This document shows, one piece after another, positions 1-64,000 of a DNA stretch of 64,000 nt. Under the pieces are notes generated by a model. It did not search any database and had not been told where the DNA came from. It saw only the letters and a program-made list of their open reading frames with translations. This stretch comes from Bacteroidota bacterium (GTDB lineage: Bacteria > Bacteroidota > Ignavibacteria > UBA10030 > UBA6906): positions 150,213 to 214,212 of the forward strand of contig JANNSJ010000058.1 of the NCBI GenBank assembly GCA_031402435.1. Direction: 5' to 3'. A program made the translations under genes and the position numbers. Positions within the stretch are counted from its first letter, which is position 1. Every line of letters begins with the position of its first letter.

Positions 1-2
1 AC

Positions 3-209
3 CATAAGGGAGATCGTACAAAGGCGCTGGAATGTTTTCAAAAAGCTGTCAAGTACTCACCAAACTATGCAAACGCGCATAACAACATCGGGATTGTGTT
101 TCTGGATTTGGGAAAGCAGGAAGCGGCAATGACGAGCTTCGTGCGTGCTGCCAGGCTGGGATCTGCAGAGGCTCAAAAGCTGCTGAGTTCGAAGGGATTC
201 TCTTGGTGA
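3..209 (+). CDS. TPR-repeat protein, C-terminal fragment (5' truncated by window edge)
   Basis: Open frame from position 3 reads HKGDRTKALECFQKAVKYSPNYANAHNNIGIVFLDLGKQEAAMTSFVRAARLGSAEAQKLLSSKGFSW*, a typical TPR pattern; TGA at 207-209. Not in the ORF track. Confidence 0.75.
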   Translation, partial: HKGDRTKALECFQKAVKYSPNYANAHNNIGIVFLDLGKQEAAMTSFVRAARLGSAEAQKLLSSKGFSW

Positions 210-385
210 TGGCCCCCTTATCGAGATGCCATGATATTGAAGGAGCGCAGGCAGGATTCAAGCGGGTCACGTCTTGAGGAAGGTGAATGGCAAAAGGTAT
301 TCGCGGACTTGACAGTTGTTCAGGACTTTCGTAGCATTGCAGCGCAACAGTACGCGATTTCCCAACCATAATCAAGGAGTTCGAT

Positions 386-811
386 ATGAACAAAAAATTC
401 TGGACTGGTTTTGTGGTGGTGTTTGTGGCGATGGAGGTTTTGATGTTCATTATTCATGGCGTCTTGCTTGAGTCCGCGTATCAGGCAACGAAGGAAGTGT
501 GGCGACCCGACATGATGTCCCTTATGTGGATCTACCATGTCCTTGCTGTCATTGGCGCGTTTTTCTTTACACTTATTTTTTCCAAGGGATATGAAGGTAA
601 GGGCGTAATGGAAGGTGTGCGCTACGGGCTTTACGTCGGGATCTGGATGAGTTCAGGAATGGCGTACGGCAGCTATTCCATGATCAACATTCCTTACTCG
701 CTGGCATTGCAATGGTTTTGCTATGGACTGATCGAATACATTATCTACGGCATCCTGCTTGCAATGGTGTTTGGCAAACAAGCAACAGTCACGCCCGTTT
801 CCAAAGCCTAA
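386..811 (+). CDS. Small integral membrane protein (about 4 TM helices), unknown function
   Basis: 141 aa ORF with four hydrophobic segments; AAGGAG RBS upstream; followed by a terminator. Confidence 0.75.
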   Translation: MNKKFWTGFVVVFVAMEVLMFIIHGVLLESAYQATKEVWRPDMMSLMWIYHVLAVIGAFFFTLIFSKGYEGKGVMEGVRYGLYVGIWMSSGMAYGSYSMINIPYSLALQWFCYGLIEYIIYGILLAMVFGKQATVTPVSKA

Positions 812-834
812 TGTCTCTGTCTGTGTGCAGTGCA

Positions 835-870
835 TAACGCGTCTCCACTAGGGGACGCGTTACTATTTTT
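835..870 (+). terminator. Rho-independent terminator
   Basis: TAACGCGTCTCC-ACTA-GGGGACGCGTTA stem (one G-U pair) followed by CTATTTTT, just after the stop at 811. Confidence 0.65.
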
Positions 871-938
871 TAGGAGTTTCTCCCTGCCACTCTCCGCACG
901 CTTGTTTTCTTTTTATTATTGTGTTGGTACACTACCTC

Positions 939-1943
939 ATGGCGAAACGAAAACAGCATCAAGAAACGCTTTCCCTTTTTGGTGACATTCCCGCACCGGT
1001 TCCTCCTCCTACTGACTATGTTCTTCACAACAGTGGCCGCTTGAGGCAGTGGGCGAGCAAGGGGATTCATTTCGGAGGATCATCGTGGAAATATCCCGGA
1101 TGGAAGGGAGTCATCTACAGCAAACACTACAAGACGAAGAAATCATTCAATGAAGAGAGTCTCGCGGAATACTCTGAGTTGTTCTCAACGGTGTGTGCAG
1201 ATTTTGCCCTGTATGATTACCCCGATCAACAGCAGATGAAACTCATTCATGACTCAACAGTGGATACATTCAAAGTCTCGCTCAAAGTCACGGACCGTAT
1301 CACCATCAAACGCTACCCATCGCTGCCGCGTTTTGGCCGGCTGGCAGGAACAGAGAACCCGGATTTCCTGAACGTGGAGTTGTTTGAAGATGCGTTTCTG
1401 AAACCGCTTGAGGGGTTGAAGAACAAACGCGGTGCGATCATTTTTGAGTTCTCAACATTCCATCCCAACAGCGGAGTCACGTATGAAAAATTTGTCGTTC
1501 GTATGAATGCGTTCCTCTCGAAACTCCCGAAGGGATACGAATATGCCGTAGAGTTGCGTAACAGTGAGTTCCTGACAGGAGAGTACCTGAAGATGCTTGC
1601 ATCCAACGGTGTCGCGCACGTTCTGAACAACTGGACAAGAATGCCGCCGATCATTGATCAGATCAGAATTGCAGGCGTGCTTACCAGTTCGTTTTCCGTT
1701 GCACGGGCACTGCTCAAACCCGGCAGAACATATGAGGAGGCCGTGGAGTTGTTCCAGCCGTACGACAGAGTGAAGGAGGAGAATACCGAATTGCGCATGG
1801 GGTTGGTTGAATCAGTACATCGGTGTATCGCAGAAGGGACGACGCTCTATGCCTATGTGAATAACAGGGCGGAGGGGAATTCGCCAAAAACAATTGAAGG
1901 GATACTGGACATGCTGGATACGTATCCGGCGGAAAAGCTGTAG
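939..1943 (+). CDS. DUF72 (YecE-like) TIM-barrel protein
   Basis: Motifs GGSSWKYPGW, FKVSLKV, YAVELRN and YVNN match the DUF72 pattern. ATG at 939 preferred over the upstream near-cognate start at 921. Confidence 0.85.
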   Translation: MAKRKQHQETLSLFGDIPAPVPPPTDYVLHNSGRLRQWASKGIHFGGSSWKYPGWKGVIYSKHYKTKKSFNEESLAEYSELFSTVCADFALYDYPDQQQMKLIHDSTVDTFKVSLKVTDRITIKRYPSLPRFGRLAGTENPDFLNVELFEDAFLKPLEGLKNKRGAIIFEFSTFHPNSGVTYEKFVVRMNAFLSKLPKGYEYAVELRNSEFLTGEYLKMLASNGVAHVLNNWTRMPPIIDQIRIAGVLTSSFSVARALLKPGRTYEEAVELFQPYDRVKEENTELRMGLVESVHRCIAEGTTLYAYVNNRAEGNSPKTIEGILDMLDTYPAEKL

Positions 1944-2007
1944 GATTTTGCCAGCGCAATACACCAACTATCGTTCATCATTGCGGCCTCAGGCAAAGCC
2001 TGCGACC

Positions 2008-3414
2008 CTATTTGAGAAGAATAAACTTCTTCGCACTTGAGAAGTTACCCACATCCAGCCGATAGAAATACACACCACTCGCCAGGCCATCTCCACGGAA
2101 TTCCACTTCATGGTATCCCGCCTGCAATTGTTCGTTGACGGGTTGTGCTACTTGTTGGCCGAGAGTGTTAAATATTGTCAGCGTGACGAACGAACTGCGT
2201 GGAAGCCCATAGCGAATTGTCGTTGTAGGATTCCAGGGATTCGGGTAGTTTTGGTCCAATACAAATTCTGTCGGGCGCGACAACTGTCCGCCAAGCCTGA
2301 GGACAATCGCTGCCTTTGGGTCCGTAATGGTTATTGACCCGTTGCTTTTCAATCGCACTTCCTTGTTTCCGATAATAAGGGCTGCAGCTATCGACTGGTC
2401 TTTCATCTCCCACGTCATCGTGAGCGGATATTGTGCGTAGGATGCACGAATGGGGACTTCCTTTATCCCCCCTCCTTTCTTCACGCATTCCAGTATTCGG
2501 TTTGTTTCAAACCTTGCGTCAAAGATGCCTGCCGGTGGTGGTGGTGGGAGCTCGAAGTAGTCCAAGTCCTTCTTTTCGAGTGACTCAGAAGAGAAGTACA
2601 GAGTCTGTTGTGCGCCACTCAAATCTGAGATTGTAATCGTCCCAGCCCTCTCAGTTACAGACGAAAGGGGTGAGGCCTCTTTGTCAAGAGGCGAAACCGT
2701 TGAAAGTATCAACATACCCGCAGAGCCGGCCCTCACCCAATAGCCTTTAGCGGGCCTCAAGCTGTCGGTAATCTGATACGTTCCGTTGTATCCGTAGAAA
2801 GGCGATTGGATTATTCCCTGAGGGATTTGTTGGACAGCCGCGATCGACAGAGGTACCGAGAGTGCACCAATAACGTTCCAATCCGGTTGTACAATAATCG
2901 TATCCAACGTTCGTTGCACTCCCCCGATTGCGATGGTCTGTTGACTATTGAATTTTAGCATGTAGCCAACACCGTTCAGCAAAGTGTCTTTTCTCACGTA
3001 TCCGAGCACCGCGTTAAACTCGTAGGCGTAGCCGGCGGCCGTCGTAAAGATGGACCCCTTTCGTCGATCACCGACCGTCAGGGGAACCGATACTAGATTC
3101 CAACCATTTACAACCCCATAGTAGCTGGTACCGGCAACATAGACCAGGCGCGACTGAACCACGCTGGCCTGGTATCCGGGCCTGTAGAGCCTGGCCTTGA
3201 AGGTTGTTGTGGCAGAAATAGTAACCAGACTGTTTCCATATACAACAAACGGACTTGTTCGATCCGGGGTTGATCCATCAACCGTGTATCGCAGTGTATC
3301 GCCGGGGAGTAGGTTTTCGATATTGGAATTGGAGCGAATACTCCCACCTGCATTTCCCGAGTGGACGAGAATACATGCTGCGACCGCGAATCCAAAAACT
3401 ATTCGTTTCGGCAT
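2008..3414 (-). CDS. T9SS type A sorting-domain protein with N-terminal FN3-associated (CHB_HEX_C-like) domain
   Basis: Signal peptide; LRYTVDGSTP...TTFKARLY module; GWNLVSVPL and DWNVIGALS repeats; C-terminal LDQNYPNPWNPTTTIRYGLP...SGVYFYRL...KKFILLK. Confidence 0.85.
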   Translation of the reverse strand: MPKRIVFGFAVAACILVHSGNAGGSIRSNSNIENLLPGDTLRYTVDGSTPDRTSPFVVYGNSLVTISATTTFKARLYRPGYQASVVQSRLVYVAGTSYYGVVNGWNLVSVPLTVGDRRKGSIFTTAAGYAYEFNAVLGYVRKDTLLNGVGYMLKFNSQQTIAIGGVQRTLDTIIVQPDWNVIGALSVPLSIAAVQQIPQGIIQSPFYGYNGTYQITDSLRPAKGYWVRAGSAGMLILSTVSPLDKEASPLSSVTERAGTITISDLSGAQQTLYFSSESLEKKDLDYFELPPPPPAGIFDARFETNRILECVKKGGGIKEVPIRASYAQYPLTMTWEMKDQSIAAALIIGNKEVRLKSNGSITITDPKAAIVLRLGGQLSRPTEFVLDQNYPNPWNPTTTIRYGLPRSSFVTLTIFNTLGQQVAQPVNEQLQAGYHEVEFRGDGLASGVYFYRLDVGNFSSAKKFILLK

Positions 3415-3657
3415 TGTTGATCTTTTTACGAAACTGAAAGGAAATCGATTGGTCTGTGCAACGGACTTTTGACTACTTCAAGCGAGCAATTGGATGCTAC
3501 TCAAACCAAACTTAGCAAGATCTGGGGGTAAACTCAAGGAGAAAATTTTGAATTTGGCCATCGAGCAATATCGCGTAACGAAGAAGGATCAGACATGATA
3601 CACAAAAATCCAGCCGTGAGGTTATGGCTTGGGGGCCGGTTGGCACCCAAAAGCTGG

Positions 3658-3686
3658 TTGTCTTCTGGCTGTTTGTTTTGTATATT
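3658..3686 (+). promoter_or_regulatory. Candidate sigma70 promoter for tRNA-Pro
   Basis: TTGTCT-N17-TATATT ending 23 nt upstream of the tRNA. Confidence 0.5.
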
Positions 3687-3709
3687 CTTAAGGTCAACAA
3701 TGAGTTACA

Positions 3710-3783
3710 CGGAGCGTAGCGCAGCCCGGTAGCGCACTTGCTTGGGGTGCAAGGGGTCGCGGGTTCAAATCCCGCCGCTCCGA
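3710..3783 (+). tRNA. trnP: tRNA-Pro (anticodon GGG)
   Basis: Cloverleaf: acceptor CGGAGCG/CGCTCCG, anticodon arm CTTGC-TTGGGGT-GCAAG, T-loop GGTTCAAATCC; CCA not encoded. Confidence 0.97.
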
Positions 3784-3789
3784 CAAACG

Positions 3790-3827
3790 AAGGCATCGGC
3801 AATCAGCCGGTGCCTTTTGTTTTCTTT
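3790..3827 (+). terminator. Rho-independent terminator after tRNA-Pro (possibly bidirectional)
   Basis: AAGGCATCGGC-AATCA-GCCGGTGCCTT followed by TTGTTTTCTTT; lies between convergent genes. Confidence 0.75.
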
Positions 3828-3838
3828 ACTGTCGTGCT

Positions 3839-4846
3839 TCATTGTCCATCAGATAACGCCACTGGAGCAAACACCTCCCCCAAGTTTTCTGGTAATGGAG
3901 CGACAGACGAACTTCGGTATATGTTGCCCTTGAGGGTTCCTGCGATAACACTTCCATTGCCACCCATTCTCAAACAACGTATTGCGTCGTCCGTAAGACT
4001 TCCTTGAACCTTTGCCCACGTCGCCGCATTATTTGATGAGCAAAACACGCCGCTTGTTGTGCCGACAAAGAGTTGTTCATGCAAGCAAACGGCCAGTGAT
4101 CCGGCGCTCTTGTTCGTGAGTCCGTTGTTCATCTGAGCCCACGTTACACCATTGTCCTGTGAGCGATACACTCCGCCTCCATTCGTGGCCGCAAAGAGAT
4201 TGCCGCTCGGGTGTCCGGTAATTTCCCAAACATCAAGACAAGTCAATCCTTTGTTGACCGCTCTCCAGTTCTTTCCATGGTTTGTTGAAAGAAAAATACC
4301 ATCCTTCGTTCCCGCGAGAATATCATTGTTCGAATTCGCCGTAATGGTGGCAACATAACAGCCATTCAATCCCGTTGCAACCCACGTCTCGCCATTATCG
4401 AGAGAACAGTACACGCCATGGCTCGAAGTCCCCGCGTACAGAGAACCATCTGGCGCAATTTCAAGAGAAACGATCTCAGTGCAATCCAGTCCGGTATTTG
4501 ATTGCACCCATCCGGAGATGTTGCCATCGTTTCGGTATACACCGCCGCCGAAGGTTCCGGCGAAGATCGTCCCGCGTGTATTTGCAACGAGAGCGAAAAC
4601 ATCCCTATCGGTTAATCCCGCGTTACGATCTGTCCATGTTTCACCCTGGTCAATGGACATGAAGACTCCCCCGCCAAAGGTCCCGGCGTAGATATGGCCG
4701 TTCGGCGTAACCGATATTGCCTGAATCGGAGTCTTTTCGAGAAACGGAGCAGAGCTTTTGGGATGTTCCTCAGATGTAGCGCGTGGTGAAAGGTGGGCAA
4801 GCAAAAATGAAAGCACTAACAGTGCCACAGCAATACGTCGGCTCAT
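3839..4846 (-). CDS. Secreted beta-propeller protein (BNR/Ycf48-like repeats)
   Basis: Signal peptide, then about seven ~41-aa repeats of type IFAGTFGGGV(F/Y)xSxDxGxTW; GGAG RBS before the ATG at 4846. Confidence 0.85.
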   Translation of the reverse strand: MSRRIAVALLVLSFLLAHLSPRATSEEHPKSSAPFLEKTPIQAISVTPNGHIYAGTFGGGVFMSIDQGETWTDRNAGLTDRDVFALVANTRGTIFAGTFGGGVYRNDGNISGWVQSNTGLDCTEIVSLEIAPDGSLYAGTSSHGVYCSLDNGETWVATGLNGCYVATITANSNNDILAGTKDGIFLSTNHGKNWRAVNKGLTCLDVWEITGHPSGNLFAATNGGGVYRSQDNGVTWAQMNNGLTNKSAGSLAVCLHEQLFVGTTSGVFCSSNNAATWAKVQGSLTDDAIRCLRMGGNGSVIAGTLKGNIYRSSSVAPLPENLGEVFAPVALSDGQ

Positions 4847-5034
4847 GGTACACTCCATTCTTATTGAATCTTGATGAATGACCGAACCAGACTGCTGTAC
4901 CTAATCCCGGTAGAACGCTGTTACCTGCTCACTAAGACGAGTGGATGGTAAGAAAGTTTCAATATGAAAGGGCAATCTTCATACAGGTACAGGTTTCGGA
5001 GCGGAGTAAAAGGCGGGTGTGACTGTGGATGGAT

Positions 5035-5060
5035 AAGTCCCGCCCGGCGTGGCGGGACTT
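5035..5060 (-). terminator. Perfect GC-rich hairpin downstream of merR-like gene
   Basis: AAGTCCCGCC-N6-GGCGGGACTT, 10-bp perfect stem 2 nt past the stop codon; no clear U-tract. Confidence 0.45.
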
Positions 5061-5062
5061 CG

Positions 5063-5446
5063 TCAGTTCAATTTGACCAGCAACTCTTCGAGGAACTTCT
5101 TCACTTCGACTACGTCAGTACGGAGTTGCTCATCGGTGATTTTGTTTTTGGGCTTCGGCGAGTCGATGAGAACAAGTTGCTCGCCGGTATCATCCTCAGG
5201 TGTATATGCCTTCAGTACCTGCTTTGCACCCTCAATCGTATATCGTTCATCACGCAGCAGTTTCTTGATATAGAGGATGAGTTTGATATCCCGGTTGGTG
5301 TAGATGCGGTTACCCGCGCGGTTCTTTGCGGGTTTCAATTGCTCAAATTCCGACTCCCAATACCTCAGTACATATTGCTCGAGGTCCGTGATCTTGCTGA
5401 CCTCGCTAATGGAGTAGTAGAGTTTCTTGATACCGAGAGATTTCAT
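5063..5446 (-). CDS. MerR-family transcriptional regulator (short type)
   Basis: YYSISEVSKITDLEQYVLRYWESEF...GNRIYTNRDI...YTIEGAK winged HTH pattern. Confidence 0.9.
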   Translation of the reverse strand: MKSLGIKKLYYSISEVSKITDLEQYVLRYWESEFEQLKPAKNRAGNRIYTNRDIKLILYIKKLLRDERYTIEGAKQVLKAYTPEDDTGEQLVLIDSPKPKNKITDEQLRTDVVEVKKFLEELLVKLN

Positions 5447-5559
5447 AGCGCCTCGCAGTGGTGTTCCACGTTCAATATGGTCAAAAAGTACGTAATCCGT
5501 GTTTGAGATGCAAACTATTGCAGAGCAACCATTTCGGTGGGCCGGGATCGTCCTATGGC

Positions 5560-6126
5560 TTATTTCTTTACCTTGCTTTTCGAAATCCGCACATCAATTT
5601 CCTTGAGTTTTGCAAGCTCGCTTGAGGCCTTTTCCAATTCTGCTTCCAGCTCTTGCACACGTCGGCCCCTCGATGCGACTTCGCCCATTTGTTTCCTGGC
5701 AACAGCGACAAGGCTATCGGCGACAAATTTTTCTCGCCTCAGTGAATCGCGCAATTCGCCCACCCGATCAACCATCGTCAGGTACATTTGAATGATCTGC
5801 TTTTCTTCCGGGGATTGGGTGAGGCGAAGGTAGGTGTCCAACCAGTAGCGTGATGCGCTATCGTTTGCTGCCGGATTGGAAGGAGCACTCAACAGGAGAG
5901 CAGTCTTTCTCACTGCACCGGGATGCACACTTGTTGAGGTATAATGCTCTGCGACAATCATATACTCGGTTGTTGCCTCTCGTAAAGCAAATGAGCGTTC
6001 CAATGTATCAGCACGAGCCATATGTCGGTGTGCCTGGAACTCGGCATCGCTGATGGTACTGCTCGATGTGCATCCGTAGAGGAAGACAGCAACGAGAAGG
6101 GTATAGAGGCTGCTATGCCAAGCCAT
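5560..6126 (-). CDS. Lipoprotein with helical/coiled-coil C-terminus, QseG/YfhG-like
   Basis: Start MAWHSS (ATG 6126) overlaps the kinase stop; lipobox VFLYGC; C-terminal coiled coil ending LAKLKEIDVRISKSK. Confidence 0.7.
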   Translation of the reverse strand: MAWHSSLYTLLVAVFLYGCTSSSTISDAEFQAHRHMARADTLERSFALREATTEYMIVAEHYTSTSVHPGAVRKTALLLSAPSNPAANDSASRYWLDTYLRLTQSPEEKQIIQMYLTMVDRVGELRDSLRREKFVADSLVAVARKQMGEVASRGRRVQELEAELEKASSELAKLKEIDVRISKSKVKK

Positions 6127-7636
6127 CGGCAGACCTTTGTGATTGGGCAATAGCCGGAGTAGATGGCGCCAGTGTCGCCAGATCTGCTGCAGGGAAATCC
6201 ACACAAAACGTGGAGCCGGCTCCGAGCGTACTCGTCGCCGTTACGGCCCCACCCTGCCCTTCGACAAAAGCCTTGACAAGCGCAAGACCGAGCCCCGTAC
6301 CTTTGGCGCCTACCTTTGATGCGTTTGAAGCCTGGTAGAATTTGACAAAAATCTTCGGCAAGTCCTCGGAGGCAATGCCGATGCCGGTGTCGGCAATCGA
6401 GACACGAGCGCCGTTGCCATGTCGGGCAACGTTGATGGTGATTGTTCCATCCTTGTCTGTGTACTTGATTGCATTGCTTACAAGGTTGCTGAACACCTGC
6501 GAGAGCTTTTCCACATCGGCCATGATGTATGGGATGGGGCTGGCGGAAACTGCAATATGGACACCTTTTCGTTCTGCAAGTACCTGTGCATCTTCCACAG
6601 CAGCGGCAACAATGGAGAGCAGGTCGGCGAGGACAAGTTCGTATTCCATTTTACCGGCTTCGATCTTTGCAATATCAAGAAAGGCATTCGTAAACTTGAT
6701 GAGTTTGTCAATGTTGCCACGCATGGAGCCGAGCAGCCGGAGCTGTTCCGGGTTGAGTCCGCCAAGTTTTTGTTCGGAGAGGATATACTGTGCAGAGAGG
6801 ATCGTCTGCAACGGTGTGCGCAGTTCGTGTGAAATCTGACGCATCATTGCGGCTTTGTACTCATTGATTTGCCGCAGTTGATTGCTCATATCGTTCACGG
6901 CGTCTGCGAGGAGAGAAGTCTCATCGTGAGACGTTACTTTGATCTGGCCGAACGAGCCCCTTGCAATCTGCTGGGTTCCGCGAATCACCGCTTCGATTGG
7001 GTGCGTAATGGTACGTGTGATAAAGAACGCGATAGTTAACGCGACCAGCAGTGTTCCGAACGTCAGAATTAGTGCTACCCGCGCCGACTGTTGTGTCGTC
7101 AACTCTACATTCGCCATTGCCTGGTCGATGGATGCCTGACTGAGTCGCATGAACCGATCCAGAGCCTCATGAAGAATGGGAAATGATTCGAACTGACCCT
7201 GGTCAAATGTTGGCGGGGCATTCTTGTTTGATTTCCTTGTCGTTGCCCTGGACAGAACCTGTTCTCCGATCACGGCAGAAGCAAAGACGTCATGTTTTGA
7301 GCGAACCATCTGAAGGAGTTCATATCGCGCAGCGTCGGTCTGCACACTGATAAGCGAATCAAGTTCTTCGGTGAGTCGTGAACTGCCGTCGGAAAACATT
7401 GCAAAATAGGTATTGTCGTGAGCGATCAGGTACTTGCCCGCATCCTGTTCCTCTTCATACAATCTCGTCCGGATCCCCTTCGCAAGGTTGATGGAGAGGA
7501 CGTCCGACGACAGTGTGGTATGCGCTGCATTGGAAACGAGATTGAGCTCGTACACCATGTAGGCGTTTACACAGATCATGATCGCGATGATTGTCAGGAA
7601 TCCGAGCATCATTTTCTTATAGATTGTCAGTCTCAT
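6113..7636 (-). CDS. Membrane sensor histidine kinase (2 TM, periplasmic helical domain, HAMP, HisKA, HATPase)
   Basis: H-box QISHELRTPL, N-box NLVSNAIKY, G1 DTGIGI, G2 GTGLGL. Confidence 0.92.
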   Translation of the reverse strand: MRLTIYKKMMLGFLTIIAIMICVNAYMVYELNLVSNAAHTTLSSDVLSINLAKGIRTRLYEEEQDAGKYLIAHDNTYFAMFSDGSSRLTEELDSLISVQTDAARYELLQMVRSKHDVFASAVIGEQVLSRATTRKSNKNAPPTFDQGQFESFPILHEALDRFMRLSQASIDQAMANVELTTQQSARVALILTFGTLLVALTIAFFITRTITHPIEAVIRGTQQIARGSFGQIKVTSHDETSLLADAVNDMSNQLRQINEYKAAMMRQISHELRTPLQTILSAQYILSEQKLGGLNPEQLRLLGSMRGNIDKLIKFTNAFLDIAKIEAGKMEYELVLADLLSIVAAAVEDAQVLAERKGVHIAVSASPIPYIMADVEKLSQVFSNLVSNAIKYTDKDGTITINVARHGNGARVSIADTGIGIASEDLPKIFVKFYQASNASKVGAKGTGLGLALVKAFVEGQGGAVTATSTLGAGSTFCVDFPAADLATLAPSTPAIAQSQRSADGLA

Positions 7637-8010
7637 GAGGCCCCTTCTTCAATAACCACCATTGCCACTACGTGGCTTTCGGAATGAGACAAGGAAACAA
7701 AGATGGATGCGTGGGCAAGTGTTTCGCGTAACCGTCCGTAGAGTGTAATATGTGGTTGCCCAAGTGCATCATTCATGACTTCCACGTCCTTCCATGCAAA
7801 ATCGCCGCTCCATCCCGTCGCCAACGCCTTGCTGACGGCTTCTTTTGCCGCAAATCGTGCAGCAAAATGCTGTACCATATTGTGTTTCGATTGACAATAA
7901 CGGATCTCTTCCTGCGTGAACACCTTGTTCAGGAAATTGGTGCCAAGGTTGTCAATACTCTTCTGTACTCGCTCAATCTCCAGAATATCAACACCAATCC
8001 CCTTGACCAT
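7633..8010 (-). CDS. acpS: Holo-[acyl-carrier-protein] synthase
   Basis: GIGVDILEIER, FAARFAAKEAVSKAL, VSLSHS. Confidence 0.95.
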   Translation of the reverse strand: MVKGIGVDILEIERVQKSIDNLGTNFLNKVFTQEEIRYCQSKHNMVQHFAARFAAKEAVSKALATGWSGDFAWKDVEVMNDALGQPHITLYGRLRETLAHASIFVSLSHSESHVVAMVVIEEGAS

Positions 8011-8012
8011 AC

Positions 8013-8711
8013 CTATCCGGAATGTTGTGAACGTTGATTTTCCATCTCGATCACTCCAAGCAACTCGGCGATGTCGTTGAGTTCGTAGTTCGCGTTCGAG
8101 TTGACGGTGCCGAACGTGTCGCCGTACCGGGCAAACACGGTTGTCATTCCCACAGCGGCGGCACCCACCATGTCACGCTCGGCCCAATCACCCACCATAA
8201 TTGCTTCGTGTGGTTCGATGTTGAGCCGTTCAAGCGTTTTGCGAAAAGGTGCGGGGCTGGGTTTCCGTTCACCCGTATCCTCGAACGTCACCACGGAATC
8301 AAAAATGTGGTGGAAGTTGAGATAACACAGCCGCAGCCAGGCCTCTCTCCCCGGTGCATCCGATACCACGGCAAGCTTGAAACCTCTCTTTACCAGTTTA
8401 ACAAGCGTGATGTTGACATGTGGATAGGGAACAAGTGCTGCCTCGCGGGCTCTTCGGTATGCAATGATCCCGGCGGAGAGAATCTTATAATCAACTTTCT
8501 GAAAAATGTCGTAGAGGAGTTGATCGAAGACATTCTGAAACTCGATCCCCTTCTCCTTATAAATTGCATCGATGCGTGCCTGTGCCTCATCGGGAGAAAG
8601 TGTCAGCCCGGCGTCGATCATGAAGTGAATGGCCGCACTGATTGCCTCACGCTTCATCTTCATGAAGTCCACCAGTGTGTTGTCCAGGTCGAAGATGATG
8701 CCTTTGATCAT
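8013..8711 (-). CDS. HAD-superfamily hydrolase, subfamily IA
   Basis: Motif I FDLDNTL, motif II VVSD, motif III/IV RKPSP...MVGDWAERD. Confidence 0.9.
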   Translation of the reverse strand: MIKGIIFDLDNTLVDFMKMKREAISAAIHFMIDAGLTLSPDEAQARIDAIYKEKGIEFQNVFDQLLYDIFQKVDYKILSAGIIAYRRAREAALVPYPHVNITLVKLVKRGFKLAVVSDAPGREAWLRLCYLNFHHIFDSVVTFEDTGERKPSPAPFRKTLERLNIEPHEAIMVGDWAERDMVGAAAVGMTTVFARYGDTFGTVNSNANYELNDIAELLGVIEMENQRSQHSG

Positions 8712-8980
8712 CGGTCAGCCTGTGCCGAGCGCGCAACTTCGTCCTCAATGTACTCGCGGACTGCAGGCTTGATGAATACATTGTCGAGCCCAATCTCACT
8801 GAGCGCAAGTGCGAACACGGAGGTTTTCTTGTTGGGCATGAGGCGTTTGTTGATCAGCAGTATTTTGTCAGTCTTCAGGATGCAATAGCCCCCCTCGAAG
8901 TCGCCTTTCTCATACCGTACCGCCAGGCCAAGTTGTGCGGCGAGTTGTTCGAGTTCCGTCACCAGCTCCTCGTGTCTCAT
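8708..8980 (-). CDS. Small conserved hypothetical protein (ImmA/IrrE-like fold without HExxH)
   Basis: 90 aa from ATG 8980; 4-bp overlaps with both neighbours; GGYC...LLINKRL...FALALSE. Confidence 0.75.
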   Translation of the reverse strand: MRHEELVTELEQLAAQLGLAVRYEKGDFEGGYCILKTDKILLINKRLMPNKKTSVFALALSEIGLDNVFIKPAVREYIEDEVARSAQADR

Positions 8981-9498
8981 ACTGTATATGGTTGCTTCTT
9001 CTTGAGTGGTTGAAATACCGCCAGGGCAATGATTGTGTAGTAGCACAATGTTGCAATGAGCGGTGTACCTGCGAGAGCGTCGAGTCGCGCAAGAAACAAT
9101 TCCCGGAACACGATATTATCGGCCGTCGTGAACAACTCTGTGTACACCATGGTTCCATCGAGGTAGCTTGTGAATGCTTCGACGGGAACAAAGAGATAGA
9201 ACAGGATAGCGCTCATCATCAGCCAGCCATGTTCCTTGAGTTTGAACGGGCTTGTTGCAAGGAAGACGATACTGCTGACAAGAGAGACACAATAACTCAC
9301 CATCACGAAAAGAGACGCAAACGAAAGCAGCCGGAAGATCTCACGCTCCGCGTCGGGGGCAATGTATTCCTCGAACTCAAGGGTTCCAAATTTCAACAGG
9401 TCGTTTCCAATAATCGCCCTGATATGGGAACCGCCAAGCCATAGCGTGGCCGAAATTATAAACATAAACAGTGCGATACGCCATGTCGTAGACTGCAT
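8977..9498 (-). CDS. Integral membrane protein (about 4 TM), unknown function
   Basis: Hydrophobic helices from MQSTTWRIALF; stop overlaps the next start by 4 bp. Confidence 0.75.
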   Translation of the reverse strand: MQSTTWRIALFMFIISATLWLGGSHIRAIIGNDLLKFGTLEFEEYIAPDAEREIFRLLSFASLFVMVSYCVSLVSSIVFLATSPFKLKEHGWLMMSAILFYLFVPVEAFTSYLDGTMVYTELFTTADNIVFRELFLARLDALAGTPLIATLCYYTIIALAVFQPLKKKQPYTV

Positions 9499-9632
9499 AA
9501 TGGACCGGTCAGTTCGTGGGGGGTGGCTGGACCTGGTTAGTGGAAGCGAAATCCACCGCACTCATGCTTCAAATGTACCATTTTTCGGGAGTGATTTCAA
9601 GGAAGCTCATCTGTAGGTAGTGCCTGCAGGCA

Positions 9633-10070
9633 CTACCCATCTGTATGTGGATGCTGGTCGGGGTGGTCGATAAGCCAGTTTTTGTACCAGCTTAAATCAT
9701 AACACAACGCAAGCAAGTGTTGCAAAGAATCCGGGGTCATGCTCAGGTACGTGAATGAAAATTGCTGTCGTGTTGCTGCCGGGGCGTCTTGGAGTAACGC
9801 GCGCAACAGCGCCGTTGCCCTGTCGATAGCCTCGGTAAACTCGCGGGAAAGCTTCTCAAACCCATCTCCGTCGTTGCCGATGCGCGTCATGATACCCAAT
9901 GTCTTTGAAGCGAACTTTGCAAGAAAGCTGAGCTTCTCCAGGGCTTCATGCTGTTTGTTCGCTGTAGAAAGCTCAATCAGAATACCGAGATCATTCCGGC
10001 GCGTAAGCTTGTATTGCGAGAGAAGGTCGAGGGATGTCAGAAGTTCCACTGTTGATTTACGGAGTTGCAT
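9633..10070 (-). CDS. Hypothetical alpha-helical protein
   Basis: 145 aa from ATG 10070 (MQLRKSTVELL); this start avoids overlap with the divergent kinase. Confidence 0.65.
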   Translation of the reverse strand: MQLRKSTVELLTSLDLLSQYKLTRRNDLGILIELSTANKQHEALEKLSFLAKFASKTLGIMTRIGNDGDGFEKLSREFTEAIDRATALLRALLQDAPAATRQQFSFTYLSMTPDSLQHLLALCYDLSWYKNWLIDHPDQHPHTDG

Positions 10071-10280
10071 GGTGCTATTACGTTGAGGCGAGAAGTGTTT
10101 GAACTGGCCATAAGACTGTGTAACCGCCATAATATAGAAGAAGCCGGATGTACATACAACATCCTGGAACTTTTGAATGGGATCCATGTCTTTACTGTGG
10201 TAGAGTTGCTTCGTTGCTTCTTCTGCAACCAATGGGTAACTTTGGATGAAATGCACAAGGTACAATACATCAATCAGGCT

Positions 10281-11867
10281 ATGGATCTGTTCCAGCGACT
10301 ACCGTTATCGAAAAAGATATTGCTCGGTATTCTGCCGCTGTTCCTTCTCTTCATCTCGGTGAGTGTGGTACTCCAGAATCATTTTCAGGAACAGGAAATG
10401 ATGGAGCAGGCTCAGGCGTCGGCTCACACCTATGCCGATATCATCAAGGAATCTCTCGTCAGCATGATGGTGAATAACCTGGAGGTGGACAACAGTTTTC
10501 TTGAACGCCTGAATGTGTTGCAGCAATTCGACACCGTTCATATTCTCGTCAACGATCTTCACGTGCGCGATGAACTCCTGACCCCAAAACGTATTCAACG
10601 GATCGAAACAAAGCTCAAAACACTCCAACCGCACGACTCTCTGGAGCAAAAGGTATTGGTGTCTGGGCAGCCTTTGTTCATTCGCAACGGTGATCATTTT
10701 CGCGGCGTCATTCCATTTACCGCAACCGAAGTGTGTCAGAAGTGTCACGCCGTTCCTATAGGCTATACACTCGGTGCCACGGATTTGCACATTTCTCTTG
10801 AACGGATTTCCCGGGTGGCGGCGGGAAACTGGAAACGGTCATTTATTATCTTTCTTGTCTTCACCGGACTGGTCATCGCCTTTGCAACATTCATGTTCAC
10901 GCGCTATGTATCGACACCGATTGAGCAATTGGTCGTTGCGACACGAGAGATCAGCAGGGGTAACCTGGAGTATACGATCAGCGCGGGTGAAGCAGATACC
11001 CACGTTTCCTCCTCGCACGATGAGCTGACGTTTCTTGGCCGCATGTTCGACTCAATGAGGGAGTCGCTGAGAGAGAAGATCAACCAGCTTGATCATGCCA
11101 ATGCAAATCTCTCGGAACGAAACAAGGAGGTCGAAGATGCGCTGCTGAAGTTGAAGCAGGCCCAGGAGGAGCTTGTGCGCAGTGAGCGGCTCGCGATTAC
11201 AGGCAAAATGACCGCACAACTCTCCCATGAAATCAACAACCCTATCCACAACATCCAGAGCCTCCTCGAGTCTTCGTTGCGAAAGGTGAATGGAAACCAG
11301 CAAGTGCAAGGCCTGATCGGTGTAGCGTTGGAAGAGGTCTCCCGCATGGCACAGTTGACGCGACAGATGCTGGACTTCTACCGTGGGTCCGTAGTGGATA
11401 TACCCCACGAGCTCGTGGACATGCGCAGCCTGCTATCTGAGGTGACAAGGATGAACGAGGAATCCCTTGCAAAGAAACATATCACCATCGCGCTGAATAT
11501 GCCCTCATCTCTCCCGTTGATTGAAGGGTCCCCGGATAAGTTGAAGCAAGTATTTCTTAACCTGATACTGAATGCTCGAGATGCCATGCCGAACGGAGGG
11601 ACGATTGCCGTCGGAGCCCATGCTGCGCGCGGGAGATTGGCTATTGATGTCCATGATTCCGGCATCGGTATTCCGCCGGAAAACATGGGGAGAATCTTCG
11701 ATGCATTTTTCACAACAAAGAAGGAGGTCAGCGGCGTAGGGCTGGGGTTGTCAGTGACATACGGTATTATTCAGCAACATAAGGGATCCATTGAGGTAAC
11801 GAGTGTGGCGGGAGAGGGAACGACATTCACAATTCAATTGCCAACAGTTGGTGAAACCCATGAGTGA
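10281..11867 (+). CDS. Sensor histidine kinase with periplasmic heme-c (CxxCH) sensor domain (DUF3365/Tll0287-like), HAMP, HisKA, HATPase
   Basis: TM1 after MDLFQRLPLSKK; periplasmic EVCQKCHA; TM2; H-box LSHEINNP; NLILNARDAM; DSGIGI; GVGLGL. Confidence 0.92.
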   Translation: MDLFQRLPLSKKILLGILPLFLLFISVSVVLQNHFQEQEMMEQAQASAHTYADIIKESLVSMMVNNLEVDNSFLERLNVLQQFDTVHILVNDLHVRDELLTPKRIQRIETKLKTLQPHDSLEQKVLVSGQPLFIRNGDHFRGVIPFTATEVCQKCHAVPIGYTLGATDLHISLERISRVAAGNWKRSFIIFLVFTGLVIAFATFMFTRYVSTPIEQLVVATREISRGNLEYTISAGEADTHVSSSHDELTFLGRMFDSMRESLREKINQLDHANANLSERNKEVEDALLKLKQAQEELVRSERLAITGKMTAQLSHEINNPIHNIQSLLESSLRKVNGNQQVQGLIGVALEEVSRMAQLTRQMLDFYRGSVVDIPHELVDMRSLLSEVTRMNEESLAKKHITIALNMPSSLPLIEGSPDKLKQVFLNLILNARDAMPNGGTIAVGAHAARGRLAIDVHDSGIGIPPENMGRIFDAFFTTKKEVSGVGLGLSVTYGIIQQHKGSIEVTSVAGEGTTFTIQLPTVGETHE

Positions 11868-13296
11868 CATGACAAACGCGGCCGTTCGTGCACCCGGTAG
11901 CCGGGAGCGTATCCTTGTTGTCGACGACGACAAGGCATTTCGCGTTGCGACCCAAACCCTTCTGGAGGACGAGGGGTACCGGATTTCTCTCGCTACGAAT
12001 GCCGCCGAGGCGTTGTCCGTTCTTGATCAGGACGAGTTCGATCTTCTGTTAACTGATATGGTCATGGAAAACATGACAGGTATGGAGTTGCTCAGGAACG
12101 TCCGTCGTAAATTCCCCGACCTTCTCGTGATTATGGTAACGGGCTTCGGTTCTATTTCAACTGCCGTGGAGGCCATGTATCATGGCGCTGCCGACTACCT
12201 GACGAAGCCGTGCAACAATAATGAACTATTATTGAAAATCAAAAAGGCACTGGATTCACAACAGAAGGATCGGGAGTTGAAGATGTTGCGGGAAGAAATC
12301 CGCAGCACCTACAGTTTTGGGAATATTGTAACGCGCAGCGACAAGATGAAAGATATCCTTCGGCAAGTCCGCCAGGTTGCCGATACCGATGTTACCGTGT
12401 TGGTCCAGGGTGAAAGCGGCACAGGAAAGGAGCTCGTTGCACACGCGTTGCATTACAACAGCAACCGTGCCGCTGGGCCATTTATCGCGGTGAATTGTTC
12501 CGCCATACCGGAGAACCTGTTGGAGAGTGAGCTCTTCGGATACGAGAAGGGTGCTTTTACCGGAGCGATGAAACAGAAATCCGGCAAGTTTGAGGATGCA
12601 CATACCGGCACACTTTTCTTGGATGAGATCGGCGATATTTCTGCTGCGGTTCAGACAAAGCTGCTGCGGGTTCTTCAGGAAAAAAAATTCGAACGGATCG
12701 GAGGCAATGCTTCGCTCACCGTCGATACACGCGTGGTTGCGGCGACAAATCGTGATCTTGAGATGATGATGCGACAAGGTGACTTTCGCGAAGATCTGTT
12801 CTATCGACTGAACGTGTTTCCGATTGTCCTCCCCCCATTGCGAGAGCGACTCGAAGATATTCCCCTGCTCACCGAACACTTCATGCAACGCCACTCTGAT
12901 CTCGCAGGGGGTCGCGTGAAATTCATTGCACCGGCTGTCATCAGCGATATGATGAACTATACGTGGCGGGGAAACATACGAGAGCTGGAAAACCTTACAA
13001 AACGAGCAATGATAAAAACGATTGGCGACACGGTGAATTCCATGGAGGTGCCAACCAGCGAAGGTCATCCTGCGCAGCCATCAACAGACCCTGCACAAAC
13101 AGTCAATCTGAATACTCCGTACAAGGATTACCTCTCTACCATTACCCGTGATGCCGAAGAGAAATATCTTGTTCGCATGTTACGTCTTTATAAAGGCAAC
13201 ATCAATCATATTGCCAGGATGATGGACGTGGATCGGAAGACCATTTATCGAAAGATGGCCGAGTACTCCATCGACCCATCCACATTTAGAGAGTAA
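11860..13296 (+). CDS. Sigma54-dependent (NtrC-family) response regulator
   Basis: Receiver (VVDDD, LLTDMVM), GESGTGKE, ESELFGYEKGAFTGA, LFLDEIGD, WRGNIREL, C-terminal Fis-type HTH; 8-bp overlap with the kinase. Confidence 0.95.
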   Translation: MSDMTNAAVRAPGSRERILVVDDDKAFRVATQTLLEDEGYRISLATNAAEALSVLDQDEFDLLLTDMVMENMTGMELLRNVRRKFPDLLVIMVTGFGSISTAVEAMYHGAADYLTKPCNNNELLLKIKKALDSQQKDRELKMLREEIRSTYSFGNIVTRSDKMKDILRQVRQVADTDVTVLVQGESGTGKELVAHALHYNSNRAAGPFIAVNCSAIPENLLESELFGYEKGAFTGAMKQKSGKFEDAHTGTLFLDEIGDISAAVQTKLLRVLQEKKFERIGGNASLTVDTRVVAATNRDLEMMMRQGDFREDLFYRLNVFPIVLPPLRERLEDIPLLTEHFMQRHSDLAGGRVKFIAPAVISDMMNYTWRGNIRELENLTKRAMIKTIGDTVNSMEVPTSEGHPAQPSTDPAQTVNLNTPYKDYLSTITRDAEEKYLVRMLRLYKGNINHIARMMDVDRKTIYRKMAEYSIDPSTFRE

Positions 13297-13358
13297 ATCC
13301 TCATTAAACTCACGCGTGGCAACAATGTCCCACACTTGCAGGCTCCCGGCGGTAGCAT

Positions 13359-13376
13359 TGTGGCAGAATAGCCACA
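13359..13376. promoter_or_regulatory. Candidate upstream activator sequence for the sigma54 activator
   Basis: Perfect inverted repeat TGTGGC-N6-GCCACA ending 69 nt upstream of a -24/-12-like element. Confidence 0.45.
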
Positions 13377-13444
13377 CCATTGATCTTCTGTACTATCTTT
13401 TCCCCTAACGGCTCCAATTTTATCAGTTCTTTTGACCAAGTGCC

Positions 13445-13461
13445 TTGGCACGCGTGTTGAC
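13445..13461 (+). promoter_or_regulatory. Candidate sigma54 (-24/-12) promoter of the ECF sigma gene
   Basis: TTGGCACGCGTGTTGAC: perfect -24 block and correct spacing, but GA instead of GC at -12. Confidence 0.4.
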
Positions 13462-13516
13462 ATACCACAGGTACAGCATTTCCACAACACCCGTTCATCG
13501 ACATACACTATTTATT

Positions 13517-14107
13517 ATGGCAGCGCGAACGTTATTCGAACAGGAAGCGCTCCCTCAGCTTGGAGCCCTTAAGAATTTTGCTTTCCAGTTGTGCCGGGAC
13601 GAACAGTATTCTCGTGATCTCGTTCAGGAGACGCTGTTGAAGGCGTATACATATTTCCATACCTATCGAGAGGGCACAAACTGCCGGGCATGGCTCTTCC
13701 AGATCTGCAAGAATTCCTATTTTAATGAGGCGAAGAAGCGAAAATACCAACCGGCGGCAATCGATTTTCAGGAACTGGAGTCGGGTGAGCGTTCCGGAAA
13801 GAGTGAAGACGGCGGACGAAGTCTGCACATTCTTATGAGTGAGCGCCATTCTGGATCCTTGTATACAGGTGTATTGGGTGATGAGGTGGTGACTGCTTTT
13901 GAGACTCTTCCCGCGGATTACCAGACAGTGTTGATCCTATGTGATATGGAGGGCTATACCTACGAAGAGATAGCAGGCTTTATGCAAACTCCTGTTGGAA
14001 CGATTCGGTCGCGCATTCATCGCGGTCGAAAGATGCTGGGATGTCAACTCCGTGACTATGCCGGCACACGTGGATACAAGATACAACAACAATCTCTATC
14101 CAATTGA
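13517..14107 (+). CDS. ECF sigma factor (SigR/SigH-like sequence)
   Basis: FEQEALPQL, DLVQETLLKAY, GTNCRAWLFQI; region 4 YEEIAGFMQTPVGTIRSRIHRGRKML. Confidence 0.9.
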   Translation: MAARTLFEQEALPQLGALKNFAFQLCRDEQYSRDLVQETLLKAYTYFHTYREGTNCRAWLFQICKNSYFNEAKKRKYQPAAIDFQELESGERSGKSEDGGRSLHILMSERHSGSLYTGVLGDEVVTAFETLPADYQTVLILCDMEGYTYEEIAGFMQTPVGTIRSRIHRGRKMLGCQLRDYAGTRGYKIQQQSLSN

Positions 14108-14141
14108 GTGATATGGGAAAGCTACGGCACGAGAAACGCAC

Positions 14142-14312
14142 ATGAAAATTGAAACAAATAGTATCGTCACGTCTCGGGAAATCAAGGGAAAACGGCTTGG
14201 CGGGAAAGATCTGCCATTTTGGAGAAGAGAGAGCCGCGTCAGCTATGTGTTGGCGCTTGCGTTGATATTGCTTGGCTTGGTGCTGGCACTTATTCTGCAG
14301 ACCTTCGCGTAA
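14142..14312 (+). CDS. Candidate 56-aa single-pass membrane microprotein
   Basis: ATG 14142 to TAA 14312 gives MKIETNSIVTSREIKGKRLGGKDLPFWRRESRVSYVLALALILLGLVLALILQTFA: basic N-part and one clean C-terminal TM helix. Below the ORF-track cutoff. Confidence 0.5.
   Translation: MKIETNSIVTSREIKGKRLGGKDLPFWRRESRVSYVLALALILLGLVLALILQTFA
14283..14299 (+). promoter_or_regulatory. Candidate sigma54 (-24/-12) promoter of the cytochrome-porin operon
   Basis: CTGGCACTTATTCTGCA: GG-N10-GC spacing, one mismatch to TGGCAC-N5-TTGCA. Confidence 0.45.
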
Positions 14313-14473
14313 CCATGTTATGTGTGGAACTCTTGGTTCATAATGACAGCCTGAAATAACATAAAGAACATGAGAGCAGATGGGTTGCTTCCAACCGGGA
14401 CCTTCTTTATATTTCCACATAACGTGTTCAATAAGGTCTTATCGTTCTCCAACCCAATAGAAGGAATTGATCG

Positions 14474-15595
14474 ATGAAGTTTCCTCTTCGGATTGCGGTG
14501 ATACTTGTGGTGGGTCTGTTCAGCAGCATCCCCGCGTATGCTCTGCCACGATTCGCCGCTCGTACTGGCGCGAAGTGCCAGTCATGTCATGTCAACCCTT
14601 CCGGCGGGGGTATGCGTCAAACATTCGGCGTACAGTATGGTCGGGAGACGCTGCCCGTTCCAACCTGGTCCGAGGAATTTGGGCTCGATGAGTTCTCTAC
14701 GAAACTGACGGACTTTGTCTCTGTTGGTGCGGATTTCAGGACGTTGTTCTTCTATCAGCAAAACCCTGATACGGGAACTCCACCGAAATCTGTGAAGGGG
14801 GCAAACGCTTTTTGGGAAATGCAAGGCGATGTGTACATGAGTTTTCGATTGGCAAAAAAAGTAAGCATCTATCTTGATAAGGGGATTTACACAGGTTTTG
14901 AAATCTTCGGTCTGCTGAATGTTCTTCCTGCGAATGGTTACATCAAAATCGGGAAATTTGTTCCCAACTATGGAATGAAAACTGATGATCACCGTACCTT
15001 TATTCGTACACATACCGGCTTCAGCGCAGAAACCGGTCGCCCCGAGTTGACCGGAGCGGAGGTTGCCGTTCTACCCGGACCGATTTCCATTACAGGAGGC
15101 GTGTATAATTCTTCGGATGGGTTTGGTGTGGGAACCGGCAACAGCAAAGCCGTACTGGGAAGGGCAGAGGGAATGTTCAAAGCGTCAGAGGACATTTCCA
15201 TCGGGGTTGGAGGAAATGTTTTTACAAAGATGAATACCGCAAGCCAAAGGACAACGCTGTTCGGTGGATTCGGCTCGTTCAGCTATCAGGACTTCACCGT
15301 TCTTGGAGAGGCAGACCTTATTCAGAATAAGCTTGCCGGAACGAAAATCACCGGTCTTGTAACATTTGTCGAACTCAACTATGTTCTGACGCCCGGACTG
15401 GACTTGAAGGTGGGATACAACTTCTACGACCCCAACAAGGATTTGAAAACAGGTTCATTATCGAAGTACAGCATTGGATTGGAGTTCTTCCCGATCTCCG
15501 GTGTTGAGGTGCGGCCCGTCTATAATATTGTAAAGGAAGAGCCGGCAGATGTAAAGAATGATGAATTCCAACTTCTCTTCCATTTTTATCTGTAA
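14474..15595 (+). CDS. Fused monoheme cytochrome c - outer-membrane beta-barrel (Cyc2-like architecture)
   Basis: Signal peptide, then ALPRFAARTGAKCQSCH; the rest is alternating beta-strand sequence ending in an OMP-type terminus (LLFHFYL). Confidence 0.8.
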   Translation: MKFPLRIAVILVVGLFSSIPAYALPRFAARTGAKCQSCHVNPSGGGMRQTFGVQYGRETLPVPTWSEEFGLDEFSTKLTDFVSVGADFRTLFFYQQNPDTGTPPKSVKGANAFWEMQGDVYMSFRLAKKVSIYLDKGIYTGFEIFGLLNVLPANGYIKIGKFVPNYGMKTDDHRTFIRTHTGFSAETGRPELTGAEVAVLPGPISITGGVYNSSDGFGVGTGNSKAVLGRAEGMFKASEDISIGVGGNVFTKMNTASQRTTLFGGFGSFSYQDFTVLGEADLIQNKLAGTKITGLVTFVELNYVLTPGLDLKVGYNFYDPNKDLKTGSLSKYSIGLEFFPISGVEVRPVYNIVKEEPADVKNDEFQLLFHFYL

Positions 15596-15625
15596 TAATT
15601 GCAACGCAATAGGGGAGTCTGTTTT

Positions 15626-16330
15626 ATGTTAAGACGCGTACTTTTGGGTGCAATAGAACTTTCGTGCTTTATCCTTCTTATCAATAGCTGTAAGGACATG
15701 GGGAGTGAACTGCCGACGCCTGCACGTCCTGTTCTTGTATCCACCCAATCATCAGTAAACCTTAGCCCTTCGGGACAGGCGACTCTCACCATTAGCGGAG
15801 GAAACCCTCCGTATACGGTAAGCAGCGATCCTGATCCAGCACTTGCAAGTGTTGCATTGAACAACCTTGTAAACGGTACCGCCACACTGACGATTACTGC
15901 CTCAGCTTCCGTTGTGACACCCGGGACCACGTCGGTAAAAATCAAAGACACCGACGGTGACGCGCCTGCTCACGAGGAACAAGAGATAACAATTATTATT
16001 ATCGTCAATCCGGTTCCCATATCATTCTCGTCTCAAATCCAGCCGATCTTTACGACAAATTGTACGGATGCCGGTTGTCATCCCGGCGGTGGTGCACCAT
16101 TCTCTTTGCAGGCTGGCGCGAGCTATGGGAATCTTGTTGGGGTAGCAGCGACCAACGGACCTTGTGCGGGTGATCTGCGTGTGCAACCATCGAATGCCAG
16201 TGGGAGCGCTTTGATAAAACGCCTCAACGGAACATGCGGGCAACGAATGCCGCTTGGAAGTCCATCCCTGCCGTTGGCCCAGATACAATTAATAAGCGAT
16301 TGGATTAACCAGGGTGCGAACAACAATTGA
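15626..16330 (+). CDS. Lipoprotein with Ig-like domain and C-terminal cytochrome c domain (atypical CX4CH)
   Basis: Lipobox INSC; IQPIFTTNCTDAGCH; distal RMP; ends DWINQGANNN. Confidence 0.8.
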   Translation: MLRRVLLGAIELSCFILLINSCKDMGSELPTPARPVLVSTQSSVNLSPSGQATLTISGGNPPYTVSSDPDPALASVALNNLVNGTATLTITASASVVTPGTTSVKIKDTDGDAPAHEEQEITIIIIVNPVPISFSSQIQPIFTTNCTDAGCHPGGGAPFSLQAGASYGNLVGVAATNGPCAGDLRVQPSNASGSALIKRLNGTCGQRMPLGSPSLPLAQIQLISDWINQGANNN

Positions 16331-16385
16331 GAACCATTGGGGGATTGAGAGTTCAAATGCATTGTGATGATTGGAGGGAAGAGAT

Positions 16386-16754
16386 ATGAGTCGATATTAT
16401 GCATCCGTTGTGATTGGTCTTGTGTGTCTCAGCGTGTTGATAGGCTCATGTAAGGATGAGGGGCAGCCGAATTCCCCTTCGACACCGGCGGGGTCTTTGT
16501 TGACAGCAACTCCAGCCGGTGTAACGGTAGGAGCGGGTGGATCACAAAATGTAACAATCACCGGGGGGACACATCCGTATACGGCGCAGCCGCAAAATCC
16601 GGGTCTTGCTTCGGCTCAGGTTATTACAAATGCTGACACTGCCGTCATAATGATAACGGGTGTTTCCACTGCGACCGGGTCAACATCAGTGATTGTAAAA
16701 GATGCTTCAACACCCCAGAAATCTGCAACGGTCGGAGTGAACAAGACCCCGTAG
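16386..16754 (+). CDS. Small lipoprotein, paralog of the N-terminal Ig-like domain of the preceding protein
   Basis: Lipobox IGSC; shares SCKDxG, TPA, TI(S/T)GGxxPYT, PxLAS and TSVxxKD with 15626..16330. Confidence 0.75.
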   Translation: MSRYYASVVIGLVCLSVLIGSCKDEGQPNSPSTPAGSLLTATPAGVTVGAGGSQNVTITGGTHPYTAQPQNPGLASAQVITNADTAVIMITGVSTATGSTSVIVKDASTPQKSATVGVNKTP

Positions 16755-16819
16755 TTGTAGTCGATGGCAGTTGTTTGTAGAGAAATCAGTATTCATCAAA
16801 AAGAAACCAGGAGGAAAAC

Positions 16820-17251
16820 GTGAGGTTCCATGCAGCCGCAATTCTTGCCATATCGTTGTCAATAGTTGTGAGTTCTTCGTTCGGTCAAGAAGGTCAGGTG
16901 AAAAAGTCGTCAAAGAACAAGACAAGCTCACCATCATTCAAGAAAGATATCTTTCCTATTATCAAAAAGAACTGTATGCCCTGCCATGCCGAGGAGAATT
17001 TCAATCCGAGCGAACTTTCCATGGATGACTATGACAAGCTACAGGCTGGCGGGAAGAACGGCACGGCGTGGGTTGTGGGGAAACCCGACGAGAGTCTTAT
17101 TGTAAAAAAGCTTGGCAATGAGCCACCGTTTGGTGATAGGATGCCACTCAACTCCAAGCGGAAGATCACAGAGGGTAAAGCCAAATGGCTTACGGACGAC
17201 GAGGTCAAAACAATTGTGACGTGGATTGATGGGGGAGCAAAAAATAACTAG
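16820..17251 (+). CDS. Periplasmic monoheme cytochrome c (planctomycete cytochrome C / PSCyt1-like)
   Basis: GGAGG RBS and GTG start; signal peptide; DIFPIIKKNCMPCH; GDRMP; ends TWIDGGAKNN. Confidence 0.85.
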   Translation: MRFHAAAILAISLSIVVSSSFGQEGQVKKSSKNKTSSPSFKKDIFPIIKKNCMPCHAEENFNPSELSMDDYDKLQAGGKNGTAWVVGKPDESLIVKKLGNEPPFGDRMPLNSKRKITEGKAKWLTDDEVKTIVTWIDGGAKNN

Positions 17252-17279
17252 CGTTCTGTTGAAAGCGATGCACAAGACT

Positions 17280-17311
17280 TCCCCGGGTGGACGGCCCGGG
17301 GATTTTTGTTT
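17280..17311 (+). terminator. Rho-independent terminator closing the cytochrome operon
   Basis: CCCCGGGT-GGACG-GCCCGGGG followed by ATTTTTGTTT. Confidence 0.75.
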
Positions 17312-17366
17312 TCGGGCATCATTGATTATATTGTTTACATAATTTCCTTGAAGAGCATGCATCACC

Positions 17367-19757
17367 ATGTTTAGAGAACATCAAAGCCTGAGCGTCAAGA
17401 GCGTCTTTGACAGCATCAAGCTGACGTCGGATTCCCTGCTGCGCCTGCTTATTGCGGCTTCACTCGTCGTGCTTCTTGCGGTGATGTTCCCGCGCGGTGA
17501 GGAGATTGATGTTGATTATAAAGTCGGGGCTGTATGGTCGCAGAAGGACGTCATCGCACCAATTTCCTTTGCTCTCTTGCGTGAAGCGCGAGAATACGAG
17601 AAGGATGTAGAGCACGCAAAGCAATCGGTGTATCCTGTGTTCGAGCGGGACGCAGCAAGCGAAAAACATCAACATGAAAGGTTGAACGGGTTCTTTGAAC
17701 ATTTGGATAGTACGCTTGACGCCAGAGGGACGCTGAAGCAAAGCCAGAAGGAGCGACGCCCGTCGTTGCCCCGCGATTCGACAACCTTTGGTCGCATATC
17801 GCAGCGTATGGAAATTCCCCTTGCAGACGGTGAATGGGAAACTCTTGCAGCACTGAGAATGTCGGGTGGCATTGAACAACTAAAGCACTCACTCGTCGTT
17901 GCGTTACAGGAATTTCATACCGTCGGTGTGCTCGACCGTCTCAAGAGCAGCCTTGTACGTCCCATCATTGCTCTGCGCAAAGGCTCGCAGGAAGAGATCA
18001 TCCCGGTGGCACGCCTGTATGATCCTGGTGATGTGCAGGAGCTTCTTGATAAGTTTCTTGTACTGTCTTTCAAGGCAGATATCAAAATCCGTTCCCTGGC
18101 ATACAAGATCGGCATTACGCTCTTCGAACCAAATATCAGGTTCAGCGAAGCCGCGACACGACAGGCAATGGAAGCGGCGATCAGCACCGTTTCCCGGACG
18201 AATGGGTTTGTACAGGAAAACGAACGCATTGTCAGCAAGCACGAGCGGATAACCCCGGAGATCAAGTTGAAACTTGAATCGCTTGAACGCTCGCGTGCCG
18301 AGCGCGGGTCAAAGAGGGACTATTCACTCCAGCGATTCGGAATCGTGCTTCACGTTGTGATTGTCGTAATGCTGTACGGCATTTATTTGTATCTTTTCCG
18401 AAAGCGGATTTTTTGGAACAACCGCCACCTCGCGCTCATTGCGTTGTTGATGGTGATGGAGGGTTTCTTCGCATACGTCACCAGGGAAATGGATGTCAAC
18501 GCTCCGATTGAGTTCCTGATCTTTGTCCCGGCGGCTTCAATGCTCTTGACGATCATTTTCGACTCACGGGTGGGGTTCTATGGTACGGTCATCATCTCGT
18601 TGCTGGTTGCAGGAATTCGCGGGAATGATTATGCCATAGCGCTGACATCCATCATTGCGGGCGCCTTGGCGGTTTATACCGTGCGAGACATGCGCAACCG
18701 GTCACAGATCTTCCGCTCTCTCGGATTCATCTTTCTTGGATATGTGCTTTCGATTGTCGCCCTTGGTGTTGAACGATTTGCATCCGCAAGCACGCTTGTG
18801 GAGCAGCTTGTCTATGGGCTTGCCAACGCCATCGTGTCACCTGTGTTGACCTATGGACTCCTGATCTTCTTCGAGCGCGTCTTCAGGGTGACTACCGACC
18901 TGACGTTGATGGAACTTTCGCACTTCAATCATCCACTCCTGAAAAAACTCTCCGAACAGGCGCCCGGCACGTATCATCACAGCCTGACGATAGCGACGCT
19001 TGCCGAATCCGCCGCCTCTGCTGTTGGAGCAAACGAAGTTCTTGCGCGGGTAGGGGCACTGTTTCATGATATTGGCAAACTAGTGAAGCCGATGTATTTT
19101 TCGGAGAATCAAAAAGGATCGCGCAACAGGCACGATAAACTCACTCCGCGGATGAGTTCACTGATCATCTCCGCGCATGTGAAGGAAGGTGTGGCCCTCG
19201 GCGAGGAACATAGCTTGCCACGGGAAGTGATCGACTTTATCCCGATGCACCACGGGACAACACGGATCGAGTACTTTTATAACAAGGCCATGAATCTCGC
19301 CAGTCAGTCCGATGATGAGACAAAGATCGAGGAGATCAATGAACAGGACTACCGGTATCCCGGCCCGAAGCCGCAAACTCGCGAAACGGGAATTCTGATG
19401 CTTGCCGATGCCGTGGAAGCGTCCACGCGGACACTGGATGATCCCTCACCACAAAAATTGGAAGGCGTCATCGGAGAAATTATCAAGAAGAGGTTTGAGG
19501 AGGGCGAGTTGGACGAGTGTCCGCTTACGCTCAAAGACCTGACGAAGATACGTGCTGCGTTCCTCAATGTGTTGGTAGGAATACATCATACTCGCGTCAA
19601 GTATCCTGAGTTGCCAAAGAAGAGAACCCCCAGACCCAAGCGAGCTACACAGCTCTCCGGGCTGGCGTCACAAGATGTGTCGGCAAGTTCACCAATAACA
19701 CCGGCCTCACCGGACGCTTCGGGCCAAACAGAGAATGGAACGCAGAAGACAGAATGA
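17367..19757 (+). CDS. 7TM-HD (HDIG) membrane phosphohydrolase, PgpH-like
   Basis: N-terminal TM, large extracellular domain, 7 TM block, then HHSL...LFHDIGK...MHHG...MLADAVEA. Confidence 0.9.
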   Translation: MFREHQSLSVKSVFDSIKLTSDSLLRLLIAASLVVLLAVMFPRGEEIDVDYKVGAVWSQKDVIAPISFALLREAREYEKDVEHAKQSVYPVFERDAASEKHQHERLNGFFEHLDSTLDARGTLKQSQKERRPSLPRDSTTFGRISQRMEIPLADGEWETLAALRMSGGIEQLKHSLVVALQEFHTVGVLDRLKSSLVRPIIALRKGSQEEIIPVARLYDPGDVQELLDKFLVLSFKADIKIRSLAYKIGITLFEPNIRFSEAATRQAMEAAISTVSRTNGFVQENERIVSKHERITPEIKLKLESLERSRAERGSKRDYSLQRFGIVLHVVIVVMLYGIYLYLFRKRIFWNNRHLALIALLMVMEGFFAYVTREMDVNAPIEFLIFVPAASMLLTIIFDSRVGFYGTVIISLLVAGIRGNDYAIALTSIIAGALAVYTVRDMRNRSQIFRSLGFIFLGYVLSIVALGVERFASASTLVEQLVYGLANAIVSPVLTYGLLIFFERVFRVTTDLTLMELSHFNHPLLKKLSEQAPGTYHHSLTIATLAESAASAVGANEVLARVGALFHDIGKLVKPMYFSENQKGSRNRHDKLTPRMSSLIISAHVKEGVALGEEHSLPREVIDFIPMHHGTTRIEYFYNKAMNLASQSDDETKIEEINEQDYRYPGPKPQTRETGILMLADAVEASTRTLDDPSPQKLEGVIGEIIKKRFEEGELDECPLTLKDLTKIRAAFLNVLVGIHHTRVKYPELPKKRTPRPKRATQLSGLASQDVSASSPITPASPDASGQTENGTQKTE

Positions 19758-20656
19758 ACGATCACGTAAGAGATTATATTCATTACTTGCAGTTGGAAAA
19801 GAACGCTTCGAAGAACACCGTCGCATCATACAGCCTTGATATTAAGAGATACGTGGAGTTTCTTCGGGCCCATCGTGTGAAGGCTCTCGAAGCAGTGACG
19901 GAAGTGCATATGTCTCGCTTCATGACTGCATTGCACCATGAAGGACTATCCCCCCGATCTGTGACGCGGACACTTTCTGCAGTCAAAGGTTTTCACAAGT
20001 TTCTGGTTGGAGATGGTCTCGTTCACGCGAACCCGGCCGATAACATTGACCGCCCAAAACTTCCGCGCTCGCTCCCTGACGTATTAAGTCAACCCGAAGT
20101 GGATGCGATCTTAAATCAACCGGTTGCACTGCCGAACGACAAGCGCAACCTGTGGCTGCGCGACAAGGCGATTCTCGAGACACTCTACGCTACCGGCATG
20201 AGGGTGTCCGAAGTAATTGGCCTGAAGCAGGCAAATGTCCTGCCGGAGGAGGGAATCGTTCGCGTCTTTGGCAAGGGATCGAAGGAACGGATTGTGCCCA
20301 TTGGCGGTTCTGCACTACGATGGATTGCCCGTTATCAAAAGGAAGTACGAGGTCTTCTTGTTAAGAAAGGGAAATCGCAGGACGCCTTGTTCCTGAACGT
20401 CCGTGGAACGGCAATGACGCGTATGTCCGTCTGGAACATCGTCCAGGAATACACCACGAGCGCCGGGATTACGAAGGATGTGCATCCGCATACGTTCCGC
20501 CATTCATTTGCGACACACCTGCTCGAAGGTGGTGCGGATCTCCGCGCTGTGCAGGAGATGCTCGGGCACTCGGATATTTCAACGACACAGATTTATACTC
20601 ACATTGATCGTGAGTACCTGAAGGAAGTCCACAAGACATTTCATCCGAGAGGATGA
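19754..20656 (+). CDS. xerD: Site-specific tyrosine recombinase XerD
   Basis: RDKAILETLYATGMRVSE, GKGSKER, HPHTFRHSFATHLLEGGADLRAVQEMLGHSDISTTQIYTH. Confidence 0.93.
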   Translation: MNDHVRDYIHYLQLEKNASKNTVASYSLDIKRYVEFLRAHRVKALEAVTEVHMSRFMTALHHEGLSPRSVTRTLSAVKGFHKFLVGDGLVHANPADNIDRPKLPRSLPDVLSQPEVDAILNQPVALPNDKRNLWLRDKAILETLYATGMRVSEVIGLKQANVLPEEGIVRVFGKGSKERIVPIGGSALRWIARYQKEVRGLLVKKGKSQDALFLNVRGTAMTRMSVWNIVQEYTTSAGITKDVHPHTFRHSFATHLLEGGADLRAVQEMLGHSDISTTQIYTHIDREYLKEVHKTFHPRG

Positions 20657-20683
20657 CAATTGAATACCATCACGGAGAAAGGT

Positions 20684-22147
20684 ATGAGTACTTCATCCAA
20701 ACGTAATGGGTATCCCACGACAGTTGCCGCGTTGCGCGACCAGGTCGTTGGGATTGACACGAAAGTTCCAGTGCTCGGTGACAGTGAACGCCCGTATGTA
20801 TTTCTCGATAACGGTGCAAGTACGCCAACGTTCAAGCGGGTGATGCAATGCATCCAGGAGTTCATGCCCTGGTATTCGGGTGTCCATCGCGGCACCGGAT
20901 TCAAATCGTGGGTGGCAACCGATGCATACGACAGGGCACATGAAGTCGTGGGCCGGTTTGTTGGTACGGATCTCTCCTCGAATATTGTGACGTTCACCAA
21001 GAACACGACGGAATGTGTCAATAAACTTGCCAGCAGGTTCATGTTCCAACCGGGCGACATCGTTGTGACGACGTCGATGGAGCATCATTCCAATGACCTC
21101 CCATGGCGGAAGTATGCAACAGTGATTCACACGCCTCTTATTGAACATGGATACCTCGATCTGAATGCCCTTCAGGAAATTCTCCTTGAATTCAAAGGAA
21201 AAGTGAAACTCGTCGCTGTCAACGGCGCGTCGAATATTACCGGCATATGTTCCCCTATTCATCAAATTGCAGAGATGTCCCACGCAGTCGGAGCGATGAT
21301 CTTTGTCGACGCCGCCCAACTTGTGCCGCACCGCAGTGTCGACATTTTGCCGAATGACGATCCACAACACATTGATTTCCTTGCGTTCAGCGCGCACAAG
21401 ATGTATGCGCCGTTCGGCACAGGCGTTTTGATCGGTCCGAAGAAGTTCTTTGAAGAGAGTGAGCCTGACGCCGTAGGCGGAGGTGTTGCAGCAATCGTTA
21501 CGCTTGACGATGTACAATGGAACGAGGCACCGCACAACGACGAAGCCGGCAGTCCAAACGTTGTGGGCGGCATTGCCCTCGCGGAAGCATGCTGCATGTT
21601 ACAGGCTGTAGGGATGGACGCAATAGCAGAGCACGAGTTGCATCTCCTTGAATATGCGTACAAAAAACTGGGGAACATTCCGGGAATCGTTTTCTATGGG
21701 CCAACTGAGCGGCTTGAGGATAAAGTCGGCGTGATCGCGTTCAACATGCGGGGCATGCATCCTGGGCTTGTTGGTGCAATCTTGAGTGTGGAGGGCGGCA
21801 TCGGTGTGCGCAATGGATATTTTTGCGCGCAACCGTACGTGAAGAAGCTGCTCAATGTGGATGATGGCGCCGCAATGGTCTCTGGTTGCGGAGTCGTGAC
21901 GTCCGATGTGACAACATTCCCGGGCATGGTGCGGGCAAGCTTCGGATGTTATTCAAATGTAGATGATGTCGATGCATTGGTGGACATGCTTGTCCGTATC
22001 AGTCGCAATGAATACAAAGGAAAGTATACGCAGGATCCCGCAACAGGAAGGTTCTCGGCTGATGATTTCTCGGTGTCACTGCAGTCGTACTTCCCGTATC
22101 TCATGACGGATTCGCTTCACGAAGGTCAACACTCTGAGGCTTCATGA
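20684..22147 (+). CDS. Class V aminotransferase / cysteine desulfurase (SufS/CsdA-like)
   Basis: FLDNGAST, VDAAQ, FSAHKMYAP (PLP lysine), VRNGYFCAQPY (catalytic Cys region), VRASFG. Confidence 0.9.
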   Translation: MSTSSKRNGYPTTVAALRDQVVGIDTKVPVLGDSERPYVFLDNGASTPTFKRVMQCIQEFMPWYSGVHRGTGFKSWVATDAYDRAHEVVGRFVGTDLSSNIVTFTKNTTECVNKLASRFMFQPGDIVVTTSMEHHSNDLPWRKYATVIHTPLIEHGYLDLNALQEILLEFKGKVKLVAVNGASNITGICSPIHQIAEMSHAVGAMIFVDAAQLVPHRSVDILPNDDPQHIDFLAFSAHKMYAPFGTGVLIGPKKFFEESEPDAVGGGVAAIVTLDDVQWNEAPHNDEAGSPNVVGGIALAEACCMLQAVGMDAIAEHELHLLEYAYKKLGNIPGIVFYGPTERLEDKVGVIAFNMRGMHPGLVGAILSVEGGIGVRNGYFCAQPYVKKLLNVDDGAAMVSGCGVVTSDVTTFPGMVRASFGCYSNVDDVDALVDMLVRISRNEYKGKYTQDPATGRFSADDFSVSLQSYFPYLMTDSLHEGQHSEAS

Positions 22148-22812
22148 TTGACCAGCTCTATATTCTTCCTATCCTTCTTTTCTCGGTGATTATTCACGAA
22201 GTTGCACACGGCTATATGGCGCTGAAGTTGGGCGACCCGACCGCACAATCACTCGGCAGACTGACGCTCAATCCTCTGCCTCATATTGATCTCATCGGCT
22301 CGATCATCGTGCCATTGATTTCCCTGGTGAGCGTTGGGTCTGTGTTTATCGCGTGGGCAAAGCCCGTTCCCGTGAATCATGGAAACTTCGTCCATCCCCG
22401 GCGCGACGATTTTCTCGTTTCGATTGTTGGACCCGGATCGAACATTGTTCTCGCGTTTGTCTGCTGCATTGCAGTGATTGTTCTTCGGTCTGTGGCGGCG
22501 CTACTGAATCCGGAACAACCCTCACTCGCAACCGATGCTGTGGAATTTTTTCTGAAGATGTTCTACGGAGGGATTTATCTGAACATTGTTCTTGCCGTTT
22601 TCAATCTTCTCCCCGTACCTCCCCTGGATGGGTCGCACGTACTCGCCGCGTTCCTTCCGGCCCGCCTTGCAAATGGCTACCGCAGTATCGGTTTTGCTGG
22701 GATACTCCTGTTGATTGTGTTGATGCGCGTCCCGCTCGTGAACGAGACATTCTACGCGATCATCAGGGGGATCTTTGTACCGTTTAATATGCTCATGTTG
22801 CTGTTTGTCTAA
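22144..22812 (+). CDS. Site-2 protease family (M50) membrane metalloprotease
   Basis: HEVAH zinc motif; FNLLPVPPLDGSH. Confidence 0.9.
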   Translation: MIDQLYILPILLFSVIIHEVAHGYMALKLGDPTAQSLGRLTLNPLPHIDLIGSIIVPLISLVSVGSVFIAWAKPVPVNHGNFVHPRRDDFLVSIVGPGSNIVLAFVCCIAVIVLRSVAALLNPEQPSLATDAVEFFLKMFYGGIYLNIVLAVFNLLPVPPLDGSHVLAAFLPARLANGYRSIGFAGILLLIVLMRVPLVNETFYAIIRGIFVPFNMLMLLFV

Positions 22813-22824
22813 CGACCGAAACCC

Positions 22825-24087
22825 GTGCAAGAGTTTACATACCGTGATAACGAATTGATGGTGGAAAAGCTCAGGCTTCGTGATTTGGCCGAGAAGTTCG
22901 GTACGCCTTTGTATGTGTACAGCAGGCGTTCCGTCATCGATCATTGCCGCCACATTGAACAAGCATTCGGCGGGTACGAACACCTGACGTGCTATGCAGC
23001 GAAAGCGAACAGCAATCGGGCGCTGCTAAAGGTGATTGCTGGCGAAGGGCTTGGCGTCGATGTCGGATCTGTTGGTGAGTTGTATCTCGCACTTGCATCC
23101 GGGTTTCCATCGGAGAAGATCACGTTCAGTGGAGTTGGTAAACGCGACGATGAAATTGAATATGCGCTGACCAAGGACATCCTGGTTTTTAACGTCGAAA
23201 GTAGGGAAGAGATCGAAGTTCTCGATCAGATTGCAGGTAGACTTGACAAATCAGCGCGCATCCTTCTGCGTGTAAATCTTGATATTGACGCGGGTGGCCA
23301 TTCCTACATCTCCACAGGTCTGAAACAAAACAAGTTCGGCATCGAACAACGTCACGCTCTCGAAGTGTTGCAATGGGCTCAACGACTTCCACATATCGAA
23401 GTACGCGGGATCCATAGTCATATCGGTTCCCAAATTATCAAGACAGAGACATTCAGCGCTGCTGCTCGCTCACTTGTTGCACTTGTGCAGCAATTGCGAG
23501 CCGCGGGTGTGCCGGTGCATGATCTGGATTTCGGCGGCGGATTCGGTGTGCAGTACAAAGGATATATCAACCATCCCGGTCTCCCCGTCGAAGAGCCGGA
23601 GGAATCCAACCTGTCGGCAGCGACGCTCGTGAAGGCAGTGATTCCACTTCTCAAAGACATCGGGTGCCGTATCTCCATTCAGCCGGGCAGATCCATTATT
23701 GCGCATGCCGGGGTTTTGCTCACGAAGGTTCTCTACCGCAAGGTGAGCGATGAAAAGGTATTTATTGTGGTGGATGGGGGTATGAATGATCTCCTCAGGC
23801 CAAGTTTGTATCATGCCCACCACCAGATTGTTCCGCTGAACGTTGACGGGGCATCGCATGAGATGGTCGATGTTGTTGGCCCTCTTTGTGAGTCGGGAGA
23901 TTTTCTCGCCCTTGACCGGGTGCTGCCTGGCGTAAAACGTGGTGACTACCTTGGTGTCATGTGTACCGGTGCATATGGGTATGCCTTGGCATCGAACTAT
24001 ATTGCAAGGCCACGCGCAGCAGAGGTGCTCGTGGACGGAGAACATGCCACAGTGATTCGTGAGCGCGAAACCATTGAAGAACTTTGA
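22825..24087 (+). CDS. lysA: Diaminopimelate decarboxylase
   Basis: YAAKAN, HSHIGSQ, DFGGGFG, GPLCESGD, GAYG; adjacent to asd. Confidence 0.95.
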   Translation: MQEFTYRDNELMVEKLRLRDLAEKFGTPLYVYSRRSVIDHCRHIEQAFGGYEHLTCYAAKANSNRALLKVIAGEGLGVDVGSVGELYLALASGFPSEKITFSGVGKRDDEIEYALTKDILVFNVESREEIEVLDQIAGRLDKSARILLRVNLDIDAGGHSYISTGLKQNKFGIEQRHALEVLQWAQRLPHIEVRGIHSHIGSQIIKTETFSAAARSLVALVQQLRAAGVPVHDLDFGGGFGVQYKGYINHPGLPVEEPEESNLSAATLVKAVIPLLKDIGCRISIQPGRSIIAHAGVLLTKVLYRKVSDEKVFIVVDGGMNDLLRPSLYHAHHQIVPLNVDGASHEMVDVVGPLCESGDFLALDRVLPGVKRGDYLGVMCTGAYGYALASNYIARPRAAEVLVDGEHATVIRERETIEEL

Positions 24088-24108
24088 ACACAAAAACATT
24101 CAGAGCAT

Positions 24109-25104
24109 ATGCGAACATGTAATGTAGCAGTTGTCGGCGCGACAGGCCTGGTCGGCAGGAAAATGATTCAGGTATTGCAAGAGCGGAAATTCCCCCTCGG
24201 GAACCTTGTGCTGCTTGCATCTAAACGCTCGGCGGGAAAGGAAGTCAACGTTGCGGGTACGATACAAAAGGTACAAGAACTCACACCATTGTCGTTCCAT
24301 GGAGTTGACGTGGCGTTATTCTCTGCCGGAGCCTCGGTCAGCAAGGAGTTTGCTGCGCATGCCGTGCAGTCAGGAACGCTTGTCATCGACAACAGCAGCG
24401 CGTTCCGCATGGATGAACATGTACCGCTTGTTGTTCCGGAAGTCAACCGCCAGATGATCTTCCATCACAAGGGAATCATTGCCAACCCGAATTGTTCCAC
24501 TATACAAATGGTTGTGGCATTGAAGCCGTTGCATGATCGATGGAAAATCAAGCGCGTTGTTGTTTCGACGTATCAATCTGTAACCGGAGCAGGACAAAAA
24601 GGGCTTTCCCAGCTTGAAGAAGAAGTTGCCGGCAAGACGGTGGGAGAAATGAAATTCGCTCATCAGATTGCATTCAATGCCCTCCCGCACGTCGACGTGT
24701 TTTTTGATGATGGGTATACACGGGAAGAGCACAAAATGGTGAATGAGACGAAGAAGATCATGGGAGACCCTTCGATTCACGTGACTGCCACCTGTGTTCG
24801 TGTCCCCGTATGGGGTGGACACAGTGAGGCGGTGAATGTTGAATTTGAACATCCGTTTGATCTGTCAGAACTGCGGGAAGCGCTCTCTCGTGCGCCGGGT
24901 GTTGTTGTTGTGGATGACCCGTCCAACGCACTATACCCGATGCCGATCACGGCGTGGGGTCGTGATGAAGTATTCGTTGGACGGTTGCGCCGCGACGATA
25001 CTGTACCGAGTGGTTTGAACATGTGGGTGGTCTCTGACAACCTGCGTAAAGGGGCTGCAACGAATGCCGTGCAAATTGCCCAGGAGTGGCTGAAAGGAAA
25101 TTAA
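24109..25104 (+). CDS. asd: Aspartate-semialdehyde dehydrogenase
   Basis: VGATGLVG, NPNCSTIQ, SDNLRKGAATNAVQIA. Confidence 0.97.
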   Translation: MRTCNVAVVGATGLVGRKMIQVLQERKFPLGNLVLLASKRSAGKEVNVAGTIQKVQELTPLSFHGVDVALFSAGASVSKEFAAHAVQSGTLVIDNSSAFRMDEHVPLVVPEVNRQMIFHHKGIIANPNCSTIQMVVALKPLHDRWKIKRVVVSTYQSVTGAGQKGLSQLEEEVAGKTVGEMKFAHQIAFNALPHVDVFFDDGYTREEHKMVNETKKIMGDPSIHVTATCVRVPVWGGHSEAVNVEFEHPFDLSELREALSRAPGVVVVDDPSNALYPMPITAWGRDEVFVGRLRRDDTVPSGLNMWVVSDNLRKGAATNAVQIAQEWLKGN

Positions 25105-25105
25105 C

Positions 25106-25678
25106 ATGCATCGACAGCGAAGGGTCGGGATGGGTGAGTGGAAGTTGCCTGTGTATGCCGCGATCCTTTTCTTCGTTTCTCTCTGTGTGCCGGGGTGTTT
25201 GTTCGTACGAACGACCGAGCATATCTTTACAGTGAGGGAGGATGGCTCCGGTGAGGGAGTGATTCACCTGACCGACATCCGTTCAGACGCCACCACCGAC
25301 TCTCTCGTGAAACGAGACTTTGATGACATGATGACAGCGTATGGTTCAAAGAAGGTTTCAGAATTTGAAAGACGCGGACGGACGATCACGGCAAAGCGCC
25401 TGCGTGTCCGGGGCGATACACTGATGGCGGAGATTACCTACGCGTTCCTATCGCCCGAAGCGATCGACGGCCTGCGCATCAACAACGACGAAGTGTCAAT
25501 GATGTTTGCTCCTGAACGTGAAGTGATTCGCACCAACGGTAAAGTGAGCACAACGGACAAGCAGGAAACCCGTATCGTGTGGCCCCGGGACGCGACGCGA
25601 TTTGTATACGAAGTACGCGAAAGGGAACTGCCGCCGAGCGTGCCAATGGCATTTCTGTATCAAAAGTATGCTCGTTAA
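25106..25678 (+). CDS. Putative lipoprotein, unknown function
   Basis: Hydrophobic leader ending in VPGC; starts 1 nt after the asd stop. Confidence 0.7.
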   Translation: MHRQRRVGMGEWKLPVYAAILFFVSLCVPGCLFVRTTEHIFTVREDGSGEGVIHLTDIRSDATTDSLVKRDFDDMMTAYGSKKVSEFERRGRTITAKRLRVRGDTLMAEITYAFLSPEAIDGLRINNDEVSMMFAPEREVIRTNGKVSTTDKQETRIVWPRDATRFVYEVRERELPPSVPMAFLYQKYAR

Positions 25679-25741
25679 CTGCAAAAGCTTCATCCTGAGT
25701 TGATTGAAACTCAGTTCTGTTTTCGGTATTATCAACACGTT

Positions 25742-26494
25742 ATGACTTCCTCACAAATAACTTCTCAGCTTGTCGATGTCTGTCACCGGTTGTACAACGG
25801 TGGCATGGTCACGGCCACCGACGGAAACGTGAGTGTCCGGCTACCGAACGGCAACATCCTCACGACCCGCTCAGGTATCAACAAAGGAATGGTGGCGGAG
25901 AACGATTTCGTTGTTGTCACATTGAACGGAGAACAAATCAGTGGAAGCGGCAAGCCGTCGACGGAAGTGGGAATGCACTTGTTCATCTACCGTGAACGGC
26001 CTGACGTGCATGCCGTTGTGCATGCGCATCCCGTCTACGCAACAGGATTTGCAACTGCAGGAATCGGCCTTGATGCGTGTGTGTTCCCGGAGGTTATCGT
26101 GGGACTTGGCGCTGTTCCGCTTGCCGGGTATGCAACGCCCTCAACGCCGGAAGTGGCTGCATCGCTGGCGCCGTTCGTGAAAACAGCCGATGCGATTCTC
26201 CTCGCCAACCATGGAGTGGTAACGTATGGCAGCGAACTCTATGAAGCATATTTCAAGATGGAGAAAGTTGAGCATGCCGCCCGCATTACGTTCGTGGCAA
26301 CAATGCTTGGCGGGGCACGCACCCTAACGAACGAAGAACTGAACAAGTTACGCAGTGTAAGTGTACAAAGTTACGGCAAGGATTTCTCTACGAAGATTGC
26401 TTGCGAGCTTGACGAGCCGGGAAACTCCGATGTTTCTGAAGAACAGGTGAAAACATACATTGCTGAAAAGCTTCACGCTCTTGGCCTCCATTAA
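25742..26494 (+). CDS. Class II aldolase/adducin family protein
   Basis: ATDGNVSVR, KPSTE, HLFIY...VVHAHP, LLANHG metal ligands. Confidence 0.9.
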   Translation: MTSSQITSQLVDVCHRLYNGGMVTATDGNVSVRLPNGNILTTRSGINKGMVAENDFVVVTLNGEQISGSGKPSTEVGMHLFIYRERPDVHAVVHAHPVYATGFATAGIGLDACVFPEVIVGLGAVPLAGYATPSTPEVAASLAPFVKTADAILLANHGVVTYGSELYEAYFKMEKVEHAARITFVATMLGGARTLTNEELNKLRSVSVQSYGKDFSTKIACELDEPGNSDVSEEQVKTYIAEKLHALGLH

Positions 26495-26529
26495 TCCATC
26501 ATCCAATCCAATATAACCAACACGTTTCA

Positions 26530-27645
26530 ATGGCAAGCAGGATCAGAGTTGGCGTCATTTTCGGCGGTCGTTCAGGTGAACATGAAGTCTCGCTTGTCTC
26601 CGCCACATCACTCATCAATGCGCTCGATAAGGAAAAATACGAAGTCATTCCGATTGGCATTACGCAAGCTGGCCGGTGGCTCAGCTCTGGAAGAGCCCTG
26701 CAACTGTTGAAGTCCAAAGAGGGTCTCGAGCAGGAACCCGAACGTTTTCTTGCGCCCGAACCGAACCGCCAGGCGTTGGTATCCGTTAACGGTGAAAGCG
26801 ATTCACAGCTTGACGTTGTGTTTCCTCTTGTTCACGGCACGTACGGTGAGGATGGGACTCTCCAGGGATTGCTGGAACTTGCAAATATTCCATATGTTGG
26901 CGCGGGAGTACTTGGCTCGGCGGTCGGTATGGATAAGATTGTCCAGAAACAACTCTATGAACAGGCGGGGATTCCCGTTTCGAAGTACGTCTGGTTTCTC
27001 TCCAGCGAGTGCAAGGCAAAACCAAAGAGGGTTGTGGCTGAAGTTGAGAAGAAGCTGAAATATCCCGTCTTCACAAAACCTGCGAACACGGGATCAAGCG
27101 TTGGCATCACGAAAGCGCACGACAGGGAGGAACTGGTCGAAGGGATTGCGATGGCCGCCTCATATGACAGAAAAATTGTCGTTGAGCAGGGAGTAAGGAA
27201 TGTTCGCGAGATTGAATGCAGTGTGCTCGGAAACGACGATCCGATTTCTTCTGTGCCTGGAGAGATCATCCCTTCAAATGAGTTCTATGACTACGATGCG
27301 AAGTACGTAGATGGGAAGTCCACATCGGTGATCCCGGCGAAGCTGCCGAAGAAGGTCGTAAAGGAAATTCAAAAACTGGCGGTGCAGGCGTTCAGAGTGC
27401 TTGATCTTGCGGGGATGGCACGTGTGGATTTCTTCGTCACGAAAAAAGACACGATCTATCTTAATGAAGTCAATACCATTCCCGGCTTCACGTCCATCAG
27501 CATGTATCCGAAGCTGTGGGAAGCATCGGGGGTTTCGTACAGCGAGTTGCTCGACCGCTTGATTGCGCTTGCCATTGACCGGCATCGCGAGAAAAACGCG
27601 ATCCAAACAACATATCAACCGGTGAAGGACTGGTACAACCAGTAG
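26530..27645 (+). CDS. ddl: D-alanine--D-alanine ligase
   Basis: [37 protein letters not shown]. Confidence 0.95.
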
Positions 27646-27654
27646 GCGACATCT

Positions 27655-28059
27655 CTACCGTGGTCGCGCTTCAAACCTTCCGGAGGCCATGATTCCGGCG
27701 AATCCAATCTGGGTCCAGGAACCAAAGTAGCCTCCACGTTGAATCATACCATCAACGATGTAGTTGTTATCAGCATAACCCGGATACAGATCAACAACAA
27801 TCCTTCCATTCTCGATACTCCCGCGTAATTCCCCGGTTCCTCGCGTTGAGAGTTGCCATGTGCCTGTGACATGTTCCGGGTCGCTCACATTGAGCAGCAG
27901 CCAGCCGGTTTCGTCGATGCGCTCTGTGCTGTCGTAGCTTGTGTAGACAAATGCACCGGTTGGCACCGGAGGTGATGGCACTGCTGTGGTTTCGGAATCC
28001 CTGCAGCTCCATCCAAGAATCACGCTCAACAGTATTGCCAACAGTGTTCGTATTCTCAT
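27655..28059 (-). CDS. Putative small beta-rich lipoprotein
   Basis: GGAGG RBS before ATG 28059; lipobox-like LGWSC. Confidence 0.65.
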   Translation of the reverse strand: MRIRTLLAILLSVILGWSCRDSETTAVPSPPVPTGAFVYTSYDSTERIDETGWLLLNVSDPEHVTGTWQLSTRGTGELRGSIENGRIVVDLYPGYADNNYIVDGMIQRGGYFGSWTQIGFAGIMASGRFEARPR

Positions 28060-28140
28060 AACCTTTCCTCCTGTATTGTCTCTCGTAAATGTAGTCCGCC
28101 GCCGTGAATTTATCAACGTTTATGTGACGAGCCGGTCACC

Positions 28141-28169
28141 TTGAAAACACACGAAATAAGTAGTACATT
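28141..28169 (+). promoter_or_regulatory. Candidate sigma70 promoter of ftsB-like gene
   Basis: TTGAAA-N17-TACATT ending 9 nt before the ATG. Confidence 0.45.
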
Positions 28170-28178
28170 GACACCACA

Positions 28179-28523
28179 ATGGATAACCTTTTCTACCGCA
28201 AAGACAAGAAGTCGTTTGATGTTCGGGCAGCGCTCAAAAAGCTCCTCAAGAACAAGCGCGCCGTGCTTGGCCTCGTGGTAGGCGTTCCGCTCACGCTATT
28301 CCTGCTCTTCGGAAGTCATGGCATCATCCAGCGGTTCGGGCTCAAGAGCCAAAAGGCGGAGTTGGAAGCAAAAATTGAGCAGGCCAACGCTGAGACAAAA
28401 TTACTCCAGGCAGAATCCAAAGCGTTGGATGGCGACAAGAAAGCCATAGAGAAAGTCGCACGGGAAAAGTACGGGATGATTCGTGAAGGAGAAACGGTCT
28501 ATAAAGTCAGAAAGAAGAATTGA
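28179..28523 (+). CDS. ftsB: Septum formation initiator (FtsB/DivIC family)
   Basis: Single TM, coiled coil, AIEKVAREKYGMIREGETVY. Confidence 0.8.
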   Translation: MDNLFYRKDKKSFDVRAALKKLLKNKRAVLGLVVGVPLTLFLLFGSHGIIQRFGLKSQKAELEAKIEQANAETKLLQAESKALDGDKKAIEKVAREKYGMIREGETVYKVRKKN

Positions 28524-28538
28524 AAGGCGCATCGACCA

Positions 28539-28601
28539 CAGATTACCGATTACAGATCATCATCTCCTCCCGGCATTCACTGTAATCCGAGATTTGTAAT
28601 C
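28539..28601. repeat. Heptamer repeats in inverted arrangement
   Basis: CAGATTA CCGATTA CAGATCA followed by two GTAATC copies (reverse complement of GATTAC). Confidence 0.4.
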
Positions 28602-28604
28602 CCC

Positions 28605-29930
28605 ATGGATCTTTTCGCGTCAACATCTTCACCAACCCCACCATCCAAATCTGAAGCACCACTCGCAGAACGCGTACGCCCGCATACTCTCGAAGAGTTT
28701 GTCGGACAGGAACATCTGCTCGGTGAAGGGAGTCCGCTCCGCGTCCTGATCGAAAGCGATCAGCTTCCCTCGATCATTCTCTGGGGACCGCCCGGCAGCG
28801 GCAAGACAACGCTCGCCCGTATCATTGCCAAACACACCGCCGCGGATTTCTTCCAACTCAACGCTGTCTCGTCCGGTGTGAAAGATGTTCGTGAAGTCAT
28901 CGAGCGCGCCGAGGCAAACCGGAAACATCTCGGCAAACGCACGGTGTTGTTCATTGACGAGATTCATCGCTTCAACAAGGCGCAACAGGATGCACTGCTC
29001 CACAGCGTCGAAGATGGTGTGATCACGTTGATCGGCGCAACGACGGAGAATCCGTCCTTTGAAGTCATCTCGCCGCTCCTCTCTCGCAGTCGCATTTATG
29101 TTCTTGAGCCTCTCACTCCCGAGCATCTCAACCGGATCATTGACCATGCATTGACGACGGACGTCAAACTCAGCAAGCACTCGATAGTTGTGAACGACCG
29201 TGACTACCTGATGCTGCTTTCGGGCGGCGATGCAAGGATGATGCTGAACGGGTTGGAGACGGCGATCAGTTTGTCAAAACCCTCGGCACATGCAAAGCGC
29301 ATCGTCGGCAAGAAGCAAATTGAGGAAGCATTCCAACGTAAATATGTCCGGTACGATAAGGGAGGAGAGGAGCACTATAATCAGATTTCCGCGTTCATAA
29401 AGAGCGTTCGGGGAAGCGATCCCGATGCCGCCGTGTACTGGATGGCTCGAATGCTGGATGGGGGAGAGGACCCGAAGTTCATTGCGCGCCGGTTGATTGT
29501 TCTTGCATCGGAAGACATTGGCAATGCCGATCCGCAGGCGCTTGTGCTGGCAACTTCCTGCTTCACGGCGGTTGACTACATCGGCATGCCGGAGGCGCGC
29601 ATTATCCTCTCACAAACTGCAACATACCTTGCCTCCGCTCCGAAGAGTAACGCGTCCTACGCAGCAATCAATCAGGCGATGGCGGACATCAAGAACATGC
29701 CGGACAACCCAGTGCCATTGCATCTTCGCAACGCGCCAACCAAGCTGATGGAAACGCTGGGATACGGCGGGGAGTACAAGTACAGTCATGATTTTGATCA
29801 GCATTTCGTTGAACAGCAATACCTGCCCGATAATCTGAAGGGGAAGATCTATTACCATCCTACCGATAATGGGGAAGAGAAAACCATTCGGGAGAGGCTG
29901 AATAGCTGGTGGAAGTCGAGAAAAAGATGA
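28605..29930 (+). CDS. rarA: Replication-associated recombination protein A (RarA/MgsA)
   Basis: [44 protein letters not shown]. Confidence 0.95.
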
Positions 29931-29937
29931 AACAAAC

Positions 29938-29973
29938 TAGTCATTAGTCACTGGTCGATTAGTCAATAGTCAA
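29938..29973. repeat. Short tandem heptamer array (TAGTCAN x5)
   Basis: TAGTCAT TAGTCAC TGGTCGAT TAGTCAA TAGTCAA in the rarA-lptD spacer. Confidence 0.6.
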
Positions 29974-30002
29974 AGAGTTATTAGGTAGAAAAGTAGAGAG
30001 TT

Positions 30003-32588
30003 GTGAAGGTTCATTCGCTGACATATTGGGTTTTCTTTCTGGGTGTTCTTGCTGTGATGATTCCATCCGGATCGTTTGCGCAGGAGCGTTCCATCGCGGA
30101 TACAACCCTTGCCTTGGTTGCAGATACATCGAAGGTAAAAGCCGACACGACCAAAACAGTGAAGTCTCCGTCGGGGGTTGATTCGGTGGTGACGTACTCA
30201 GCCGTTGATTCGCTTGTGTACTCCCTGCGAACCAAGACGATGTACCTCTACGGCAAAGGAGATATCAAATATAAAGAGCTTGGCTTGAAGGCGGAGAATA
30301 TCGACATCAATCTGAACACATCCACACTCAATGCAGTTGGTGTGCTTGATACCGCCGACACGACAGGAAAGAAATTCCGCGGTCAGCCCGATCTCATCGA
30401 TAGCGGCGAGAAATATCACGGCTCGAAGATCACCTACAATTTCAAATCCAAGAAAGGGAAGATCACTCTTGGGGAGACGGCAATGGAAGAGGGGCTGTAC
30501 TACGGCGAGCAGATCAAGCGGGTCGATACCGATGTGTTGTTTGTTGGGGAGGGAAAATATACAACGTGCGAGCTTGAACATCCTCACTATTACTTCGGCA
30601 GTCCCGAGATGAAAGTAACAGTGAAGGACAAAGTGGTTGCACGTCCGGTGTACCTGTATCTTTCTGACGTTCCCGTGTTTGCTTTGCCGTTCGGGATATT
30701 TCCAACAGATCGTGGTCGGCGCTCCGGTCTCATCGCGCCCGCGTACGGCGAGAGCGGAAGGGGCAGGTATCTCATGCATCTCGGTTATTACTGGGCGATC
30801 AGCGACTATATGGATCTGAGTCTCCGTGGCGATGGGTATACCAAAGGAAGCTGGGTGCTCTACTCGGACTATCGTTACGCGCTCCGGTACAACTTCGTTG
30901 GCGGTTTAAGCGGATCATACGCGAAGACCATCTCCGGACTGCGCGGCGATCCCGGATACAGCCAGGAGACGCAGTTCAACGTCCGGATGAACCACAATCA
31001 GGACATCAATCCGACGACGCGGCTGGTGGTTGACTTCACATTCTCCAGCGGGAATTACTATCAGCGTACAAGCAACAACCTTCAAGATCTTCTCCGACAA
31101 AACATCATCTCCAATGCAACGCTGACCAAGTCATGGGAAGGTACGCCCAACAGCATGTCGATGAATATCCGTCGTGATCAAAATCTCCGGGATGGATCGG
31201 TCAGCGAGGTGATTCCAAGCCTCTCGTTCAACGTCGGCCAGAGTTTTCCCTTCCGTTCGAAAAAGCGAAGCGGCGGGGAGGACTCGCAGCAGTGGTATGA
31301 TCTGATTGGCTACTCCTATGGAGCGCAGTTCCTCAATGTACACAACAAGGTTCCCGTTCCCGACAGTCTCGGCGGCGGCTTCTCGCACAACGAGCGTCGT
31401 GGAATCCAACACACCGTTTTAATCAGTGCATCACCAAAGTTGAGTTATTTTACGATCACGCCATTCTTCAACTATGCTGAGAAATGGTACGACAAGCAGA
31501 TCGAGCGCAGATTCAACCCGTCCGACAGTACAATAACCACGAACGACGTAAAAACCGTGAAGGCCGTCCGGTACTATGATATGGGAGTATCAGCAGCGAC
31601 GAAGCTGTACGGCGTGTTTCAGCCGGGCATTTTTGGTATTAAGGGAATCCGTCACCAGCTTTCTCCGAGTCTTTCCTATACGTACCAACCGGACTTCTCC
31701 CAGCCCAAGTATGGCTACTACGGAACGTACCGCAATGCCGCGGGAGTTGAGCAGAAATACAACCTCTACGAACGTGAAGTGTTCGGTGGATCACCCGCCG
31801 GTGAACGTCAGGCAATCGGATTGAACATCGGCAACGTGCTTGAGATGAAGATGGCGGGGAATGACAGCTCCGGTGAGGACCGGAAGTTCACCCTGCTGAA
31901 CCTTGGCGCCGGCATTTCCTACAACTTTGCTGCCGACAGCCTGCGGTTCAGCGAGCTCGGCCTTTCGTACCGGACAAACATCGGGGAGAAATTTAATATC
32001 GGCGGCAATGCGTCGTACAACCTGTACAAGTTTGAAGTTGATCAGAAAGGCATTGGGCGGCGCGTCAACAAATTTCTCATCAACACGCAGGGACGGCTTG
32101 CGCAGTTGACGAACTTCAGTATCAGCATAGGCACGAGCCTGAGCGGTGAGAAGAAGGAAACCAAAGCCGGACCGATACGAACTGCTGAGGATTCGATCGC
32201 GCAGTTTCAAAAGGGGGGCTACGTCGGGTTGTATGACCAGGAGGTGCCCGACTTCAGCATTCCCTGGAACCTTGACCTCACGTGGAATTTCAGCCAGAAC
32301 CAGTCCGACCCGCGTTTCAAGTCCCGCAGCTCAAACATCTCGGCGGCTCTCGGCTTCAACCTGACGGAGTTCTGGAAGATCAACGCAAGCACAAGCTACG
32401 ATGTGATCAATCGGGAGTTCGCCGCGCCGCAGGTGACGGTCTACCGCGACCTGCATTGCTGGGAGCTGAACTTCAGTTGGGTGCCAACGGGGGCATACCG
32501 GAACTACCGCTTCGAGATCAAACTGAAGGCGCCGCAACTGCGTGACGTGAAGGTGACGAAGCAGTTTAATTCGAGGGAGATATTTTGA
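30003..32588 (+). CDS. lptD: LPS-assembly protein LptD (Bacteroidota/Chlorobi type)
   Basis: Signal peptide, OstA-like N-domain (YTTCELEHPHY), long beta-barrel, C-terminal RDLHCWE motif. Confidence 0.85.
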   Translation: MKVHSLTYWVFFLGVLAVMIPSGSFAQERSIADTTLALVADTSKVKADTTKTVKSPSGVDSVVTYSAVDSLVYSLRTKTMYLYGKGDIKYKELGLKAENIDINLNTSTLNAVGVLDTADTTGKKFRGQPDLIDSGEKYHGSKITYNFKSKKGKITLGETAMEEGLYYGEQIKRVDTDVLFVGEGKYTTCELEHPHYYFGSPEMKVTVKDKVVARPVYLYLSDVPVFALPFGIFPTDRGRRSGLIAPAYGESGRGRYLMHLGYYWAISDYMDLSLRGDGYTKGSWVLYSDYRYALRYNFVGGLSGSYAKTISGLRGDPGYSQETQFNVRMNHNQDINPTTRLVVDFTFSSGNYYQRTSNNLQDLLRQNIISNATLTKSWEGTPNSMSMNIRRDQNLRDGSVSEVIPSLSFNVGQSFPFRSKKRSGGEDSQQWYDLIGYSYGAQFLNVHNKVPVPDSLGGGFSHNERRGIQHTVLISASPKLSYFTITPFFNYAEKWYDKQIERRFNPSDSTITTNDVKTVKAVRYYDMGVSAATKLYGVFQPGIFGIKGIRHQLSPSLSYTYQPDFSQPKYGYYGTYRNAAGVEQKYNLYEREVFGGSPAGERQAIGLNIGNVLEMKMAGNDSSGEDRKFTLLNLGAGISYNFAADSLRFSELGLSYRTNIGEKFNIGGNASYNLYKFEVDQKGIGRRVNKFLINTQGRLAQLTNFSISIGTSLSGEKKETKAGPIRTAEDSIAQFQKGGYVGLYDQEVPDFSIPWNLDLTWNFSQNQSDPRFKSRSSNISAALGFNLTEFWKINASTSYDVINREFAAPQVTVYRDLHCWELNFSWVPTGAYRNYRFEIKLKAPQLRDVKVTKQFNSREIF

Positions 32589-32589
32589 G

Positions 32590-33663
32590 ATGATAGCACT
32601 CAAACGTGCTCAGATGGGAAAATTTATCATACTAAGCCTATTTCTTTCGTTTCAAGCCACTTCACAAACGGGAATCATTGTTCAACATTGGGTGCAAGAA
32701 TATCAGCATCGTGGAAGGATCATTCATGACGTAGTTATCGATCCGTCTGGTAATATTCATTCGGCAGCAATCAGTATCCCATCCGTTGAGATGTCTGGAG
32801 GGGTTTTGTTCTATTCCAAAATTGGAAAGGACGGAGAAGAGAGCCAAGAAACAAGAGTGTCCCGGGGGACGGTGAGCCGTTCTACGATTGTTCTAAACAG
32901 ACACGGCGATGCCTTTCTCCTCTATAGCATTGGTACATACATGTACTACGCAGTCTTTGGCAAAGACGGAACGATGAAAACCAAGATGAGCCAACCGGTT
33001 TCGAACCATGAATCCGGAACCGATTATGCCGTGGATTTCGATGATGATGGATCTTTAGAGATATTCGATCGGGCTAACTCAGATTTGTACTGGAAGATTG
33101 ATCGGTGGGGAGCCATTGTGGATCATAAAAAGACTCCTCCCCTCGGATTGAGGGTCCCAACCAACGGTTTCGTTGCTAAGAAACTTGATGCTAACTCCTG
33201 GCTTCTTGTATGGCACCCTGAGAACTACGAGCTAGGCACCTTTGATTTTGACTCAATCCAAACCATGATTGTTGGAATGTCGCCGATCCAAATCAAATCG
33301 CCGGTACAATCTCACGCCGTGAAAAATATAGCTGATGCGATCATTGAAAATGTTGAGATTGAACGTACCGAAATGGTGCGAGCTTCAGACGGAGCGTTCT
33401 TGTTTATACCGGTTAAAAGGGGAGAGATGGCAAGGATGTACAGAATTAGATTTGATAAGGAGGGAAATATCCGCTCGTCCAGGAAGAATCATGTTCCACT
33501 TATTGGCTATTCAGAATTATTGCTCAGGAATCAGTCAATCAGACTTGGGAAACAGAGAGCGGATGAAGGGAGCGCAGAGAGACTCGCTTTCTTCTATGGA
33601 TTTACTCCTGGTGGGGAACTGTACTACGAGCGAACCGATTTGAAGTTAAAGCAGAGCAAGTAA
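32590..33663 (+). CDS. Exported hypothetical protein (orphan, AT-richer than flanks)
   Basis: 357 aa ORF 1 nt after the lptD stop; signal-peptide-like N-terminus; no recognised motif. Confidence 0.7.
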   Translation: MIALKRAQMGKFIILSLFLSFQATSQTGIIVQHWVQEYQHRGRIIHDVVIDPSGNIHSAAISIPSVEMSGGVLFYSKIGKDGEESQETRVSRGTVSRSTIVLNRHGDAFLLYSIGTYMYYAVFGKDGTMKTKMSQPVSNHESGTDYAVDFDDDGSLEIFDRANSDLYWKIDRWGAIVDHKKTPPLGLRVPTNGFVAKKLDANSWLLVWHPENYELGTFDFDSIQTMIVGMSPIQIKSPVQSHAVKNIADAIIENVEIERTEMVRASDGAFLFIPVKRGEMARMYRIRFDKEGNIRSSRKNHVPLIGYSELLLRNQSIRLGKQRADEGSAERLAFFYGFTPGGELYYERTDLKLKQSK

Positions 33664-33737
33664 TACGCAGCTGATCTTGGATTGTCCAGTCAATGATCAC
33701 GAATTTAGTTGGATGCAGCAAAACAGTAGTCTCGTTG

Positions 33738-35000
33738 CTATGCCGACTGTTTCCGCTCCTCATAACTGTAAAGCGGCTCGGTCTTGTGTAGCACCGAGTC
33801 GCGTGTAATTGTGCAACCGGAGACCTTTGCTCGGTCGGGGAGGTTGTACATGATATCCAGCATTACCTCTTCAATGATCGATCGCAGTGCCCGTGCGCCG
33901 GTGCCGCGTGCGATTGCCCTCAACACAATTTCCCGTAACGCCCCATCTTCAAATTCGAGGTCTACACCTTCCATTCTGAACAGCTTGTTGTATTGCTTGA
34001 TGATGGCATTCTTCGGCTGCGTGAGAATGTTCAGTAGAGCGTCCTCACTCAGCGAGTGAAGTGGTGCAACAAGCGGCAATCTGCCAACGAACTCAGGGAT
34101 GAGTCCGAACTTCACGAGATCGTCCGGCTGAACGAGGGGTAGAAATGAATCTGCGGTTTCTTCTTTTTTACTACGGACATCGGCTCCGAAGCCCATCGGG
34201 TTCTGGTTCACCCGCCGCGCAATGATCTTCTCGAGTCCATCGAATGCGCCGCCGCAAATAAAGAGAATGTTCTTCGTGTTGAGATTGATCAGGCTCTGCT
34301 CGGGGTGCTTGCGTCCGCCCTTTGGAGGAACGCCGGCGAGTGTGCCTTCCAGGATTTTAAGCAACGCCTGCTGCACGCCTTCACCGGAGACGTCACGGGT
34401 AATGGATGCGCTATCGCTCTTGCGTGCAATCTTGTCAATCTCATCAATGTACACGATGCCGCGCTCAGCCTTCTCGATATTGTATTCGGCATTCTGCAGA
34501 AGATGGACGAGAATCGTTTCAACGTCATCACCAACGTAACCGGCTTCGGTCAGCGTTGTTGCATCAGCGATGGCGAACGGAAGGTCGAGAATCTTCGCCA
34601 GCGTTTGAGCAAGAAGGGTCTTGCCTGTTCCGGTCGGGCCAATAAGCAGGATGTTGGTCTTCTCAATCTCTACATCATCAATATCATAGAGCCGATCCTT
34701 GGCGTCGATGCGCTTGTAGTGGTTGTACACTGCAACGGCCAGGCTTTTCTTCGCCTGTTCCTGTCCGATGACGTATTCATCGAGGGCGTTCTTGATTTGA
34801 ATTGGTGTGAGTGTTGCCTTGGGGCCACGTCGGGTCGAGAACGCAGCAAGGTTGTTCCTGATAATATCGACGGAGCTGGATACGCAGATGTCGCAGATGT
34901 AGACATCCGGTCCGGCAATGATGCTCTGGACTTCTTCAGGAGTTCTTCCACAGAATGAACAGTGGATTTTCTCGCCGCCTCTCGACTTGGTTGGTGACAT
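33738..35000 (-). CDS. clpX: ATP-dependent Clp protease ATP-binding subunit ClpX
   Basis: CSFCG...ICDIC zinc finger, [29 protein letters not shown]. Confidence 0.98.
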
Positions 35001-35018
35001 GTCGTTTCGCCCCGCTGG

Positions 35019-35636
35019 TTACTTTTTAGGTTCGTCGGCTTTCTTGGTGAACACGTTGTCAATCAGGCCGTATGTTTTTGCATCTTCGGAAGACATGTAG
35101 CGGTCGCGGTCCGTGTCTCTTTCCAGTTGCTCGACAGGCTTGTTGCAATGTTTGGCAAGGATCTGGTTCAGTCGTTTCTTCGTGAGGAGAATCTCCTCGG
35201 CCTGAATGCTGATATCCGACGCCGTGCCCTGCACTCCGCCCCACGGCTGATGAATCATGATGCGTGCATTCGGAAGCGCCGCCCGTTTGCCTGCTGCACC
35301 GCCGGCGAGCAATACTGCGCCCATGCTTGCCGCAAGTCCGATACACGTGGTTGCTACGTCCGGCCTAATGTACTGCATGGTATCATAAATTGCCAGCCCT
35401 GCGGAAACACTGCCGCCCGGGCTGTTCACATAGACGTTGATATCCTTGTCGGGGTCTTCCGACTGGAGGAAGAGAAGCTGTGCGATCGTCACGCTTGCGA
35501 CACCGTCATCGATCGGCGTTCCGATGAACACGATGCGCTCCTTCAGCAAGCGCGAGAAGATATCGTATGCGCGCTCGCCCCGGCCCGTTTGCTCGACAAC
35601 CATTGGTACCAATTGGTTCACAATTTTAGAGCTCAT
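35019..35636 (-). CDS. clpP: ATP-dependent Clp protease proteolytic subunit
   Basis: [22 protein letters not shown] (catalytic Ser), MIHQP (His). Confidence 0.98.
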
Positions 35637-35676
35637 TGTATCCTTTCCTTTTCAGTATAGATGATAAGAATTCCTT

Positions 35677-36954
35677 CTACGCCTCGCGTTGTTCCTCAAT
35701 CACCTTGTCGGTAATCTTCACGTTGGATTTCAGAAATGCCATGATCTTGTCGGTGAGAAGACGCTCGTTACCGGCATTGGACATTTTGTAATACTCAATC
35801 AGCCGTTCTTTGTCCACACCGATGCGAACTGCGTCGGCTTCTGCAAGCTTTTCGAGTTCCTCTTCGGTCACCGTGATCTTCTCGACCTCTGTTATACATT
35901 GCTTCAGCAATGTCCACTTAGCTTGCCAGATGGCATACTCGCGGCTCTCTTCGCGGAACTTCTTCTCGTCGAAGTTCTTCGGAAGTTTCTTGTCGCGTGC
36001 CTTGTTCTTGACATCATCGACAAACGCGTCGAGAAAGGAGTTCACCATCGACTCCGGCACGGGAAACTCGTGCATCTTCACCAATTCCTGTGCGATTGCG
36101 TCGTCTACTTTTCGCTCGGCCTGTTCTGACCAATAGCGCTCGATATCCTGGCGCATATTCTGCTTGAATTCCTCCGGCGTGGAGAATTTCTCCGCAGAAA
36201 TCTTCTTCACCAACTCCGCATCGAATTCCGGAAGGTTGAGCTTCTCGATCTTCTTGACGGCGATGGAAAGGTTGACCGCGTGGGAATGGTCGCCGTGTTT
36301 CGATTCAAACGTCGCGCGGTACGTTTCTCCGACGGTAGCGGATTTCAACGCGTCCTTGATTTCCTTTATCAGGGTTGGATCAGACAGGGTGAAGCGCGTG
36401 TCCACAGATTTTTTGCCGATGACCGGCGCCCCGGTCTCATCGAGTTCATGGGCATCGGCGATGACGACATGTTCTTCATCGCTGACCGACTGCACTTCAG
36501 TGCTCGTACTATTTGATTGCCTGAGGTGATGGAGTTCGGCGTCGATCTCGGCATCCGCCACCTTGTGAACCGGCCTCTCAACATGGATGTTCTTGAACTT
36601 GCCTAACTCGATTTCCGGTTTCACGTCGTACTGGATTTTGAAGCGGAAATGGTCGCCACGCTTGAAGTCCATATCGACCATTGATGGCGTTCCGAGCGGC
36701 GTGATATTCTTCTCGATCATCGCCTTGCGGTAGACTTCGTTCGCCACTTCATCGAGTGCTTCATGTTCAATGGCATCCCCGTACAGTTTCTTCACGAGGT
36801 CCATGGGGGCTTTTCCCTTGCGGAATCCCTTCAGTTCAACTTTTGGTTGGTATTTCTGGTAGGCGGCGGTAAAATGCGGCTGCAACTCATCATTCGACAC
36901 ACTGATATCAGCTTCGTGGCGAACTTCGGAGATGGGATTGATGGTAATTTCCAA
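35677..36954 (-). CDS. tig: Trigger factor
   Basis: GFRKGKAP ribosome-binding motif; tig-clpP-clpX synteny; TTG start at 36954 with AAGGA RBS. Confidence 0.93.
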   Translation of the reverse strand: MEITINPISEVRHEADISVSNDELQPHFTAAYQKYQPKVELKGFRKGKAPMDLVKKLYGDAIEHEALDEVANEVYRKAMIEKNITPLGTPSMVDMDFKRGDHFRFKIQYDVKPEIELGKFKNIHVERPVHKVADAEIDAELHHLRQSNSTSTEVQSVSDEEHVVIADAHELDETGAPVIGKKSVDTRFTLSDPTLIKEIKDALKSATVGETYRATFESKHGDHSHAVNLSIAVKKIEKLNLPEFDAELVKKISAEKFSTPEEFKQNMRQDIERYWSEQAERKVDDAIAQELVKMHEFPVPESMVNSFLDAFVDDVKNKARDKKLPKNFDEKKFREESREYAIWQAKWTLLKQCITEVEKITVTEEELEKLAEADAVRIGVDKERLIEYYKMSNAGNERLLTDKIMAFLKSNVKITDKVIEEQREA

Positions 36955-36983
36955 CGTCTCGCTTCCTTTTTGATGATTGTTGA

Positions 36984-37034
36984 GTGGGCATAGAGGGATT
37001 TGAACCCCCGCGAGCCTCCTCACTAGATCCTAAG
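36984..37034 (-). repeat. Displaced 3' half of tRNA-Leu(TAG) (att direct repeat)
   Basis: 51 bp, 47/51 identical to 42935..42985; runs from the anticodon loop to the acceptor 3' strand. Confidence 0.9.
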
Positions 37035-37050
37035 AATATTGCTAGAGAGG

Positions 37051-37080
37051 AATATACCATTTCCAATTCAGTTTCAGCAA
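37051..37080 (-). promoter_or_regulatory. Candidate outward-facing promoter at the island edge reading into tig
   Basis: Minus strand TTGCTG-N18-TATATT with extended -10 (TGnTATATT). Confidence 0.45.
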
Positions 37081-37416
37081 CTTTTCCTTGTCCAAAATCT
37101 GTTTTCGGCGCCAATCAACTGATCGGTGGTAAGATTTTGGTAAGGTTTGTATCCAGCAGTGATGTTCTGCAATTGCTATTGGAAGATTATGGTAGGAATA
37201 TTCTTCATGAATTTCCAGTGGCAGCACCATGTAATAGAGTCATGTTCCCAACCTTCTCTATACACCCCGATCTTGGAATTCTGCTCCTGTGCCATGTCCC
37301 TCGCATCTCAAGGTCACAAACAGCCGCCCTACTCCTCAAGGGGATGAAACCCGCTATGACAGGCAACTGGGGCCGGATCGAACTGTTTGTCGTGGCTGCC
37401 GGCAACGAGGCGGGTA

Positions 37417-37445
37417 TTGACAAGACTGGTTTATTCCTTTACTTT
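37417..37445 (+). promoter_or_regulatory. Candidate sigma70 promoter of the island ECF gene
   Basis: TTGACA-N17-TACTTT ending 44 nt before ATG 37490. Confidence 0.55.
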
Positions 37446-37489
37446 CAATCAGTTGAATAATTGTTCTTGCACCAATCTCTAAACCACTC

Positions 37490-38059
37490 ATGCCCGAACG
37501 CCCGCCACTAGACATCACTCTACTGTTGGAAGATTGCATCAACGGGAGAAAAGGGGCCGTTGATAAGCTCCTTCCTCTGGTTTATGGAGAGCTGAAAAGA
37601 ATAGCGTCGAAGTATCTACGCGATGAATATCGTCAGCATACATTCCAAACCACTGAGCTGGTTCATGAAGCCTACATGAAACTTATCGGCGGAGAGAATA
37701 TCAATTGGCAGAACAGGGCGCATTTTTTTGGGATAGCAGCAAACTCGATGCGCCAGATTCTCGTCGATTATGCCCGAAAGCGCAATTCTCAGAAAAGGGG
37801 AGAAGGTCAAACCATTCTCTCACTCAATGAAGCTTTGGGGATTGCGGTTCAATCAGACGAAGACATACTCGCACTTGATGAAGCTCTGAAAAAGTTGGAA
37901 TCATTTGACGCGGGATTAAACAAGATTGTTGAGTTGAGATTCTTTGCGGGACTCAATGTCGAAGAAACGGCAAGTGTACTCGGTAGTTCTGCTTCTACTG
38001 TAAAGCGAGAGTGGAGTTTAGCAAGAGCCTGGTTGTTCCGGGAACTGGGAAAGGAATAG
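37490..38059 (+). CDS. ECF sigma factor, TIGR02999 / ECF43-like (kinase-associated)
   Basis: LLPLVYGELKRIA, FQTTELVHEAYMKL, WQNRAHFFGIAANSMRQILVDYAR, VELRFFAGL, STVKREWSLARAWL. Confidence 0.92.
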   Translation: MPERPPLDITLLLEDCINGRKGAVDKLLPLVYGELKRIASKYLRDEYRQHTFQTTELVHEAYMKLIGGENINWQNRAHFFGIAANSMRQILVDYARKRNSQKRGEGQTILSLNEALGIAVQSDEDILALDEALKKLESFDAGLNKIVELRFFAGLNVEETASVLGSSASTVKREWSLARAWLFRELGKE

Positions 38060-38220
38060 GGCGATTCCCACCGAATAATGAATATATGAGACTTTCCCTG
38101 AATAACCCTTTGACGAGAAAGCCCTCCTTACAAAGTGATTTGACCCCGTTTTTCAAATTCTACGCATGTATTTGTAGAACGGTGCTCACCAAACTCAAAT
38201 CATTCATCAAAGGAGGCTTT

Positions 38221-40176
38221 ATGAAAGTGTCAACACGTATTGTATTTATTGCCTGTTCCCTTTTCGTTCAATCATTGACAGCTACGTCGCAGTTTCTTCA
38301 GGAAAGGAAACTCATTGGCGGGCCTGCCGTCGGGTCGGCTGTATATCAAGGTTATTCAGTTTCACTTTCAGCCGATGGGAATACAGCGATGATGGGTGGG
38401 ATAGGTGACAATGCGAATGCCGGCGCAGCATTTGTATTCACCCGAAGCAGTTCCAGTGGCGCGTGGGTTCAGCAAGGAAATAAACTTGTCGGCACAGGCG
38501 CTGTTGGGAGCGCAAGCCAGGGCTTTGCTGTCGCCCTTTCTGCCGATGGGAATACGGCTATCGTGGGTGGATTGGGTGACAATACTTTCGCCGGCGCAGC
38601 GTGGGTCTTTACCAGAAGCGGCGGCTCATGGAGTCAACAAGGAAACAAGCTCGTCGGTACAGGAGCAACCGGTGTGGCACAACAAGGGAATGCTGTTGCA
38701 CTCTCAGCCGATGGGAATACGGCCATCATCGGTGGATATCGTGACAACACTTTTGCAGGTGCAGCATGGGTTTTTACGCGAAGCGGCAGCGTCTGGAGTC
38801 AGCAAGGGAACAAACTTGTCGCCACAGATGCCGTCGGGTTCGCGAGGCAAGGGATTTCTGTTGACCTTTCATCTGATGGCAATACCGCTATCGTTGGCGG
38901 GCATACGGACAATGCAAACGCGGGAGCAGCGTGGATATATACGCGTATTGGCGGATCGTGGTCACTGCAACGTAAGCTCGTTGGCACAGGCGCTGTAGGG
39001 AGTGCACGACAGGGTCGCTCGGTTGCCCTTTCAGACGACGGGAATACTGCTCTCGTTGGTGGATATGAAGACGATGCTTCGGCGGGTGCTGTTTGGGTAT
39101 TCACGCGAAGTGGCGGCGTGTGGGCTCAGCAAGGAAACAAATTTCGCGGCACAGGCGCTGTCGGAAATGCAAGTCAAGGGCTTGCTGTCTCTCTTTCAGG
39201 CGATGGCAATACTGCTCTCGTTGGCGGCATTGATGACAACGCCTTCGCGGGCGCAGCGTGGATATTCACGCGCAGTGGCGGTGTGTGGTCTCAGTTAGGA
39301 AACAAACTCTTCGGCTCGGGCGCTGTCGGGAATGCAAACCAAGGCGGTGCTGTTGCCATTTCATCGAGCGGGAATAGGGTTATCGTTGGTGGGATAGCTG
39401 ACAATGCTAACTTTGGTGCTGCCTGGGTGTATTCGCGTGACGGCTCAACGTTCTCACGCACCAATCTGAACAAGTTTATTTTTGATAATCAACTCGTGTT
39501 TGATACGATTCAAGTTTCATCGAATTCCCCACTCGCCACAATTGTTCGCGATGTGGATGTGTCCGTTATTATCACTCATCCGAACGTCAGCGATTTGGAA
39601 ATCTCTCTTGTGCATCTCGGCGTTACAGATACACTGGTCTACCAAGTGGGAGGAACCGGCGATAACTTTTCCGGGACAGTGCTTGATGATTCTGCAGTAA
39701 CACCGATTGCAAACGGTGTAGCCCCATTTAGCGGTCGCTACATACCAACCAGACCGTTGGCTCAATTCAATTCGCTCGACGCTGCGGGTTCGTGGATCCT
39801 CCGTGTGTTTGATCGAGCAACAGGAAATACTGGAACGCTGAGCGGATGGTCTCTTACACTTGGCACTTCTGCCGGTCCGACATCTGTTGACCGGATTTCT
39901 CACGAAACGCCGGAGGGGTTTGTGTTAAAGCAGAACTATCCGAACCCTTTTAACCCGTCAACAACAATTAGTTTCTCGATTCCGCGTTCTGCGGCAGTGT
40001 CTCTAAAGGTGTTCGACCTTCTTGGCAAAGAAGTTGCGACGCTCGTACGCGAGGAGTTGAAGTCTGGAAGCTACGAAACAACCTTCGAGGGCAATGGGCT
40101 GTCGAGCGGCATGTATTTCTATCGTCTCGAAGCTGGCGGATTTGTTCAGACGAAAAAGCTTGTATTGCAGAAGTGA
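38221..40176 (+). CDS. T9SS-secreted protein: 7 FG-GAP-like repeats, proprotein-convertase P-domain, T9SS CTD
   Basis: AAAGGAGG RBS; seven ~55-aa repeats (VALSADGNTAIVGG..DN..AGAAWVFTRSGG.W.QQGNKL); ITHPNVSDLEISL...GSWILRVFDRATGNTGTLSGWSL; QNYPNPFNPSTTISF. Confidence 0.9.
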   Translation: MKVSTRIVFIACSLFVQSLTATSQFLQERKLIGGPAVGSAVYQGYSVSLSADGNTAMMGGIGDNANAGAAFVFTRSSSSGAWVQQGNKLVGTGAVGSASQGFAVALSADGNTAIVGGLGDNTFAGAAWVFTRSGGSWSQQGNKLVGTGATGVAQQGNAVALSADGNTAIIGGYRDNTFAGAAWVFTRSGSVWSQQGNKLVATDAVGFARQGISVDLSSDGNTAIVGGHTDNANAGAAWIYTRIGGSWSLQRKLVGTGAVGSARQGRSVALSDDGNTALVGGYEDDASAGAVWVFTRSGGVWAQQGNKFRGTGAVGNASQGLAVSLSGDGNTALVGGIDDNAFAGAAWIFTRSGGVWSQLGNKLFGSGAVGNANQGGAVAISSSGNRVIVGGIADNANFGAAWVYSRDGSTFSRTNLNKFIFDNQLVFDTIQVSSNSPLATIVRDVDVSVIITHPNVSDLEISLVHLGVTDTLVYQVGGTGDNFSGTVLDDSAVTPIANGVAPFSGRYIPTRPLAQFNSLDAAGSWILRVFDRATGNTGTLSGWSLTLGTSAGPTSVDRISHETPEGFVLKQNYPNPFNPSTTISFSIPRSAAVSLKVFDLLGKEVATLVREELKSGSYETTFEGNGLSSGMYFYRLEAGGFVQTKKLVLQK

Positions 40177-40226
40177 TTAATCGTGTAGCGCAAATGCAGT
40201 TTCTTATCATTCTCGATTGAGCGACA

Positions 40227-42794
40227 ATGGATGAACGAACCTGGTCTGATGTAAAGACGATATTCTTTCACGCAGTTGATTTAGGGCCCGGCGAGAGGGA
40301 AGAGTACCTGAAGGAACATTGCAAAGGTGCCGCGTTGCAACAGGAACTCCATTCCCTCCTTGCCGCGCACGATAAGTCCGAGAAGTTTCTCGAAGGTTCA
40401 AGCATTCCCACCAGCTCGGCAACTGACAATCACAATGTCTTCGTCGGCAAGATGTTTGGCAAGTATACGATTGAAAAACTCATCGCCAGGGGCGGCATGG
40501 GGCTGGTGTATCTTGCTTTCCGTGATGATGCAGTGAAGCAGAAGGCTGCGGTAAAAATAATCAACCCGGGGCTTGCTTCCGGCATTGTGATAAAGAGGTT
40601 TCAGAATGAACGGCAGACGCTCGCCAATCTCAATCATCCGAATATATCGCGTCTGCTTGACGGTGGAATCACAGAAGATGGCATCCAGTTCTTCGTGATG
40701 GAATACATCGATGGTATTCCCATCGATGAGTACTGTGACAATAACAAACTCAACATCAGGGAGCGGCTGAGACTCTTTCTGAAAGCTGCTTCGGTCGTTC
40801 AGTTTGCACATCACAACCTCGTCGTTCATCGAGACCTCAAGCCGCGCAATATTCTTATCACGAAGGACGGAGAACCAAAACTCCTCGATTTCGGAATCGC
40901 CAAGATCTTGACCCCCGAAGGTGAGCAGCAGGAAACATTAACCCAGAAGGGAACATGGAATCTTACTCCTGAGTTTGCAAGTCCTGAACAGGTCAAGGGA
41001 GAAGCAATCACTACCGCAAGTGATGTGTATTCTCTTGGTATAGTTCTCTACAGGCTTTTGACCGGACATACTCCGTATAGAATAACAAGCCCGCTGCATT
41101 CCGATATTCGAGCGATCGTCACGGAAACAGAACCCCGCAAGCCCAGCGAAATCATCTTTCAGCCAATCGAATCAGAAGGCGGCGATACCGTTACAATCAA
41201 TCCTGAATCAGTGGCAATGGCAAGAGAAGACAGTATCGGGAAACTTCAAAAGACTCTGGCTGGTGAGCTTGATACCATTGTTGCGATGGCAATCCGAAAG
41301 GAACCCGAAAGGAGATATCCCTCAGTTGATCACTTCGCTGAAGATATCAGAAGATATTTGGACAACAAGCCCGTGTATGCGCACAAGGATACGTTCGGAT
41401 ATAGAAGCAGGAAATTCATAAGGAGGAACAAGACTGCTGCAGGATTCATCTCGACAATATCGCTGGCAGTCCTGTTGGGCATAGCTGGAATCGTCTGGCA
41501 ATCTCAACTGACTGCACGGGAAAGAGACATCGCAAAGCTTGAAGCGGAAAAGGCAAACAGGATAAAATCTCTGTTGCTGGAAATGATCTCGTCTCCCGAT
41601 CCGAGAAAGGACGGCCGCAAAGTCACGGTGATGGATGTTCTTCACGGAGCCTCGCATCGTATGTCGGTTGAATTGGCCGGTCAGCCACAGATTGAAACCG
41701 AGATGCGGTCAATGCTCGGGAATACGTATCAAAACCTTGGCATCTATGATTCAGCCGAGACTGAATTCTTCAAAGCCCATGAACTGACAAAGAAACTTTT
41801 TGGTGAACGTAGCAAAGAGACAGCGATGAGTCTCCAGTCTCTCGGGCTTGTGTACCAATACCGGGGCGATTTGGAAAAGACAGAACAATACTTCAAGCAG
41901 TCCCTTGAGATGATGAAATCAGTAGAAACAAAACCCTCATTCGAAACTGCACTTATGCTGGATGCATACGGCACACTCATGTCTGAAAAGGGGGACTATA
42001 AAAAAGCGGAAGAACTCACCATGGAAGCCTTAAAGATTGGCGAGGCAATACGAGGGGCTGACGATCCGAAGGTTGCGGAGTTCAAGAACAACCTGGCAAC
42101 CTCGTACAACTATCTGAAAAAACCGGATAAAGCTGACTCGTTGTACAGAGAAAGCCTGCAGGTGTTTCGAAAGCACTACGGCAACTCACATTTGCTGGTT
42201 TCGAGCAGCCTGAACAATCTCGCGTTCATTAACATTTTCAAAAAGGATCATTCAGGTGCTTTGCCTCTGCTTGTGGAATCGTTGAATATCAAACGGGCAA
42301 TTCTCGGTGAAGACCACCCCGATCTTATTCTCGCATATTCGAATGTCGGCAGTACATACTTTAACATTCACCAGTACGAAAAAGCCGGAGAATTCATGAA
42401 GGCTTCCGTTGATGTCGGTCTCAAGAATTATGATGAAGACAATATCAGCCTGAGTCGCTCATACATGTGGTACGGGAGAATCTTCGATGCAAGGGGAGGG
42501 CTTGACAGTGCAATTTTCTTTTTGAGGAAGGCGTATCACATTCGAAAGAGAGAACTGGGTGCTAACAATAACATAACGCTGGCAACGCAGAATCAATTGG
42601 GCAAGAGCCTTCTCCACAAACGAGATTTTGTTGATGCTGAAAAACACCTGCTTGAGAGTTACAAAGGGTTTAGTGATGTTGCAGGAAAGGATGATGACTC
42701 CACCCAGAAGGCTCTCATCGCATTGGTTGATCTTTACAAAGCGTGGAGGAAAAAGGACAAAGAAGATTACTATGCTGCGTTGATTCAGAAGTAA
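40227..42794 (+). CDS. Hanks-type Ser/Thr protein kinase with TM segment and extracytoplasmic TPR domain
   Basis: ARGGMGLVY, AVK, HRDLKPRNIL, DFGIAK, TPEFASPEQ, DVYSLG; TM around AVLLGIAGIVW; TPR-like repeats after it. Confidence 0.95.
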   Translation: MDERTWSDVKTIFFHAVDLGPGEREEYLKEHCKGAALQQELHSLLAAHDKSEKFLEGSSIPTSSATDNHNVFVGKMFGKYTIEKLIARGGMGLVYLAFRDDAVKQKAAVKIINPGLASGIVIKRFQNERQTLANLNHPNISRLLDGGITEDGIQFFVMEYIDGIPIDEYCDNNKLNIRERLRLFLKAASVVQFAHHNLVVHRDLKPRNILITKDGEPKLLDFGIAKILTPEGEQQETLTQKGTWNLTPEFASPEQVKGEAITTASDVYSLGIVLYRLLTGHTPYRITSPLHSDIRAIVTETEPRKPSEIIFQPIESEGGDTVTINPESVAMAREDSIGKLQKTLAGELDTIVAMAIRKEPERRYPSVDHFAEDIRRYLDNKPVYAHKDTFGYRSRKFIRRNKTAAGFISTISLAVLLGIAGIVWQSQLTARERDIAKLEAEKANRIKSLLLEMISSPDPRKDGRKVTVMDVLHGASHRMSVELAGQPQIETEMRSMLGNTYQNLGIYDSAETEFFKAHELTKKLFGERSKETAMSLQSLGLVYQYRGDLEKTEQYFKQSLEMMKSVETKPSFETALMLDAYGTLMSEKGDYKKAEELTMEALKIGEAIRGADDPKVAEFKNNLATSYNYLKKPDKADSLYRESLQVFRKHYGNSHLLVSSSLNNLAFINIFKKDHSGALPLLVESLNIKRAILGEDHPDLILAYSNVGSTYFNIHQYEKAGEFMKASVDVGLKNYDEDNISLSRSYMWYGRIFDARGGLDSAIFFLRKAYHIRKRELGANNNITLATQNQLGKSLLHKRDFVDAEKHLLESYKGFSDVAGKDDDSTQKALIALVDLYKAWRKKDKEDYYAALIQK

Positions 42795-42935
42795 TCTGGA
42801 CGTGGATTTGCAAACGTGCAGCAACAGCAACTTGACTGAAAGAGGAGTGCGGTGGAGGGGCTCAATATTGCCGGGAACGATTGTATGAATAGGTAAGATT
42901 CGGGGAACCCGGGAAAATGATACAGAAAACCTAAG

Positions 42936-43017
42936 TGGGCATAGAGGGACTTGAACCCCCACGAGTTTCCTCACTAGATCCTAAGTCTAGCGCGTCTGCC
43001 AATTTCGCCATATGCCC
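42936..43017 (-). tRNA. trnL: tRNA-Leu (anticodon TAG)
   Basis: Reverse complement GGGCATATGGCGAAATTGGCAGACGCGCTAGACTTAGGATCTAGTGAGGAAACTCGTGGGGGTTCAAGTCCCTCTATGCCCA; long variable arm; loop CTTAGGA. Confidence 0.97.
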
Positions 43018-43042
43018 ATGACAGTGCTGCTGTGGGGTGAAA

Positions 43043-43071
43043 AAGATAACCAATTTTTGAGGGAACTTCAA
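43043..43071 (-). promoter_or_regulatory. Candidate sigma70 promoter of tRNA-Leu
   Basis: Minus strand TTGAAG-N17-TATCTT ending 25 nt upstream of the tRNA. Confidence 0.5.
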
Positions 43072-43103
43072 GGAAGGTTCAGAGGAGAACCGGGTGCTTG
43101 TGG

Positions 43104-44840
43104 CTACTTGAGTGGCAGCGTCAGTCGTATTGTGGTGCCGACATTTTCAACCGACTCTATCTCGATTTGACCACCATGGTCGTCGATAATTTTCTTCACG
43201 ATCGCGAGACCAAGTCCTGTGCCGTGCCGTTTTCCATGGGTGAAAAATGGTTCGAACACTCTTGCCTTGATGGAATCCGGAATTCCTTTCCCGGTATCGG
43301 TGATACTAATCTGAATACCATTACCACTCTGTTCCGTGCGGATGGTAAGTGTTCCGCCATCGGGCATCGCATCGGCTGCATTGCCGGCGAGATTGTAGAG
43401 CACGCGCTCCATTTTTGCCAGGTCAAGTGTACACATGCCCGTGTACTGAAAATCCCGGACGATGGCGATGCGTTTTTCCCGGAAGTCTGCCTCAATGAAC
43501 TTCAATGACGCATCGATAATGTCAATCAATTTGACGGATTCGATAGTCATCTCACTCACTCCGCGGGAGTAATCGAGAATCTCCTGCGTCATCTTCACAA
43601 ACCGATCCACCTGGTGCATCATCTCATCTGCATATTGAGATACTTCGGCGTCCGGGACCTTGCGTTTGATAAGCTGGGCATACAAACGCACGATGCTCAT
43701 CGGGTTTTTGATATCATGGATGATGGTTCCCGCCATGCGACCGACCATGGAGAGTTGTTCACTCTTCATCATTTCCTGTGCAAGGCGTGCATTCTCCAGC
43801 GCAATGGAGGCATGGATTGACAGTGCGTCGATGAAGGATGCATCGTCAGCAGTGAACGCCCCCTGTTTCTTGTTGAGGAATTGAAATACGCCGACAATCT
43901 CATTCTCTTTGTTCTTGAGCGGCATGCAGAGCACATTGTGAGTATGGTATCCGCTTTTTTTGTCAATTTCCGGGTTGAACCTGGGGTCGCCATAAGCGTC
44001 AGGGATGTTCACGGTCTCGCCGGTCTTTGCAACATACCCAGCGAGGCCCTTGCCAACGGGCAAGCGGATTTCCGTTATGTCTTTTCCCTGGGCGGCCTTG
44101 GCCCAAAGTTCTCCTCGTTCTTTGTCGAGAAGATAAAGCGTCCCCCGCTCCGCCTGAATGCTGTTCGACGCCGCGTTGAGAATAAGCACCAGCAACTTGT
44201 CAATGTCGATCGTGGAATTGACGATCTTGCTCGCTTCGATGAGCAGGCTCAGGCGGTCGAGCTTGGCTTTCGAGGAGATGACATTCCGCTCCAGTTCGCT
44301 GACAAATGTCTGGTCAATTGTGCGGAGACGAAGGGCGAGGTTCTTCAGCAGGTTGAACGTGAAAGCGTCACTCTCCGCGATGAGTGATCGAAATTCACTG
44401 GAACTGAAGAACACGATGGTGCAGGGATCCACTGCTTCGGCGCGAGCCGACCGGGAGAGTCCGTCCAATATGGAAAGCTCCCCAAAAAAATCCCCCTCGT
44501 GCAGCACTGCAAGGAGCGATTCAATACCGTATTTGGTATATTTCTTTATGCGAACCCGGCCGCCGAGAAGCAGGTACAGGTAGCGTCCCTTGGTCGACTC
44601 GTCGAAGATAATGTCACCGGCTTTGTATTGGCGCACCACAAGTTTGGGGATGATGGACTTCAAACTTTTCGGGTTGACGCCGGAGAAGAGTACGTTCCGC
44701 TTGATTGCCTGAAGGGTGTTGCCGTTCGGTTGTATAAGGCGCCGGGATGGCTTGGTTGGTGGTTTTCGTACCGGAGATGACCGTTTTGCAGCGGATCGTT
44801 TTCGCTTGGCGATTGCGTTGCCGCTTTTTTTCTTCTTCAT
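43104..44840 (-). CDS. Cytoplasmic histidine kinase: cNMP-binding domain, GAF, HisKA, HATPase
   Basis: cNMP motifs LLGGRVRI, GDFFGELSIL, RSARAEA; GAF (GKGLAGYV, DAYGDPRFNPEIDKKSGY, LCMPL); HDIKNP; GTGLGL. Start placed at MKKKK (44840). Confidence 0.9.
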   Translation of the reverse strand: MKKKKSGNAIAKRKRSAAKRSSPVRKPPTKPSRRLIQPNGNTLQAIKRNVLFSGVNPKSLKSIIPKLVVRQYKAGDIIFDESTKGRYLYLLLGGRVRIKKYTKYGIESLLAVLHEGDFFGELSILDGLSRSARAEAVDPCTIVFFSSSEFRSLIAESDAFTFNLLKNLALRLRTIDQTFVSELERNVISSKAKLDRLSLLIEASKIVNSTIDIDKLLVLILNAASNSIQAERGTLYLLDKERGELWAKAAQGKDITEIRLPVGKGLAGYVAKTGETVNIPDAYGDPRFNPEIDKKSGYHTHNVLCMPLKNKENEIVGVFQFLNKKQGAFTADDASFIDALSIHASIALENARLAQEMMKSEQLSMVGRMAGTIIHDIKNPMSIVRLYAQLIKRKVPDAEVSQYADEMMHQVDRFVKMTQEILDYSRGVSEMTIESVKLIDIIDASLKFIEADFREKRIAIVRDFQYTGMCTLDLAKMERVLYNLAGNAADAMPDGGTLTIRTEQSGNGIQISITDTGKGIPDSIKARVFEPFFTHGKRHGTGLGLAIVKKIIDDHGGQIEIESVENVGTTIRLTLPLK

Positions 44841-44979
44841 AACAAGTAATGCGCGTTCGTTGGTACACCAGCATTTGCCCGGATCATCAACCGCGGTTCT
44901 TCGGTGATGTCGGCGCAACAAGTACATTGCATTTGCGTGATATAATAGGTAAATCACTTTCCAGAGTCAACCAGACCAG

Positions 44980-45903
44980 ATGCCTTCAGACATAGTTCTG
45001 CGAACATATGCTCTCGGTAAGCGCTACAAGGAACGATGGGCAGTACGAACGCTCAATCTTGAAGTGCCGCGCGGTGAAGTATTCGGGTTTCTCGGCCCCA
45101 ATGGAGCCGGAAAGAGCACCACGATCAGGATGCTGCTCTCACTGGTGACGCCGAGTGAGGGTCGTGTAGAGTTGTTCGGCTTGGAACTGCACAAACACCG
45201 GCATGATGTGCTTTCTCGCGTCGGTGGGCTGGTTGAACGAGCAGACTTCTATCCTTATCTCTCCGCGAGAAGGAACCTGGAGATTGTTGCCTCACTCATC
45301 GGCGGATTGCAGCACCATGCTATTGACGAAGTCCTGGAGTTGGTTGGCCTTCTTCAGCGCGCAGAGGACAGGGTCAAGACGTATTCACATGGGATGAAAC
45401 AACGCCTCGGCATTGCACAAGCGCTGCTCGGCAATCCGGAATTGATTATTCTCGACGAACCCACAACCGGCCTTGACCCGCAAGGCATCAAAGAGGTGCG
45501 GGAACTTGTCGGACGTTTGTCATCAGAGCGTGCACTCACCGTCTTTCTTTCCTCACACTTGCTCAGCGAGATTGAGCAGACAGCAACCAGTATGGCGATC
45601 ATCAATATGGGTGAGTTGGTGGTGCAAGGGAAGGTGACAGAGCTGCTGAGTACCGGTGAAAGTTTTGTCAAAATCGATGCACGTCCATTCGAGGAAACCC
45701 GGACGCTTATCGGGCAGCAACGGTTCGTTAAGAGCGTGAAGCACATCAACGGAATTCTCGAAGTGAGCATGCCGCTCGACCAGGTGGGCACCCTCAATAG
45801 GCTCCTGGTGCATGCCGGCATTGAGGTGCACTCATTGATTCCACGACGTTCGCTTGAAGATTACTTCCTTTCCATCACTGAAGGTACCACAGACATTCGA
45901 TAG
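44980..45903 (+). CDS. ABC transporter ATP-binding protein
   Basis: GPNGAGKST, YSHGMKQRLG, ILDEPTTGLD, SSH. Confidence 0.93.
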   Translation: MPSDIVLRTYALGKRYKERWAVRTLNLEVPRGEVFGFLGPNGAGKSTTIRMLLSLVTPSEGRVELFGLELHKHRHDVLSRVGGLVERADFYPYLSARRNLEIVASLIGGLQHHAIDEVLELVGLLQRAEDRVKTYSHGMKQRLGIAQALLGNPELIILDEPTTGLDPQGIKEVRELVGRLSSERALTVFLSSHLLSEIEQTATSMAIINMGELVVQGKVTELLSTGESFVKIDARPFEETRTLIGQQRFVKSVKHINGILEVSMPLDQVGTLNRLLVHAGIEVHSLIPRRSLEDYFLSITEGTTDIR

Positions 45904-45910
45904 GGTTCCC

Positions 45911-46747
45911 ATGCTGTTGATCTTGAAGCACGAACTCCTCAAAACATATTTGAAGTGGCGGACGTACATCGGCTTCATTGCCATTCTTGTCCTCGTGCCG
46001 GTTGCTGAAGTTGCGCTGAAACTCGAGGGTGGGTCCATGATCCAGCGGATGACAAGAGGGATTGACGAGGACTTTCTTCTCGTTGGCAATTTGTTCAACG
46101 GGTACTTCGTCACGCAGTTCATCATGAACGCCCTGTGGGTGCATATTCCGTTTCTTATCAGTCTGGTTGCTGGAGACCAGCTTGCCGGTGAGGCCACCGG
46201 CGGAACGTTTCGATTGCTCCTTATCCGACCAGCATCGCGCGGGCGGATTCTACTCACCAAGTACATCACCACGCTCTTCTATGCATTTACTCTTGTGGTG
46301 TTCCTTGCTCTTGTGAGTCTTGGTCTCGGCCTGACGTTGTTCGGCTCCGGACCTCTTCTTGTTATGGGAAAGACATTCACGATTGTCGCCGCCAACGAGT
46401 TGGCGTGGAGGATGGCCCTCGCATTCGGGCTTGCGACATTCAGCATGTGGTGTGTTGCATCGCTCGCGTTCCTGTTCTCATCGTTGGTCGAGAATGCCAT
46501 TGGCCCTATCATTGGCACCATGGCTGTGATTATCACGATGTTGATCATCTCCAATATTCCGGTCGAGGTCTTCAGGTCGATTCGTCCCTACTTCTTCACG
46601 CATTATCTCACTATTTGGCAAAAGGCGCTTGACGACCCGATTCCCTGGAAGACCATCGGGAACCATCTTGCCATCATCGGTGCCCATTGCATTGGATTTT
46701 ACATTATCACTTGGTATATTTTCGTCAGGAAGGACATTCTCAGTTAA
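45911..46747 (+). CDS. ABC-2 type transporter permease
   Basis: About six TM helices; LAGEATGGTFRLLLIRPASR motif; directly follows the ATPase. Confidence 0.85.
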   Translation: MLLILKHELLKTYLKWRTYIGFIAILVLVPVAEVALKLEGGSMIQRMTRGIDEDFLLVGNLFNGYFVTQFIMNALWVHIPFLISLVAGDQLAGEATGGTFRLLLIRPASRGRILLTKYITTLFYAFTLVVFLALVSLGLGLTLFGSGPLLVMGKTFTIVAANELAWRMALAFGLATFSMWCVASLAFLFSSLVENAIGPIIGTMAVIITMLIISNIPVEVFRSIRPYFFTHYLTIWQKALDDPIPWKTIGNHLAIIGAHCIGFYIITWYIFVRKDILS

Positions 46748-46805
46748 GGGCGGTCCGGTTCAAAACGCCACATCACCTCTCACAGCCACCTTAAAGGATT
46801 TGACA

Positions 46806-47981
46806 ATGCAACTCGATCTCATTCAACAAGCGTTACGGGAACGGAAGCTCGGCGGCTGGCTGTTCTGCGACTTCCATAATCGTGATCATCTCGCGTATCG
46901 CATTCTGGGACTCGACCCCACAAAGATGACGACGCGACGATGGTTCTATTTCATTCCGGCGAAAGGTGAGCCCCGAAGGCTGGTGCACAGTGTCGAGAAG
47001 ATGAAGCTTGAGACACTACCCGGATCGAAGGCAGTGTATCTCCCCTGGGAACAGTTGCATGCCTCACTGAAAAAAATGCTTGGCAGTCCAAAGAAGATTG
47101 CCATGCAATATTCCCCCAAGAACAATATACCGGCTGTATCAATGGTAGACGCCGGCATTATTGAGCTTGTGAAAGGTTTTGGGCACAAGGTTGTATCGTC
47201 TGCGGATCTGGTGCAAATGTTTGAGGCGGCAATTGGTCAGGAAGGATACAGACTCCACAAGGACGCTGGTGTTCTTGTGGACCGTGTTCGTGCCGAGGCC
47301 TTCGACCAAATCAGAAATGCCGTCGCCACGAACAGCAACATGACGGAGTATGACGTGCAGCAGTTCATCATGCGCCGATTTGCCGAGAACGGATTGACGA
47401 CTGCCGACCCGCCCATCGTTGGAACAAATGACCATCCAGCCGACCCTCATTTTGAATCGACACCGTCGAACGCACGGGCTTTCAAAACGGGAGATACTGT
47501 GCTGATAGATCTTTGGGCGAAAAAGAATGTGCCCGGTGGAATCTACTATGATATCACATGGGTCGGCTATATCGGAAACGAACCGTCAAAAAAATATTTG
47601 GAGATTTTCAATATTGCAAAGAGTGCCCGCAATACCGCCATCAAATTCGTGATGGACAAGTTCGCGAAGGGACAAACCTGTTGCGGTTGGCAAGTGGACG
47701 AGGCATGTCGTAATGTAGTGAAGAAAGCGGGATACGGAAAGTATTTCGTCCACCGCACCGGACACTCGATTGGAGAGGAAGTCCATGGCAACGGCGGGAA
47801 CATTGACAACCTTGAAACGAGAGATGACCGCGAGCTTATGCCCGGCAGTCTCTTTTCGATTGAACCGGGCATTTATCTTGAAGGTGAAATGGCAGTCCGG
47901 ACAGAAGTGAATATGTTTGTCCGCCATGATGGAGTGCCGGAGGTAACGGGAGAGATACAGGAAGAGTTGGTGAGGATATAA
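46806..47981 (+). CDS. M24 family metallopeptidase (Xaa-Pro aminopeptidase-like)
   Basis: LIDLW...YDITW, HRTGHSIG, SIEPGIY, VRTE metal ligands. Confidence 0.9.
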   Translation: MQLDLIQQALRERKLGGWLFCDFHNRDHLAYRILGLDPTKMTTRRWFYFIPAKGEPRRLVHSVEKMKLETLPGSKAVYLPWEQLHASLKKMLGSPKKIAMQYSPKNNIPAVSMVDAGIIELVKGFGHKVVSSADLVQMFEAAIGQEGYRLHKDAGVLVDRVRAEAFDQIRNAVATNSNMTEYDVQQFIMRRFAENGLTTADPPIVGTNDHPADPHFESTPSNARAFKTGDTVLIDLWAKKNVPGGIYYDITWVGYIGNEPSKKYLEIFNIAKSARNTAIKFVMDKFAKGQTCCGWQVDEACRNVVKKAGYGKYFVHRTGHSIGEEVHGNGGNIDNLETRDDRELMPGSLFSIEPGIYLEGEMAVRTEVNMFVRHDGVPEVTGEIQEELVRI

Positions 47982-48032
47982 AAACACGAAATTGAATTAC
48001 CCACACAATCCTCAATTATCAAAGGAGCCCGC

Positions 48033-49382
48033 GTGAGCTTATCCGACCGCATTCACGAAATCCGAACCGGGTTTCACAAAACGTTTTGGGTTGCGAATAC
48101 GCTGGAGTTGTTCGAACGCCTGGCGTTCTACGGCTCGAAAGCTGTGCTAACGGTATATCTTGCCACAAAGGTGGGGCTCGGCGACGATGCCGGAACCCTT
48201 GCCGGTTTTTTCAATCTTGTGCTTTATTTTATGCCGGTGTTGGGGGGCGTATTTGTTGATCGTTACGGCTTTAAACGCACATTGATTGTATGCTTCGCGT
48301 TTTTTACGGTTGGATATTTCCTGATCGGTTTAGCCGGATTGGAATTTGGGCAACATATCGTCGGAACGATCGGAACAAAACCCTATATCATCGGCGTGCT
48401 GCTTCTTACGGCAATCGGCGGTTCACTCATCAAACCCTGCATCGTGGGCACGGTTGAAAAAACCTCGACACCGCAGCTCAAGTCGCTTGGCTTTTCCATC
48501 TACTATACTCTCGTGAATCTTGGAGGGGCGATTGGTCCGATTCTGGCACTCCAGGTGCGCAAGAATATCGGTATAGAATACGTGCTCGTCATGTCGTCAA
48601 TCACTTCACTGCTTCTGTTGCTGGGAACGTTGTTCTTTTTCAGGGAACCGGAAAGCCACGACGGAACAACAACGCCACAGTTGTCGTTCGGTAAAGTGTT
48701 CAACAACATGCTGCTCGTGTTTACCAATTCCCGGTTCATGATTTTTCTTCTCATCTTCTCCGGCTTCTGGGCGATGTTCTGGCAGATATTCTATCTTTTC
48801 CCATTTTACATTCAGAATGTTCTCATGTTCCCGGATTTTGAAATTCTTGAGACAGTTGATGCATGGACGATCATTCTCGTCAGTGTCCCGATTGCGGCAA
48901 TGGCAAAGAAACTCAGTCCCATTATTGCCATGACATTGGGCTTTGTTATTGCAAGTTGTTCGTGGTTGATCATCGCGTATATGCCAAATGATTTCTTCCT
49001 TGTGCCCATTGTGGCTGACGTGCTGAATTTCATTCTGCAGATCTTCAGCAGTGAGTCGGTATTCGGCCCAGCTGCCACAGTTGCCGCCATTGCGATGATC
49101 TGCTTTGCGGTCGGTGAGGCAACCCAGGCGCCGCGATATTATGAATACGTCGGGGCGCTCGCGCCGAAGGAGCAGGTTGGGACATTCATGGGCTTTGCAT
49201 TCCTGCCGGTCGCAATCGGTTCGTTTGCCGCGGGTGTGCTGTCCGATTTCCTGCGACACAACTATCTGGAAGCGACGATGAACCCGCAGATGATGTGGAT
49301 TATTCTCGCCGGCATTGGCTTCGGCTCGACGGCATTGATGTTGGTATATAACTTCACTCTTGCAAAGAAACGTTCTGTGTAA
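48033..49382 (+). CDS. MFS transporter, POT/PTR (proton-dependent oligopeptide) family
   Basis: N-terminal ELFERLAFYG (ExxERFxYYG-like); GGSLIKP; FSIYYTLVNLGG; multiple TM helices. Confidence 0.88.
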   Translation: MSLSDRIHEIRTGFHKTFWVANTLELFERLAFYGSKAVLTVYLATKVGLGDDAGTLAGFFNLVLYFMPVLGGVFVDRYGFKRTLIVCFAFFTVGYFLIGLAGLEFGQHIVGTIGTKPYIIGVLLLTAIGGSLIKPCIVGTVEKTSTPQLKSLGFSIYYTLVNLGGAIGPILALQVRKNIGIEYVLVMSSITSLLLLLGTLFFFREPESHDGTTTPQLSFGKVFNNMLLVFTNSRFMIFLLIFSGFWAMFWQIFYLFPFYIQNVLMFPDFEILETVDAWTIILVSVPIAAMAKKLSPIIAMTLGFVIASCSWLIIAYMPNDFFLVPIVADVLNFILQIFSSESVFGPAATVAAIAMICFAVGEATQAPRYYEYVGALAPKEQVGTFMGFAFLPVAIGSFAAGVLSDFLRHNYLEATMNPQMMWIILAGIGFGSTALMLVYNFTLAKKRSV

Positions 49383-49428
49383 ACGAAATCAGTATTCAAG
49401 CCTCATTCGTCAAACAGGAAAGATTGCC

Positions 49429-51726
49429 ATGGGACGTCTTCGCGTAGTCGTGTTCATTCTCCTTTGTGCTTCATCGGCAACCTCACAAGTATCGCGGGTG
49501 GATTTCCGTTTTGATTTCATCAAACATCAGGCGGAGGCACTGGACAAATTCGCCGAACCGATCCTTGCAACAATCCGCTTCACAGAACGACCCGATGAAA
49601 CCCTGCTTGACAGACTTGAGCAATTGGGGTTACGCTTCCAGTACTTCAACGGCGTCCGGCTGGCTAGCGAAACGGTGTTCCCCGTTCAAATGACATTAGA
49701 CATGCTCCCTGCACTCGAACAAATCAGCGAGATTGCCGCGGTTCAGCCATCATGGCGACCTGTGCGTGTGCCGCCGCTTGATGTGAGCAGACAACAGGTT
49801 CAGGCAGACACAGCGTGGCAACGTAACGACCAGCGTGGACAAAGGGTTACAGGCAAGGGTATCATTATCGCCGACTTCGATACCGGCGTTGATTTCTTCA
49901 ACCCGATGCTCTGGTTCGCTGATGGCGATACGTTGAATTGGATTGATGTGAATACCAATACAGTGTTCGACCCCGGAATTGATGCAGTGGACAAGAACAA
50001 TAATGCCACCGCCGACGCTGGAGAGATACTGCGCTACAGGGAGATTTCATACTCAGCCAACATTGCCGGTGTGTACGACGTGAACCTTGACTTTCTCTAT
50101 AATGACGTGAATAATAACGGTGCGAGAAATCAAGGTACCGCTGGGGGATTCTCCGAGACGTCGCCGACCTACGGTGAGCAATGGTTTATTACGCTCGATG
50201 CTAACACCAACAACAGGCTGGATGTCGGTGAGCGACTTGTCGGATTAAAGACGTCAAAGATCCGTGCAATACGTGAAGCGAATGGAACAATCAGGCGAAG
50301 GGGAGTGGATCTGATCAGCGCCACGCCGGATAATCCGGGCTATGGTGGCCATGGAACATCCGTCTCGGGAATCGCCATTGGCGGTGTTCCTGGTGTACAC
50401 CGGCTGGCAGGGATTGCTCCTGGAGCCGAGATGATGTTCGGGACCGTCAATTATCTTTCATCACCAAGATTCTTCACCGAACTTCCGGTGCTTATGACAT
50501 GGGCACAGGCGGAAGGCGCGGACATCATGCTTGTGGAAGATGGCGAGTGGGTCTGGGAGTATCTTGATGGCTCTTCCAACGAAGAGATTATGATCAACCA
50601 ATTCGCAGCAGCAGGTATTACGCAAGTGATGCCTGCGGGGAATCTCACCGGCGGTGCAATGCAGAAGACAATGATGGTGAACGCGAATGATTCGACCACC
50701 GCAACGTTTACAGGCGGCTCATCGACGAGTGTGTGGCCCTCAGTGCGTTGGATGGGCGGTGTCAATGATGTTGTGGCGAAGCTTCAAGTGGGTGCCAGCA
50801 GCTTTGTCACATTGCCGGGCGACGGTTCGACCATTACCATAGGAACCAAATCAGTCTATTCCAACAAGAGCGTTTCATCCCGCGGCACCGTGATGATGAT
50901 AGTCTCCATTGCCTCCAGCGGCTCAACAACGTACAACCTTCGCGTTGCCAACACGACAGCTTCCCAGATCCGCATCGAGGGGATGCTGGGTGACGACGGG
51001 TTCTCCTGGAGCGGACTGGCTCGCTGGAGCGCTCCGACGGAGAATAACACTGCAACCTGGCCATCGACCGCCGACAGTGCAATCGGAGTTGCGGCGTATA
51101 AAAGCAAATCCAACAATACTGATATCAACACATTCAGCGGAAGGGGATCGAGAATTGACGGTGCCCGCACAGTTGATGTGGCGGCGCCGGGAAGCACGGT
51201 ATATTCCATTGGCTTGAATACGACGTACGTGGGCTTCGGCGGAACAAGCTCTGCCGGTCCGCATGTAGCCGGTGCGGCGGCACTCATCCTCCAATCGGAC
51301 ACAACGCTGCGGCACAGGGACGTCAGGCGTCTACTGCGAGCAGGCGCAATCACAGATCAATACACGGGCATCGTCCCGAACACAACATGGGGATACGGCA
51401 AGTTGCGGATCAACAACTCGCTCGGGTTTGCCACTGCGATTACCGAAGAGCCCGCCATTCCTTCGTTCATTGCGCTTGCACAAAACTATCCAAACCCATT
51501 CAACCCATCGACCACGATTCAGTTTGAATTGCCAGCACCCGGCTATGTGAAACTCAGCGTCTTTGATATGCTCGGCCGGGAAGTGCGGACTCTCATTGAT
51601 GAGTATCGCTCCACAGGGCAACAGATTGTGCGTTTTGACGCGACGAATCTTGCCAGTGGAGTATACTACTATACGCTCAAACGTGAGGGATCTGCTCTCA
51701 CGAAACGTATGATTCTTTTGAGGTAG
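49429..51726 (+). CDS. S8 (subtilisin-like) serine peptidase with T9SS CTD
   Basis: Triad motifs IADFDTG, GHGTSVSG, GGTSSAGPHVAG; QNYPNPFNPSTTIQF tail. Confidence 0.9.
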   Translation: MGRLRVVVFILLCASSATSQVSRVDFRFDFIKHQAEALDKFAEPILATIRFTERPDETLLDRLEQLGLRFQYFNGVRLASETVFPVQMTLDMLPALEQISEIAAVQPSWRPVRVPPLDVSRQQVQADTAWQRNDQRGQRVTGKGIIIADFDTGVDFFNPMLWFADGDTLNWIDVNTNTVFDPGIDAVDKNNNATADAGEILRYREISYSANIAGVYDVNLDFLYNDVNNNGARNQGTAGGFSETSPTYGEQWFITLDANTNNRLDVGERLVGLKTSKIRAIREANGTIRRRGVDLISATPDNPGYGGHGTSVSGIAIGGVPGVHRLAGIAPGAEMMFGTVNYLSSPRFFTELPVLMTWAQAEGADIMLVEDGEWVWEYLDGSSNEEIMINQFAAAGITQVMPAGNLTGGAMQKTMMVNANDSTTATFTGGSSTSVWPSVRWMGGVNDVVAKLQVGASSFVTLPGDGSTITIGTKSVYSNKSVSSRGTVMMIVSIASSGSTTYNLRVANTTASQIRIEGMLGDDGFSWSGLARWSAPTENNTATWPSTADSAIGVAAYKSKSNNTDINTFSGRGSRIDGARTVDVAAPGSTVYSIGLNTTYVGFGGTSSAGPHVAGAAALILQSDTTLRHRDVRRLLRAGAITDQYTGIVPNTTWGYGKLRINNSLGFATAITEEPAIPSFIALAQNYPNPFNPSTTIQFELPAPGYVKLSVFDMLGREVRTLIDEYRSTGQQIVRFDATNLASGVYYYTLKREGSALTKRMILLR

Positions 51727-51756
51727 GATCCGTGTAAGAGAGATGATCCAATCCAG

Positions 51757-51828
51757 TTGAACTCCGTCGGGTGACGGCAGTTCAATATCAGGACCAGCGG
51801 CACACATGGCAGTGTGCCGTTACTCTTT
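51757..51828 (+). terminator. Two tandem hairpins after the S8 gene
   Basis: TTGAACTCCGTC-GGGT-GACGGCAGTTCAA (one bulge), then CGGCACAC-N6-GTGTGCCG followed by TTACTCTTT. Confidence 0.5.
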
Positions 51829-51909
51829 CAACTGTTTTGTCGAACTTTCCTGACAAACCACCCGCCATTGAAATGTCAACCAGATGATTTGTAAACTCAA
51901 GTATCTTCG

Positions 51910-54834
51910 ATGCTCATGAGTTCATCCATAAGGCTTCTTCGTTTTGTCGCTCTGCTTTTCCTTGTCCGGGCAATATGTTCGCATGAGTGTTTTCCTCAAA
52001 CCTATCCAACAAAACTCTACACAACCGCCGACGGTCTCCCACAGTCATCCATCACTTGTATTTTTCAAGATGGACGAAGAAATATCTGGTTTGGATCATG
52101 GGGAGGCGTGGCACGGTATGATGCCAAGAAATTCTGGAGCCATCAGAACAGTTCAATGCACGTCCAGAGTCTTTGCGAAGACAGCACCGGGACGATCTGG
52201 ATCGGAACGTACGGTCTCGGAATTGCGCGGGTTGGACGAGGAGATACATCGTTTACGTGGTTGAACAAGTCTTCAGGGGAACTTCCTTCGGACAACGTCC
52301 TCTGCCTCTTACGGGATACACATAACAGACTCTGGATAGGCACTGACAAAGGTTTGACAGCTCTGTCTCCCGACGGACGTATGTTCCGCGCGACCGTTCA
52401 CAGTGGTCTTCCAAATGATCAAGTGAATACTCTGGCAGAGGGCAGGGACGGCACAATCTGGGTTGGAACCCTGAAAGGATTTGTGGGATGCAAGCTCGAC
52501 GATTCAATCTCAGTTGTCACAAGCGTGTTCGCATCGTACGCAGCTATTCTTTCCATGGCATCATTACGCAATGGCGATGTCCTTGCCGGTACGTATGCGC
52601 ATCAATGCGGCGTGTTGCGATGGCGGGAAGGCAGGTTGGATACACTGGTGTACACGAATGTTCCTCTCAAGGTCATGGGGATTCTTGAGGATAGCCGCGG
52701 TATGTTATGGCTTGGAACAAGCGTTGGACTGAAACAGGTAACCAATGGACATCTCCAATCAATTCCCCTTATGAACCTGCCAAGTTCATACATAGGTGCG
52801 CTTCTCGAAGATCACGAGGGATCGATCTGGTGTACATCAGAGAACGGGGCGATACAACTGCCGACATTGTTGTTCAAGAATTACACCATGAGCACCGGTC
52901 TTCCCGGCCCGCAGGTTATTTCACTTTACAAAGACGCCGAGCGAACTCTCTATCTTGGGACGTACAAAGGTGCGTGCATTCTTCCCGACTCCGGCGTGGC
53001 GAGGACGATAGATGTCTCCGATGGGCTGCCGCACAATTCTGTGTTTGCGTTTTGTGAAGTCTCTCACGGAGAAATCTGGATAGGGACAAACGATGGAGTG
53101 AGAATCCTGAGCCACGGAAAGCTTGCAAGAACCGGAATTGCAGAATTGGATAATTATCCTGTGTACCGAATCATCAAAACAAAGGATGGAAAAATATGGT
53201 GCAGCAGCCGCGGGAAGGTTCTCCTGATTTCGGGTCGCAGGATTGAGAAAACCCTTAGAGAGCAGGAAGGCATTCCCGATGTATCCATCACCGTTATGTA
53301 TCTTGATACGTCCAGCAGGCTGTGGCTTGGAACCGAAAACCATGGCGTTGGCCTGTACGATGGCATCCATAGTGTTACTTGGTGGACGGATCGTGATGGG
53401 CTTCCGAGTAAGTGGATTCATTCTATTGCAGAAGATGATCGGGGCACGCTCTGGGTTGCCACACGCGAGGGAGTGACACAGTGGAACGGACATACATTTG
53501 AAGCAATTCACACTCCGGAACCGACATTGAAGAATACTGCTGTTTCTGTTGTTATCCCCGGTGATTCCGGACGCGTCTGGTTTGGTACTCAGAATGGCAT
53601 CTATGAATGGAAGGACTCCATACGGCAACATCTCGCTTACGAGGATGGCCTTTCTGCAGACGGCGTACGATGCGGGATGTTCAGTCGCGAGGGAAACCTT
53701 TTGGTTGGAACAGTGGGTGGACTTTCACAGCTTGATTATTCAACCTACCGTCATATACTTCCTTTGCCGGTCGTTTACGTTGAAGGGATTAAAGTGGACG
53801 GTAACGATGGCGAGTATGCGTATGCCTCGAAACTCCGGTATGATGAGAACACGCTGACCATTGGTTTTAACTCGCGCAGTTTCAAGAATGAACGGCAGAT
53901 GAGTTTTCAGTGGATGCTTGCAGGGTTTGACAGGGGATGGCAGATACCCCAGTTTCAGCGGGAGGTACGCTACACGCATCTTCCGGCTGGAGAATACAGG
54001 TTCCTGGTGCGAGCAAAGAATCGCGGCGGACAATGGTCAGAGCCGGTGGCGCATGCGTTTGTCATCACCCCTCCGTTCTGGGAGAGATGGTGGTTTCGTA
54101 TCAGCGTCGCTCTCGCGATCATTGGATTTGCTGCATTGATCTATCGCCGACGTATAGGAGCCCTTGAAGCGGAGAAACGGACGCAGCAGGAATTCTCGTT
54201 GCGTCTCATGGAATCTCAGGAGAACGAGCGCAAGCGCATCGCAGGTGAGTTGCACGACAGTCTCGGCCAGAACCTCCTTGTCATCCGGAACAGGGCGCTG
54301 CTCGGATTGAAGGACGCTGACTTGAGCAAGCAAGCGCGGGACCAGCTTGATCAGATTTCTTCCGTTGCGACTCAAGCGATTGATGAAGTGCGCGAGATCT
54401 CCTACGATCTTCGTCCGTACCAGCTCGACCGACTCGGACTGACCAAGGCGATCCAGTCAATTACATCCGGCCTTGCTTCTTCCGTGCAATTCTCAATGGA
54501 TGTTGACTTCATTGACGACACGATTGAGAAGGATCAGGCCATTCATGTATATCGCATTGTGCAGGAGGCGATCAACAACATCCTGAAACACGCGGGAGCA
54601 ACTGAAGCAAGTGTCGTGATTCGCGCGGAAGGAAACAGCGTTCGCATGATCATCAGCGACAATGGAAAAGGCATGCCGGCAACATCGTCGGACTCGAATG
54701 GAAAGCTCGGGTTCGGACTTGTGGGTCTTGGCGAACGTGCCAAGGTACTATCCGGTGCGATGACGATTGATTCGACGCCTGGCAAAGGAACCACACTGAC
54801 GGTTATCATTCCGAGGATAAAGAAAACACCATGA
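51910..54834 (+). CDS. Sensor histidine kinase with two-component regulator propeller repeats, Y_Y_Y domain, HisKA_3, HATPase
   Basis: Repeated DGLP...D..G.IW.GT; YTHLPAGEYRFLVRA; TM; RIAGELHDSLGQ; YRIVQEAINNILKH; DNGKG; GFGLVG. Confidence 0.93.
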   Translation: MLMSSSIRLLRFVALLFLVRAICSHECFPQTYPTKLYTTADGLPQSSITCIFQDGRRNIWFGSWGGVARYDAKKFWSHQNSSMHVQSLCEDSTGTIWIGTYGLGIARVGRGDTSFTWLNKSSGELPSDNVLCLLRDTHNRLWIGTDKGLTALSPDGRMFRATVHSGLPNDQVNTLAEGRDGTIWVGTLKGFVGCKLDDSISVVTSVFASYAAILSMASLRNGDVLAGTYAHQCGVLRWREGRLDTLVYTNVPLKVMGILEDSRGMLWLGTSVGLKQVTNGHLQSIPLMNLPSSYIGALLEDHEGSIWCTSENGAIQLPTLLFKNYTMSTGLPGPQVISLYKDAERTLYLGTYKGACILPDSGVARTIDVSDGLPHNSVFAFCEVSHGEIWIGTNDGVRILSHGKLARTGIAELDNYPVYRIIKTKDGKIWCSSRGKVLLISGRRIEKTLREQEGIPDVSITVMYLDTSSRLWLGTENHGVGLYDGIHSVTWWTDRDGLPSKWIHSIAEDDRGTLWVATREGVTQWNGHTFEAIHTPEPTLKNTAVSVVIPGDSGRVWFGTQNGIYEWKDSIRQHLAYEDGLSADGVRCGMFSREGNLLVGTVGGLSQLDYSTYRHILPLPVVYVEGIKVDGNDGEYAYASKLRYDENTLTIGFNSRSFKNERQMSFQWMLAGFDRGWQIPQFQREVRYTHLPAGEYRFLVRAKNRGGQWSEPVAHAFVITPPFWERWWFRISVALAIIGFAALIYRRRIGALEAEKRTQQEFSLRLMESQENERKRIAGELHDSLGQNLLVIRNRALLGLKDADLSKQARDQLDQISSVATQAIDEVREISYDLRPYQLDRLGLTKAIQSITSGLASSVQFSMDVDFIDDTIEKDQAIHVYRIVQEAINNILKHAGATEASVVIRAEGNSVRMIISDNGKGMPATSSDSNGKLGFGLVGLGERAKVLSGAMTIDSTPGKGTTLTVIIPRIKKTP

Positions 54835-55487
54835 ACGAGATCAGGCTTATCATCGCTGATGACCACCCGCTGTTCAGGAAGGGGCTGCATGAAATCATCC
54901 AATCGGATGGAACGTTGCAGATCGTTGGTGAATGTGGCGACGGGGAAACATCTCTTGCGCTGATTCAGCAACATGCGCCTGCTTTGGCGATTCTCGATAT
55001 TGACATGCCAAAGATGGGCGGACTTGCTGTTGCGCGTGAGATGCGGAAGCAGAACCTTGAAACCGACGTGATCTTCCTGACGATGTACAAAGAAGAAGAC
55101 CTGTTCACCGAGGCGATGGATGTTGGGGCGCGTGGGTACGTTCTCAAGGACAGTGCTGTGAACGACATCCTTAACGCTATCCACACCGTTGCCGATGGGA
55201 AATACTACATCAGTCCCGCGCTCTCTGACCACCTGATCAAGCGAAGCGCACGAGCGGAGAAGCTGCTGCGCCATACGCCTTCACTCGAAGACCTAACACC
55301 CGCCGAATTGCGCATCCTCAAGCTCATTGCCGAAAACAAGACAAGCAAGGATATTGCCGAGGTTCTCTCGATCAGTCCAAAGACCGTGGAGAACCACCGC
55401 ACCAACATTGCAGCAAAACTCCACCTGCGCGGAAGCCATAGTCTGTTGAAGTATGCGCTTGAAAACAAAGTGGCGTTGACAAAGTAA
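54831..55487 (+). CDS. NarL/LuxR-family response regulator
   Basis: IADDHPLFRKG, ILDIDMP, LTPAELRIL...ISPKTVENHRTNI; 4-bp overlap with the kinase. Confidence 0.95.
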   Translation: MNEIRLIIADDHPLFRKGLHEIIQSDGTLQIVGECGDGETSLALIQQHAPALAILDIDMPKMGGLAVAREMRKQNLETDVIFLTMYKEEDLFTEAMDVGARGYVLKDSAVNDILNAIHTVADGKYYISPALSDHLIKRSARAEKLLRHTPSLEDLTPAELRILKLIAENKTSKDIAEVLSISPKTVENHRTNIAAKLHLRGSHSLLKYALENKVALTK

Positions 55488-55518
55488 TCGTTCGCGCATA
55501 GGTGTTTCCCCCCACCCT

Positions 55519-55537
55519 TTTTGAGGGTGTCCGCCTC
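55519..55537. promoter_or_regulatory. Candidate operator copy 1 (TTTGAGG-N3-TCCGCCTC)
   Basis: Contains the inverted repeat GAGG-N7-CCTC; a near-identical copy lies at 59351..59369. Confidence 0.35.
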
Positions 55538-55590
55538 TTCTTGTTCTTCCTTCCTCGATGTACCTTCCTCAAGCCGATTCCAGCCCACTC

Positions 55591-55956
55591 ATGTGTATGC
55601 TCATCCAGATCGTTGACGACAGTCCCAACATGCGCGAGACTATCAAGTCTGTACTCAGCGGGCTGCACGCGGAGTTCATCGAGTCAAGCGATGGAGATGA
55701 AGCCGTGGAGCAACACGCCAGATGCAAGCCCGATCTCGTCATCATGGATATCCGCATGCAACAGATGGATGGTATTGCGGCAACACGTGCCATTCACAGG
55801 AAGTCACCCGGTGCGCGGATAGTGATCATAACCCAGTACGACGACAATGACTTGCGCAGCGCGGCACATGATGCAGGCGCGATGGGATATATTCTCAAGG
55901 ATGATCTCTCTCAACTTCTCGATATCATCCACCAGTCTCCGGATGGTTATGCATGA
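55591..55956 (+). CDS. Stand-alone receiver (CheY-like) protein
   Basis: IVDDSPNMR, VIMDIRM, IVIITQY, YILKDD; no output domain. Confidence 0.85.
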   Translation: MCMLIQIVDDSPNMRETIKSVLSGLHAEFIESSDGDEAVEQHARCKPDLVIMDIRMQQMDGIAATRAIHRKSPGARIVIITQYDDNDLRSAAHDAGAMGYILKDDLSQLLDIIHQSPDGYA

Positions 55957-55995
55957 GGTGTGTGTGCCCAATGCAATCCTCGTGAATGCAGAGTG

Positions 55996-58053
55996 ATGAC
56001 ACGTCTGTTGATTCTTTTCATAGCCTTGTCCTTGATTGAGACAGGGCGTTCACAAACACAGGATCTTGTTGTAACGATGGAAAATAACGGTGATTGGATT
56101 TCAAGATTTGAACCTCTGGCATTCGCATTGAGCAGACCGATTGCAAGCAACGAGCAAGTCACGCTCATCATTGGAACAACGGACGTGACAAACCTTTGCA
56201 TCATCAACAACGACACCATGAGTTATACTCCGCAGACGCTTCCCCTTCCGTCCGGTTCAATCAATGTCTCGGTGTTTCTTGTAACTCCCGATGGAATGTG
56301 GACGTCCGTTGGGAGCTTCACGCTGAATGTTCGAACCACCACAGGGCTTGAGAAATCGTTCGTAACGCCATCGGTCACAGTGTCCAACAAGGGGCAGCTT
56401 GCTGAAGGCCACTTCCCCGATGCGAACGCGCCGGTACGAAGAAGGTTTCAGGAACTCAACGGACAGATGGCATTGAAAGTTGATGTTGAGCGAAGCGGGG
56501 TTGCCCTGGGTGTTGGATTCAACATCGTCGGCGCATCGTTGAAAGAAGAGGCTCTGCGCTTTGGCGAGAAAGGCGAGAACGCATCGAAGATCGACCTCGC
56601 CAGTTACGTCGTCGAGACGCGTACTGGAAGAACCATACTCTCCGCGGGGCATATCAGCCATGGGCGGCACCGGCATCTTCTGAGCGGCTTTTCGAGTCGT
56701 GGAATTTCAGCAGCTACTGCAATCGGGGCGTTCGCCGATCTGTCAGGAGCAGTTCTGAATGGCACGAACATCGTTGGATGGGATAATGTTTTCGGACTTC
56801 ACAATCCAAAGCACAGGATATACAGTGGAACACTTGGACTCGAAGCGTTGCCGGAAAACCCCGGGACAATACGCGTCGAAGGATCGTACGCGTCCGCGTC
56901 CCAACTGCCATTGGGTGGTTTCAATCAGGGGCAAATCAATGACGCTGAAAAAAGCAATGGCGGCAGTATCAGGATGCTTCTCTCCGACCCTGGGAGAAAC
57001 GTAACGGTTGATGCCGGGTTTGCCAGGACGCGATTCACAAACCCGGCGGATCCTTTGCTCTCTCAGGGTGGCGAGATCGTTCCCGTTCAACCCACGACAC
57101 GTCAGGCCAGATATGCCGATGTTTCCTGGGACGTGTTCCGGAATGCGACGTTTCTCGACATTCTTCAGGCAAGGTTGAATGTGGCTTTTCGTCACGAACG
57201 AGTTGATCCTCTCTATCGGGCTGTTGGCGTAGGCACAAGAGCGGACAATCTTCAAAACACGTACGAACTTCACGGCGGAGTAGGGCCGGTTCAATTGGAC
57301 CTGACACATCTACGGTCGGAAGATAATCTCGCGGATGTCCCGTCTGTTCTTAAATCTAAAACGCGTCAGACGGGAGGAAACGTTGTTCTTTCTCCTTCCT
57401 CTGTACCGGATATGCTACCAGCGTGGCTGCCGACATTTTCGTATGGCTTGAATAGTACTCACCAGTTTGGTGTGAGCCTGCCCAGCAACAGCGACATTAC
57501 GCCTGAAAGGGTACCTGACCAGGTGACCACTTCACACACCGCAGGAATCGAATGGCAGGGAAGCAGCATAAGGGCAAGCTATCGCGGAGCATTCACCAGA
57601 CAGGATAACCGACAGATTGGAAGAGAGAATGCGGATGCCGTCAACCGCGCGAACGGACTGAATATTTCGCTCTCTCCAGTCACACAGATCTCGGTCAATC
57701 TCGAAGGGCTGCTTGAATCAAGCGAGAGTACCGAGTCGGGTTCCATCATTCGCACCAGGCGGACGGGGGCGGGCGTCCTCGCACAGCCGTTTGCGGGTTC
57801 GAGCGTTTCACTCAACGCGTCGCTTTCAACTTCAAAACCCGATGATGGCTCAAGCAACCAACAACAGGCGTCATTCTCTCTTGAAACATCGTATGCCTTC
57901 GATCTTTCATCTGCATTTGTATTCAAGTGGCGTGGCCAGGCATTTGTCCGGTATTCATGGAATGAGTTCAAGTCACGGGACGAGGTTTTCAACATCGACA
58001 CCAGGACACGGGTGTGGGTAGTGAACACCGGCATTTCATGTACTCTTTTCTGA
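55996..58053 (+). CDS. Putative outer-membrane beta-barrel protein with N-terminal Ig-like domain, unknown family
   Basis: Signal peptide; ~90-aa beta-sandwich; long run of amphipathic strands; terminal Phe (GISCTLF). Confidence 0.7.
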   Translation: MTRLLILFIALSLIETGRSQTQDLVVTMENNGDWISRFEPLAFALSRPIASNEQVTLIIGTTDVTNLCIINNDTMSYTPQTLPLPSGSINVSVFLVTPDGMWTSVGSFTLNVRTTTGLEKSFVTPSVTVSNKGQLAEGHFPDANAPVRRRFQELNGQMALKVDVERSGVALGVGFNIVGASLKEEALRFGEKGENASKIDLASYVVETRTGRTILSAGHISHGRHRHLLSGFSSRGISAATAIGAFADLSGAVLNGTNIVGWDNVFGLHNPKHRIYSGTLGLEALPENPGTIRVEGSYASASQLPLGGFNQGQINDAEKSNGGSIRMLLSDPGRNVTVDAGFARTRFTNPADPLLSQGGEIVPVQPTTRQARYADVSWDVFRNATFLDILQARLNVAFRHERVDPLYRAVGVGTRADNLQNTYELHGGVGPVQLDLTHLRSEDNLADVPSVLKSKTRQTGGNVVLSPSSVPDMLPAWLPTFSYGLNSTHQFGVSLPSNSDITPERVPDQVTTSHTAGIEWQGSSIRASYRGAFTRQDNRQIGRENADAVNRANGLNISLSPVTQISVNLEGLLESSESTESGSIIRTRRTGAGVLAQPFAGSSVSLNASLSTSKPDDGSSNQQQASFSLETSYAFDLSSAFVFKWRGQAFVRYSWNEFKSRDEVFNIDTRTRVWVVNTGISCTLF

Positions 58054-58061
58054 GATCAATT

Positions 58062-59321
58062 ATGAAGTGTTGCTTTGTCAGTCTTCTTTCGATATTCACG
58101 ATAGCCAACATCGGCGCGTATGCTGCAATTAAGGTTCATCCCCATTGGGTTAATGTGAACACGACCGGCGCAACGACGGTGTTTCTCACGTTTGGAGGAG
58201 TTGCCGGATTCGTCCCGGGTGAATCAGTGTGGTGCGGAGAAATTATGGACGCCGCTCCCGACATCGGCTTGAAGCCGGTACAGGGAACAATCTTCGGCAC
58301 GCTCCCGGCAAGATTGAACCTCTCGACATTCAGCGGCAATGGCGGGTTCACGGACATCATGTCCATCCCACCGTCGGTGTCGCGACGTGCATACCAGGCA
58401 GCCGCTGCAGGTGCGCGGTCAACGTTCTTCTATGTACGCCGGTTCATCAGCACGACGGGCGGTCCGGACGAATATGTTGCCGTGACATGTGAGTTGACCG
58501 GCGGTGGAGCACGCTCGCCGTTCGCCCTGACAAATATCGAGCTTTCATTCGAGAGCCATGACAATCTTCCTTCAGTGAAGGAAGGAAGTGTGGCGCCGTC
58601 GGTTTCAGCATCAATCATCTACAACGGAACCGGACAATTGCATGGAAGGTGGGAGATTGTTCGCCCCGGTGATGTGCCTCCATCAGAACAAGACCTTCTC
58701 ACTGAAGCAACGCTCCCGCTTGAGCAGCGGTCGCAGCAACGACGGTACACGGTGATGGAACGCTTCAGTGTTTTCCTGCCGCCGACCGGAACCTTCACAT
58801 TGCGCGGCCCCGAGCCATCAAAACTTCCCACCGGCGTCAGCGGGCTCTATATGATTCTCCTTCGCATTGAGACATCGGTGGATGTTGAGTCAACTTCTGA
58901 TCTTGTCGAAGCAGGCGCAGGTCCGGCGTCTGTACAGGCCGGAGGTGTAGCAGGATTTCCCATTCCCCCTCTTCGGTATTTTGTGGGAGGAGCGCCGGAT
59001 CTGCGCGTCAATACCATCAACCTCCTCTCACCGGTGGATAGGGTGACTGCCACGCCTGGATTGCCCATTGACCTTTCCTGGATGGAAATCCGTGAAGGTG
59101 CTCTCTATCGTGTCGTCGTCATCGACGCGTCGAATGAAATTGTGGTGTCGGCGCTCCTTCGACCCGGCGTTGGAGCGTACAGGCTGTCCCCATGGATTTG
59201 GACAAAGACGGATGCGCGGCATGTTTTGTGGAGCGTCGAAGCTCTCAACGATCTCGGTGATGTGGTGAGCAAGAGCGAATGGCGAACCGTGTTCCGCGAT
59301 ACTCATGAGCAAAAGAAATGA
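58062..59321 (+). CDS. Exported hypothetical protein with C-terminal FN3-like domain
   Basis: Signal peptide; 8 nt after the barrel stop; C-terminal INLLSP...DLSW...YRV...WSVEAL pattern. Confidence 0.7.
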   Translation: MKCCFVSLLSIFTIANIGAYAAIKVHPHWVNVNTTGATTVFLTFGGVAGFVPGESVWCGEIMDAAPDIGLKPVQGTIFGTLPARLNLSTFSGNGGFTDIMSIPPSVSRRAYQAAAAGARSTFFYVRRFISTTGGPDEYVAVTCELTGGGARSPFALTNIELSFESHDNLPSVKEGSVAPSVSASIIYNGTGQLHGRWEIVRPGDVPPSEQDLLTEATLPLEQRSQQRRYTVMERFSVFLPPTGTFTLRGPEPSKLPTGVSGLYMILLRIETSVDVESTSDLVEAGAGPASVQAGGVAGFPIPPLRYFVGGAPDLRVNTINLLSPVDRVTATPGLPIDLSWMEIREGALYRVVVIDASNEIVVSALLRPGVGAYRLSPWIWTKTDARHVLWSVEALNDLGDVVSKSEWRTVFRDTHEQKK

Positions 59322-59350
59322 TTGAAAGAGTCTTACAAGCCGTGGAAGGG

Positions 59351-59369
59351 TTTGAGGAGCTCCGCCTCA
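59351..59369. promoter_or_regulatory. Candidate operator copy 2 (TTTGAGGAGCTCCGCCTCA)
   Basis: TGAGG-N7-CCTCA inverted repeat ending 55 nt upstream of ATG 59425. Confidence 0.35.
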
Positions 59370-59390
59370 CCGACCGGCAAGAGTTTTATG

Positions 59391-59460
59391 TTCACTATGT
59401 CATTATCAACCAGGAGATGCATCAATGAAGTCCACAATGCGATGGTTTGCCCTTGCTCTA
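59391..59460 (+). repeat. Duplicated 5' leader / RBS / signal-peptide segment, copy 1
   Basis: 59412..59460 matches 60349..60397 at 43/49 positions; TTCACTAT..CATT..ATCAAC is also shared upstream. Confidence 0.8.
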
Positions 59461-60243
59461 ATTGTAGGAACAGTCGACACTGCATCTGCCGACAACATCT
59501 CCAAGACTTTTGAGTTTGGTGCAGGTACACCACAACCCCGCTCTCACGTCAGAACTTTTGATATCCCATGCAACCGCGAGATTGCTGCTGTAGTGAAATT
59601 CCAAAGGTTGGGATCCGTCAACGCCAACAACGATATCCCGATCATCATCGAGGTGCATGAACCGGACCTGGTGGCAGGGCAAGAGAATTCGGTGTACTAC
59701 GAAGAGAGCGCCATGGCCAAACTCACCGAGCAAACCGTTATTGTGCGCGTTCCAGGAAAAAGTCGCGGATGTTCTCTGCCGTGGCGAGTCAGAGTCAGAT
59801 ATGCCGGTGAAGGTGCGGCTCCATCCCGCGTATTTGGCAGCATCAGAATCGATTTCGACGGCAGTCAGAGAAACGTCAACTTCGAAACCGTGGGGATAGC
59901 CGGGAAAGGCAGAGTTAAGCAAAGCAACACGGACGCTTTTGGCCTTAAGCAAGGTGTTGTCGAAATCACTGCGACGTGGTATCACTTCATCGGAGGGATC
60001 CAGTTTATAGGACCCAATCCGATAAAACTTGAAATCAGCCTGGTGGATCCAAACGGAACGGTTGTGAAAACGGTCAAAGCATATTCGAGTGACGAACTCA
60101 GAGGTGAGTTGACGAAATTCAAACTGACGTATCAAGTTACGAACTGCATTTCCGGCAAATGGAAATTGAGCGTCTTTAACCCAACAAATGATGACGCGAA
60201 CTTCAGAAGTGTCAATGCCACGTTTACGCCCGGTTGCCCGTAG
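59425..60243 (+). CDS. Secreted beta-sandwich protein, unknown function (4 Cys)
   Basis: AGGAG RBS; signal peptide MKSTMRWFALAL; two beta-rich halves; ends PGCP. Confidence 0.75.
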   Translation: MKSTMRWFALALIVGTVDTASADNISKTFEFGAGTPQPRSHVRTFDIPCNREIAAVVKFQRLGSVNANNDIPIIIEVHEPDLVAGQENSVYYEESAMAKLTEQTVIVRVPGKSRGCSLPWRVRVRYAGEGAAPSRVFGSIRIDFDGSQRNVNFETVGIAGKGRVKQSNTDAFGLKQGVVEITATWYHFIGGIQFIGPNPIKLEISLVDPNGTVVKTVKAYSSDELRGELTKFKLTYQVTNCISGKWKLSVFNPTNDDANFRSVNATFTPGCP

Positions 60244-60325
60244 CTGGCTGGGAACACAAAACGAGGCACGACAATCGTCGAGCTCTCAACGATCCTTACG
60301 ATGTAGATTTGTCAATGGCATCACA

Positions 60326-60397
60326 TTCACTATTCCATTCATCAACAAAGGAGATACATCAATGAACACCACAACACGTTGGTTTGCCCTTGCTCTA
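60326..60397 (+). repeat. Duplicated 5' leader / RBS / signal-peptide segment, copy 2
   Basis: Partner of 59391..59460. Confidence 0.8.
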
Positions 60398-61534
60398 CTC
60401 GTCGGTCTCGTATGGGAGACGAGTATGGCGGGAACGGTAATTGGGACAGTCGGGAAGACTTGCTATCCACCCACATTTGCCCAGTCAAACACTGCTCTGC
60501 TGGATGTTGGCGGCGATTGGATAGAGAATATTGATAGAGTCACGTCCCCGGCCGGTGTCAGCGTCACCATCGTTGCCAAGTACAACGGCTCTCAGGGTAA
60601 CCCGCGCAACTTTGGAGGAAAAGGAATGGTAACACTCAAGATCGGGACAAGTAATGCATCGCCCGGTACCAAGACAATTAACCTCATCAACGATCCTGAT
60701 CTGGGAGTGGGGGGAGAAACATTTTCATTTACCATTACCGTCGCGGCACTTCCGACCGTGACAAGTGTGGATGTGCCAACTCCGGCTGATGCATTCCAGG
60801 ATATCACCGTAACCCTCACCGGAACCGGGCTTCAGGGTGCTGTGGACCCCGCGTCCGGCGCCATAGTCATTGACAACCTGGTCCCGTTCATCACCATCGG
60901 TGGTACCGCAACCGTGAGTAGTGTCCGTGTGCTCAATTCATCGGAAACGTCGTTACAGGCAAAGATAATTTTCTCCGCCCTCATACAGGATGCAACCGTC
61001 GAGCTGACCCTCAAAAGCAATGCGGCATGCAGTCCTCTCAGTAACACCATCTCTCCGGGCGGGTTCAAGAAAAAGGTGCGTGTCAAGAGCAGCAACGTCA
61101 AGAACTATGTCGAATCTTTCGTCTTCCCTCAAGGAAGCACATTTGACAGAAACAGCATCGGGACAATAAACCTCAATCTGTTGTTCGCAGCACCCACGAA
61201 CACGCAAACGAGAACAAGAACGGGGGCACTGATAACAATTACAGGGCCCACGAACGCTACTCAAAACTCCACGGTCTTCTATAAATTCGTCCCGTCAAAT
61301 GCATTTACAAGGCCCGATGGAACCCCATTCCCGACAATAACCGGTGGTTTTATTCAAGTAAAAGCAAACCCTGGAGAAGACGTTATCCCGATTTCGTTTA
61401 AGGTTGTTGATTGCCTCGGAGGTCAGCCCGGCCAGGTGAACACGGTAAAGATCCAGACATGGATGCACACCACAAACACAAACCTTCCACCAAGCTTTGT
61501 CGAGAAGACATTCAGCGTTCGGTGTATTCAGTAG
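60362..61534 (+). CDS. Secreted Thr/Ser-rich multi-Ig-like protein, unknown function (4 Cys)
   Basis: AAGGAG RBS; signal peptide MNTTTRWFALAL; IPT/TIG-like ITVTLTGTGL segment; ends VRCIQ. Confidence 0.75.
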   Translation: MNTTTRWFALALLVGLVWETSMAGTVIGTVGKTCYPPTFAQSNTALLDVGGDWIENIDRVTSPAGVSVTIVAKYNGSQGNPRNFGGKGMVTLKIGTSNASPGTKTINLINDPDLGVGGETFSFTITVAALPTVTSVDVPTPADAFQDITVTLTGTGLQGAVDPASGAIVIDNLVPFITIGGTATVSSVRVLNSSETSLQAKIIFSALIQDATVELTLKSNAACSPLSNTISPGGFKKKVRVKSSNVKNYVESFVFPQGSTFDRNSIGTINLNLLFAAPTNTQTRTRTGALITITGPTNATQNSTVFYKFVPSNAFTRPDGTPFPTITGGFIQVKANPGEDVIPISFKVVDCLGGQPGQVNTVKIQTWMHTTNTNLPPSFVEKTFSVRCIQ

Positions 61535-61552
61535 GAAATATTCCTCATGCTT

Positions 61553-61588
61553 GGCCGGGCATTCTCGGATGTCCGGCCGTGTTTCTTT
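61553..61588 (+). terminator. Terminator-like hairpin after the secreted-protein cluster
   Basis: GGCCGGGCAT-N6-ATGTCCGGCC followed by GTGTTTCTTT. Confidence 0.55.
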
Positions 61589-61700
61589 CGAGACGGTGAG
61601 CAGTGGAGGGCAAACGGTTCATGGCCGGGCGCTGTTGAGAAGTGTGAAGAAAGATCGGATGGCTGCTCATTGCTCTCATTCTTCTGCAAACACTGGTTTG

Positions 61701-61730
61701 GGGCTCCGCGAGGAGCCCTTTTCATTTTCT
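61701..61730 (+). terminator. Rho-independent terminator with GNRA tetraloop
   Basis: GGGCTCC-GCGA-GGAGCCC followed by TTTTCATTTT. Confidence 0.65.
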
Positions 61731-61757
61731 CGCGAGTTAGACAATCTTCAGCTGCTC

Positions 61758-61785
61758 TTGACATTGAGTTAGATTTGTATAAATT
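61758..61785 (+). promoter_or_regulatory. Candidate sigma70 promoter of the DtxR-feoB operon
   Basis: TTGACA-N16-TAAATT immediately upstream of the operator. Confidence 0.5.
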
Positions 61786-61789
61786 ATGT

Positions 61790-61805
61790 TTTAGGTATAC
61801 CTAAA
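61790..61805. promoter_or_regulatory. DtxR/MntR-type operator
   Basis: Perfect 16-bp palindrome TTTAGGTATACCTAAA between the promoter and ATG 61823; resembles the TTAGG...CCTAA boxes of the DtxR family. Confidence 0.8.
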
Positions 61806-61822
61806 CAATTACTGGCAGAACG

Positions 61823-62476
61823 ATGCGTAATATCAGTACCGAGGATTACATCAAGGCAATCTACAAACTTGAGCATGGCGGTGGGAACGTCACCACATCG
61901 GCCCTCGCGACACAGTTGCAACTCGCAGATGCTTCCATCACCGATATGGTCAAAAAGCTCTCGGAAAAGGGGCTTGTCCACTACAAGCGCTATCAAGGTG
62001 TGGGGCTGACAGCCAGGGGGAAGCGCATGGCGCTCAAGATCGTGCGGCGGCATCGGCTCTGGGAGATGTATCTTGTGAAATTCCTTGGCTTTTCGTGGGA
62101 CCAGGTACACGATGAGGCGGAACGCCTTGAGCATGTGACGTCGGAAGAGATGGAAGCACGGCTCGACCGGGCGCTTGGCTCTCCGTCGGTCGATCCGCAC
62201 GGTGATCCCATTCCTACCGTTGATGGGGATCTTAATCATCCGGAGTATACGGCACTGTCCGACTCTGAGGCTGGAGCCGTTGTGCGTGTGTTACGTGTCA
62301 GCGATCAGGATTCCCAGATACTCCAGCATGCAACGAAACTCGGGCTGGGTTTGAACAAGAAACTCACTATCAAAGAGAAGATGACATTCGATGGATCGAT
62401 GGTGGTAAAAGTAGCTGGCAAGGATCATTTTATCAGCAAAGAAGTGGCAGGCTCAATCTTTGTTGAACCAGCCTAG
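61823..62476 (+). CDS. mntR: DtxR/MntR-family metal-dependent repressor with C-terminal FeoA domain
   Basis: [37 protein letters not shown], FeoA-like C-terminus. Confidence 0.93.
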   Translation: MRNISTEDYIKAIYKLEHGGGNVTTSALATQLQLADASITDMVKKLSEKGLVHYKRYQGVGLTARGKRMALKIVRRHRLWEMYLVKFLGFSWDQVHDEAERLEHVTSEEMEARLDRALGSPSVDPHGDPIPTVDGDLNHPEYTALSDSEAGAVVRVLRVSDQDSQILQHATKLGLGLNKKLTIKEKMTFDGSMVVKVAGKDHFISKEVAGSIFVEPA

Positions 62477-62509
62477 TACTTTTGATGTTTCATTGAGGTT
62501 TGAATAACT

Positions 62510-63541
62510 ATGATAAACCCACTGATGGCATTGCTCGTTGCGTTCGCGGGATTCACTTTGCTTGGAGTGATACTCTGGCCAAAACGGGGTGTTGTTGCCC
62601 GCTGGCAGATCGCGAAACTCAACCATACACGCGCACTCATTGAGGACGCGTTGAAACACTTGTATGACTGTGAGTACAGGATGCTAGTGTGTACGCGGCA
62701 GAGCGTTGCCGGCGCTCTCGGGATTTCCGGGGATGACGCGGCGGCTGTTCTTCTCAAGCTGGAAACCCTTGGATTGCTGAAGACGCTTGGTGACGGTCTC
62801 CAACTGACAGGCGACGGTCGTTCGTATGCACTCCGCATCATCAGGGTTCACCGACTCTGGGAGCGGTACCTTGCCGATGAAACCGGTATGGCGGAAACGC
62901 AATGGCATGCCGAGGCTGAGCACGCTGAACACGTGATGACGCTGGATGAAGCAGACGCGCTCTCTGCGCAGATGGGGCATCCTCGTTTCGATCCGCACGG
63001 AGATCCCATCCCAACTTCCAGCGGGGATCTTCCCACCCCACGCGGACATTCTCTGACGCAACTTCAGCCAGGGGGGAGGGGCCAGATCGTCCATATCGAG
63101 GATGAACCCAACGCGATATATGCAAAGCTCGTGGCGCAGGGGCTATATCCCGGAGTCAAGATTCTGGTTCTTGACAAAAGAGACGACAGGATTCGGTTTG
63201 AGGCAGACGGGGTTGAGAATGTTCTGGCGCCTGTTGTCGCAGCGAATGTCACGGTGGTTCCCCTGACGGCCGAGGTGCCGATGGAAGGTCCTCACGAATC
63301 TCTTGCAGACCTGAAACTCGGGGAGTCGGCGCGTGTTGCCGGTATTTCCCGAACATGCCGGGGACAGCAGCGAAGACGCCTCATGGACCTCGGGATTATC
63401 CCCGGGACACTGATTAGCGCCGAAATTCGAAGCGCAAGTGGCGACCCCACGGCATATTGTATCAGAGGCGCCACTATTGCATTGCGGAACAAACAAGCGA
63501 GGATGATACACATCCATAGCGGGAAGGAAACCATTCAATGA
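62510..63541 (+). CDS. Membrane-anchored DtxR-family protein with two FeoA domains
   Basis: N-terminal hydrophobic helix; IEDALKHLY; [10 protein letters not shown]; HAEAEHAEH; DPHGDPIP; two FeoA repeats ([18 protein letters not shown]). Confidence 0.88.
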
Positions 63542-64000
63542 CAACTCAGACACCTGGCTCTTGCGAGACGTGTCCAGTCCATAACCTTGGCAACCTGATC
63601 AAGCTGGGTGTGGACATGAAAGGGAGTGACTTTGTTGTTGCACTTGCCGGCAATCCCAATACCGGCAAGAGCACGGTATTCAATGCGATGACCGGGCTGC
63701 GCCAACATACCGGCAATTGGCCCGGGAAGACGGTGGTGAGGGCAGAAGGTGGTTTCATGTTTGGCGGTAAGCGCTACAAGATCGTAGACCTGCCGGGAAC
63801 ATATTCGCTGCTATCAACAAGCACTGATGAAGATGTTGCGCGCAATTTTATTCTCTTTGGTCAGCCGGATGTCACCATTATTGTTGCCGATGCGACCCGA
63901 TTGGAACGCAATCTCAATCTTGTGTTGCAAGTGCTGGAGATAACGGACCGTGTTGTGGTGTGCCTCAATCTGACTGACGAGGCAGAGCGTCACGGGATCC
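63538..64000 (+). CDS. feoB: FeoB N-terminal GTPase domain (3' truncated by window edge)
   Basis: ATGA overlap with the previous gene; reads [13 protein letters not shown]...[19 protein letters not shown]...GNWPGKTV...VDLPGTYSL...DATRLERNL. Not in the ORF track. Confidence 0.93.

Follow-up and report, generated by a model that had tools for sequence, protein, structure and literature searches.

A heme-c sensor kinase and a sigma54 activator predicted to control an ECF sigma factor gene beside a Cyc2-like cytochrome-porin operon

Heme-based two-component signaling is proposed here to act on a sigma54-dependent transcription unit that carries an extracytoplasmic function (ECF) sigma gene, with the adjoining cyc2-like operon raised by read-through and the ECF factor feeding back on its regulators (probability about 0.6). 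On the plus strand, a heme kinase is followed by an NtrC-type activator, an ECF sigma factor and a Cyc2-like cytochrome-porin operon, and the four gene calls hold. The original prediction had read this order as a three-tier cascade ending in ECF control of the cytochrome operon, and that reading as a whole is partly supported. The window, i.e., the whole stretch of 64,000 nucleotides that was analyzed, comes from an uncultured sediment bacterium of the Ignavibacteriota type. The features discussed below are as follows.

9633–10070, minus strand: conserved hypothetical gene of about 145 aa, divergent from the kinase, no Pfam family matched
10131–10159, minus strand: housekeeping-type promoter TTGTAT-N17-TATATT of the divergent gene (pattern scan of the window)
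10166–10196, plus strand: candidate ECF-type promoter GGAACTTTT-N15-CTTTACT, lying about 85 nt ahead of the start of the kinase gene
10214–10244, plus strand: conserved proximal housekeeping promoter (Bacteroidota-like TTG...TAnnTTTG) of the kinase-activator operon
10281–11867, plus strand: sensor histidine kinase, 528 aa
11860–13296, plus strand: NtrC-family response regulator/sigma54 enhancer-binding protein (Pfam, NCBIfam)
13316–13376, plus strand: two enhancer (UAS) palindromes, a TGTGGC-N6-GCCACA pair
13446–13461, plus strand: sigma54-type -24/-12 promoter TGGCACgcgtgTTGAC, 56 nt ahead of the ECF start codon
13517–14107, plus strand: ECF (group 4) sigma factor, 196 aa, Pfam Sigma70_r2 and r4_2 only
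14142–14312, plus strand: 56-aa ORF with one membrane helix, short homologue in locus L075 alone
14385–14413, plus strand: housekeeping-type promoter of the cyc2-like operon (TTGCTT-N17-TATATT), 60 nt ahead of the ATG
14474–15595, plus strand: Cyc2-like fused monoheme cytochrome-porin, 373 aa, with signal peptide, AKCQSCH, CQSCHVNPSGGGMR and a 16-strand barrel
15599–16330, plus strand: lipoprotein with a C-terminal CxxCH, syntenic in most loci
16371–16754, plus strand: second lipoprotein, syntenic in most loci
16820–17251, plus strand: PSCyt1 monoheme cytochrome c, syntenic in most loci
17280–17302, plus strand: strong intrinsic terminator that ends the unit (terminator scan)

Regarding the sensor, the kinase contains two membrane helices (about residues 12–32 and 186–206) with about 155 periplasmic residues in between, and the second helix is followed by HAMP, HisKA and HATPase_c domains in this order (Pfam). 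The periplasmic CQKCH motif attributed to this protein was confirmed at residues 152–156 (nt 10734–10748), and all 14 kinase orthologues aligned (alignment A1) keep CQxCH. In the AlphaFold model (pLDDT 75), the fold of the sensor domain matches the sCache domain of WalK as well as GSU0935, GSU0582 and Tll0287, with E values of 4.7e-4 to 4.7e-2 for the latter sCache_heme structures (GSU0582 and GSU0935 of Geobacter, PDB 3B47 and 3B42; Tll0287, PDB 5B82). A 2026 preprint places these three proteins in one sCache_heme family (PMC12889525). In common with these DUF3365/Tll0287-like domains, the sensor has a Cache/PAS-like fold in the periplasm, a single CXXCH that sits in a short helical insertion ahead of the last strand, a profile match that aligns PF..CQxCH, and a fusion to signaling outputs. 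The present domain differs in scoring below the Pfam gathering threshold (12.6 bits versus a cut-off of 24.1) and in belonging to a histidine kinase with HAMP domain whose partner is a sigma54 activator. The predicted DUF3365-type heme-c sensor is hence supported by fold and motif position, though not by score, and the kinase is a distant sCache_heme member, of the fused type by its fold. The kinase alignment also shows an invariant pair in the N-terminal helix, Met62 and Met63, and these residues are candidates for the axial heme ligand. The domain would sense either the redox state of the periplasm or a gas, for instance NO. According to the preprint, members fused to signaling modules give NO-sensor-like spectra and stand-alone ones behave in a redox-like manner (PMC12889525); as the present kinase is by fold a fused member, it may read a diatomic gas, above all NO, instead of periplasmic redox state or Fe(II) electron flux. 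This assignment seems rather unlikely, however, given the distance of the kinase from the family, an invariant methionine pair that would fit a six-coordinate His-Met heme suited to redox sensing, and a genomic partner that is an electron-transfer cluster.

The kinase would phosphorylate the NtrC-family enhancer-binding protein, whose gene shares its first 8 nt with the end of the kinase gene (ATGAGTGA). This protein consists of REC, Sigma54_activat (E 2.7e-74), AAA lid and HTH_8 domains, and both the overlap and the intact GAFTGA motif (nt 12550–12567) are as first described. The activator is predicted to bind two palindromes just beyond its own gene, a distal imperfect one (GTGGCAACAATGTCCCACA, 13316–13334) and a proximal perfect one (TGTGGCAGAATAGCCACA, 13359–13376); in most loci, the -24 element follows the two at distances of about 132 and 88 nt. 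It would thereby open the sigma54 promoter, whose first gene in the present lineage is the ECF sigma gene. The element TGGCAY-N5-TTGV precedes the ECF orthologue by 30–60 nt in 19 of 20 loci. A scan of 2.03 Mb returned 33 matches to this element versus about 12 expected from base composition; UAS palindromes accompany 21 of the 33, and all palindrome-bearing matches inspected lie just 3′ of an activator gene or just 5′ of an ECF or cargo gene. The same promoter and enhancer are retained in the ECF-less loci L009, L017, L024, L025 and L041, where they lead a lipoprotein-CHRD-cytochrome c-cyc2 string, except in L009, where the promoter heads the gene of a secreted propeller protein. Several observations count against the assignment: the -12 element in the window is TTGA, not TTGC; the sigma54 element of the L133 ECF orthologue is off-spacing; and seven loci carry the ECF gene with its sigma54 promoter but no kinase-activator pair nearby. 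No rpoN gene was found in the window or in the compared loci. Since the conserved promoter and palindromes directly precede the ECF gene, a sigma54-to-ECF step is well founded and, judged from these sequence patterns, highly probable.

The search for ECF orthologues yielded 341 sequences at E ≤ 1e-20. No anti-sigma gene adjoins the ECF gene of the window, and in other loci the gene that follows codes for Cyc2, a CHRD protein or a cytochrome c and in no case for an anti-sigma factor. Therefore, ECF activity would be set by transcription, as with HrpL. The 56-aa ORF behind the ECF gene, whose stop at 14312 is also the end of the region originally singled out, has no room in other loci and probably encodes a lineage-specific small membrane protein; its length is insufficient for a normal anti-sigma factor.

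Upstream of the kinase, the divergent hypothetical gene is the usual left neighbor of the module, and in more than 15 loci its tblastn matches span residues 65–205 of the long ORF. AATATAG, the reverse complement of its promoter, is conserved in the intergenic alignment, and TTGATTCT...GGTAACTTTG is conserved across 20 of 20 kinase-upstream regions. The ECF-type footprint, which was found upstream of the kinase only, is identical or near-identical in L075, L076, L109, L078 and L079, weaker in L082, L083, L113, L124, L026, L028 and L029, and absent from this position in the ECF-less loci L009, L017, L041 and L025; its degenerate form in L077 and L135 counts against the assignment. The footprint suggests positive feedback, in which the ECF factor would most likely act on the kinase-activator operon via a GGAAC-type promoter. 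As the assignment is based on co-occurrence in few independent lineages, this loop is tentative, with slightly less than even odds. The ECF factor probably has further targets elsewhere in the genome.

Two systems come closest as precedents, HrpRS-sigma54-HrpL and CseBC-SigE. The original prediction regarded a sigma54-to-ECF relay in control of a cytochrome-porin as unusual; sigma54-to-ECF relays are indeed unusual but not new, HrpL being the textbook example. This type is represented by HrpR/HrpS-sigma54-HrpL (ECF32) in Pseudomonas syringae and HrpX/HrpY-HrpS-HrpL in Erwinia/Pectobacterium, in which an enhancer-binding protein acts at a sigma54 promoter to switch on the ECF gene and an ECF factor without an anti-sigma factor is set by transcription (PMC8999054, PMC5263251), both as predicted for the present locus. 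The present system differs in several respects: the activator doubles as the response regulator (REC, AAA+, HTH) that partners the heme-sensor kinase; feedback is predicted to be positive, via the ECF-type promoter ahead of the kinase gene, whereas HrpL autoregulation is negative; the phylum is Ignavibacteriota/Bacteroidota; and the neighboring output is an electron-transfer cluster instead of a type III secretion system. CseB/CseC of Streptomyces coelicolor likewise forms a two-component system that directly controls transcription of an anti-sigma-less ECF factor, SigE (ECF39), (PMC8999054), but CseB is OmpR-type and acts at a sigma70-type promoter with no sigma54 step. In the Hk2-Rrp2-RpoN-RpoS pathway of Borrelia burgdorferi, an NtrC-type response regulator and sigma54 turn on a second alternative sigma factor, as proposed here; in that pathway, the second factor is the group 2 sigma RpoS instead of an ECF sigma, and there is no heme sensor.

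The ECF gene lies upstream of the cytochrome-porin genes on the same strand, as predicted. The Cyc2-like protein has 420 homologues, and C35, C38 and H39 are invariant in alignment A2. Its structure model (pTM 0.75) has OprP (2O4V) as the top fold match, which is also the template reported for Cyc2 (PMC8406198). It shares with Acidithiobacillus ferrooxidans Cyc2 and Mariprofundus Cyc2PV-1 the signal peptide, the single N-terminal CXXCH and the 16-strand porin, and differs from canonical Cyc2 in its short length and its own conserved CQSCHVNPxGxGMR motif. To our knowledge, no regulator of canonical Cyc2 has been described. The cyc2 promoter, TTGnnn-N17-TATATT with a 17-nt spacer, is conserved across about 45 loci irrespective of the presence of an ECF gene and is of the same type as the tRNA-Pro promoter of the window (3658–3686). 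This bears on the last step of the strict three-tier relay, in which ECF-polymerase would initiate directly at the cyc2-like operon and cyc2 expression would be ECF-dependent. The ECF gene is directly upstream of and co-directional with cyc2 in at least 17 loci, its orthologues are nearly always beside cyc2, and a GGAAC pentamer precedes the cyc2 -35 element by 55–62 nt in the window, L013, L031 and L043. Such pentamers are, however, equally common upstream of cyc2 in ECF-less loci and are not accompanied by a consistent -10 element, scanning with a position weight matrix of the ECF-type footprint gave no match from ECF to cyc2 in any of the loci, and the tRNA-Pro-like promoter is equally frequent with and without ECF. 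Direct ECF control of the operon is accordingly unsupported and appears improbable.

The favored explanation is instead that the sigma54 unit heads the Cyc2-like cluster, which would also be served by its own constitutive housekeeping promoter. On the plus strand between 13296 and 17280, no terminator-like site was found except a weak one within the ECF gene, and in 12 of 12 loci no such site separates ECF from cyc2, the last cytochrome gene being followed by a clear one. The RNA evidence consists of two short metatranscriptome contigs, one of which includes the 3′ end of ECF and continues 104 nt beyond the stop of this gene. Alternatively, module and cyc2 may be neighbors by descent only, with the module controlling other genes (an ECF regulon elsewhere, or secreted CHRD/propeller proteins) and cyc2 being constitutive. 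The strong housekeeping promoter on cyc2 everywhere and the propeller protein behind the L009 sigma54 promoter would agree with this, as would insertions of up to 15 kb that part the module from cyc2 in L007, L131 and L077/L127. The predicted synteny of regulators and cyc2 is recurrent, in several gene arrangements, but not general: among 28 species-level cyc2 loci of relatives with enough upstream flank, 17 have a part of the module, and 11 have none within 2.5–8 kb. Among ECF-ascertained loci, cyc2 follows within 1.5 kb downstream in three of four, the L134 orthologue having no adjoining cyc2; in kinase-ascertained loci, module and cyc2 occur together on every long contig. The linkage also outlasts rearrangements: cyc2 follows the activator after about 45 nt in L021 (kinase-activator-cyc2), its start abuts the ECF stop in L133, and the left neighbor of the module differs in L135. 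Together with the lack of a terminator from the sigma54 promoter to cyc2 and intervening cargo genes that are cytochromes of the same cluster, this makes neighborhood by descent only appear improbable. Persistence through many rearrangements usually points to functional coupling; a functional tie of the module to the cyc2 cluster is likely, and the kinase signal would most likely lift cyc2 above its basal level via read-through from the sigma54 promoter.

The regulatory genes and the cytochrome genes that follow them are arranged on one strand. The original prediction described a kinase with a periplasmic CQKCH motif, an overlapping GAFTGA activator and an ECF sigma factor, all on the same strand before the cytochrome-porin genes, and the gene calls confirmed this layout.

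Genes of the block and the end of the operon
10281-11867 (+): histidine kinase, 528 aa per gene calls
11860-13296 (+): NtrC-type response regulator, its start overlapping the kinase stop (ATGAGTGA)
13517-14107 (+): ECF sigma factor, 196 aa
14142-14312 (+): small ORF, 56 aa
14474-15595 (+): Cyc2-like protein (fused monoheme cytochrome-porin), 373 aa, with signal peptide and AKCQSCH
downstream of the cyc2-like gene, ending at 17251 (+): two lipoproteins, PSCyt1 cytochrome c
17280-17302: strong terminator, closing the operon

Comparison was based on 74 loci (L numbers below) collected via the Cyc2-like protein, plus further contigs from exact-protein look-ups. All relatives are metagenome-assembled genomes of uncultured Ignavibacteriota/Bacteroidota, and the DNA sequencing runs containing the window sequence originate from freshwater sediment. 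Searches of Pfam and NCBIfam gave no family for the gene divergent from the kinase or for either lipoprotein. The right-hand neighbours of the cytochrome operon (17367-20656), a 7TM-HD (PgpH-like) phosphohydrolase and a XerD-like recombinase, are very stable and occur in nearly all loci.

The sensor domain of the kinase is flanked by two hydrophobic helices (residues ~12-32 and ~186-206), which places CQKCH (residues 152-156) on the periplasmic side. Alignment of 14 kinase orthologues (52-80% identity) revealed that C152, Q153, C155 and H156 are invariant. Equally invariant are the segment VPxGYxLGAxD and, within the long helix at the N-terminus, Met62 and Met63. The Pfam family PF11845 (sCache_heme, DUF3365/Tll0287-like) scored 12.6 bits against the kinase, below its gathering threshold of 24.1 (E 0.18), and a profile of the orthologous kinases gave a weak match in the PDB (E 0.55) to the Geobacter heme-c sensor GSU0935 (3B42), with PF..CQxCH aligned; on these scores, the sensor is a distant sCache_heme member at best. 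An AlphaFold model of the sensor (pLDDT 75) contains strands at 132-136, 139-147 and 163-172 and a helical turn at 152-154, so that CXXCH is modelled in a short helical turn preceding the last beta-strand. Foldseek with this model retrieved the WalK sCache domain (2.2e-4), GSU0935 (4.7e-4), GSU0582 (1.3e-3) and Tll0287 (4.7e-2). According to a 2026 preprint, the sCache_heme family unites GSU0935, GSU0582 and Tll0287, has its CXXCH in a short inserted helix or loop that precedes the last strand, and includes members fused to signalling modules that behave like NO sensors (PMC12889525). The label "DUF3365-type", as first proposed, is therefore right in kind with regard to fold, CQxCH position and conservation, although the relationship is distant and the Pfam score is under threshold; the model points to a distant member of the family at the fold level, with a predicted heme c. 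Regarding the signal perceived by the kinase, redox and gas both stand as readings.

The activator is an NtrC-family bacterial enhancer-binding response regulator, containing a receiver domain (REC), a GAFTGA-bearing AAA+ domain and a Fis-type HTH (PF00072, PF00158 with E 2.7e-74, PF25601 and PF02954; GAFTGA at nt 12550-12567). Between the activator and ECF genes lie three elements.

Elements between activator and ECF genes
13316-13334: imperfect palindrome, upstream of the sigma54 element
13359-13376: perfect palindrome TGTGGCagaataGCCACA, upstream of the sigma54 element
13446-13461: predicted sigma54 element TGGCACgcgtgTTGAC, 56 nt before the ECF start

The window element reads TGGCAC-N5-TTGAC, with GA at -12 where GC is canonical, and several other loci have the canonical TTGC. 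Of the 20 ECF-encoding loci, 19 carry TGGCAY-N5-TTGV (as a TGGC variant in L134) 30-60 nt upstream of the ECF start; the lone exception is L133, where a sigma54-like element is off-spacing. Paired palindromes, ~132 and ~88 nt upstream, accompany the element in most of these loci. Across 2.03 Mb searched on both strands, the pattern occurred 33 times against ~12 expected by composition; 21 of the 33 matches have a palindrome 30-260 nt upstream, and all palindrome-bearing matches that were inspected stand just after an activator gene or just before an ECF or other gene headed by the promoter. As this fixed placement of promoter and palindromes is the classical enhancer-dependent layout, it gives strong comparative support to a path from activator through sigma54 to ECF, which makes control of the ECF gene by sigma54 very likely. 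The first two tiers of the predicted relay, from sensor kinase to sigma54 activator and on to the ECF gene, are thus well supported by domain content and by the sigma54-type elements of 19 loci, most of them with palindromes. An RpoN box was not found in the window or the fetched loci. A second sigma54-like site at 14284-14299 (TGGCACttattCTGCA), 174 nt before cyc2, was rejected, as it lies within the 56-aa ORF (codons LALILQ) and is conserved neither in L075 nor in any other locus.

The ECF protein consists of regions 2 and 4 only (PF04542, PF08281), the composition of group 4, and its best NCBIfam match is TIGR02947 (SigH-like), below the cut-off of that model. No cognate anti-sigma gene was found beside the ECF gene in 20 loci, the next gene encoding Cyc2, a cytochrome c, a CHRD protein or an ATP-grasp enzyme. 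Because no anti-sigma factor is co-transcribed, the ECF is taken to be non-canonical and controlled at the level of its transcription. The 56-aa ORF was considered as an anti-sigma factor and dismissed: apart from the window, L075 is the sole locus that has it, elsewhere the interval leaves no space for it, Pfam gives no match, and 56 residues are too few for an anti-sigma domain. This one-helix membrane ORF (window 14142-14312, 56 aa; L075:5631-5735, 34 aa) has a common motif, SYxLAxxLxLLGxxxALxLQ, in these two loci. Locus L031 encodes a second, more distant ECF paralogue (3646-4170, 35% identity), located 3 kb ahead of the ECF gene that is linked to cyc2.

Two promoter-like elements precede the kinase gene.

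Elements upstream of the kinase
10166-10196: candidate ECF-type promoter GGAACTTTT-N15-CTTTACT, with a GGAAC -35 element
10214-10244: proximal housekeeping promoter, TTGCTTCT...TAACTTTG

The candidate, situated between the promoter of the divergent gene and the proximal housekeeping promoter, is the only ECF-like footprint. It is identical in L075, L076 and L109, nearly identical in L078 and L079, recognisable in L082, L083, L113, L124, L026, L028 and L029, and deviant in L077 and L135, and it is missing upstream of the kinase in all four kinase loci without an ECF gene. A position-weight matrix built from these footprints found no site between ECF and cyc2 in any locus. Since the sole ECF-like footprint stands before the kinase, it is read as a sign that the ECF feeds back positively on the genes that control it, an assignment that falls slightly short of even odds. 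Further occurrences of GGAACTTTT in L034 and L035 lie inside a threonine-synthase-like gene on the opposite strand and were set aside as chance matches. GGAAC pentamers before cyc2 were likewise rejected as ECF promoters, being equally frequent without an ECF gene, sharing no common -10 element and leaving the matrix scan empty.

The cyc2-like gene is instead preceded by a promoter of another type, which also serves a tRNA gene.

Housekeeping-type promoters
14385-14413: TTGCTT-N17-TATATT, 60 nt before the ATG of the cyc2-like gene
3658-3686: TTGTCT-N17-TATATT, promoter of tRNA-Pro (tRNA 3710-3784)

TTGnnn-N17-TATATT, with a spacer of always 17 nt, is located 25-90 nt before the cyc2-like gene in ~45 loci, with an ECF or kinase gene nearby or not, and is still present, as GATATT, where protein identity has fallen to 31%. 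As the same type precedes the tRNA-Pro gene and several unrelated window genes, it is regarded as the housekeeping type of the organism, for which the tRNA-Pro site and those at 37051-37080 (-) and 10131-10159 (-) suggest the consensus TTGnnn-N17-TATATT. The kinase operon differs in having a Bacteroidota-style TTG...TAnnTTTG promoter. The third tier, in which the ECF would act on the cytochrome-porin operon, is therefore unsupported: the cyc2 promoter is of housekeeping type with and without an ECF, and the matrix scan gave no ECF-type site between ECF and cyc2. From the promoter comparison, the operon looks constitutively expressed, with an inducible boost being possible.

The signal could most simply be passed to cyc2 by read-through from the sigma54 promoter, since a terminator-like hairpin between ECF and cyc2 is absent in 12 of 12 loci, a canonical one standing at the operon end. 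Read-through combined with a constitutive promoter probably replaces the predicted ECF-to-cyc2 step. Two public metatranscriptomes each contain one short contig from a close relative (13963-14211 and 16489-16733), too little for start sites or operon structure; the former, from a near-identical strain, begins within the ECF gene, ends 104 nt beyond its stop codon and is weakly compatible with read-through. Long inverted repeats without a T-tract (e.g., GTGTCTCAGTTT...AAACTGAGACAC) lie between ECF and cyc2 at L011:7790-7900 and L028:7840-7930, and could be attenuators or repeat elements.

Regarding the output protein, the Cyc2-like protein has a signal peptide (MKFPLRIAVILVVGLFSSIPAYA) and a single N-terminal CXXCH (...AKCQSCH). 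All 36 aligned sequences share C35, C38 and H39, CxxCH-x-NP-x-G is likewise invariant, and 420 homologues were found. Pfam and NCBIfam searches of the protein gave no match. Its model (pTM 0.75) forms a ~16-strand barrel over residues 82-372, with OprP (2O4V) as the top Foldseek match (E 2.9e-11). Cyc2 has been defined by a 16-strand porin on the OprP (2O4V) template and a length of at least 365 aa (PMC8406198), and the modelled 373-aa protein agrees with this structural definition.

Linkage between the regulators and cyc2 was approached from three starting points. Starting from cyc2, 28 species-level loci have an upstream flank of 2.5 kb or more, and 17 of them contain part of the module (kinase, activator and ECF genes); from the ECF, cyc2 lies within 1.5 kb downstream in 3 of 4 loci; and from the kinase, long orthologous contigs carry cyc2, although the kinase search of metagenome contigs yielded a single long orthologous contig (L077) and has little power. 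Against a tie, 11 of the 28 species-level relatives have cyc2 without any module part, and the module is absent from all of ~35 more distant cyc2-like loci. In L012 (503-735, corresponding to window 10070-14474), the divergent gene is directly followed by cyc2, and the spacer keeps the GGAACTTTT motif and a TTGATTCTC remnant of the kinase promoter; this looks like a clean deletion of kinase, activator and ECF that fused the kinase-upstream footprints to the cyc2 promoter, again counting against a tie.

Other rearrangements leave the sigma54 unit in place. The ECF gene is missing in five loci (L009, L017, L024, L025, L041) with promoter and palindromes intact. In the last four, the promoter is followed first by the gene for a 230-aa lipoprotein, next by one for a CHRD-repeat protein carrying a type IX secretion tail, then by a cytochrome c lipoprotein gene and lastly by cyc2, and in L009 it precedes a gene for a secreted Ycf48/BNR-like propeller. 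The order is ECF, CHRD, cytochrome c, cyc2 in L135, and ECF, cytochrome c, a 15-kb glycosyltransferase insertion, cyc2 in L077/L127; the gap between activator and cyc2 is ~45 nt in L021, and the ECF ORF extends to the cyc2 start in L133. These arrangements define the conserved core as the kinase-activator pair plus a sigma54 promoter heading the cyc2 cluster, with the ECF as a frequent but dispensable first gene of the sigma54 unit. Overall, the linkage from three starting points, its persistence through rearrangements and the lack of a terminator favour a functional tie of the module to cyc2. The 15-kb island (L077:5582-11365 and L127:1-10000, one contig) comprises glycosyltransferase, ABC-transporter and ATP-grasp genes; in L136 a comparable glycosyltransferase cluster precedes the ECF, and a single ATP-grasp gene separates ECF and cyc2 in L131. 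The stretch from the sigma54 promoter to the cytochrome genes repeatedly encodes CHRD-repeat proteins (L017:5271-7187, L024:5043-6542, L135:6552-7352), of which some have type IX secretion tails.

Taken as a mechanism, the heme-c Cache kinase would read the periplasmic redox or gas state, and the sigma54-to-ECF step, closed by a positive loop from the ECF back to the kinase operon, would act as a commitment switch, raising the Cyc2-like extracellular electron-transfer cluster over its basal level. For the whole of this reading in the uncultured Ignavibacteriota clade, we estimate a probability of roughly 0.3.

Sigma54-to-ECF wiring is rare, and its best known case is HrpL of plant pathogens. 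HrpRS-HrpL provides a sigma54-dependent ECF without an anti-sigma factor (PMC8999054; PMC5263251), CseBC-SigE a two-component system driving an ECF (PMC8999054), and heme-c Cache sensors have precedents in Geobacter chemoreceptors and in the sCache_heme work (PMC12889525). By sequence comparison, the window resembles the HrpL-type (ECF32) cascade in its predicted sigma54 promoter and enhancer-binding protein directly before the ECF gene. In contrast, the HrpR/S activators have no receiver domain, whereas the window activator has REC, and the window ECF gave no match to the NCBIfam HrpL model. By analogy, the system would work like an HrpL-type cascade, of which it is not a member. The joining of a heme-c Cache kinase to a REC-containing enhancer-binding protein, sigma54 and an ECF is new, as are the phylum, the place of the module at a Cyc2-like cluster and the predicted positive feedback.

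Cyc2-type cytochrome-porins are a marker for neutrophilic iron oxidation, and to our knowledge no regulator of them has been described. The only regulation published is a possible response of cyc2 expression to Fe(II) (PMC8406198). A three-sigma relay onto cyc2, though attractive, is not borne out by the promoters. The module, in which a heme-c Cache sensor appears to feed a sigma54 activator, is a testable candidate Cyc2 regulator with a sensor domain, two enhancer sites, a sigma54 promoter and an ECF sigma factor, and it carries sigma54-to-ECF wiring into another phylum and another physiology. If the commitment-switch reading is true, no dedicated regulator of a Cyc2-type conduit would have been described earlier, and no sigma54-ECF relay outside Proteobacteria either.

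Follow-up and report, generated by a model that had tools for sequence, protein, structure and literature searches.

A putative cytochrome-porin from a sister family of Cyc2, and its operon as a candidate outer-membrane electron conduit in an Ignavibacteria-type bacterium

ORF1, the first gene of a four-gene operon in the 64,000-nt stretch of DNA analysed here (the window), encodes a protein that fold prediction and motif comparison support as a fused monohaem cytochrome-porin with Cyc2-like architecture. Profile comparisons place it as a real but remote relative of Cyc2, outside the motif-defined Cyc2 group sampled here, and as a member of a large sister family of Cyc2. We consider it reasonably probable that the products of the operon form a small conduit for electrons across the outer membrane, in which a haem in the porin would exchange electrons with small cytochromes encoded downstream.

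Operon structure and the predicted haem porin

The four genes were found where the first-pass annotation had placed them, co-directional on the + strand (14474-17251), with intergenic gaps of 30-65 nt and bounded by a conserved promoter and a strong terminator (Table 1). In 38 of 71 related loci, the 150 nt preceding the porin start contain the pattern TTG[CAT][TA][TA]-N16-18-TAT[AG]TT, and the spacer is 17 nt in all of the matches listed for these loci. The terminator expected after the operon was confirmed as a G-C-rich hairpin with its T-run at 17280-17302. No oxidase or quinol-oxidoreductase gene is present within the operon, and no multihaem cytochrome gene was found in the operon or in the rest of the window.

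Table 1. Features of the operon and of the region upstream of it (positions in the window)
Feature	Position	Strand	Description
Sensor histidine kinase	10281..11867	+	528 aa from ATG 10281; HAMP-HisKA-HATPase
NtrC-type sigma54-dependent response regulator	11860..13296	+	Pfam Response_reg, Sigma54_activat, HTH_8
Sigma54-type -24/-12-like element	13446..13461	+	TGGCAC-N5-TTGAC, 5' of the ECF sigma gene
ECF-type sigma factor	13517..14107	+	Pfam Sigma70_r2, r4_2; likely start ATG 13517, as in related locus L001
Small single-transmembrane ORF	14142..14312	+	56 aa, after the ECF sigma gene; ...SYTLAIVLVLLGVSFALFLQ... conserved in L001
Sigma70-like promoter	14385..14413	+	TTGCTT-N17-TATATT, 61-89 nt 5' of the ORF1 ATG
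ORF1	14474-15595	+	373 aa, putative fused monohaem cytochrome c / predicted 16-strand outer-membrane porin
ORF2	15626-16330	+	Lipoprotein, lipobox LINSC; N-terminal Ig-like and C-terminal PSCyt1/FoxE-type cytochrome domain
ORF3	16386-16754	+	Small lipoprotein, lipobox LIGSC then KDEG; single Ig-like domain
ORF4	16820-17251	+	143 aa, secreted soluble monohaem cytochrome c, PSCyt1/FoxE type
Intrinsic terminator	17280..17312	+	9-bp stem, 7 G-C pairs, then T-run TTTTTGTTTT

The signal peptide of ORF1 and the start of its mature part read MKFPLRIAVILVVGLFSSIPAYA and LPRFAARTGAKCQSCH, respectively. Cleavage is likely after AYA, which is followed by LPRFAARTGAKCQSCHVNPSGGGMR, and the mature N-terminus first proposed is corrected to the likely LPRF accordingly; the protein ends in LLFHFYL. 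The haem motif is the single CXXCH at residues 35-39 (C35-Q-S-C-H39). The family markers are N41-P42, G44-G46, R48, and H370 at position -4 from the C-terminus, together with D171-D172-H173...R178, which corresponds to the long loop between strands 5 and 6. Nine residues (P25, R26, F27, C35, C38, H39, P42, G44, and R48) are unchanged in all 55 aligned homologues. Because C35, C38, H39, P25, R26, and F27 are among them, the features around the haem motif are not attributable to chance. CXXCH does arise by chance in several non-cytochrome frames of the window, and ORF1 could on that ground be taken for an ordinary porin without haem. This explanation is very improbable considering the invariance of C35, C38, and H39 (55/55) and the significant similarity of their surroundings to the Cyc2 haem motif. 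Furthermore, CXXCH is located within the first 110 residues in 123 of 123 full-length superfamily representatives analysed, and among the matches listed, the 150 without CXXCH are N-terminally truncated pieces.

The beta-barrel that had been proposed to follow the N-terminal haem motif is borne out by the AF2 model, which predicts 16 beta strands over residues 82-372 with pLDDT values of mostly 75-94. The haem segment (residues 18-77) has pLDDT values below 50. The best Foldseek matches in the PDB were OprP (2o4v, E 2e-10) and OprO (4rjw and 4rjx), and the same porins are the templates reported for Cyc2 (PMC8406198).

Relationship to Cyc2

The named comparison for ORF1 is Cyc2, represented by Acidithiobacillus ferrooxidans Cyc2, Mariprofundus ferrooxydans Cyc2PV-1, and Leptospirillum Cyt572 (FeGenie clusters 1-3). 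Cyc2 has been defined by AXPXFAR[Q/K][T/Y] five residues upstream of CXXCH and PXL four residues downstream of it (Keffer et al. 2021, PMC8406198), with a length of at least 365 aa, the FeGenie limit, and in most cases at least 400 (PMC8406198). Only sequences with PXFAR[Q/K][T/Y] were retained in the published tree (PMC8406198). Our reference set was gathered by the defining motif from named genomes, including those of Mariprofundus, Zetaproteobacteria, Acidithiobacillus, Chlorobiaceae, and Nitrospira, and consists of 119 motif-bearing genes, of which 86 full-length ones were used for the HMM.

ORF1 and Cyc2 have in common a signal peptide, a single N-terminal CXXCH within about 15 residues of the mature N-terminus, and an A-x-P-x-F-A...[T/Y]-x3-CXXCH frame, whose spacing in ORF1 is identical to that in the 119 motif-bearing genes, with 7 of 9 motif positions matching. 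They also have in common an FG-x-x-[FY] stretch after the haem motif, a 16-strand barrel resembling OprP/OprO (for ORF1, predicted by the AF2 model and Foldseek), and an adjoining gene for a small periplasmic cytochrome. At 373 aa, ORF1 is barely longer than 365. The first-pass annotation had described the upstream motif as nearly matched and PXL as replaced by PSGGGMR, and this is what we observed: ORF1 has ALPRFAART, with A for R at position 7 and R for Q/K at position 8, and reads CH-VNPSGGGMR downstream. The same holds for its family, whose consensus is ALPRFA[SA]RT, with Ala or Ser instead of Arg at position 7 and Arg instead of [Q/K] at position 8. Its hallmarks are CH-x-NP-x-GGG-x-R, where Cyc2 has CH-x4-PXL, and a His four residues before the C-terminus. 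PXL is present in none of 115 close and none of 123 distant family members, compared with 79 of 86 motif-bearing Cyc2. The His at -4 and the Arg at CH+9 are near-universal in the family and absent from the 86 motif-bearing Cyc2. The family members are also shorter (340-420 aa), have about four more residues before FG, form a separate clade, and have barrel sequences without detectable similarity to those of Cyc2.

The pooled HMM of the 86 full-length Cyc2 sequences matched ORF1 with 30.5 bits over residues 8-357, whereas the best of 200 shuffled control sequences reached 5.2 bits. When the ORF1 family alignment was compared with the Cyc2 alignment using hhalign, the probability was 97.1% (E 6.6e-11), and the cytochrome segment only gave 97.3% (E 2.2e-11). 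In the comparison of the barrel only with Cyc2 barrels, the probability was 2%, with no detectable profile similarity. Because the barrels are not detectably similar, the homology between ORF1 and Cyc2 rests on approximately 32 N-terminal columns and the common fold. Five proxy cluster HMMs of motif-bearing Cyc2 gave 11-24 bits on the ORF1 family, compared with cross-cluster medians of 31-186 bits and with 405-738 bits inside one cluster. In a FastTree phylogeny of 42 motif-bearing Cyc2 (13 BLAST clusters) and 56 ORF1 family members, which serves as a proxy for the published 1,593-sequence tree, the two groups lie on opposite sides of a single branch with an SH-like support of 100. The designation of ORF1 as Cyc2-like therefore stands with regard to remote homology (hhalign, 97%) and architecture, but the motifs, the bit scores of 11-24, and the tree put it outside the sampled Cyc2 radiation.

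It is accordingly improbable that ORF1 is a bona fide Cyc2 of clusters 1-3, serving a neutrophilic iron-oxidising metabolism as its primary Fe(II) oxidase. The shared architecture, the motif-CXXCH spacing, the 7 of 9 motif positions, the significant profile match, and a length over the FeGenie limit would suit such an assignment; surveys based on FeGenie describe genes for iron oxidation in Ignavibacteriales, and a further survey lists Cyc2 homologues in Ignavibacteriaceae. However, ORF1 has PRFAART in place of PXFAR[Q/K][T/Y], a motif without which sequences were dropped from the published tree pipeline, and PXL is found in none of its 238 family members. The cluster HMM scores are below even the cross-cluster medians, and the fully supported branch parts the family from all 13 Cyc2 BLAST clusters. 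Moreover, FARKY-type motif-bearing Cyc2 of approximately 390-400 aa are present in genomes of Melioribacteraceae, Ignavibacteriaceae, and Kapabacteria, and these may be what the surveys detected.

The ORF1 family comprises 1,985 representative clusters (50% identity) at E ≤ 1e-3 and 821 at E ≤ 1e-10, and no description of it was found in the searchable literature. The earlier remark that such a module is little described in this lineage thus holds for the present group, but the lineage is not devoid of Cyc2-type genes, because motif-bearing Cyc2 occur in Ignavibacteria-type genomes. Two distant family members have other neighbours. One (L126) adjoins genes for a cupredoxin, a dihaem cytochrome c, and a NapC/NirT-type cytochrome, and the other (L124) adjoins a P460-PSCyt1 fusion; these neighbours are periplasmic electron carriers too.

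Partner proteins and upstream regulatory genes

ORF4 has a signal peptide, a CMPCH motif, and the C-terminal end WIDGGAKNN, and an AGGAGG ribosome-binding site is located upstream of its GTG start. Residues 52-98 match Pfam PSCyt1 (PF07635) with 25.5 bits, above the gathering cut-off of 22, in agreement with the periplasmic CXXCH cytochrome that had been proposed. PSCyt1 domains, among them the C-terminal haem domain of hydrazine synthase alpha, mostly form part of large multidomain proteins, whereas ORF4 consists of a 143-aa cytochrome by itself, linked to a haem porin. The profile of the ORF4-type family matched FoxE (5MAB, a putative Fe(II) oxidase) with an E value of 1.6e-5, with both FoxE domains aligned, and the hydrazine synthase alpha haem domain with an E value of 5e-4. 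The single-sequence search for the link between ORF4 and FoxE gave no match. In the fold search with the AF2 model (pLDDT 80), the best match was 5c2v (probability 0.98, E 0.02), and FoxE was weak (E 0.37). FoxE of Rhodobacter ferrooxidans SW2 (PDB 5MAB/5MVO) is a periplasmic dihaem Fe(II) oxidoreductase, and in the literature examined, it is listed with FoxY and FoxZ, without a porin partner. FoxE and the ORF4 type are both built of PSCyt1-type domains with the pattern CXXCH ... RMP ... WI-x-x-GA, but FoxE has two domains and two haems, whereas ORF4 has one domain and one CXXCH. The invariance of M108-P109 in the RMP motif of ORF4-type cytochromes suggests His/Met haem ligation.

ORF2, for which a TTG at 15599 is an alternative start, had been described as a lipoprotein with a haem motif. 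Both the lipobox and the motif are present, but the motif is CX4CH (CTDAGCH) rather than CXXCH. The spacing is kept in the ORF2 orthologues (CVNAGCH, CVNQGCH, CANGVCH, and CAVSGCH), and the protein also carries an RMP motif. Its C-terminus is similar to ORF4 (BLASTP E 3e-4); in comparison with FoxE, ORF2 has a single such domain, with CX4CH, and is lipid-anchored. The N-terminal half of ORF2 is 37% identical to ORF3 (BLASTP E 3e-12), so that the two lipoproteins are paralogous, as the first-pass annotation had recognised. ORF3 contains no haem motif and matches no family in Pfam or NCBIfam. The RNA evidence consists of one short metatranscriptome contig of 246 nt over ORF3 (16489-16733). The lipoprotein export signal (LES) for surface lipoproteins of Bacteroidetes is K-(D/E)2 or Q-A-(D/E)2 after the +1 Cys, with C-X-K-(D/E)2 as the optimum (PMC5080379). 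After the lipobox, ORF3 has C-K-D-E-G, in which K-(D/E)2 is displaced by one position relative to the LES, and ORF2 has C-K-D-M-G-S-E; the lipoproteins of this module have C-[KS]-D-x-G-x-[ED]-P in common.

Of 48 related loci with enough flank, 44 encode a PSCyt1-type cytochrome downstream of the porin and on its strand, and in 40 of the 48 the cytochrome after the porin is of the ORF4 type. Ig-like lipoproteins are present in approximately one third of the related loci. The expectation that the gene set is kept together in relatives thus applies to the pair of porin and PSCyt1 cytochrome only.

Directly upstream of the operon, both here and in a related locus, L001, there are genes for a haem-c sensor kinase, a sigma54 activator, and an ECF sigma factor. 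The kinase has a c-type haem motif, CQKCH (nt 10734-10748), between two transmembrane segments, and its gene order is the same in L001 and in a second related locus, L002. The ATG of the response regulator overlaps the kinase stop by 8 nt, likewise in L001, and 8 of the 26 loci with enough flank have a homologue in the 5 kb preceding the porin. The TGGCAC-N5-TTGAC element is identical upstream of the orthologous gene in L001; in L002, a TGGCAC element is found at the corresponding place, upstream of a different gene. An ECF sigma factor is encoded upstream of the porin in 14 of 47 loci. The 56-aa transmembrane ORF matches no family in Pfam and may be a minimal anti-sigma factor or membrane partner.

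ECF sigma factors typically respond to envelope stress. This usual role and the adjoining set of dedicated sensor kinase, sigma54 activator, and ECF sigma factor would fit a non-respiratory function, namely a redox-gated or redox-sensing porin, or a protective device at the outer membrane that oxidises or traps Fe(II) or reactive species on their way in. The operon without oxidase or quinol-oxidoreductase genes and the heterotrophic host lineage point the same way. We nevertheless regard a function of this kind as rather unlikely. Strict pairing with one or two cytochromes, soluble or lipid-anchored, would be superfluous for a gate, yet it is found in 44 of 48 loci, and links to a cupredoxin, a dihaem cytochrome c, and a NapC/NirT-type cytochrome are seen in distant members.

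Proposed electron route and its implications

For the electron conduit that we favour, we infer the following route. ORF1 would be exported and carry one c-type haem at C35-x-x-C38-H39 near the mature N-terminus, and it would fold into a 16-strand porin, with the short stretch around the haem placed inside the pore or beneath it, as in Cyc2. A small solute entering the pore, most likely dissolved Fe(II) and possibly another soluble redox-active species, would swap electrons with the pore haem. The electron would then pass to the PSCyt1/FoxE-type monohaem cytochromes encoded downstream, soluble ORF4 and lipid-anchored CX4CH-bearing ORF2, which would link onward to the respiratory chain. The Ig-like lipoprotein modules, ORF3 and the ORF2 N-terminal domain, would probably help the partners to dock or keep them spaced. 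Fe(II) uptake by the conduit is plausible. Weighing against the conduit, Ignavibacteria-type bacteria are generally seen as organoheterotrophs, not as lithotrophic iron oxidisers (PMC8478452).

The Cyc2-like architecture leaves the direction of electron flow unfixed, because the two measured potentials considered here for Cyc2 homologues are -130 mV and +208 mV. Electrons could also run outward, from the quinol pool through the PSCyt1 cytochromes to the pore haem and on to soluble acceptors outside the cell, for example chelated Fe(III), humic quinones, or other oxidants, which would make the operon a minimal analogue of porin-cytochrome complexes. The value of -130 mV comes from Ghiorsea bivora, whose Cyc2 homologue shows that such haems can be of low potential, and the His at -4 from the C-terminus could allow bis-His ligation. 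Machinery for the reduction of Fe(III) and humics is reported in relatives among the Ignavibacteria, and the operon stands under signal-dependent regulators. On the other hand, the partner cytochromes retain the RMP Met and are similar to FoxE, which is a haem protein of the oxidising side, the known outward conduits are multihaem chains, and a single pore haem can reach solutes inside the pore only. Outward flow thus appears unlikely.

MtrCAB, MtoAB, and PioAB also combine an outer-membrane barrel with cytochromes that move electrons across the outer membrane, and MtrC of MtrCAB is a lipoprotein. In these systems, a 26-strand barrel surrounds a decahaem cytochrome that is a protein of its own, whereas the ORF1 operon is predicted to have one haem fused to a 16-strand barrel and monohaem partners. 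A broader reading, which we put forward as speculative and unlikely, is that porins with CH-x-NP-x-GGG-x-R serve non-lithotrophic Ignavibacteria-type bacteria, and other bacteria of sediment and soil, as a general electron gate in the outer membrane; the gate may not be a speciality of iron oxidisers. The family-specific His at -4 from the C-terminus may be a ligand of the pore haem (bis-His), and the CX4CH lipoprotein cytochrome with its LES-like N-terminus may be displayed on the cell surface. If so, the surface cytochrome, the pore haem, and the soluble FoxE-like cytochrome would form a three-haem wire, a minimal functional analogue of MtrCAB that reaches substrates outside the pore and is switched on by the haem-sensing kinase cascade.

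Cyc2 is the main marker gene for inferring microbial iron oxidation from genomes and metagenomes. The sister family of approximately 2,000 clusters combines the Cyc2 architecture with another haem environment, and the published motif screen filters it out. One possible consequence is a large hidden outer-membrane redox capacity in heterotrophic sediment and soil bacteria; alternatively, tools that accept weak HMM matches would yield false 'iron oxidiser' calls. The conserved pairing of the porin and a FoxE-type cytochrome is a compact, cloneable system of two to four genes, suited to asking how a single-haem pore hands electrons to the periplasm, and the conduit built around ORF1 probably carries electrons across the outer membrane of sediment bacteria.

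Organization of the operon and its surroundings

The first-pass annotation had reported a Cyc2-like porin, followed by lipoprotein and periplasmic monohaem cytochromes, as a candidate outer-membrane electron conduit. All four claimed genes (ORF1-ORF4) were found on the forward strand, with intergenic spacings of 30-65 nt. The haem motif ascribed to the lipoprotein ORF2 is present, but it is a CX4CH motif (CTDAGCH) instead of CXXCH. The N-terminal half of ORF2 is a paralogue of ORF3 by sequence comparison (37% identity, E 3e-12), and ORF4 is related to the C-terminal part of ORF2 (E 3e-4). No haem motif was found in the sequence of ORF3.

Features of the operon and of other genes in the window
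Feature	Position	Strand	Remarks
Type IX secretion C-terminal sorting domain (Por_Secre_tail) protein	2008-3414	-	
Haem-c sensor histidine kinase, sigma54 activator, ECF sigma factor and 56-aa membrane ORF	10281-14312		directly upstream of the operon
CQKCH of the histidine kinase	10734-10748		between its two membrane segments
TGGCAC-N5-TTGAC element	13446-13461		5' of the ECF sigma gene
TGGCAC-N5-CTGCA	14284-14299		TGGCACTTATTCTGCA
Sigma70-like element	14385-14413		before the porin gene
ORF1, haem porin	14474-15595	+	373 aa; signal peptide to AYA, then LPRFAARTGAKCQSCHVNPSGGGMR; C-terminal end LLFHFYL
ORF2, lipoprotein cytochrome	15626-16330	+	lipobox LINSC
ORF3, Ig-like lipoprotein	16386-16754	+	lipobox LIGSC
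ORF4, soluble cytochrome	16820-17251	+	signal peptide; CMPCH; GTG start with a strong AGGAGG 5' of it
Terminator-like hairpin and T-run	17280-17302		3' of ORF4; 9-bp stem, 7 GC
7TM-HD receptor, XerD-like recombinase, class-V aminotransferase, M50 peptidase	17367-22812		downstream of the operon
LptD	30003-32588		
Por_Secre_tail protein	38011-40176		
Ser/Thr protein kinase fused with long TPR arrays	40227-42794		
cNMP-binding/GAF histidine kinase	43104-44957	-	
Por_Secre_tail protein	49360-51726		

The genes downstream of the operon, from the 7TM-HD receptor to the M50 peptidase, are syntenic in two of the compared loci (L001 and L004), and in 14 of 29 loci the module is followed by a 7TM-HD gene. 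This synteny probably reflects a conserved neighbourhood rather than a functional linkage. Among the three Por_Secre_tail proteins, one contains a P-domain besides FG-GAP repeats, and another is an S8 subtilase; together with LptD, they indicate a cell envelope of the Bacteroidota type.

The gene order of kinase, sigma54 activator, ECF sigma factor and small membrane ORF is the same in L001. The activator is of the NtrC type and its gene overlaps that of the kinase, and the 56-aa membrane ORF that comes after the ECF sigma gene is conserved. The TGGCAC-N5-TTGAC element is kept in L001, and a TGGCAC element is also found at the equivalent position of L002. Such an arrangement suggests a cascade in which the kinase and regulator would act on a sigma54 promoter of the ECF sigma gene. 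Across loci, an ECF sigma gene lies upstream of the porin in 14 of 47 and a sigma54 activator in 8 of 26. Within the 64-kb window, TGGCAC-N5-CTGCA alone is a perfect match to the sigma54 -24/-12 pattern. Its position within the conserved small membrane ORF and its absence from L001, the closest orthologous locus, led us to reject it as promoter of the operon; the match is probably coincidental. An ECF-type promoter 5' of ORF1 was also rejected. The conserved element there resembles a sigma70 promoter (TTG[CA][AT]T-N17-TATATT, before the porin gene in 38 of 71 loci), and it also occurs in loci whose available upstream flank revealed no ECF sigma gene. None of the RNA runs searched for ORF1 contains it; ORF3 is covered by a single 246-nt contig, at a depth of 2, in one metatranscriptome.

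Relation of the haem porin to Cyc2

ORF1 had no match in Pfam, NCBIfam or the PDB sequences. Because three motif-bearing Cyc2 proteins used as controls likewise lack a Pfam or NCBIfam family, this blank is uninformative. All 420 word-indexed homologues are annotated as "hypothetical", and the N-terminal segment LPRF[AS]xRTGxKCQSCHVNPSGGGMR is nearly invariant among the ORF1 homologues. Those with a named organism come from metagenome-assembled genomes of Ignavibacteria/Bacteroidota, except one labelled Phycisphaeraceae, and freshwater-sediment metagenomes match the window. With E cut-offs of 1e-3, 1e-10 and 1e-30, a profile search across 1.84 billion representative proteins placed 1,985, 821 and 278 clusters, respectively, in the family of ORF1 and its relatives (the haem-porin family). 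Most members are 340-420 aa long, and their recurring signature is [A]xP[RK][FY][AS]x[RKQ][TY]x3-CXXCH-x-NP-x-GGG-x-R. Some distant members (P0142, P0184, P0226, P0230 and P0244) have a second CXXCH 25-30 residues past the first, and one of these dihaem variants is 506 aa long.

According to Keffer et al. 2021 (PMC8406198), Cyc2 is characterized by AXPXFAR[Q/K][T/Y] 5 residues upstream of CXXCH, PXL 4 residues downstream of it, a fused 16-strand porin and a minimum length of 365 aa. For comparison, species-representative genomes were scanned for a DNA pattern encoding P-x-F-A-R-[QK]-[TY]-x3-CXXCH, and the Cyc2 reference set in all comparisons consists of proteins selected by this motif. The scan gave at least 119 loci; those listed include Mariprofundus and other Zetaproteobacteria, Acidithiobacillus, Chlorobiaceae, Nitrospira, Melioribacteraceae, Ignavibacteriaceae, Kapabacteria and Bacteroidales, and PXL follows the haem motif in nearly all of them.

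An HMM of 86 full-length Cyc2 sequences matched ORF1 over residues 8-357 with 30.5 bits (5.2 bits for the best of 200 shuffles). The profiles of the haem-porin family and Cyc2 also matched each other, both in full (probability 97.1%, E 6.6e-11) and in the cytochrome segment alone (probability 97.3%, E 2.2e-11); the barrel alone gave no signal against Cyc2 barrels (probability 2%). With HMMs of five Cyc2 BLAST clusters, the cross-cluster medians were 31-186 bits, and the haem-porin family scored 11-24 bits. In a tree of 42 motif-selected Cyc2 and 56 family sequences, the two groups are separated by a single branch, whose support is 100. Three sequence features split the two groups cleanly: PXL is present in 79 of 86 Cyc2 proteins and 0 of 238 family members, whereas Arg at CH+9 (233 of 238) and His at position -4 from the C-terminus (232 of 238) are absent from all 86 Cyc2 proteins. 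The cluster HMM scores, the split in the tree and the signature counts therefore place ORF1 outside the Cyc2 group as published. ORF1 is a remote Cyc2 relative of the same architecture, and it would have been removed by the published motif filter. The description of the porin as Cyc2-like thus stands for the cytochrome motif and the architecture, but not for membership.

The AlphaFold2 model of ORF1 (55 sequences) has 16 beta strands across residues 82-372, with pLDDT mostly 75-94, and the haem segment (18-77) has pLDDT below 50. In a Foldseek search against the PDB, the top matches were OprP (2o4v, E 2e-10) and OprO (4rjw/4rjx), which are the published structural templates for Cyc2 (PMC8406198). 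The model is thus consistent with the beta-barrel that had been claimed for this protein. The invariant His370, the residue at -4 from the C-terminus, is in the last strand and, by the alternation of residues along a beta strand, is expected to point into the lumen at the periplasmic rim; because of this predicted position, it is a candidate for the sixth haem ligand. The long loop joining strands 5 and 6 contains the invariant D171-D172-H173...R178. In classical 16-strand porins, this position is occupied by the constriction loop L3. These residues are reminiscent of D137/D138, a central Fe-binding site that has been reported in Acidithiobacillus ferrooxidans Cyc2. DDH is, however, found only in a subclade (47 of the 123 distant family representatives).

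Partner cytochromes and lipoproteins

The comparison covered the window, 80 metagenome loci and four loci retrieved by an exact protein look-up; 48 of all these loci have at least 1.3 kb downstream of the porin. A PSCyt1-type cytochrome is encoded downstream on the strand of the porin in 44 of these 48 loci (40 of the 44 are of the ORF4 type), and 17 of the 48 have the Ig-like lipoprotein domain. The haem porin and the PSCyt1 cytochrome thus make up the conserved core. Of the gene set in the first-pass annotation, this pairing is retained, but the full set of four is not; the latter is one lineage-specific elaboration of the core.

ORF4 scores above the Pfam PSCyt1 threshold. A profile built from 19 ORF4-type proteins aligned with the two domains of FoxE (5MAB), a putative Fe(II) oxidase from Rhodobacter ferrooxidans SW2, at E 1.6e-5, and hydrazine synthase alpha was also matched through its haem domain. 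The RMP motif has an invariant Met-Pro. In a fold search with the ORF4 model, both FoxE and hydrazine synthase came up, neither significantly.

The lipoprotein cytochromes of the module have CXXCH, or a conserved CX4CH where the Ig-like domain is fused (CVNAGCH, CVNQGCH, CANGVCH and CAVSGCH). Tetrahaem cytochromes c3 are known to contain haem sites of this CX4CH form. The lipoproteins start with C-[KS]-D-x-G-x-[ED]-P, which is similar to the surface-export signal of Bacteroidetes but falls short of a full match, so that they may face either side of the outer membrane. In L001, the closest long-contig orthologue, the ORF2 equivalent (7133-8036) consists of a 100-aa lipoprotein ORF and a 172-aa ORF with CVNAGCH; a frameshift, a pseudogene or an assembly error might account for this split.

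Distant family members adjoin other periplasmic carriers. The flanking genes of one (L126, 4618-9022) encode a cupredoxin, a dihaem cytochrome c and a NapC/NirT-type cytochrome of 619 aa, an arrangement reminiscent of the rus operon. Downstream of another comes a lipoprotein in which cytochrome P460 and PSCyt1 are fused (L124, 6152-6943).

Possible electron transfer and its direction

Overall, the observation of the first-pass annotation is confirmed, and its interpretation is supported in part. A compact outer-membrane electron conduit is the best-supported reading of the operon, as the architecture, the homology to Cyc2 and FoxE and the pairing of porin and cytochrome suggest. A soluble redox species would enter the 16-strand pore of ORF1 and exchange one electron with the fused pore haem, and the electron would then travel on via the FoxE-like cytochromes. 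The kinship of the porin and its partner cytochromes with iron oxidases favours electron uptake from Fe(II), as do the Met-bearing partner cytochromes, which suggest a high potential. However, the hosts are regarded as heterotrophs and the cited Cyc2 potentials are -130 mV and +208 mV, and we do not commit to this direction.

Motif-bearing Cyc2 proteins (AIPAFARKY...CXXCH...PXL, about 390-400 aa) are present in genomes of Kapabacteria, Melioribacteraceae and Ignavibacteriaceae (L016, L036, L042 and L062), and Ignavibacteria-type lineages therefore contain Cyc2 proper as well as its sister family, the haem-porin family. Published calls of Cyc2 in Ignavibacteria may refer to Cyc2 proper or to the sister family. 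The haem-porin family matters because it is very large, because we found no description of it in the Cyc2 literature searched, and because it bears on the use of Cyc2 as a marker gene.

Follow-up and report, generated by a model that had tools for sequence, protein, structure and literature searches.

How an intact tRNA-Leu gene came to be parted from the tig-clpP-clpX operon by 5.9 kb of other DNA, with a second copy of its own 3' part at the far edge, is the question raised by this locus, which belongs to an uncultured, Ignavibacteria-like sediment bacterium. The window considered here is the whole analyzed stretch of 64,000 nucleotides, and the sequences at the heart of the question are these:

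42935-43017, minus strand: intact tRNA-Leu(TAG), a single ARAGORN call
42934-42985, minus strand: attL-side repeat, the 3' 52 nt of the intact tRNA-Leu (repeat search)
36983-37034, minus strand: attR-side repeat, a displaced tRNA-Leu 3' stump that begins at the anticodon loop and reaches the 3' end, 48/52 identical

A preliminary description, made from the letters alone, had pointed out both the intact gene and the second 3' copy, and both are recovered by ARAGORN and the repeat search; the direct repeat of 36983-37034 and 42934-42985 is 52 nt long with 48/52 positions identical (92%), not the perfect repeat then implied. A 26-nt probe taken from it has two matches within the 64 kb, both of them the repeat copies, with 0 expected in shuffles, and no further tRNA-Leu fragments were found in the window or in the related contig L003. 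In tRNA orientation the repeat's first bases, CTTAGGA, are the 7-nt anticodon loop, and it reaches 2 nt beyond the discriminator. Already at the base preceding the loop the copies differ, with A in the tRNA and T on the island side, which puts the limit of identity precisely where stem meets loop, on the 5' edge of the anticodon loop, just as had been described. Each border of the repeat thus coincides with a tRNA landmark, one with the stem/loop junction at position 31/32 and the other with the gene 3' end +2, as would be expected of an attP that restores the tRNA on integration. The loop and the flanking stem arm are identical in the two repeats; all four mismatches lie further 3', at stump positions 36999 (T loop), 37010 (base before the T stem) and 37015-16 (variable-arm loop), every one of them unpaired in the tRNA, a bias which is not significant (about 0.05; ~0.1 if TT>CC is one event). 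The intact tRNA is identical to that of a sister contig, L023, and 85/86 identical to that of L003.

Comparison with relatives indicates what was there before. The DNA between the repeats and the genes on either side are as follows:

37035-42933, no strand: island interior, 5,899 nt, missing from the sister genome (blastn against L023)
35677-36954, minus strand: tig (trigger factor), the native downstream flank, with a TTG start at 36954 and with clpP and clpX behind it (Pfam, translation)
43104-44957, minus strand: cNMP-binding/GAF histidine kinase (HK), the native upstream flank (Pfam)

In the sister metagenome-assembled genome (MAG), contig L023 reads HK, tRNA-Leu, 29 nt, tig, a base-precise empty site to which the window adds 5,951 nt. 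Positions 1-5659 of L023 align by blastn with 48592-42934 of the window at 98.1% without gaps, and 5608-8914 with 37034-33730, the shared 52 nt aligning to both repeats. The tig gene has the same gene call in assembly L017 and 97% nucleotide identity to L023, while HK is syntenic in L023 as well as in the more distant L001, where it is 70% identical. The empty site is also present in the sister strain of run X4, in which island depth is about 0. In 11 of 13 relatives tRNA-Leu(TAG) lies directly upstream of tig, and L001 keeps synteny on either flank; the uninterrupted order is the ancestral one. That an insertion splits tRNA-Leu from tig, the central claim made earlier, is thus upheld by base-precise empty sites in L023, run X4 and more distant relatives, and the possibility raised with it, that all relatives might share the arrangement and none have an empty site, fails with those same empty sites. 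The composition of the interior also sets it apart: it is the most deviant 5.9 kb within the window, with a tetranucleotide L1 distance of 0.187 vs 0.126 +/- 0.013 (maximum 0.167) and a GC content of 48.4% vs 51.2%.

The insertion cannot be put down to assembly. Two independent Logan assemblies, L017 and L018 (runs X1 and X2), carry clpX-clpP-tig-stump-cassette with 0 differences, continuing into the tRNA 5' half, and from run X3, of a third study, a 151-nt contig spans the stump/island junction with 0 differences; an assembly artefact is ruled out because the three assemblies agree. Other strains carry variants of this junction. The X5 variant has the base of the live tRNA at all four mismatch positions, and the X9 variant has it at 37010 and not at 37015-16. 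The stump is colinear with the tRNA-tig spacer and tig of L001 and L023, and because X5 and X9 carry 0 or intermediate substitution counts, it is the displaced native 3' half of the tRNA, decaying stepwise. The same stepwise changes contradict the idea that the stump was imported from a donor whose functional tRNA was of a variant type. Such decay across strains and studies argues that the island is old, inherited and not visibly mobile. When the 3' half, in its stump or its live form, was sought by exact pattern in JGI metagenome contigs and IMG/VR, there were 0 matches, which is uninformative in that the live type was missed too. Contigs of the island-bearing runs showed no alternative junctions or empty site, though contigs would miss rare forms.

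Three genes make up the cargo:

37490-38059, plus strand: ECF sigma factor of PF07638 type, 189 aa (Pfam E = 4.7e-54)
38221-40176, plus strand: secreted FG-GAP repeat protein with a P-domain and a T9SS C-terminal sorting domain (Pfam)
40227-42794, plus strand: Hanks-type Ser/Thr kinase with a C-terminal TPR domain (Pfam, hydropathy, motifs)

The start of the FG-GAP gene was placed at 38086 by the gene caller, with a signal-peptide-like start at 38221, and the gene contains seven internal 165-nt repeats. In the kinase both the HRD and the DFG motif are intact and a single TM helix spans roughly residues 402-426; the orthologue series of this protein shows 59-75% identity. The nearest cassette copy, in another MAG (L014), is 75-81% identical at the amino acid level (77% for the sigma factor, 81% for the FG-GAP protein); it lies at a locus without tRNA-Leu and without tig, and no repeats were found flanking it. 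Pairing of an ECF sigma factor with a Ser/Thr kinase is seen in L014 and also in L016, L019, L021 and L022, the cassette type being a multi-copy module, common across Ignavibacteria genomes, whose relatives occupy ordinary chromosomal loci. Among the relatives examined there was no other cassette copy flanked by tRNA-Leu halves and no related element with an integrase. Copies of at least 90% identity are missing from the sister MAG and from run X4; with the nearest copy elsewhere at 75-81% and the deviant composition, the cargo looks foreign. No anti-sigma gene, ZAS-type or other, was matched in the cassette. From their domains, we infer that the genes form a self-contained signalling module, with a membrane kinase that bears an outward-facing TPR sensor and an ECF sigma factor of kinase-regulated type, and the T9SS-secreted FG-GAP gene is the likely target of the kinase-sigma pair. 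The earlier reading of a three-gene signalling cassette is therefore borne out in domain content. With many copies of the module type in Ignavibacteria genomes, the cargo is not exotic. The arrangement resembles the ECF43-type pairs, such as PknS-EcfK of Xanthomonas citri (PMC13147305), in which an ECF sigma factor adjoins a transmembrane Ser/Thr kinase with no adjacent anti-sigma; the likeness of the island sigma factor to ECF43 was judged by Pfam match alone (for the group classification, see PMC7826278). Unlike in PknS-EcfK, the two partners are separated by the T9SS-secreted FG-GAP gene and a TPR domain serves as the sensor; phosphorylation control and regulon are predicted ones.

The end of the island nearest tig contains none of these genes:

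37035-37489, no strand: orphan island end, 455 nt, between the stump and the ECF gene, without Pfam or PHROG match
37080-37051, minus strand: weak outward promoter candidate TTGCTG-18-TATATT (promoter scan)

This segment is probably non-coding. A 142-codon open frame at 37035-37460 returned itself alone when searched by phmmer against 1.84 billion representative proteins, and it is not conserved, since deletions of 43, 8 and 1 nt disrupt it in the X9 variant. In relatives, tig-clpP-clpX begins 29-55 nt behind the tRNA and is probably co-transcribed with it; here the operon appears to be severed from the tRNA promoter and so would have to be transcribed from, or through, the left end of the island. 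The -10 element of the candidate promoter is not conserved in the X5 variant.

A recombinase was looked for throughout. Pfam detected none in the three interior genes, and no integrase or relic of one was found in the island ends or small ORFs (Pfam with E up to 5, PHROGs, and phmmer against the 1.84 billion representatives). The earlier statement that no integrase lies between the repeats accordingly holds, Pfam and PHROG being negative on all island ORFs and the orphan ORF having no relatives. Across the 64 kb of the window a single recombinase was found, an Xer-type tyrosine recombinase of 300 aa at 19754-20656 that sits in a housekeeping context. Of the 5 island-side nt that precede the loop (ATATT), 2 agree with the stem arm, and the dyad symmetry to the 3' arm of the stem that would be expected of a core-type integrase site is not preserved, though the sites of an unknown integrase would not be recognisable. 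The two island ends share no arm-site motifs and no terminal inverted repeats above chance as judged against shuffles, so no arm sites are visible.

Exchange in or at the anticodon loop is the habit of tyrosine integrases of the anticodon-centred class, and tRNA-gene (tDNA) islands with an anticodon-centred attachment site have reportedly been described by Reiter in 1989 and Williams in 2002. The island shares with such elements an identity block that runs from the anticodon loop to the gene 3' end, a precise empty site in relatives and compositionally deviant cargo, but it differs from them in being only 5.9 kb with three genes and in having no visible arm sites or core dyad. Of the 3,919 islands in the Islander collection, 3,760 have left behind a 3' fragment and 2,083 have an anticodon-centred site (PMC4383910); the intact tRNA and displaced 3' fragment in direct orientation follow that pattern, while a tyrosine integrase gene, which Islander requires inside the island (PMC4383910), is not there. 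CIMEs, decayed ICE/IME remnants which have lost their integration genes and kept attL and attR (PMC5704250), are close in layout, as the island has no integration or transfer genes and keeps both att-derived repeats at the 3' part of a tRNA; unlike in CIMEs, its attR is 8% diverged, it has no tandem partner element, and neither ICE/IME ancestry nor mobilisation by another element is evident. Tycheposon islands include degenerate elements with scattered partial tRNAs (10.1101/2020.12.28.424599), and the island is like these Prochlorococcus remnants in being a cargo-only segment bounded by partial tRNA copies, from earlier integrations at a tRNA hot spot; it differs in phylum and in tRNA, in being a single unit rather than an accreted one, and in that no tycheposon-type integrase or replication genes are seen.

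Our best explanation, which we hold to be probable, is that the island is a fixed, integrase-less remnant of a tDNA island, CIME-like in layout. A circular DNA would have brought, as its attachment site, the part of tRNA-Leu(TAG) that begins with the anticodon loop and extends to the 3' end, and would have recombined site-specifically with the resident tRNA-Leu, with the exchange in or at the anticodon loop. The incoming 3' half would have completed the tRNA, which would for that reason have stayed functional; the resident 3' half would have been displaced 5.9 kb, to its place beside tig, and have decayed since. The recombinase presumably either worked in trans or was lost later, nothing of it being left. 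The evidence points to an old, vertically inherited and immobile scar. Counting against the explanation are that the enzyme is purely inferred, that no integrase-bearing relative of the island was found, that there are no core dyad and no arm-site motifs and that relatives of the cassette sit at ordinary loci. In the interpretation offered earlier, the insertion, the tDNA-island geometry and the missing integrase stand, while the origin by integrase, the reduction from a larger element and the trans-mobilisation were not substantiated.

The same duplication could be made without any site-specific enzyme, by a RecA-dependent, Campbell-type insertion, in which a circle from transformation, a vesicle or an excised segment, bearing 52 nt of tRNA-Leu beside the cassette, undergoes a single homologous crossover that duplicates the segment. 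The lack of a recombinase or relic, of arm-site-like motifs and of a core dyad would fit this, and the two strains are clearly mosaic by homologous recombination near the site, with four-fold-site divergence ranging gene by gene from 0 to 0.27. We nevertheless think it rather unlikely: 52 nt is very short as a RecA substrate, the geometry is the modal one of integrase-made islands, and the ends of the duplicated segment fall within 0-2 nt of tRNA landmarks, a coincidence with no explanation on this route unless the circle was itself derived from an element that an integrase had made.

Identity of the 7-nt loop and flanking stem arm in both repeats would suit a still-mobile satellite, cis- or trans-mobilisable, with attL and attR usable by an integrase elsewhere in the genome or on a co-resident element, and CIMEs can indeed be mobilised by related elements (PMC5704250). 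The four stump substitutions, however, were acquired step by step, as strains of different studies show, and so imply long residence without turnover, the contigs of island-bearing runs show no alternative junction or empty site (rare forms would escape them), and the only tyrosine recombinase in the window is the Xer-type one in its housekeeping context; mobility at present seems decidedly unlikely. Deletion between 52-nt direct repeats is also possible and would regenerate a normal tRNA, so that the island might be ancestral, with no insertion at all, and have been lost by recombination between the repeats in L023, X4 and the other relatives; the X5 variant, in which the island may be joined to a spacer of the sister type, would be in keeping with this. 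Such a history is highly improbable: the island would have to have been lost precisely, and each time independently, in many lineages that share only 54-73% identity with the window in tig, when no relative examined has the cassette at the tRNA-Leu/tig site, cassette relatives lie at other loci and the island is a compositional outlier.

The HK-tRNA-Leu-tig locus carries different inserts in the window, L002, L003, L004 and L005. Those of L002, L004 and L005 are nested tRNAs, hairpin-flanked replacement-tRNA mini-cassettes, in which a complete cognate tRNA on a short insert flanked by inverted repeats splits the resident tRNA with no duplication; the window island, unlike these, brings no tRNA of its own, is not bounded by a terminal inverted repeat and has 52 nt duplicated. 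That Ignavibacteriota run an unlinked, trans-acting recombination system placing integrase-less signalling cassettes into tRNA anticodon loops, with this locus as a hot spot, is a speculation that we regard as quite improbable.

As the remnant of a tDNA island, the insert is an ordinary scar of a known kind and by itself reveals no new mechanism. Its value is as a cleanly documented case, with a base-precise empty site, a decay series and an origin for the cargo, and as one data point on what leaves so many small tRNA-flanked cassettes without an integrase. It would mean that a complete module of sigma factor, receptor kinase and secreted protein has moved between Ignavibacteria-like genomes via a tRNA attachment site, that a signalling circuit may be gained as a single unit, and that the housekeeping operon tig-clpP-clpX can lose its ancestral tRNA promoter through such an insertion.

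The island between tRNA-Leu(TAG) and tig is bounded by a 52-nt direct repeat, found by repeat search, whose copies at 36983-37034 and 42934-42985 are identical at 48 of 52 positions. A 26-nt probe derived from it has two matches in the 64 kb, which are the two copies themselves, with none expected by chance. Read in the sense of the tRNA, the repeat opens on the anticodon loop (CTTAGGA) and spans the 3' arm of the anticodon stem, the variable arm, the T arm and the 3' acceptor strand, ending at the discriminator plus 2 nt; the copies are already unlike at the base 5' of the loop. The preliminary description had the repeat coordinates and the end of identity at the loop edge right, as the repeat alignment indicates, though it overlooked the four positions at which the copies differ (36999, 37010 and 37015-16). 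The true start of tig is a TTG at 36954, and the displaced copy, here called the stump, lies 29 nt before it; clpP and clpX are downstream of tig. The features are as follows:

455 nt: island end beside the stump
37490-38059, plus strand: ECF sigma factor of the PF07638 type (Pfam)
38221-40176, plus strand: FG-GAP/P-domain protein with a T9SS sorting tail
40227-42794, plus strand: Hanks kinase with one TM helix and a TPR domain
140 nt: island end beside the tRNA
42935-43017, minus strand: tRNA-Leu(TAG) (ARAGORN, one found)

Querying one genome per species with tig gave 13 relatives, labelled as Bacteroidetes or Ignavibacteriota MAGs and with tig identities of 40-73%; tRNA-Leu(TAG) is directly upstream of tig in 11 of them. 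Contig L001 of one relative is syntenic on both sides, with an ABC ATPase, a cNMP/GAF histidine kinase (HK; 70% identical), tRNA-Leu, 42 nt and then tig. The sister MAG contig L023 (GCA_031379955.1, 15.6 kb), found via 90%-identity protein clusters, has the order ABC-HK-tRNA-Leu-29 nt-tig-clpP-clpX. By blastn its positions 1-5659 match window 48592-42934 at 98.1% with no gaps, and 5608-8914 match window 37034-33730 at 94.4%; since the 52 nt at 5608-5659 align to both repeats, the window equals L023 plus 5,951 nt. The same sister strain is present in sequencing run X4, where both island flanks are found at a depth of 10-14, the tig-side contig continues from the spacer directly into the tRNA 3' end, and island depth is essentially nil at a likeness of at least 90%. 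None of the ECF, FG-GAP and kinase proteins shares its 90% cluster with another protein, so the sister strain is without the cassette anywhere, not just at tRNA-Leu. The island is thus confirmed as a real insertion with base-precise borders: the empty tRNA-Leu-tig site that the preliminary description suggested seeking in related genomes occurs in L023, run X4 and L001, and L023 places the insertion, as claimed, between tRNA-Leu and tig.

An assembly artefact is ruled out by the identical junction in contigs from other assemblies. The Logan assemblies L017 and L018 (runs X1 and X2) carry clpX-clpP-tig-stump-cassette with zero differences from the window and reach the tRNA 5' half, and run X3, from another study, has a 151-nt contig over the stump/island border, again with zero differences. 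Runs from three further studies contain the island in diverged form, at 91-99% identity. A contig of run X5 (covering 36948-37097) has the same stump/island border and agrees with the live tRNA at each of the four mismatches; one of run X9 (covering 37007-37151) has the live-tRNA base at 37010 and the window's CC at 37015-16. The X5, X9 and window stumps form a stepwise decay series, and the stump is the displaced native half, which was the same as the tRNA when the island was inserted and has drifted since. Its drift (4/52) is compatible with neutral divergence between the window and L023 around the site, where four-fold-site divergence runs from 0 to 0.27 by gene. The idea that the stump came from a donor whose functional tRNA was a variant is contradicted by the X5/X9 series, and the argument from all four changes being unpaired in the tRNA was never significant (about 0.05). 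The island is not young: it is old, inherited and intact, and it is probably expressed.

Divergence from L023 over window 33730-48592 is strongly mosaic. The values at four-fold sites are ABC permease 0, ABC ATPase 0.006, tig 0.06, HK and peptidase M24 0.07-0.08, clpP 0.16 and clpX 0.27. No difference is seen in the tRNA or the 86 nt upstream of it, whereas the 29-nt spacer just across the insertion point has five. This pattern indicates that homologous recombination has been frequent and that one of its breakpoints lies at the island. The sister strain of run X4 has no counterpart at 90% or above for window 50.9-60 kb, nor for parts of 29.8-34.2 kb, and downstream of clpX L023 (9047-14735) encodes two large T9SS-tail proteins absent from the window.

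No recombinase domain was detected by Pfam in the three island genes, nor do the small ORFs of both ends have a match in Pfam (E up to 5) or PHROGs. A 142-codon open frame in the left end matches itself alone among 1.84 billion representatives and is disrupted in the X9 variant by deletions of 43, 8 and 1 nt. Comparison of the two ends gave no common motifs above chance and no inverted repeat. The Pfam, PHROGs and representative-protein searches of island genes and ends therefore bear out the earlier statement that no integrase lies between the repeats. The sole tyrosine recombinase in the window is a 300-aa Xer-type protein (19754-20656, plus strand) between housekeeping genes; it has Phage_integrase and SAM-like N domains, is flanked by a 7TM-HD protein and a class-V aminotransferase, and is also conserved in the sister strain.

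The duplicated segment has tRNA landmarks at both of its borders -- the stem/loop junction and the 3' end of the gene -- as an attachment site suited to restoring the tRNA would have. This geometry is the commonest among mapped tDNA islands: of 3,919 islands in Islander, 3,760 leave a 3' fragment, and the anticodon-centred ones number 2,083 (PMC4383910). A CIME by definition keeps attL and attR and has lost its integration genes (PMC5704250), and the window's island likewise keeps attL/attR without integration genes; degenerate elements with stray partial tRNAs have been described among tycheposon islands (preprint 10.1101/2020.12.28.424599). Because of the landmark-precise borders, the common geometry and the CIME-like retention of att sites, the island would most plausibly be a fixed remnant of site-specific integration at tRNA-Leu. 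It is one more example of an already known element type.

The main rival, a RecA-mediated single crossover of a circle bearing 52 nt of tRNA homology, would accord with an island that holds no enzyme and no visible core or arm sites, and with the obvious recombinational mosaicism between strains, but it leaves the landmark-precise borders unexplained and we consider it unlikely. It is quite improbable that the island is still mobile, served by an unlinked integrase: the long stump decay series disfavors this, and alternative junctions are absent from the contigs, though rare forms could escape these. In the preliminary reading of a domesticated or trans-mobilised element, the former term suits an old, inherited, intact island, while the latter is unsupported. 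A fixed remnant, as said, is the reading we favor.

In three relatives an insert of ~110-140 nt (L002:4786-4983; L004:9730-9950; L005:9687-9890) interrupts the resident tRNA-Leu(TAG) that precedes tig. The insert bears a complete, different tRNA-Leu(TAG) within an inverted repeat, TCCCGCAAACGC / GCGTTTGCGGGA in L002 and CTGCCCGC... / ...GCGGGC in L004 and L005, which have their D-arm insertion point in common. The outer gene is dead or decaying, and the layout is that of a replacement tRNA nested in a dead one, in Bacteroidota/Ignavibacteriota-like MAGs. A Y2-transposase gene (PF04986, IS91-like; L002:3834-4586) lies immediately upstream of the split tRNA-Leu. Another relative (L003:3780-10000) has 5.6 kb of GNAT, NmrA, ankyrin, methyltransferase, AraC and CMD genes between HK and tRNA-Leu; no tRNA fragment was found in its 554-nt tRNA-tig spacer. 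Together, the L003 insert and the three split tRNAs make the HK-tRNA-Leu-tig locus a recurrent insertion hot spot.

In tetranucleotide use the island is the most deviant 5.9 kb in the window (L1 0.187 vs 0.126 +/- 0.013, maximum 0.167), a deviation possibly raised somewhat by the internal repeats of the FG-GAP and TPR genes, and its GC is the lowest (48.4% vs 51.2%). Since the sister strain is without the cassette and the island is compositionally deviant, this copy was gained by the window's lineage. The kinase has a series of orthologs of ~855 aa (59-75% identity) in Ignavibacteria-like MAGs. The nearest complete cassette, in contig L014 (GCA_016218065.1), has all three genes, ordered as in the island, with identities of 77% (sigma), 81% (FG-GAP) and 75% (kinase). 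It lies between genes for a hybrid histidine kinase and a rhodanese, at a locus that lacks tRNA-Leu and tig and has neither an integrase nor a flanking repeat. The FG-GAP gene has seven 165-nt (55-aa) repeats (window 38347-39441; DNA identity 62-74%), an architecture kept in the L014 copy. Other relatives have sigma/T9SS-cargo/kinase modules at further loci, some alone and others arrayed in tandem, which makes the cargo a kind of module native to the phylum rather than something exotic. At L016:6468-17906, L019:1-13307 and L022:2228-17049, two or three ECF sigma/T9SS-secreted cargo/Ser-Thr kinase-TPR modules follow one another in tandem, with variable secreted cargo (BNR/sortilin, SBBP, FG-GAP). 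These sense-and-secrete modules of Ignavibacteria look like a large paralogous family.

The insertion also bears on tig. Among relatives the gap from the tRNA to the tig start is 29-55 nt, which leaves no promoter room outside the tRNA gene, and the tRNA-Leu promoter (TTGAAG-17-TATCTT) is conserved, so co-transcription of the two is likely the ancestral state. In the window 5.9 kb separates tig-clpP-clpX from that promoter and the genes of the island are oppositely directed, from which we infer that tig-clpP-clpX must be transcribed from a start within the 455-nt island end. The closest match to a consensus promoter in that end, TTGCTG-18-TATATT (37080-37051), is weak, and its -10 is changed in the X5 variant. 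As for the cargo, its domain content likens it to kinase-regulated ECF sigmas of the ECF43 type and PknS-EcfK (PMC13147305; PMC7826278), and it most likely works as they do: on a signal sensed by the periplasmic TPR domain, the ECF sigma would be phosphorylated by the kinase and would then switch on the secreted FG-GAP gene that lies between the sigma and kinase genes.
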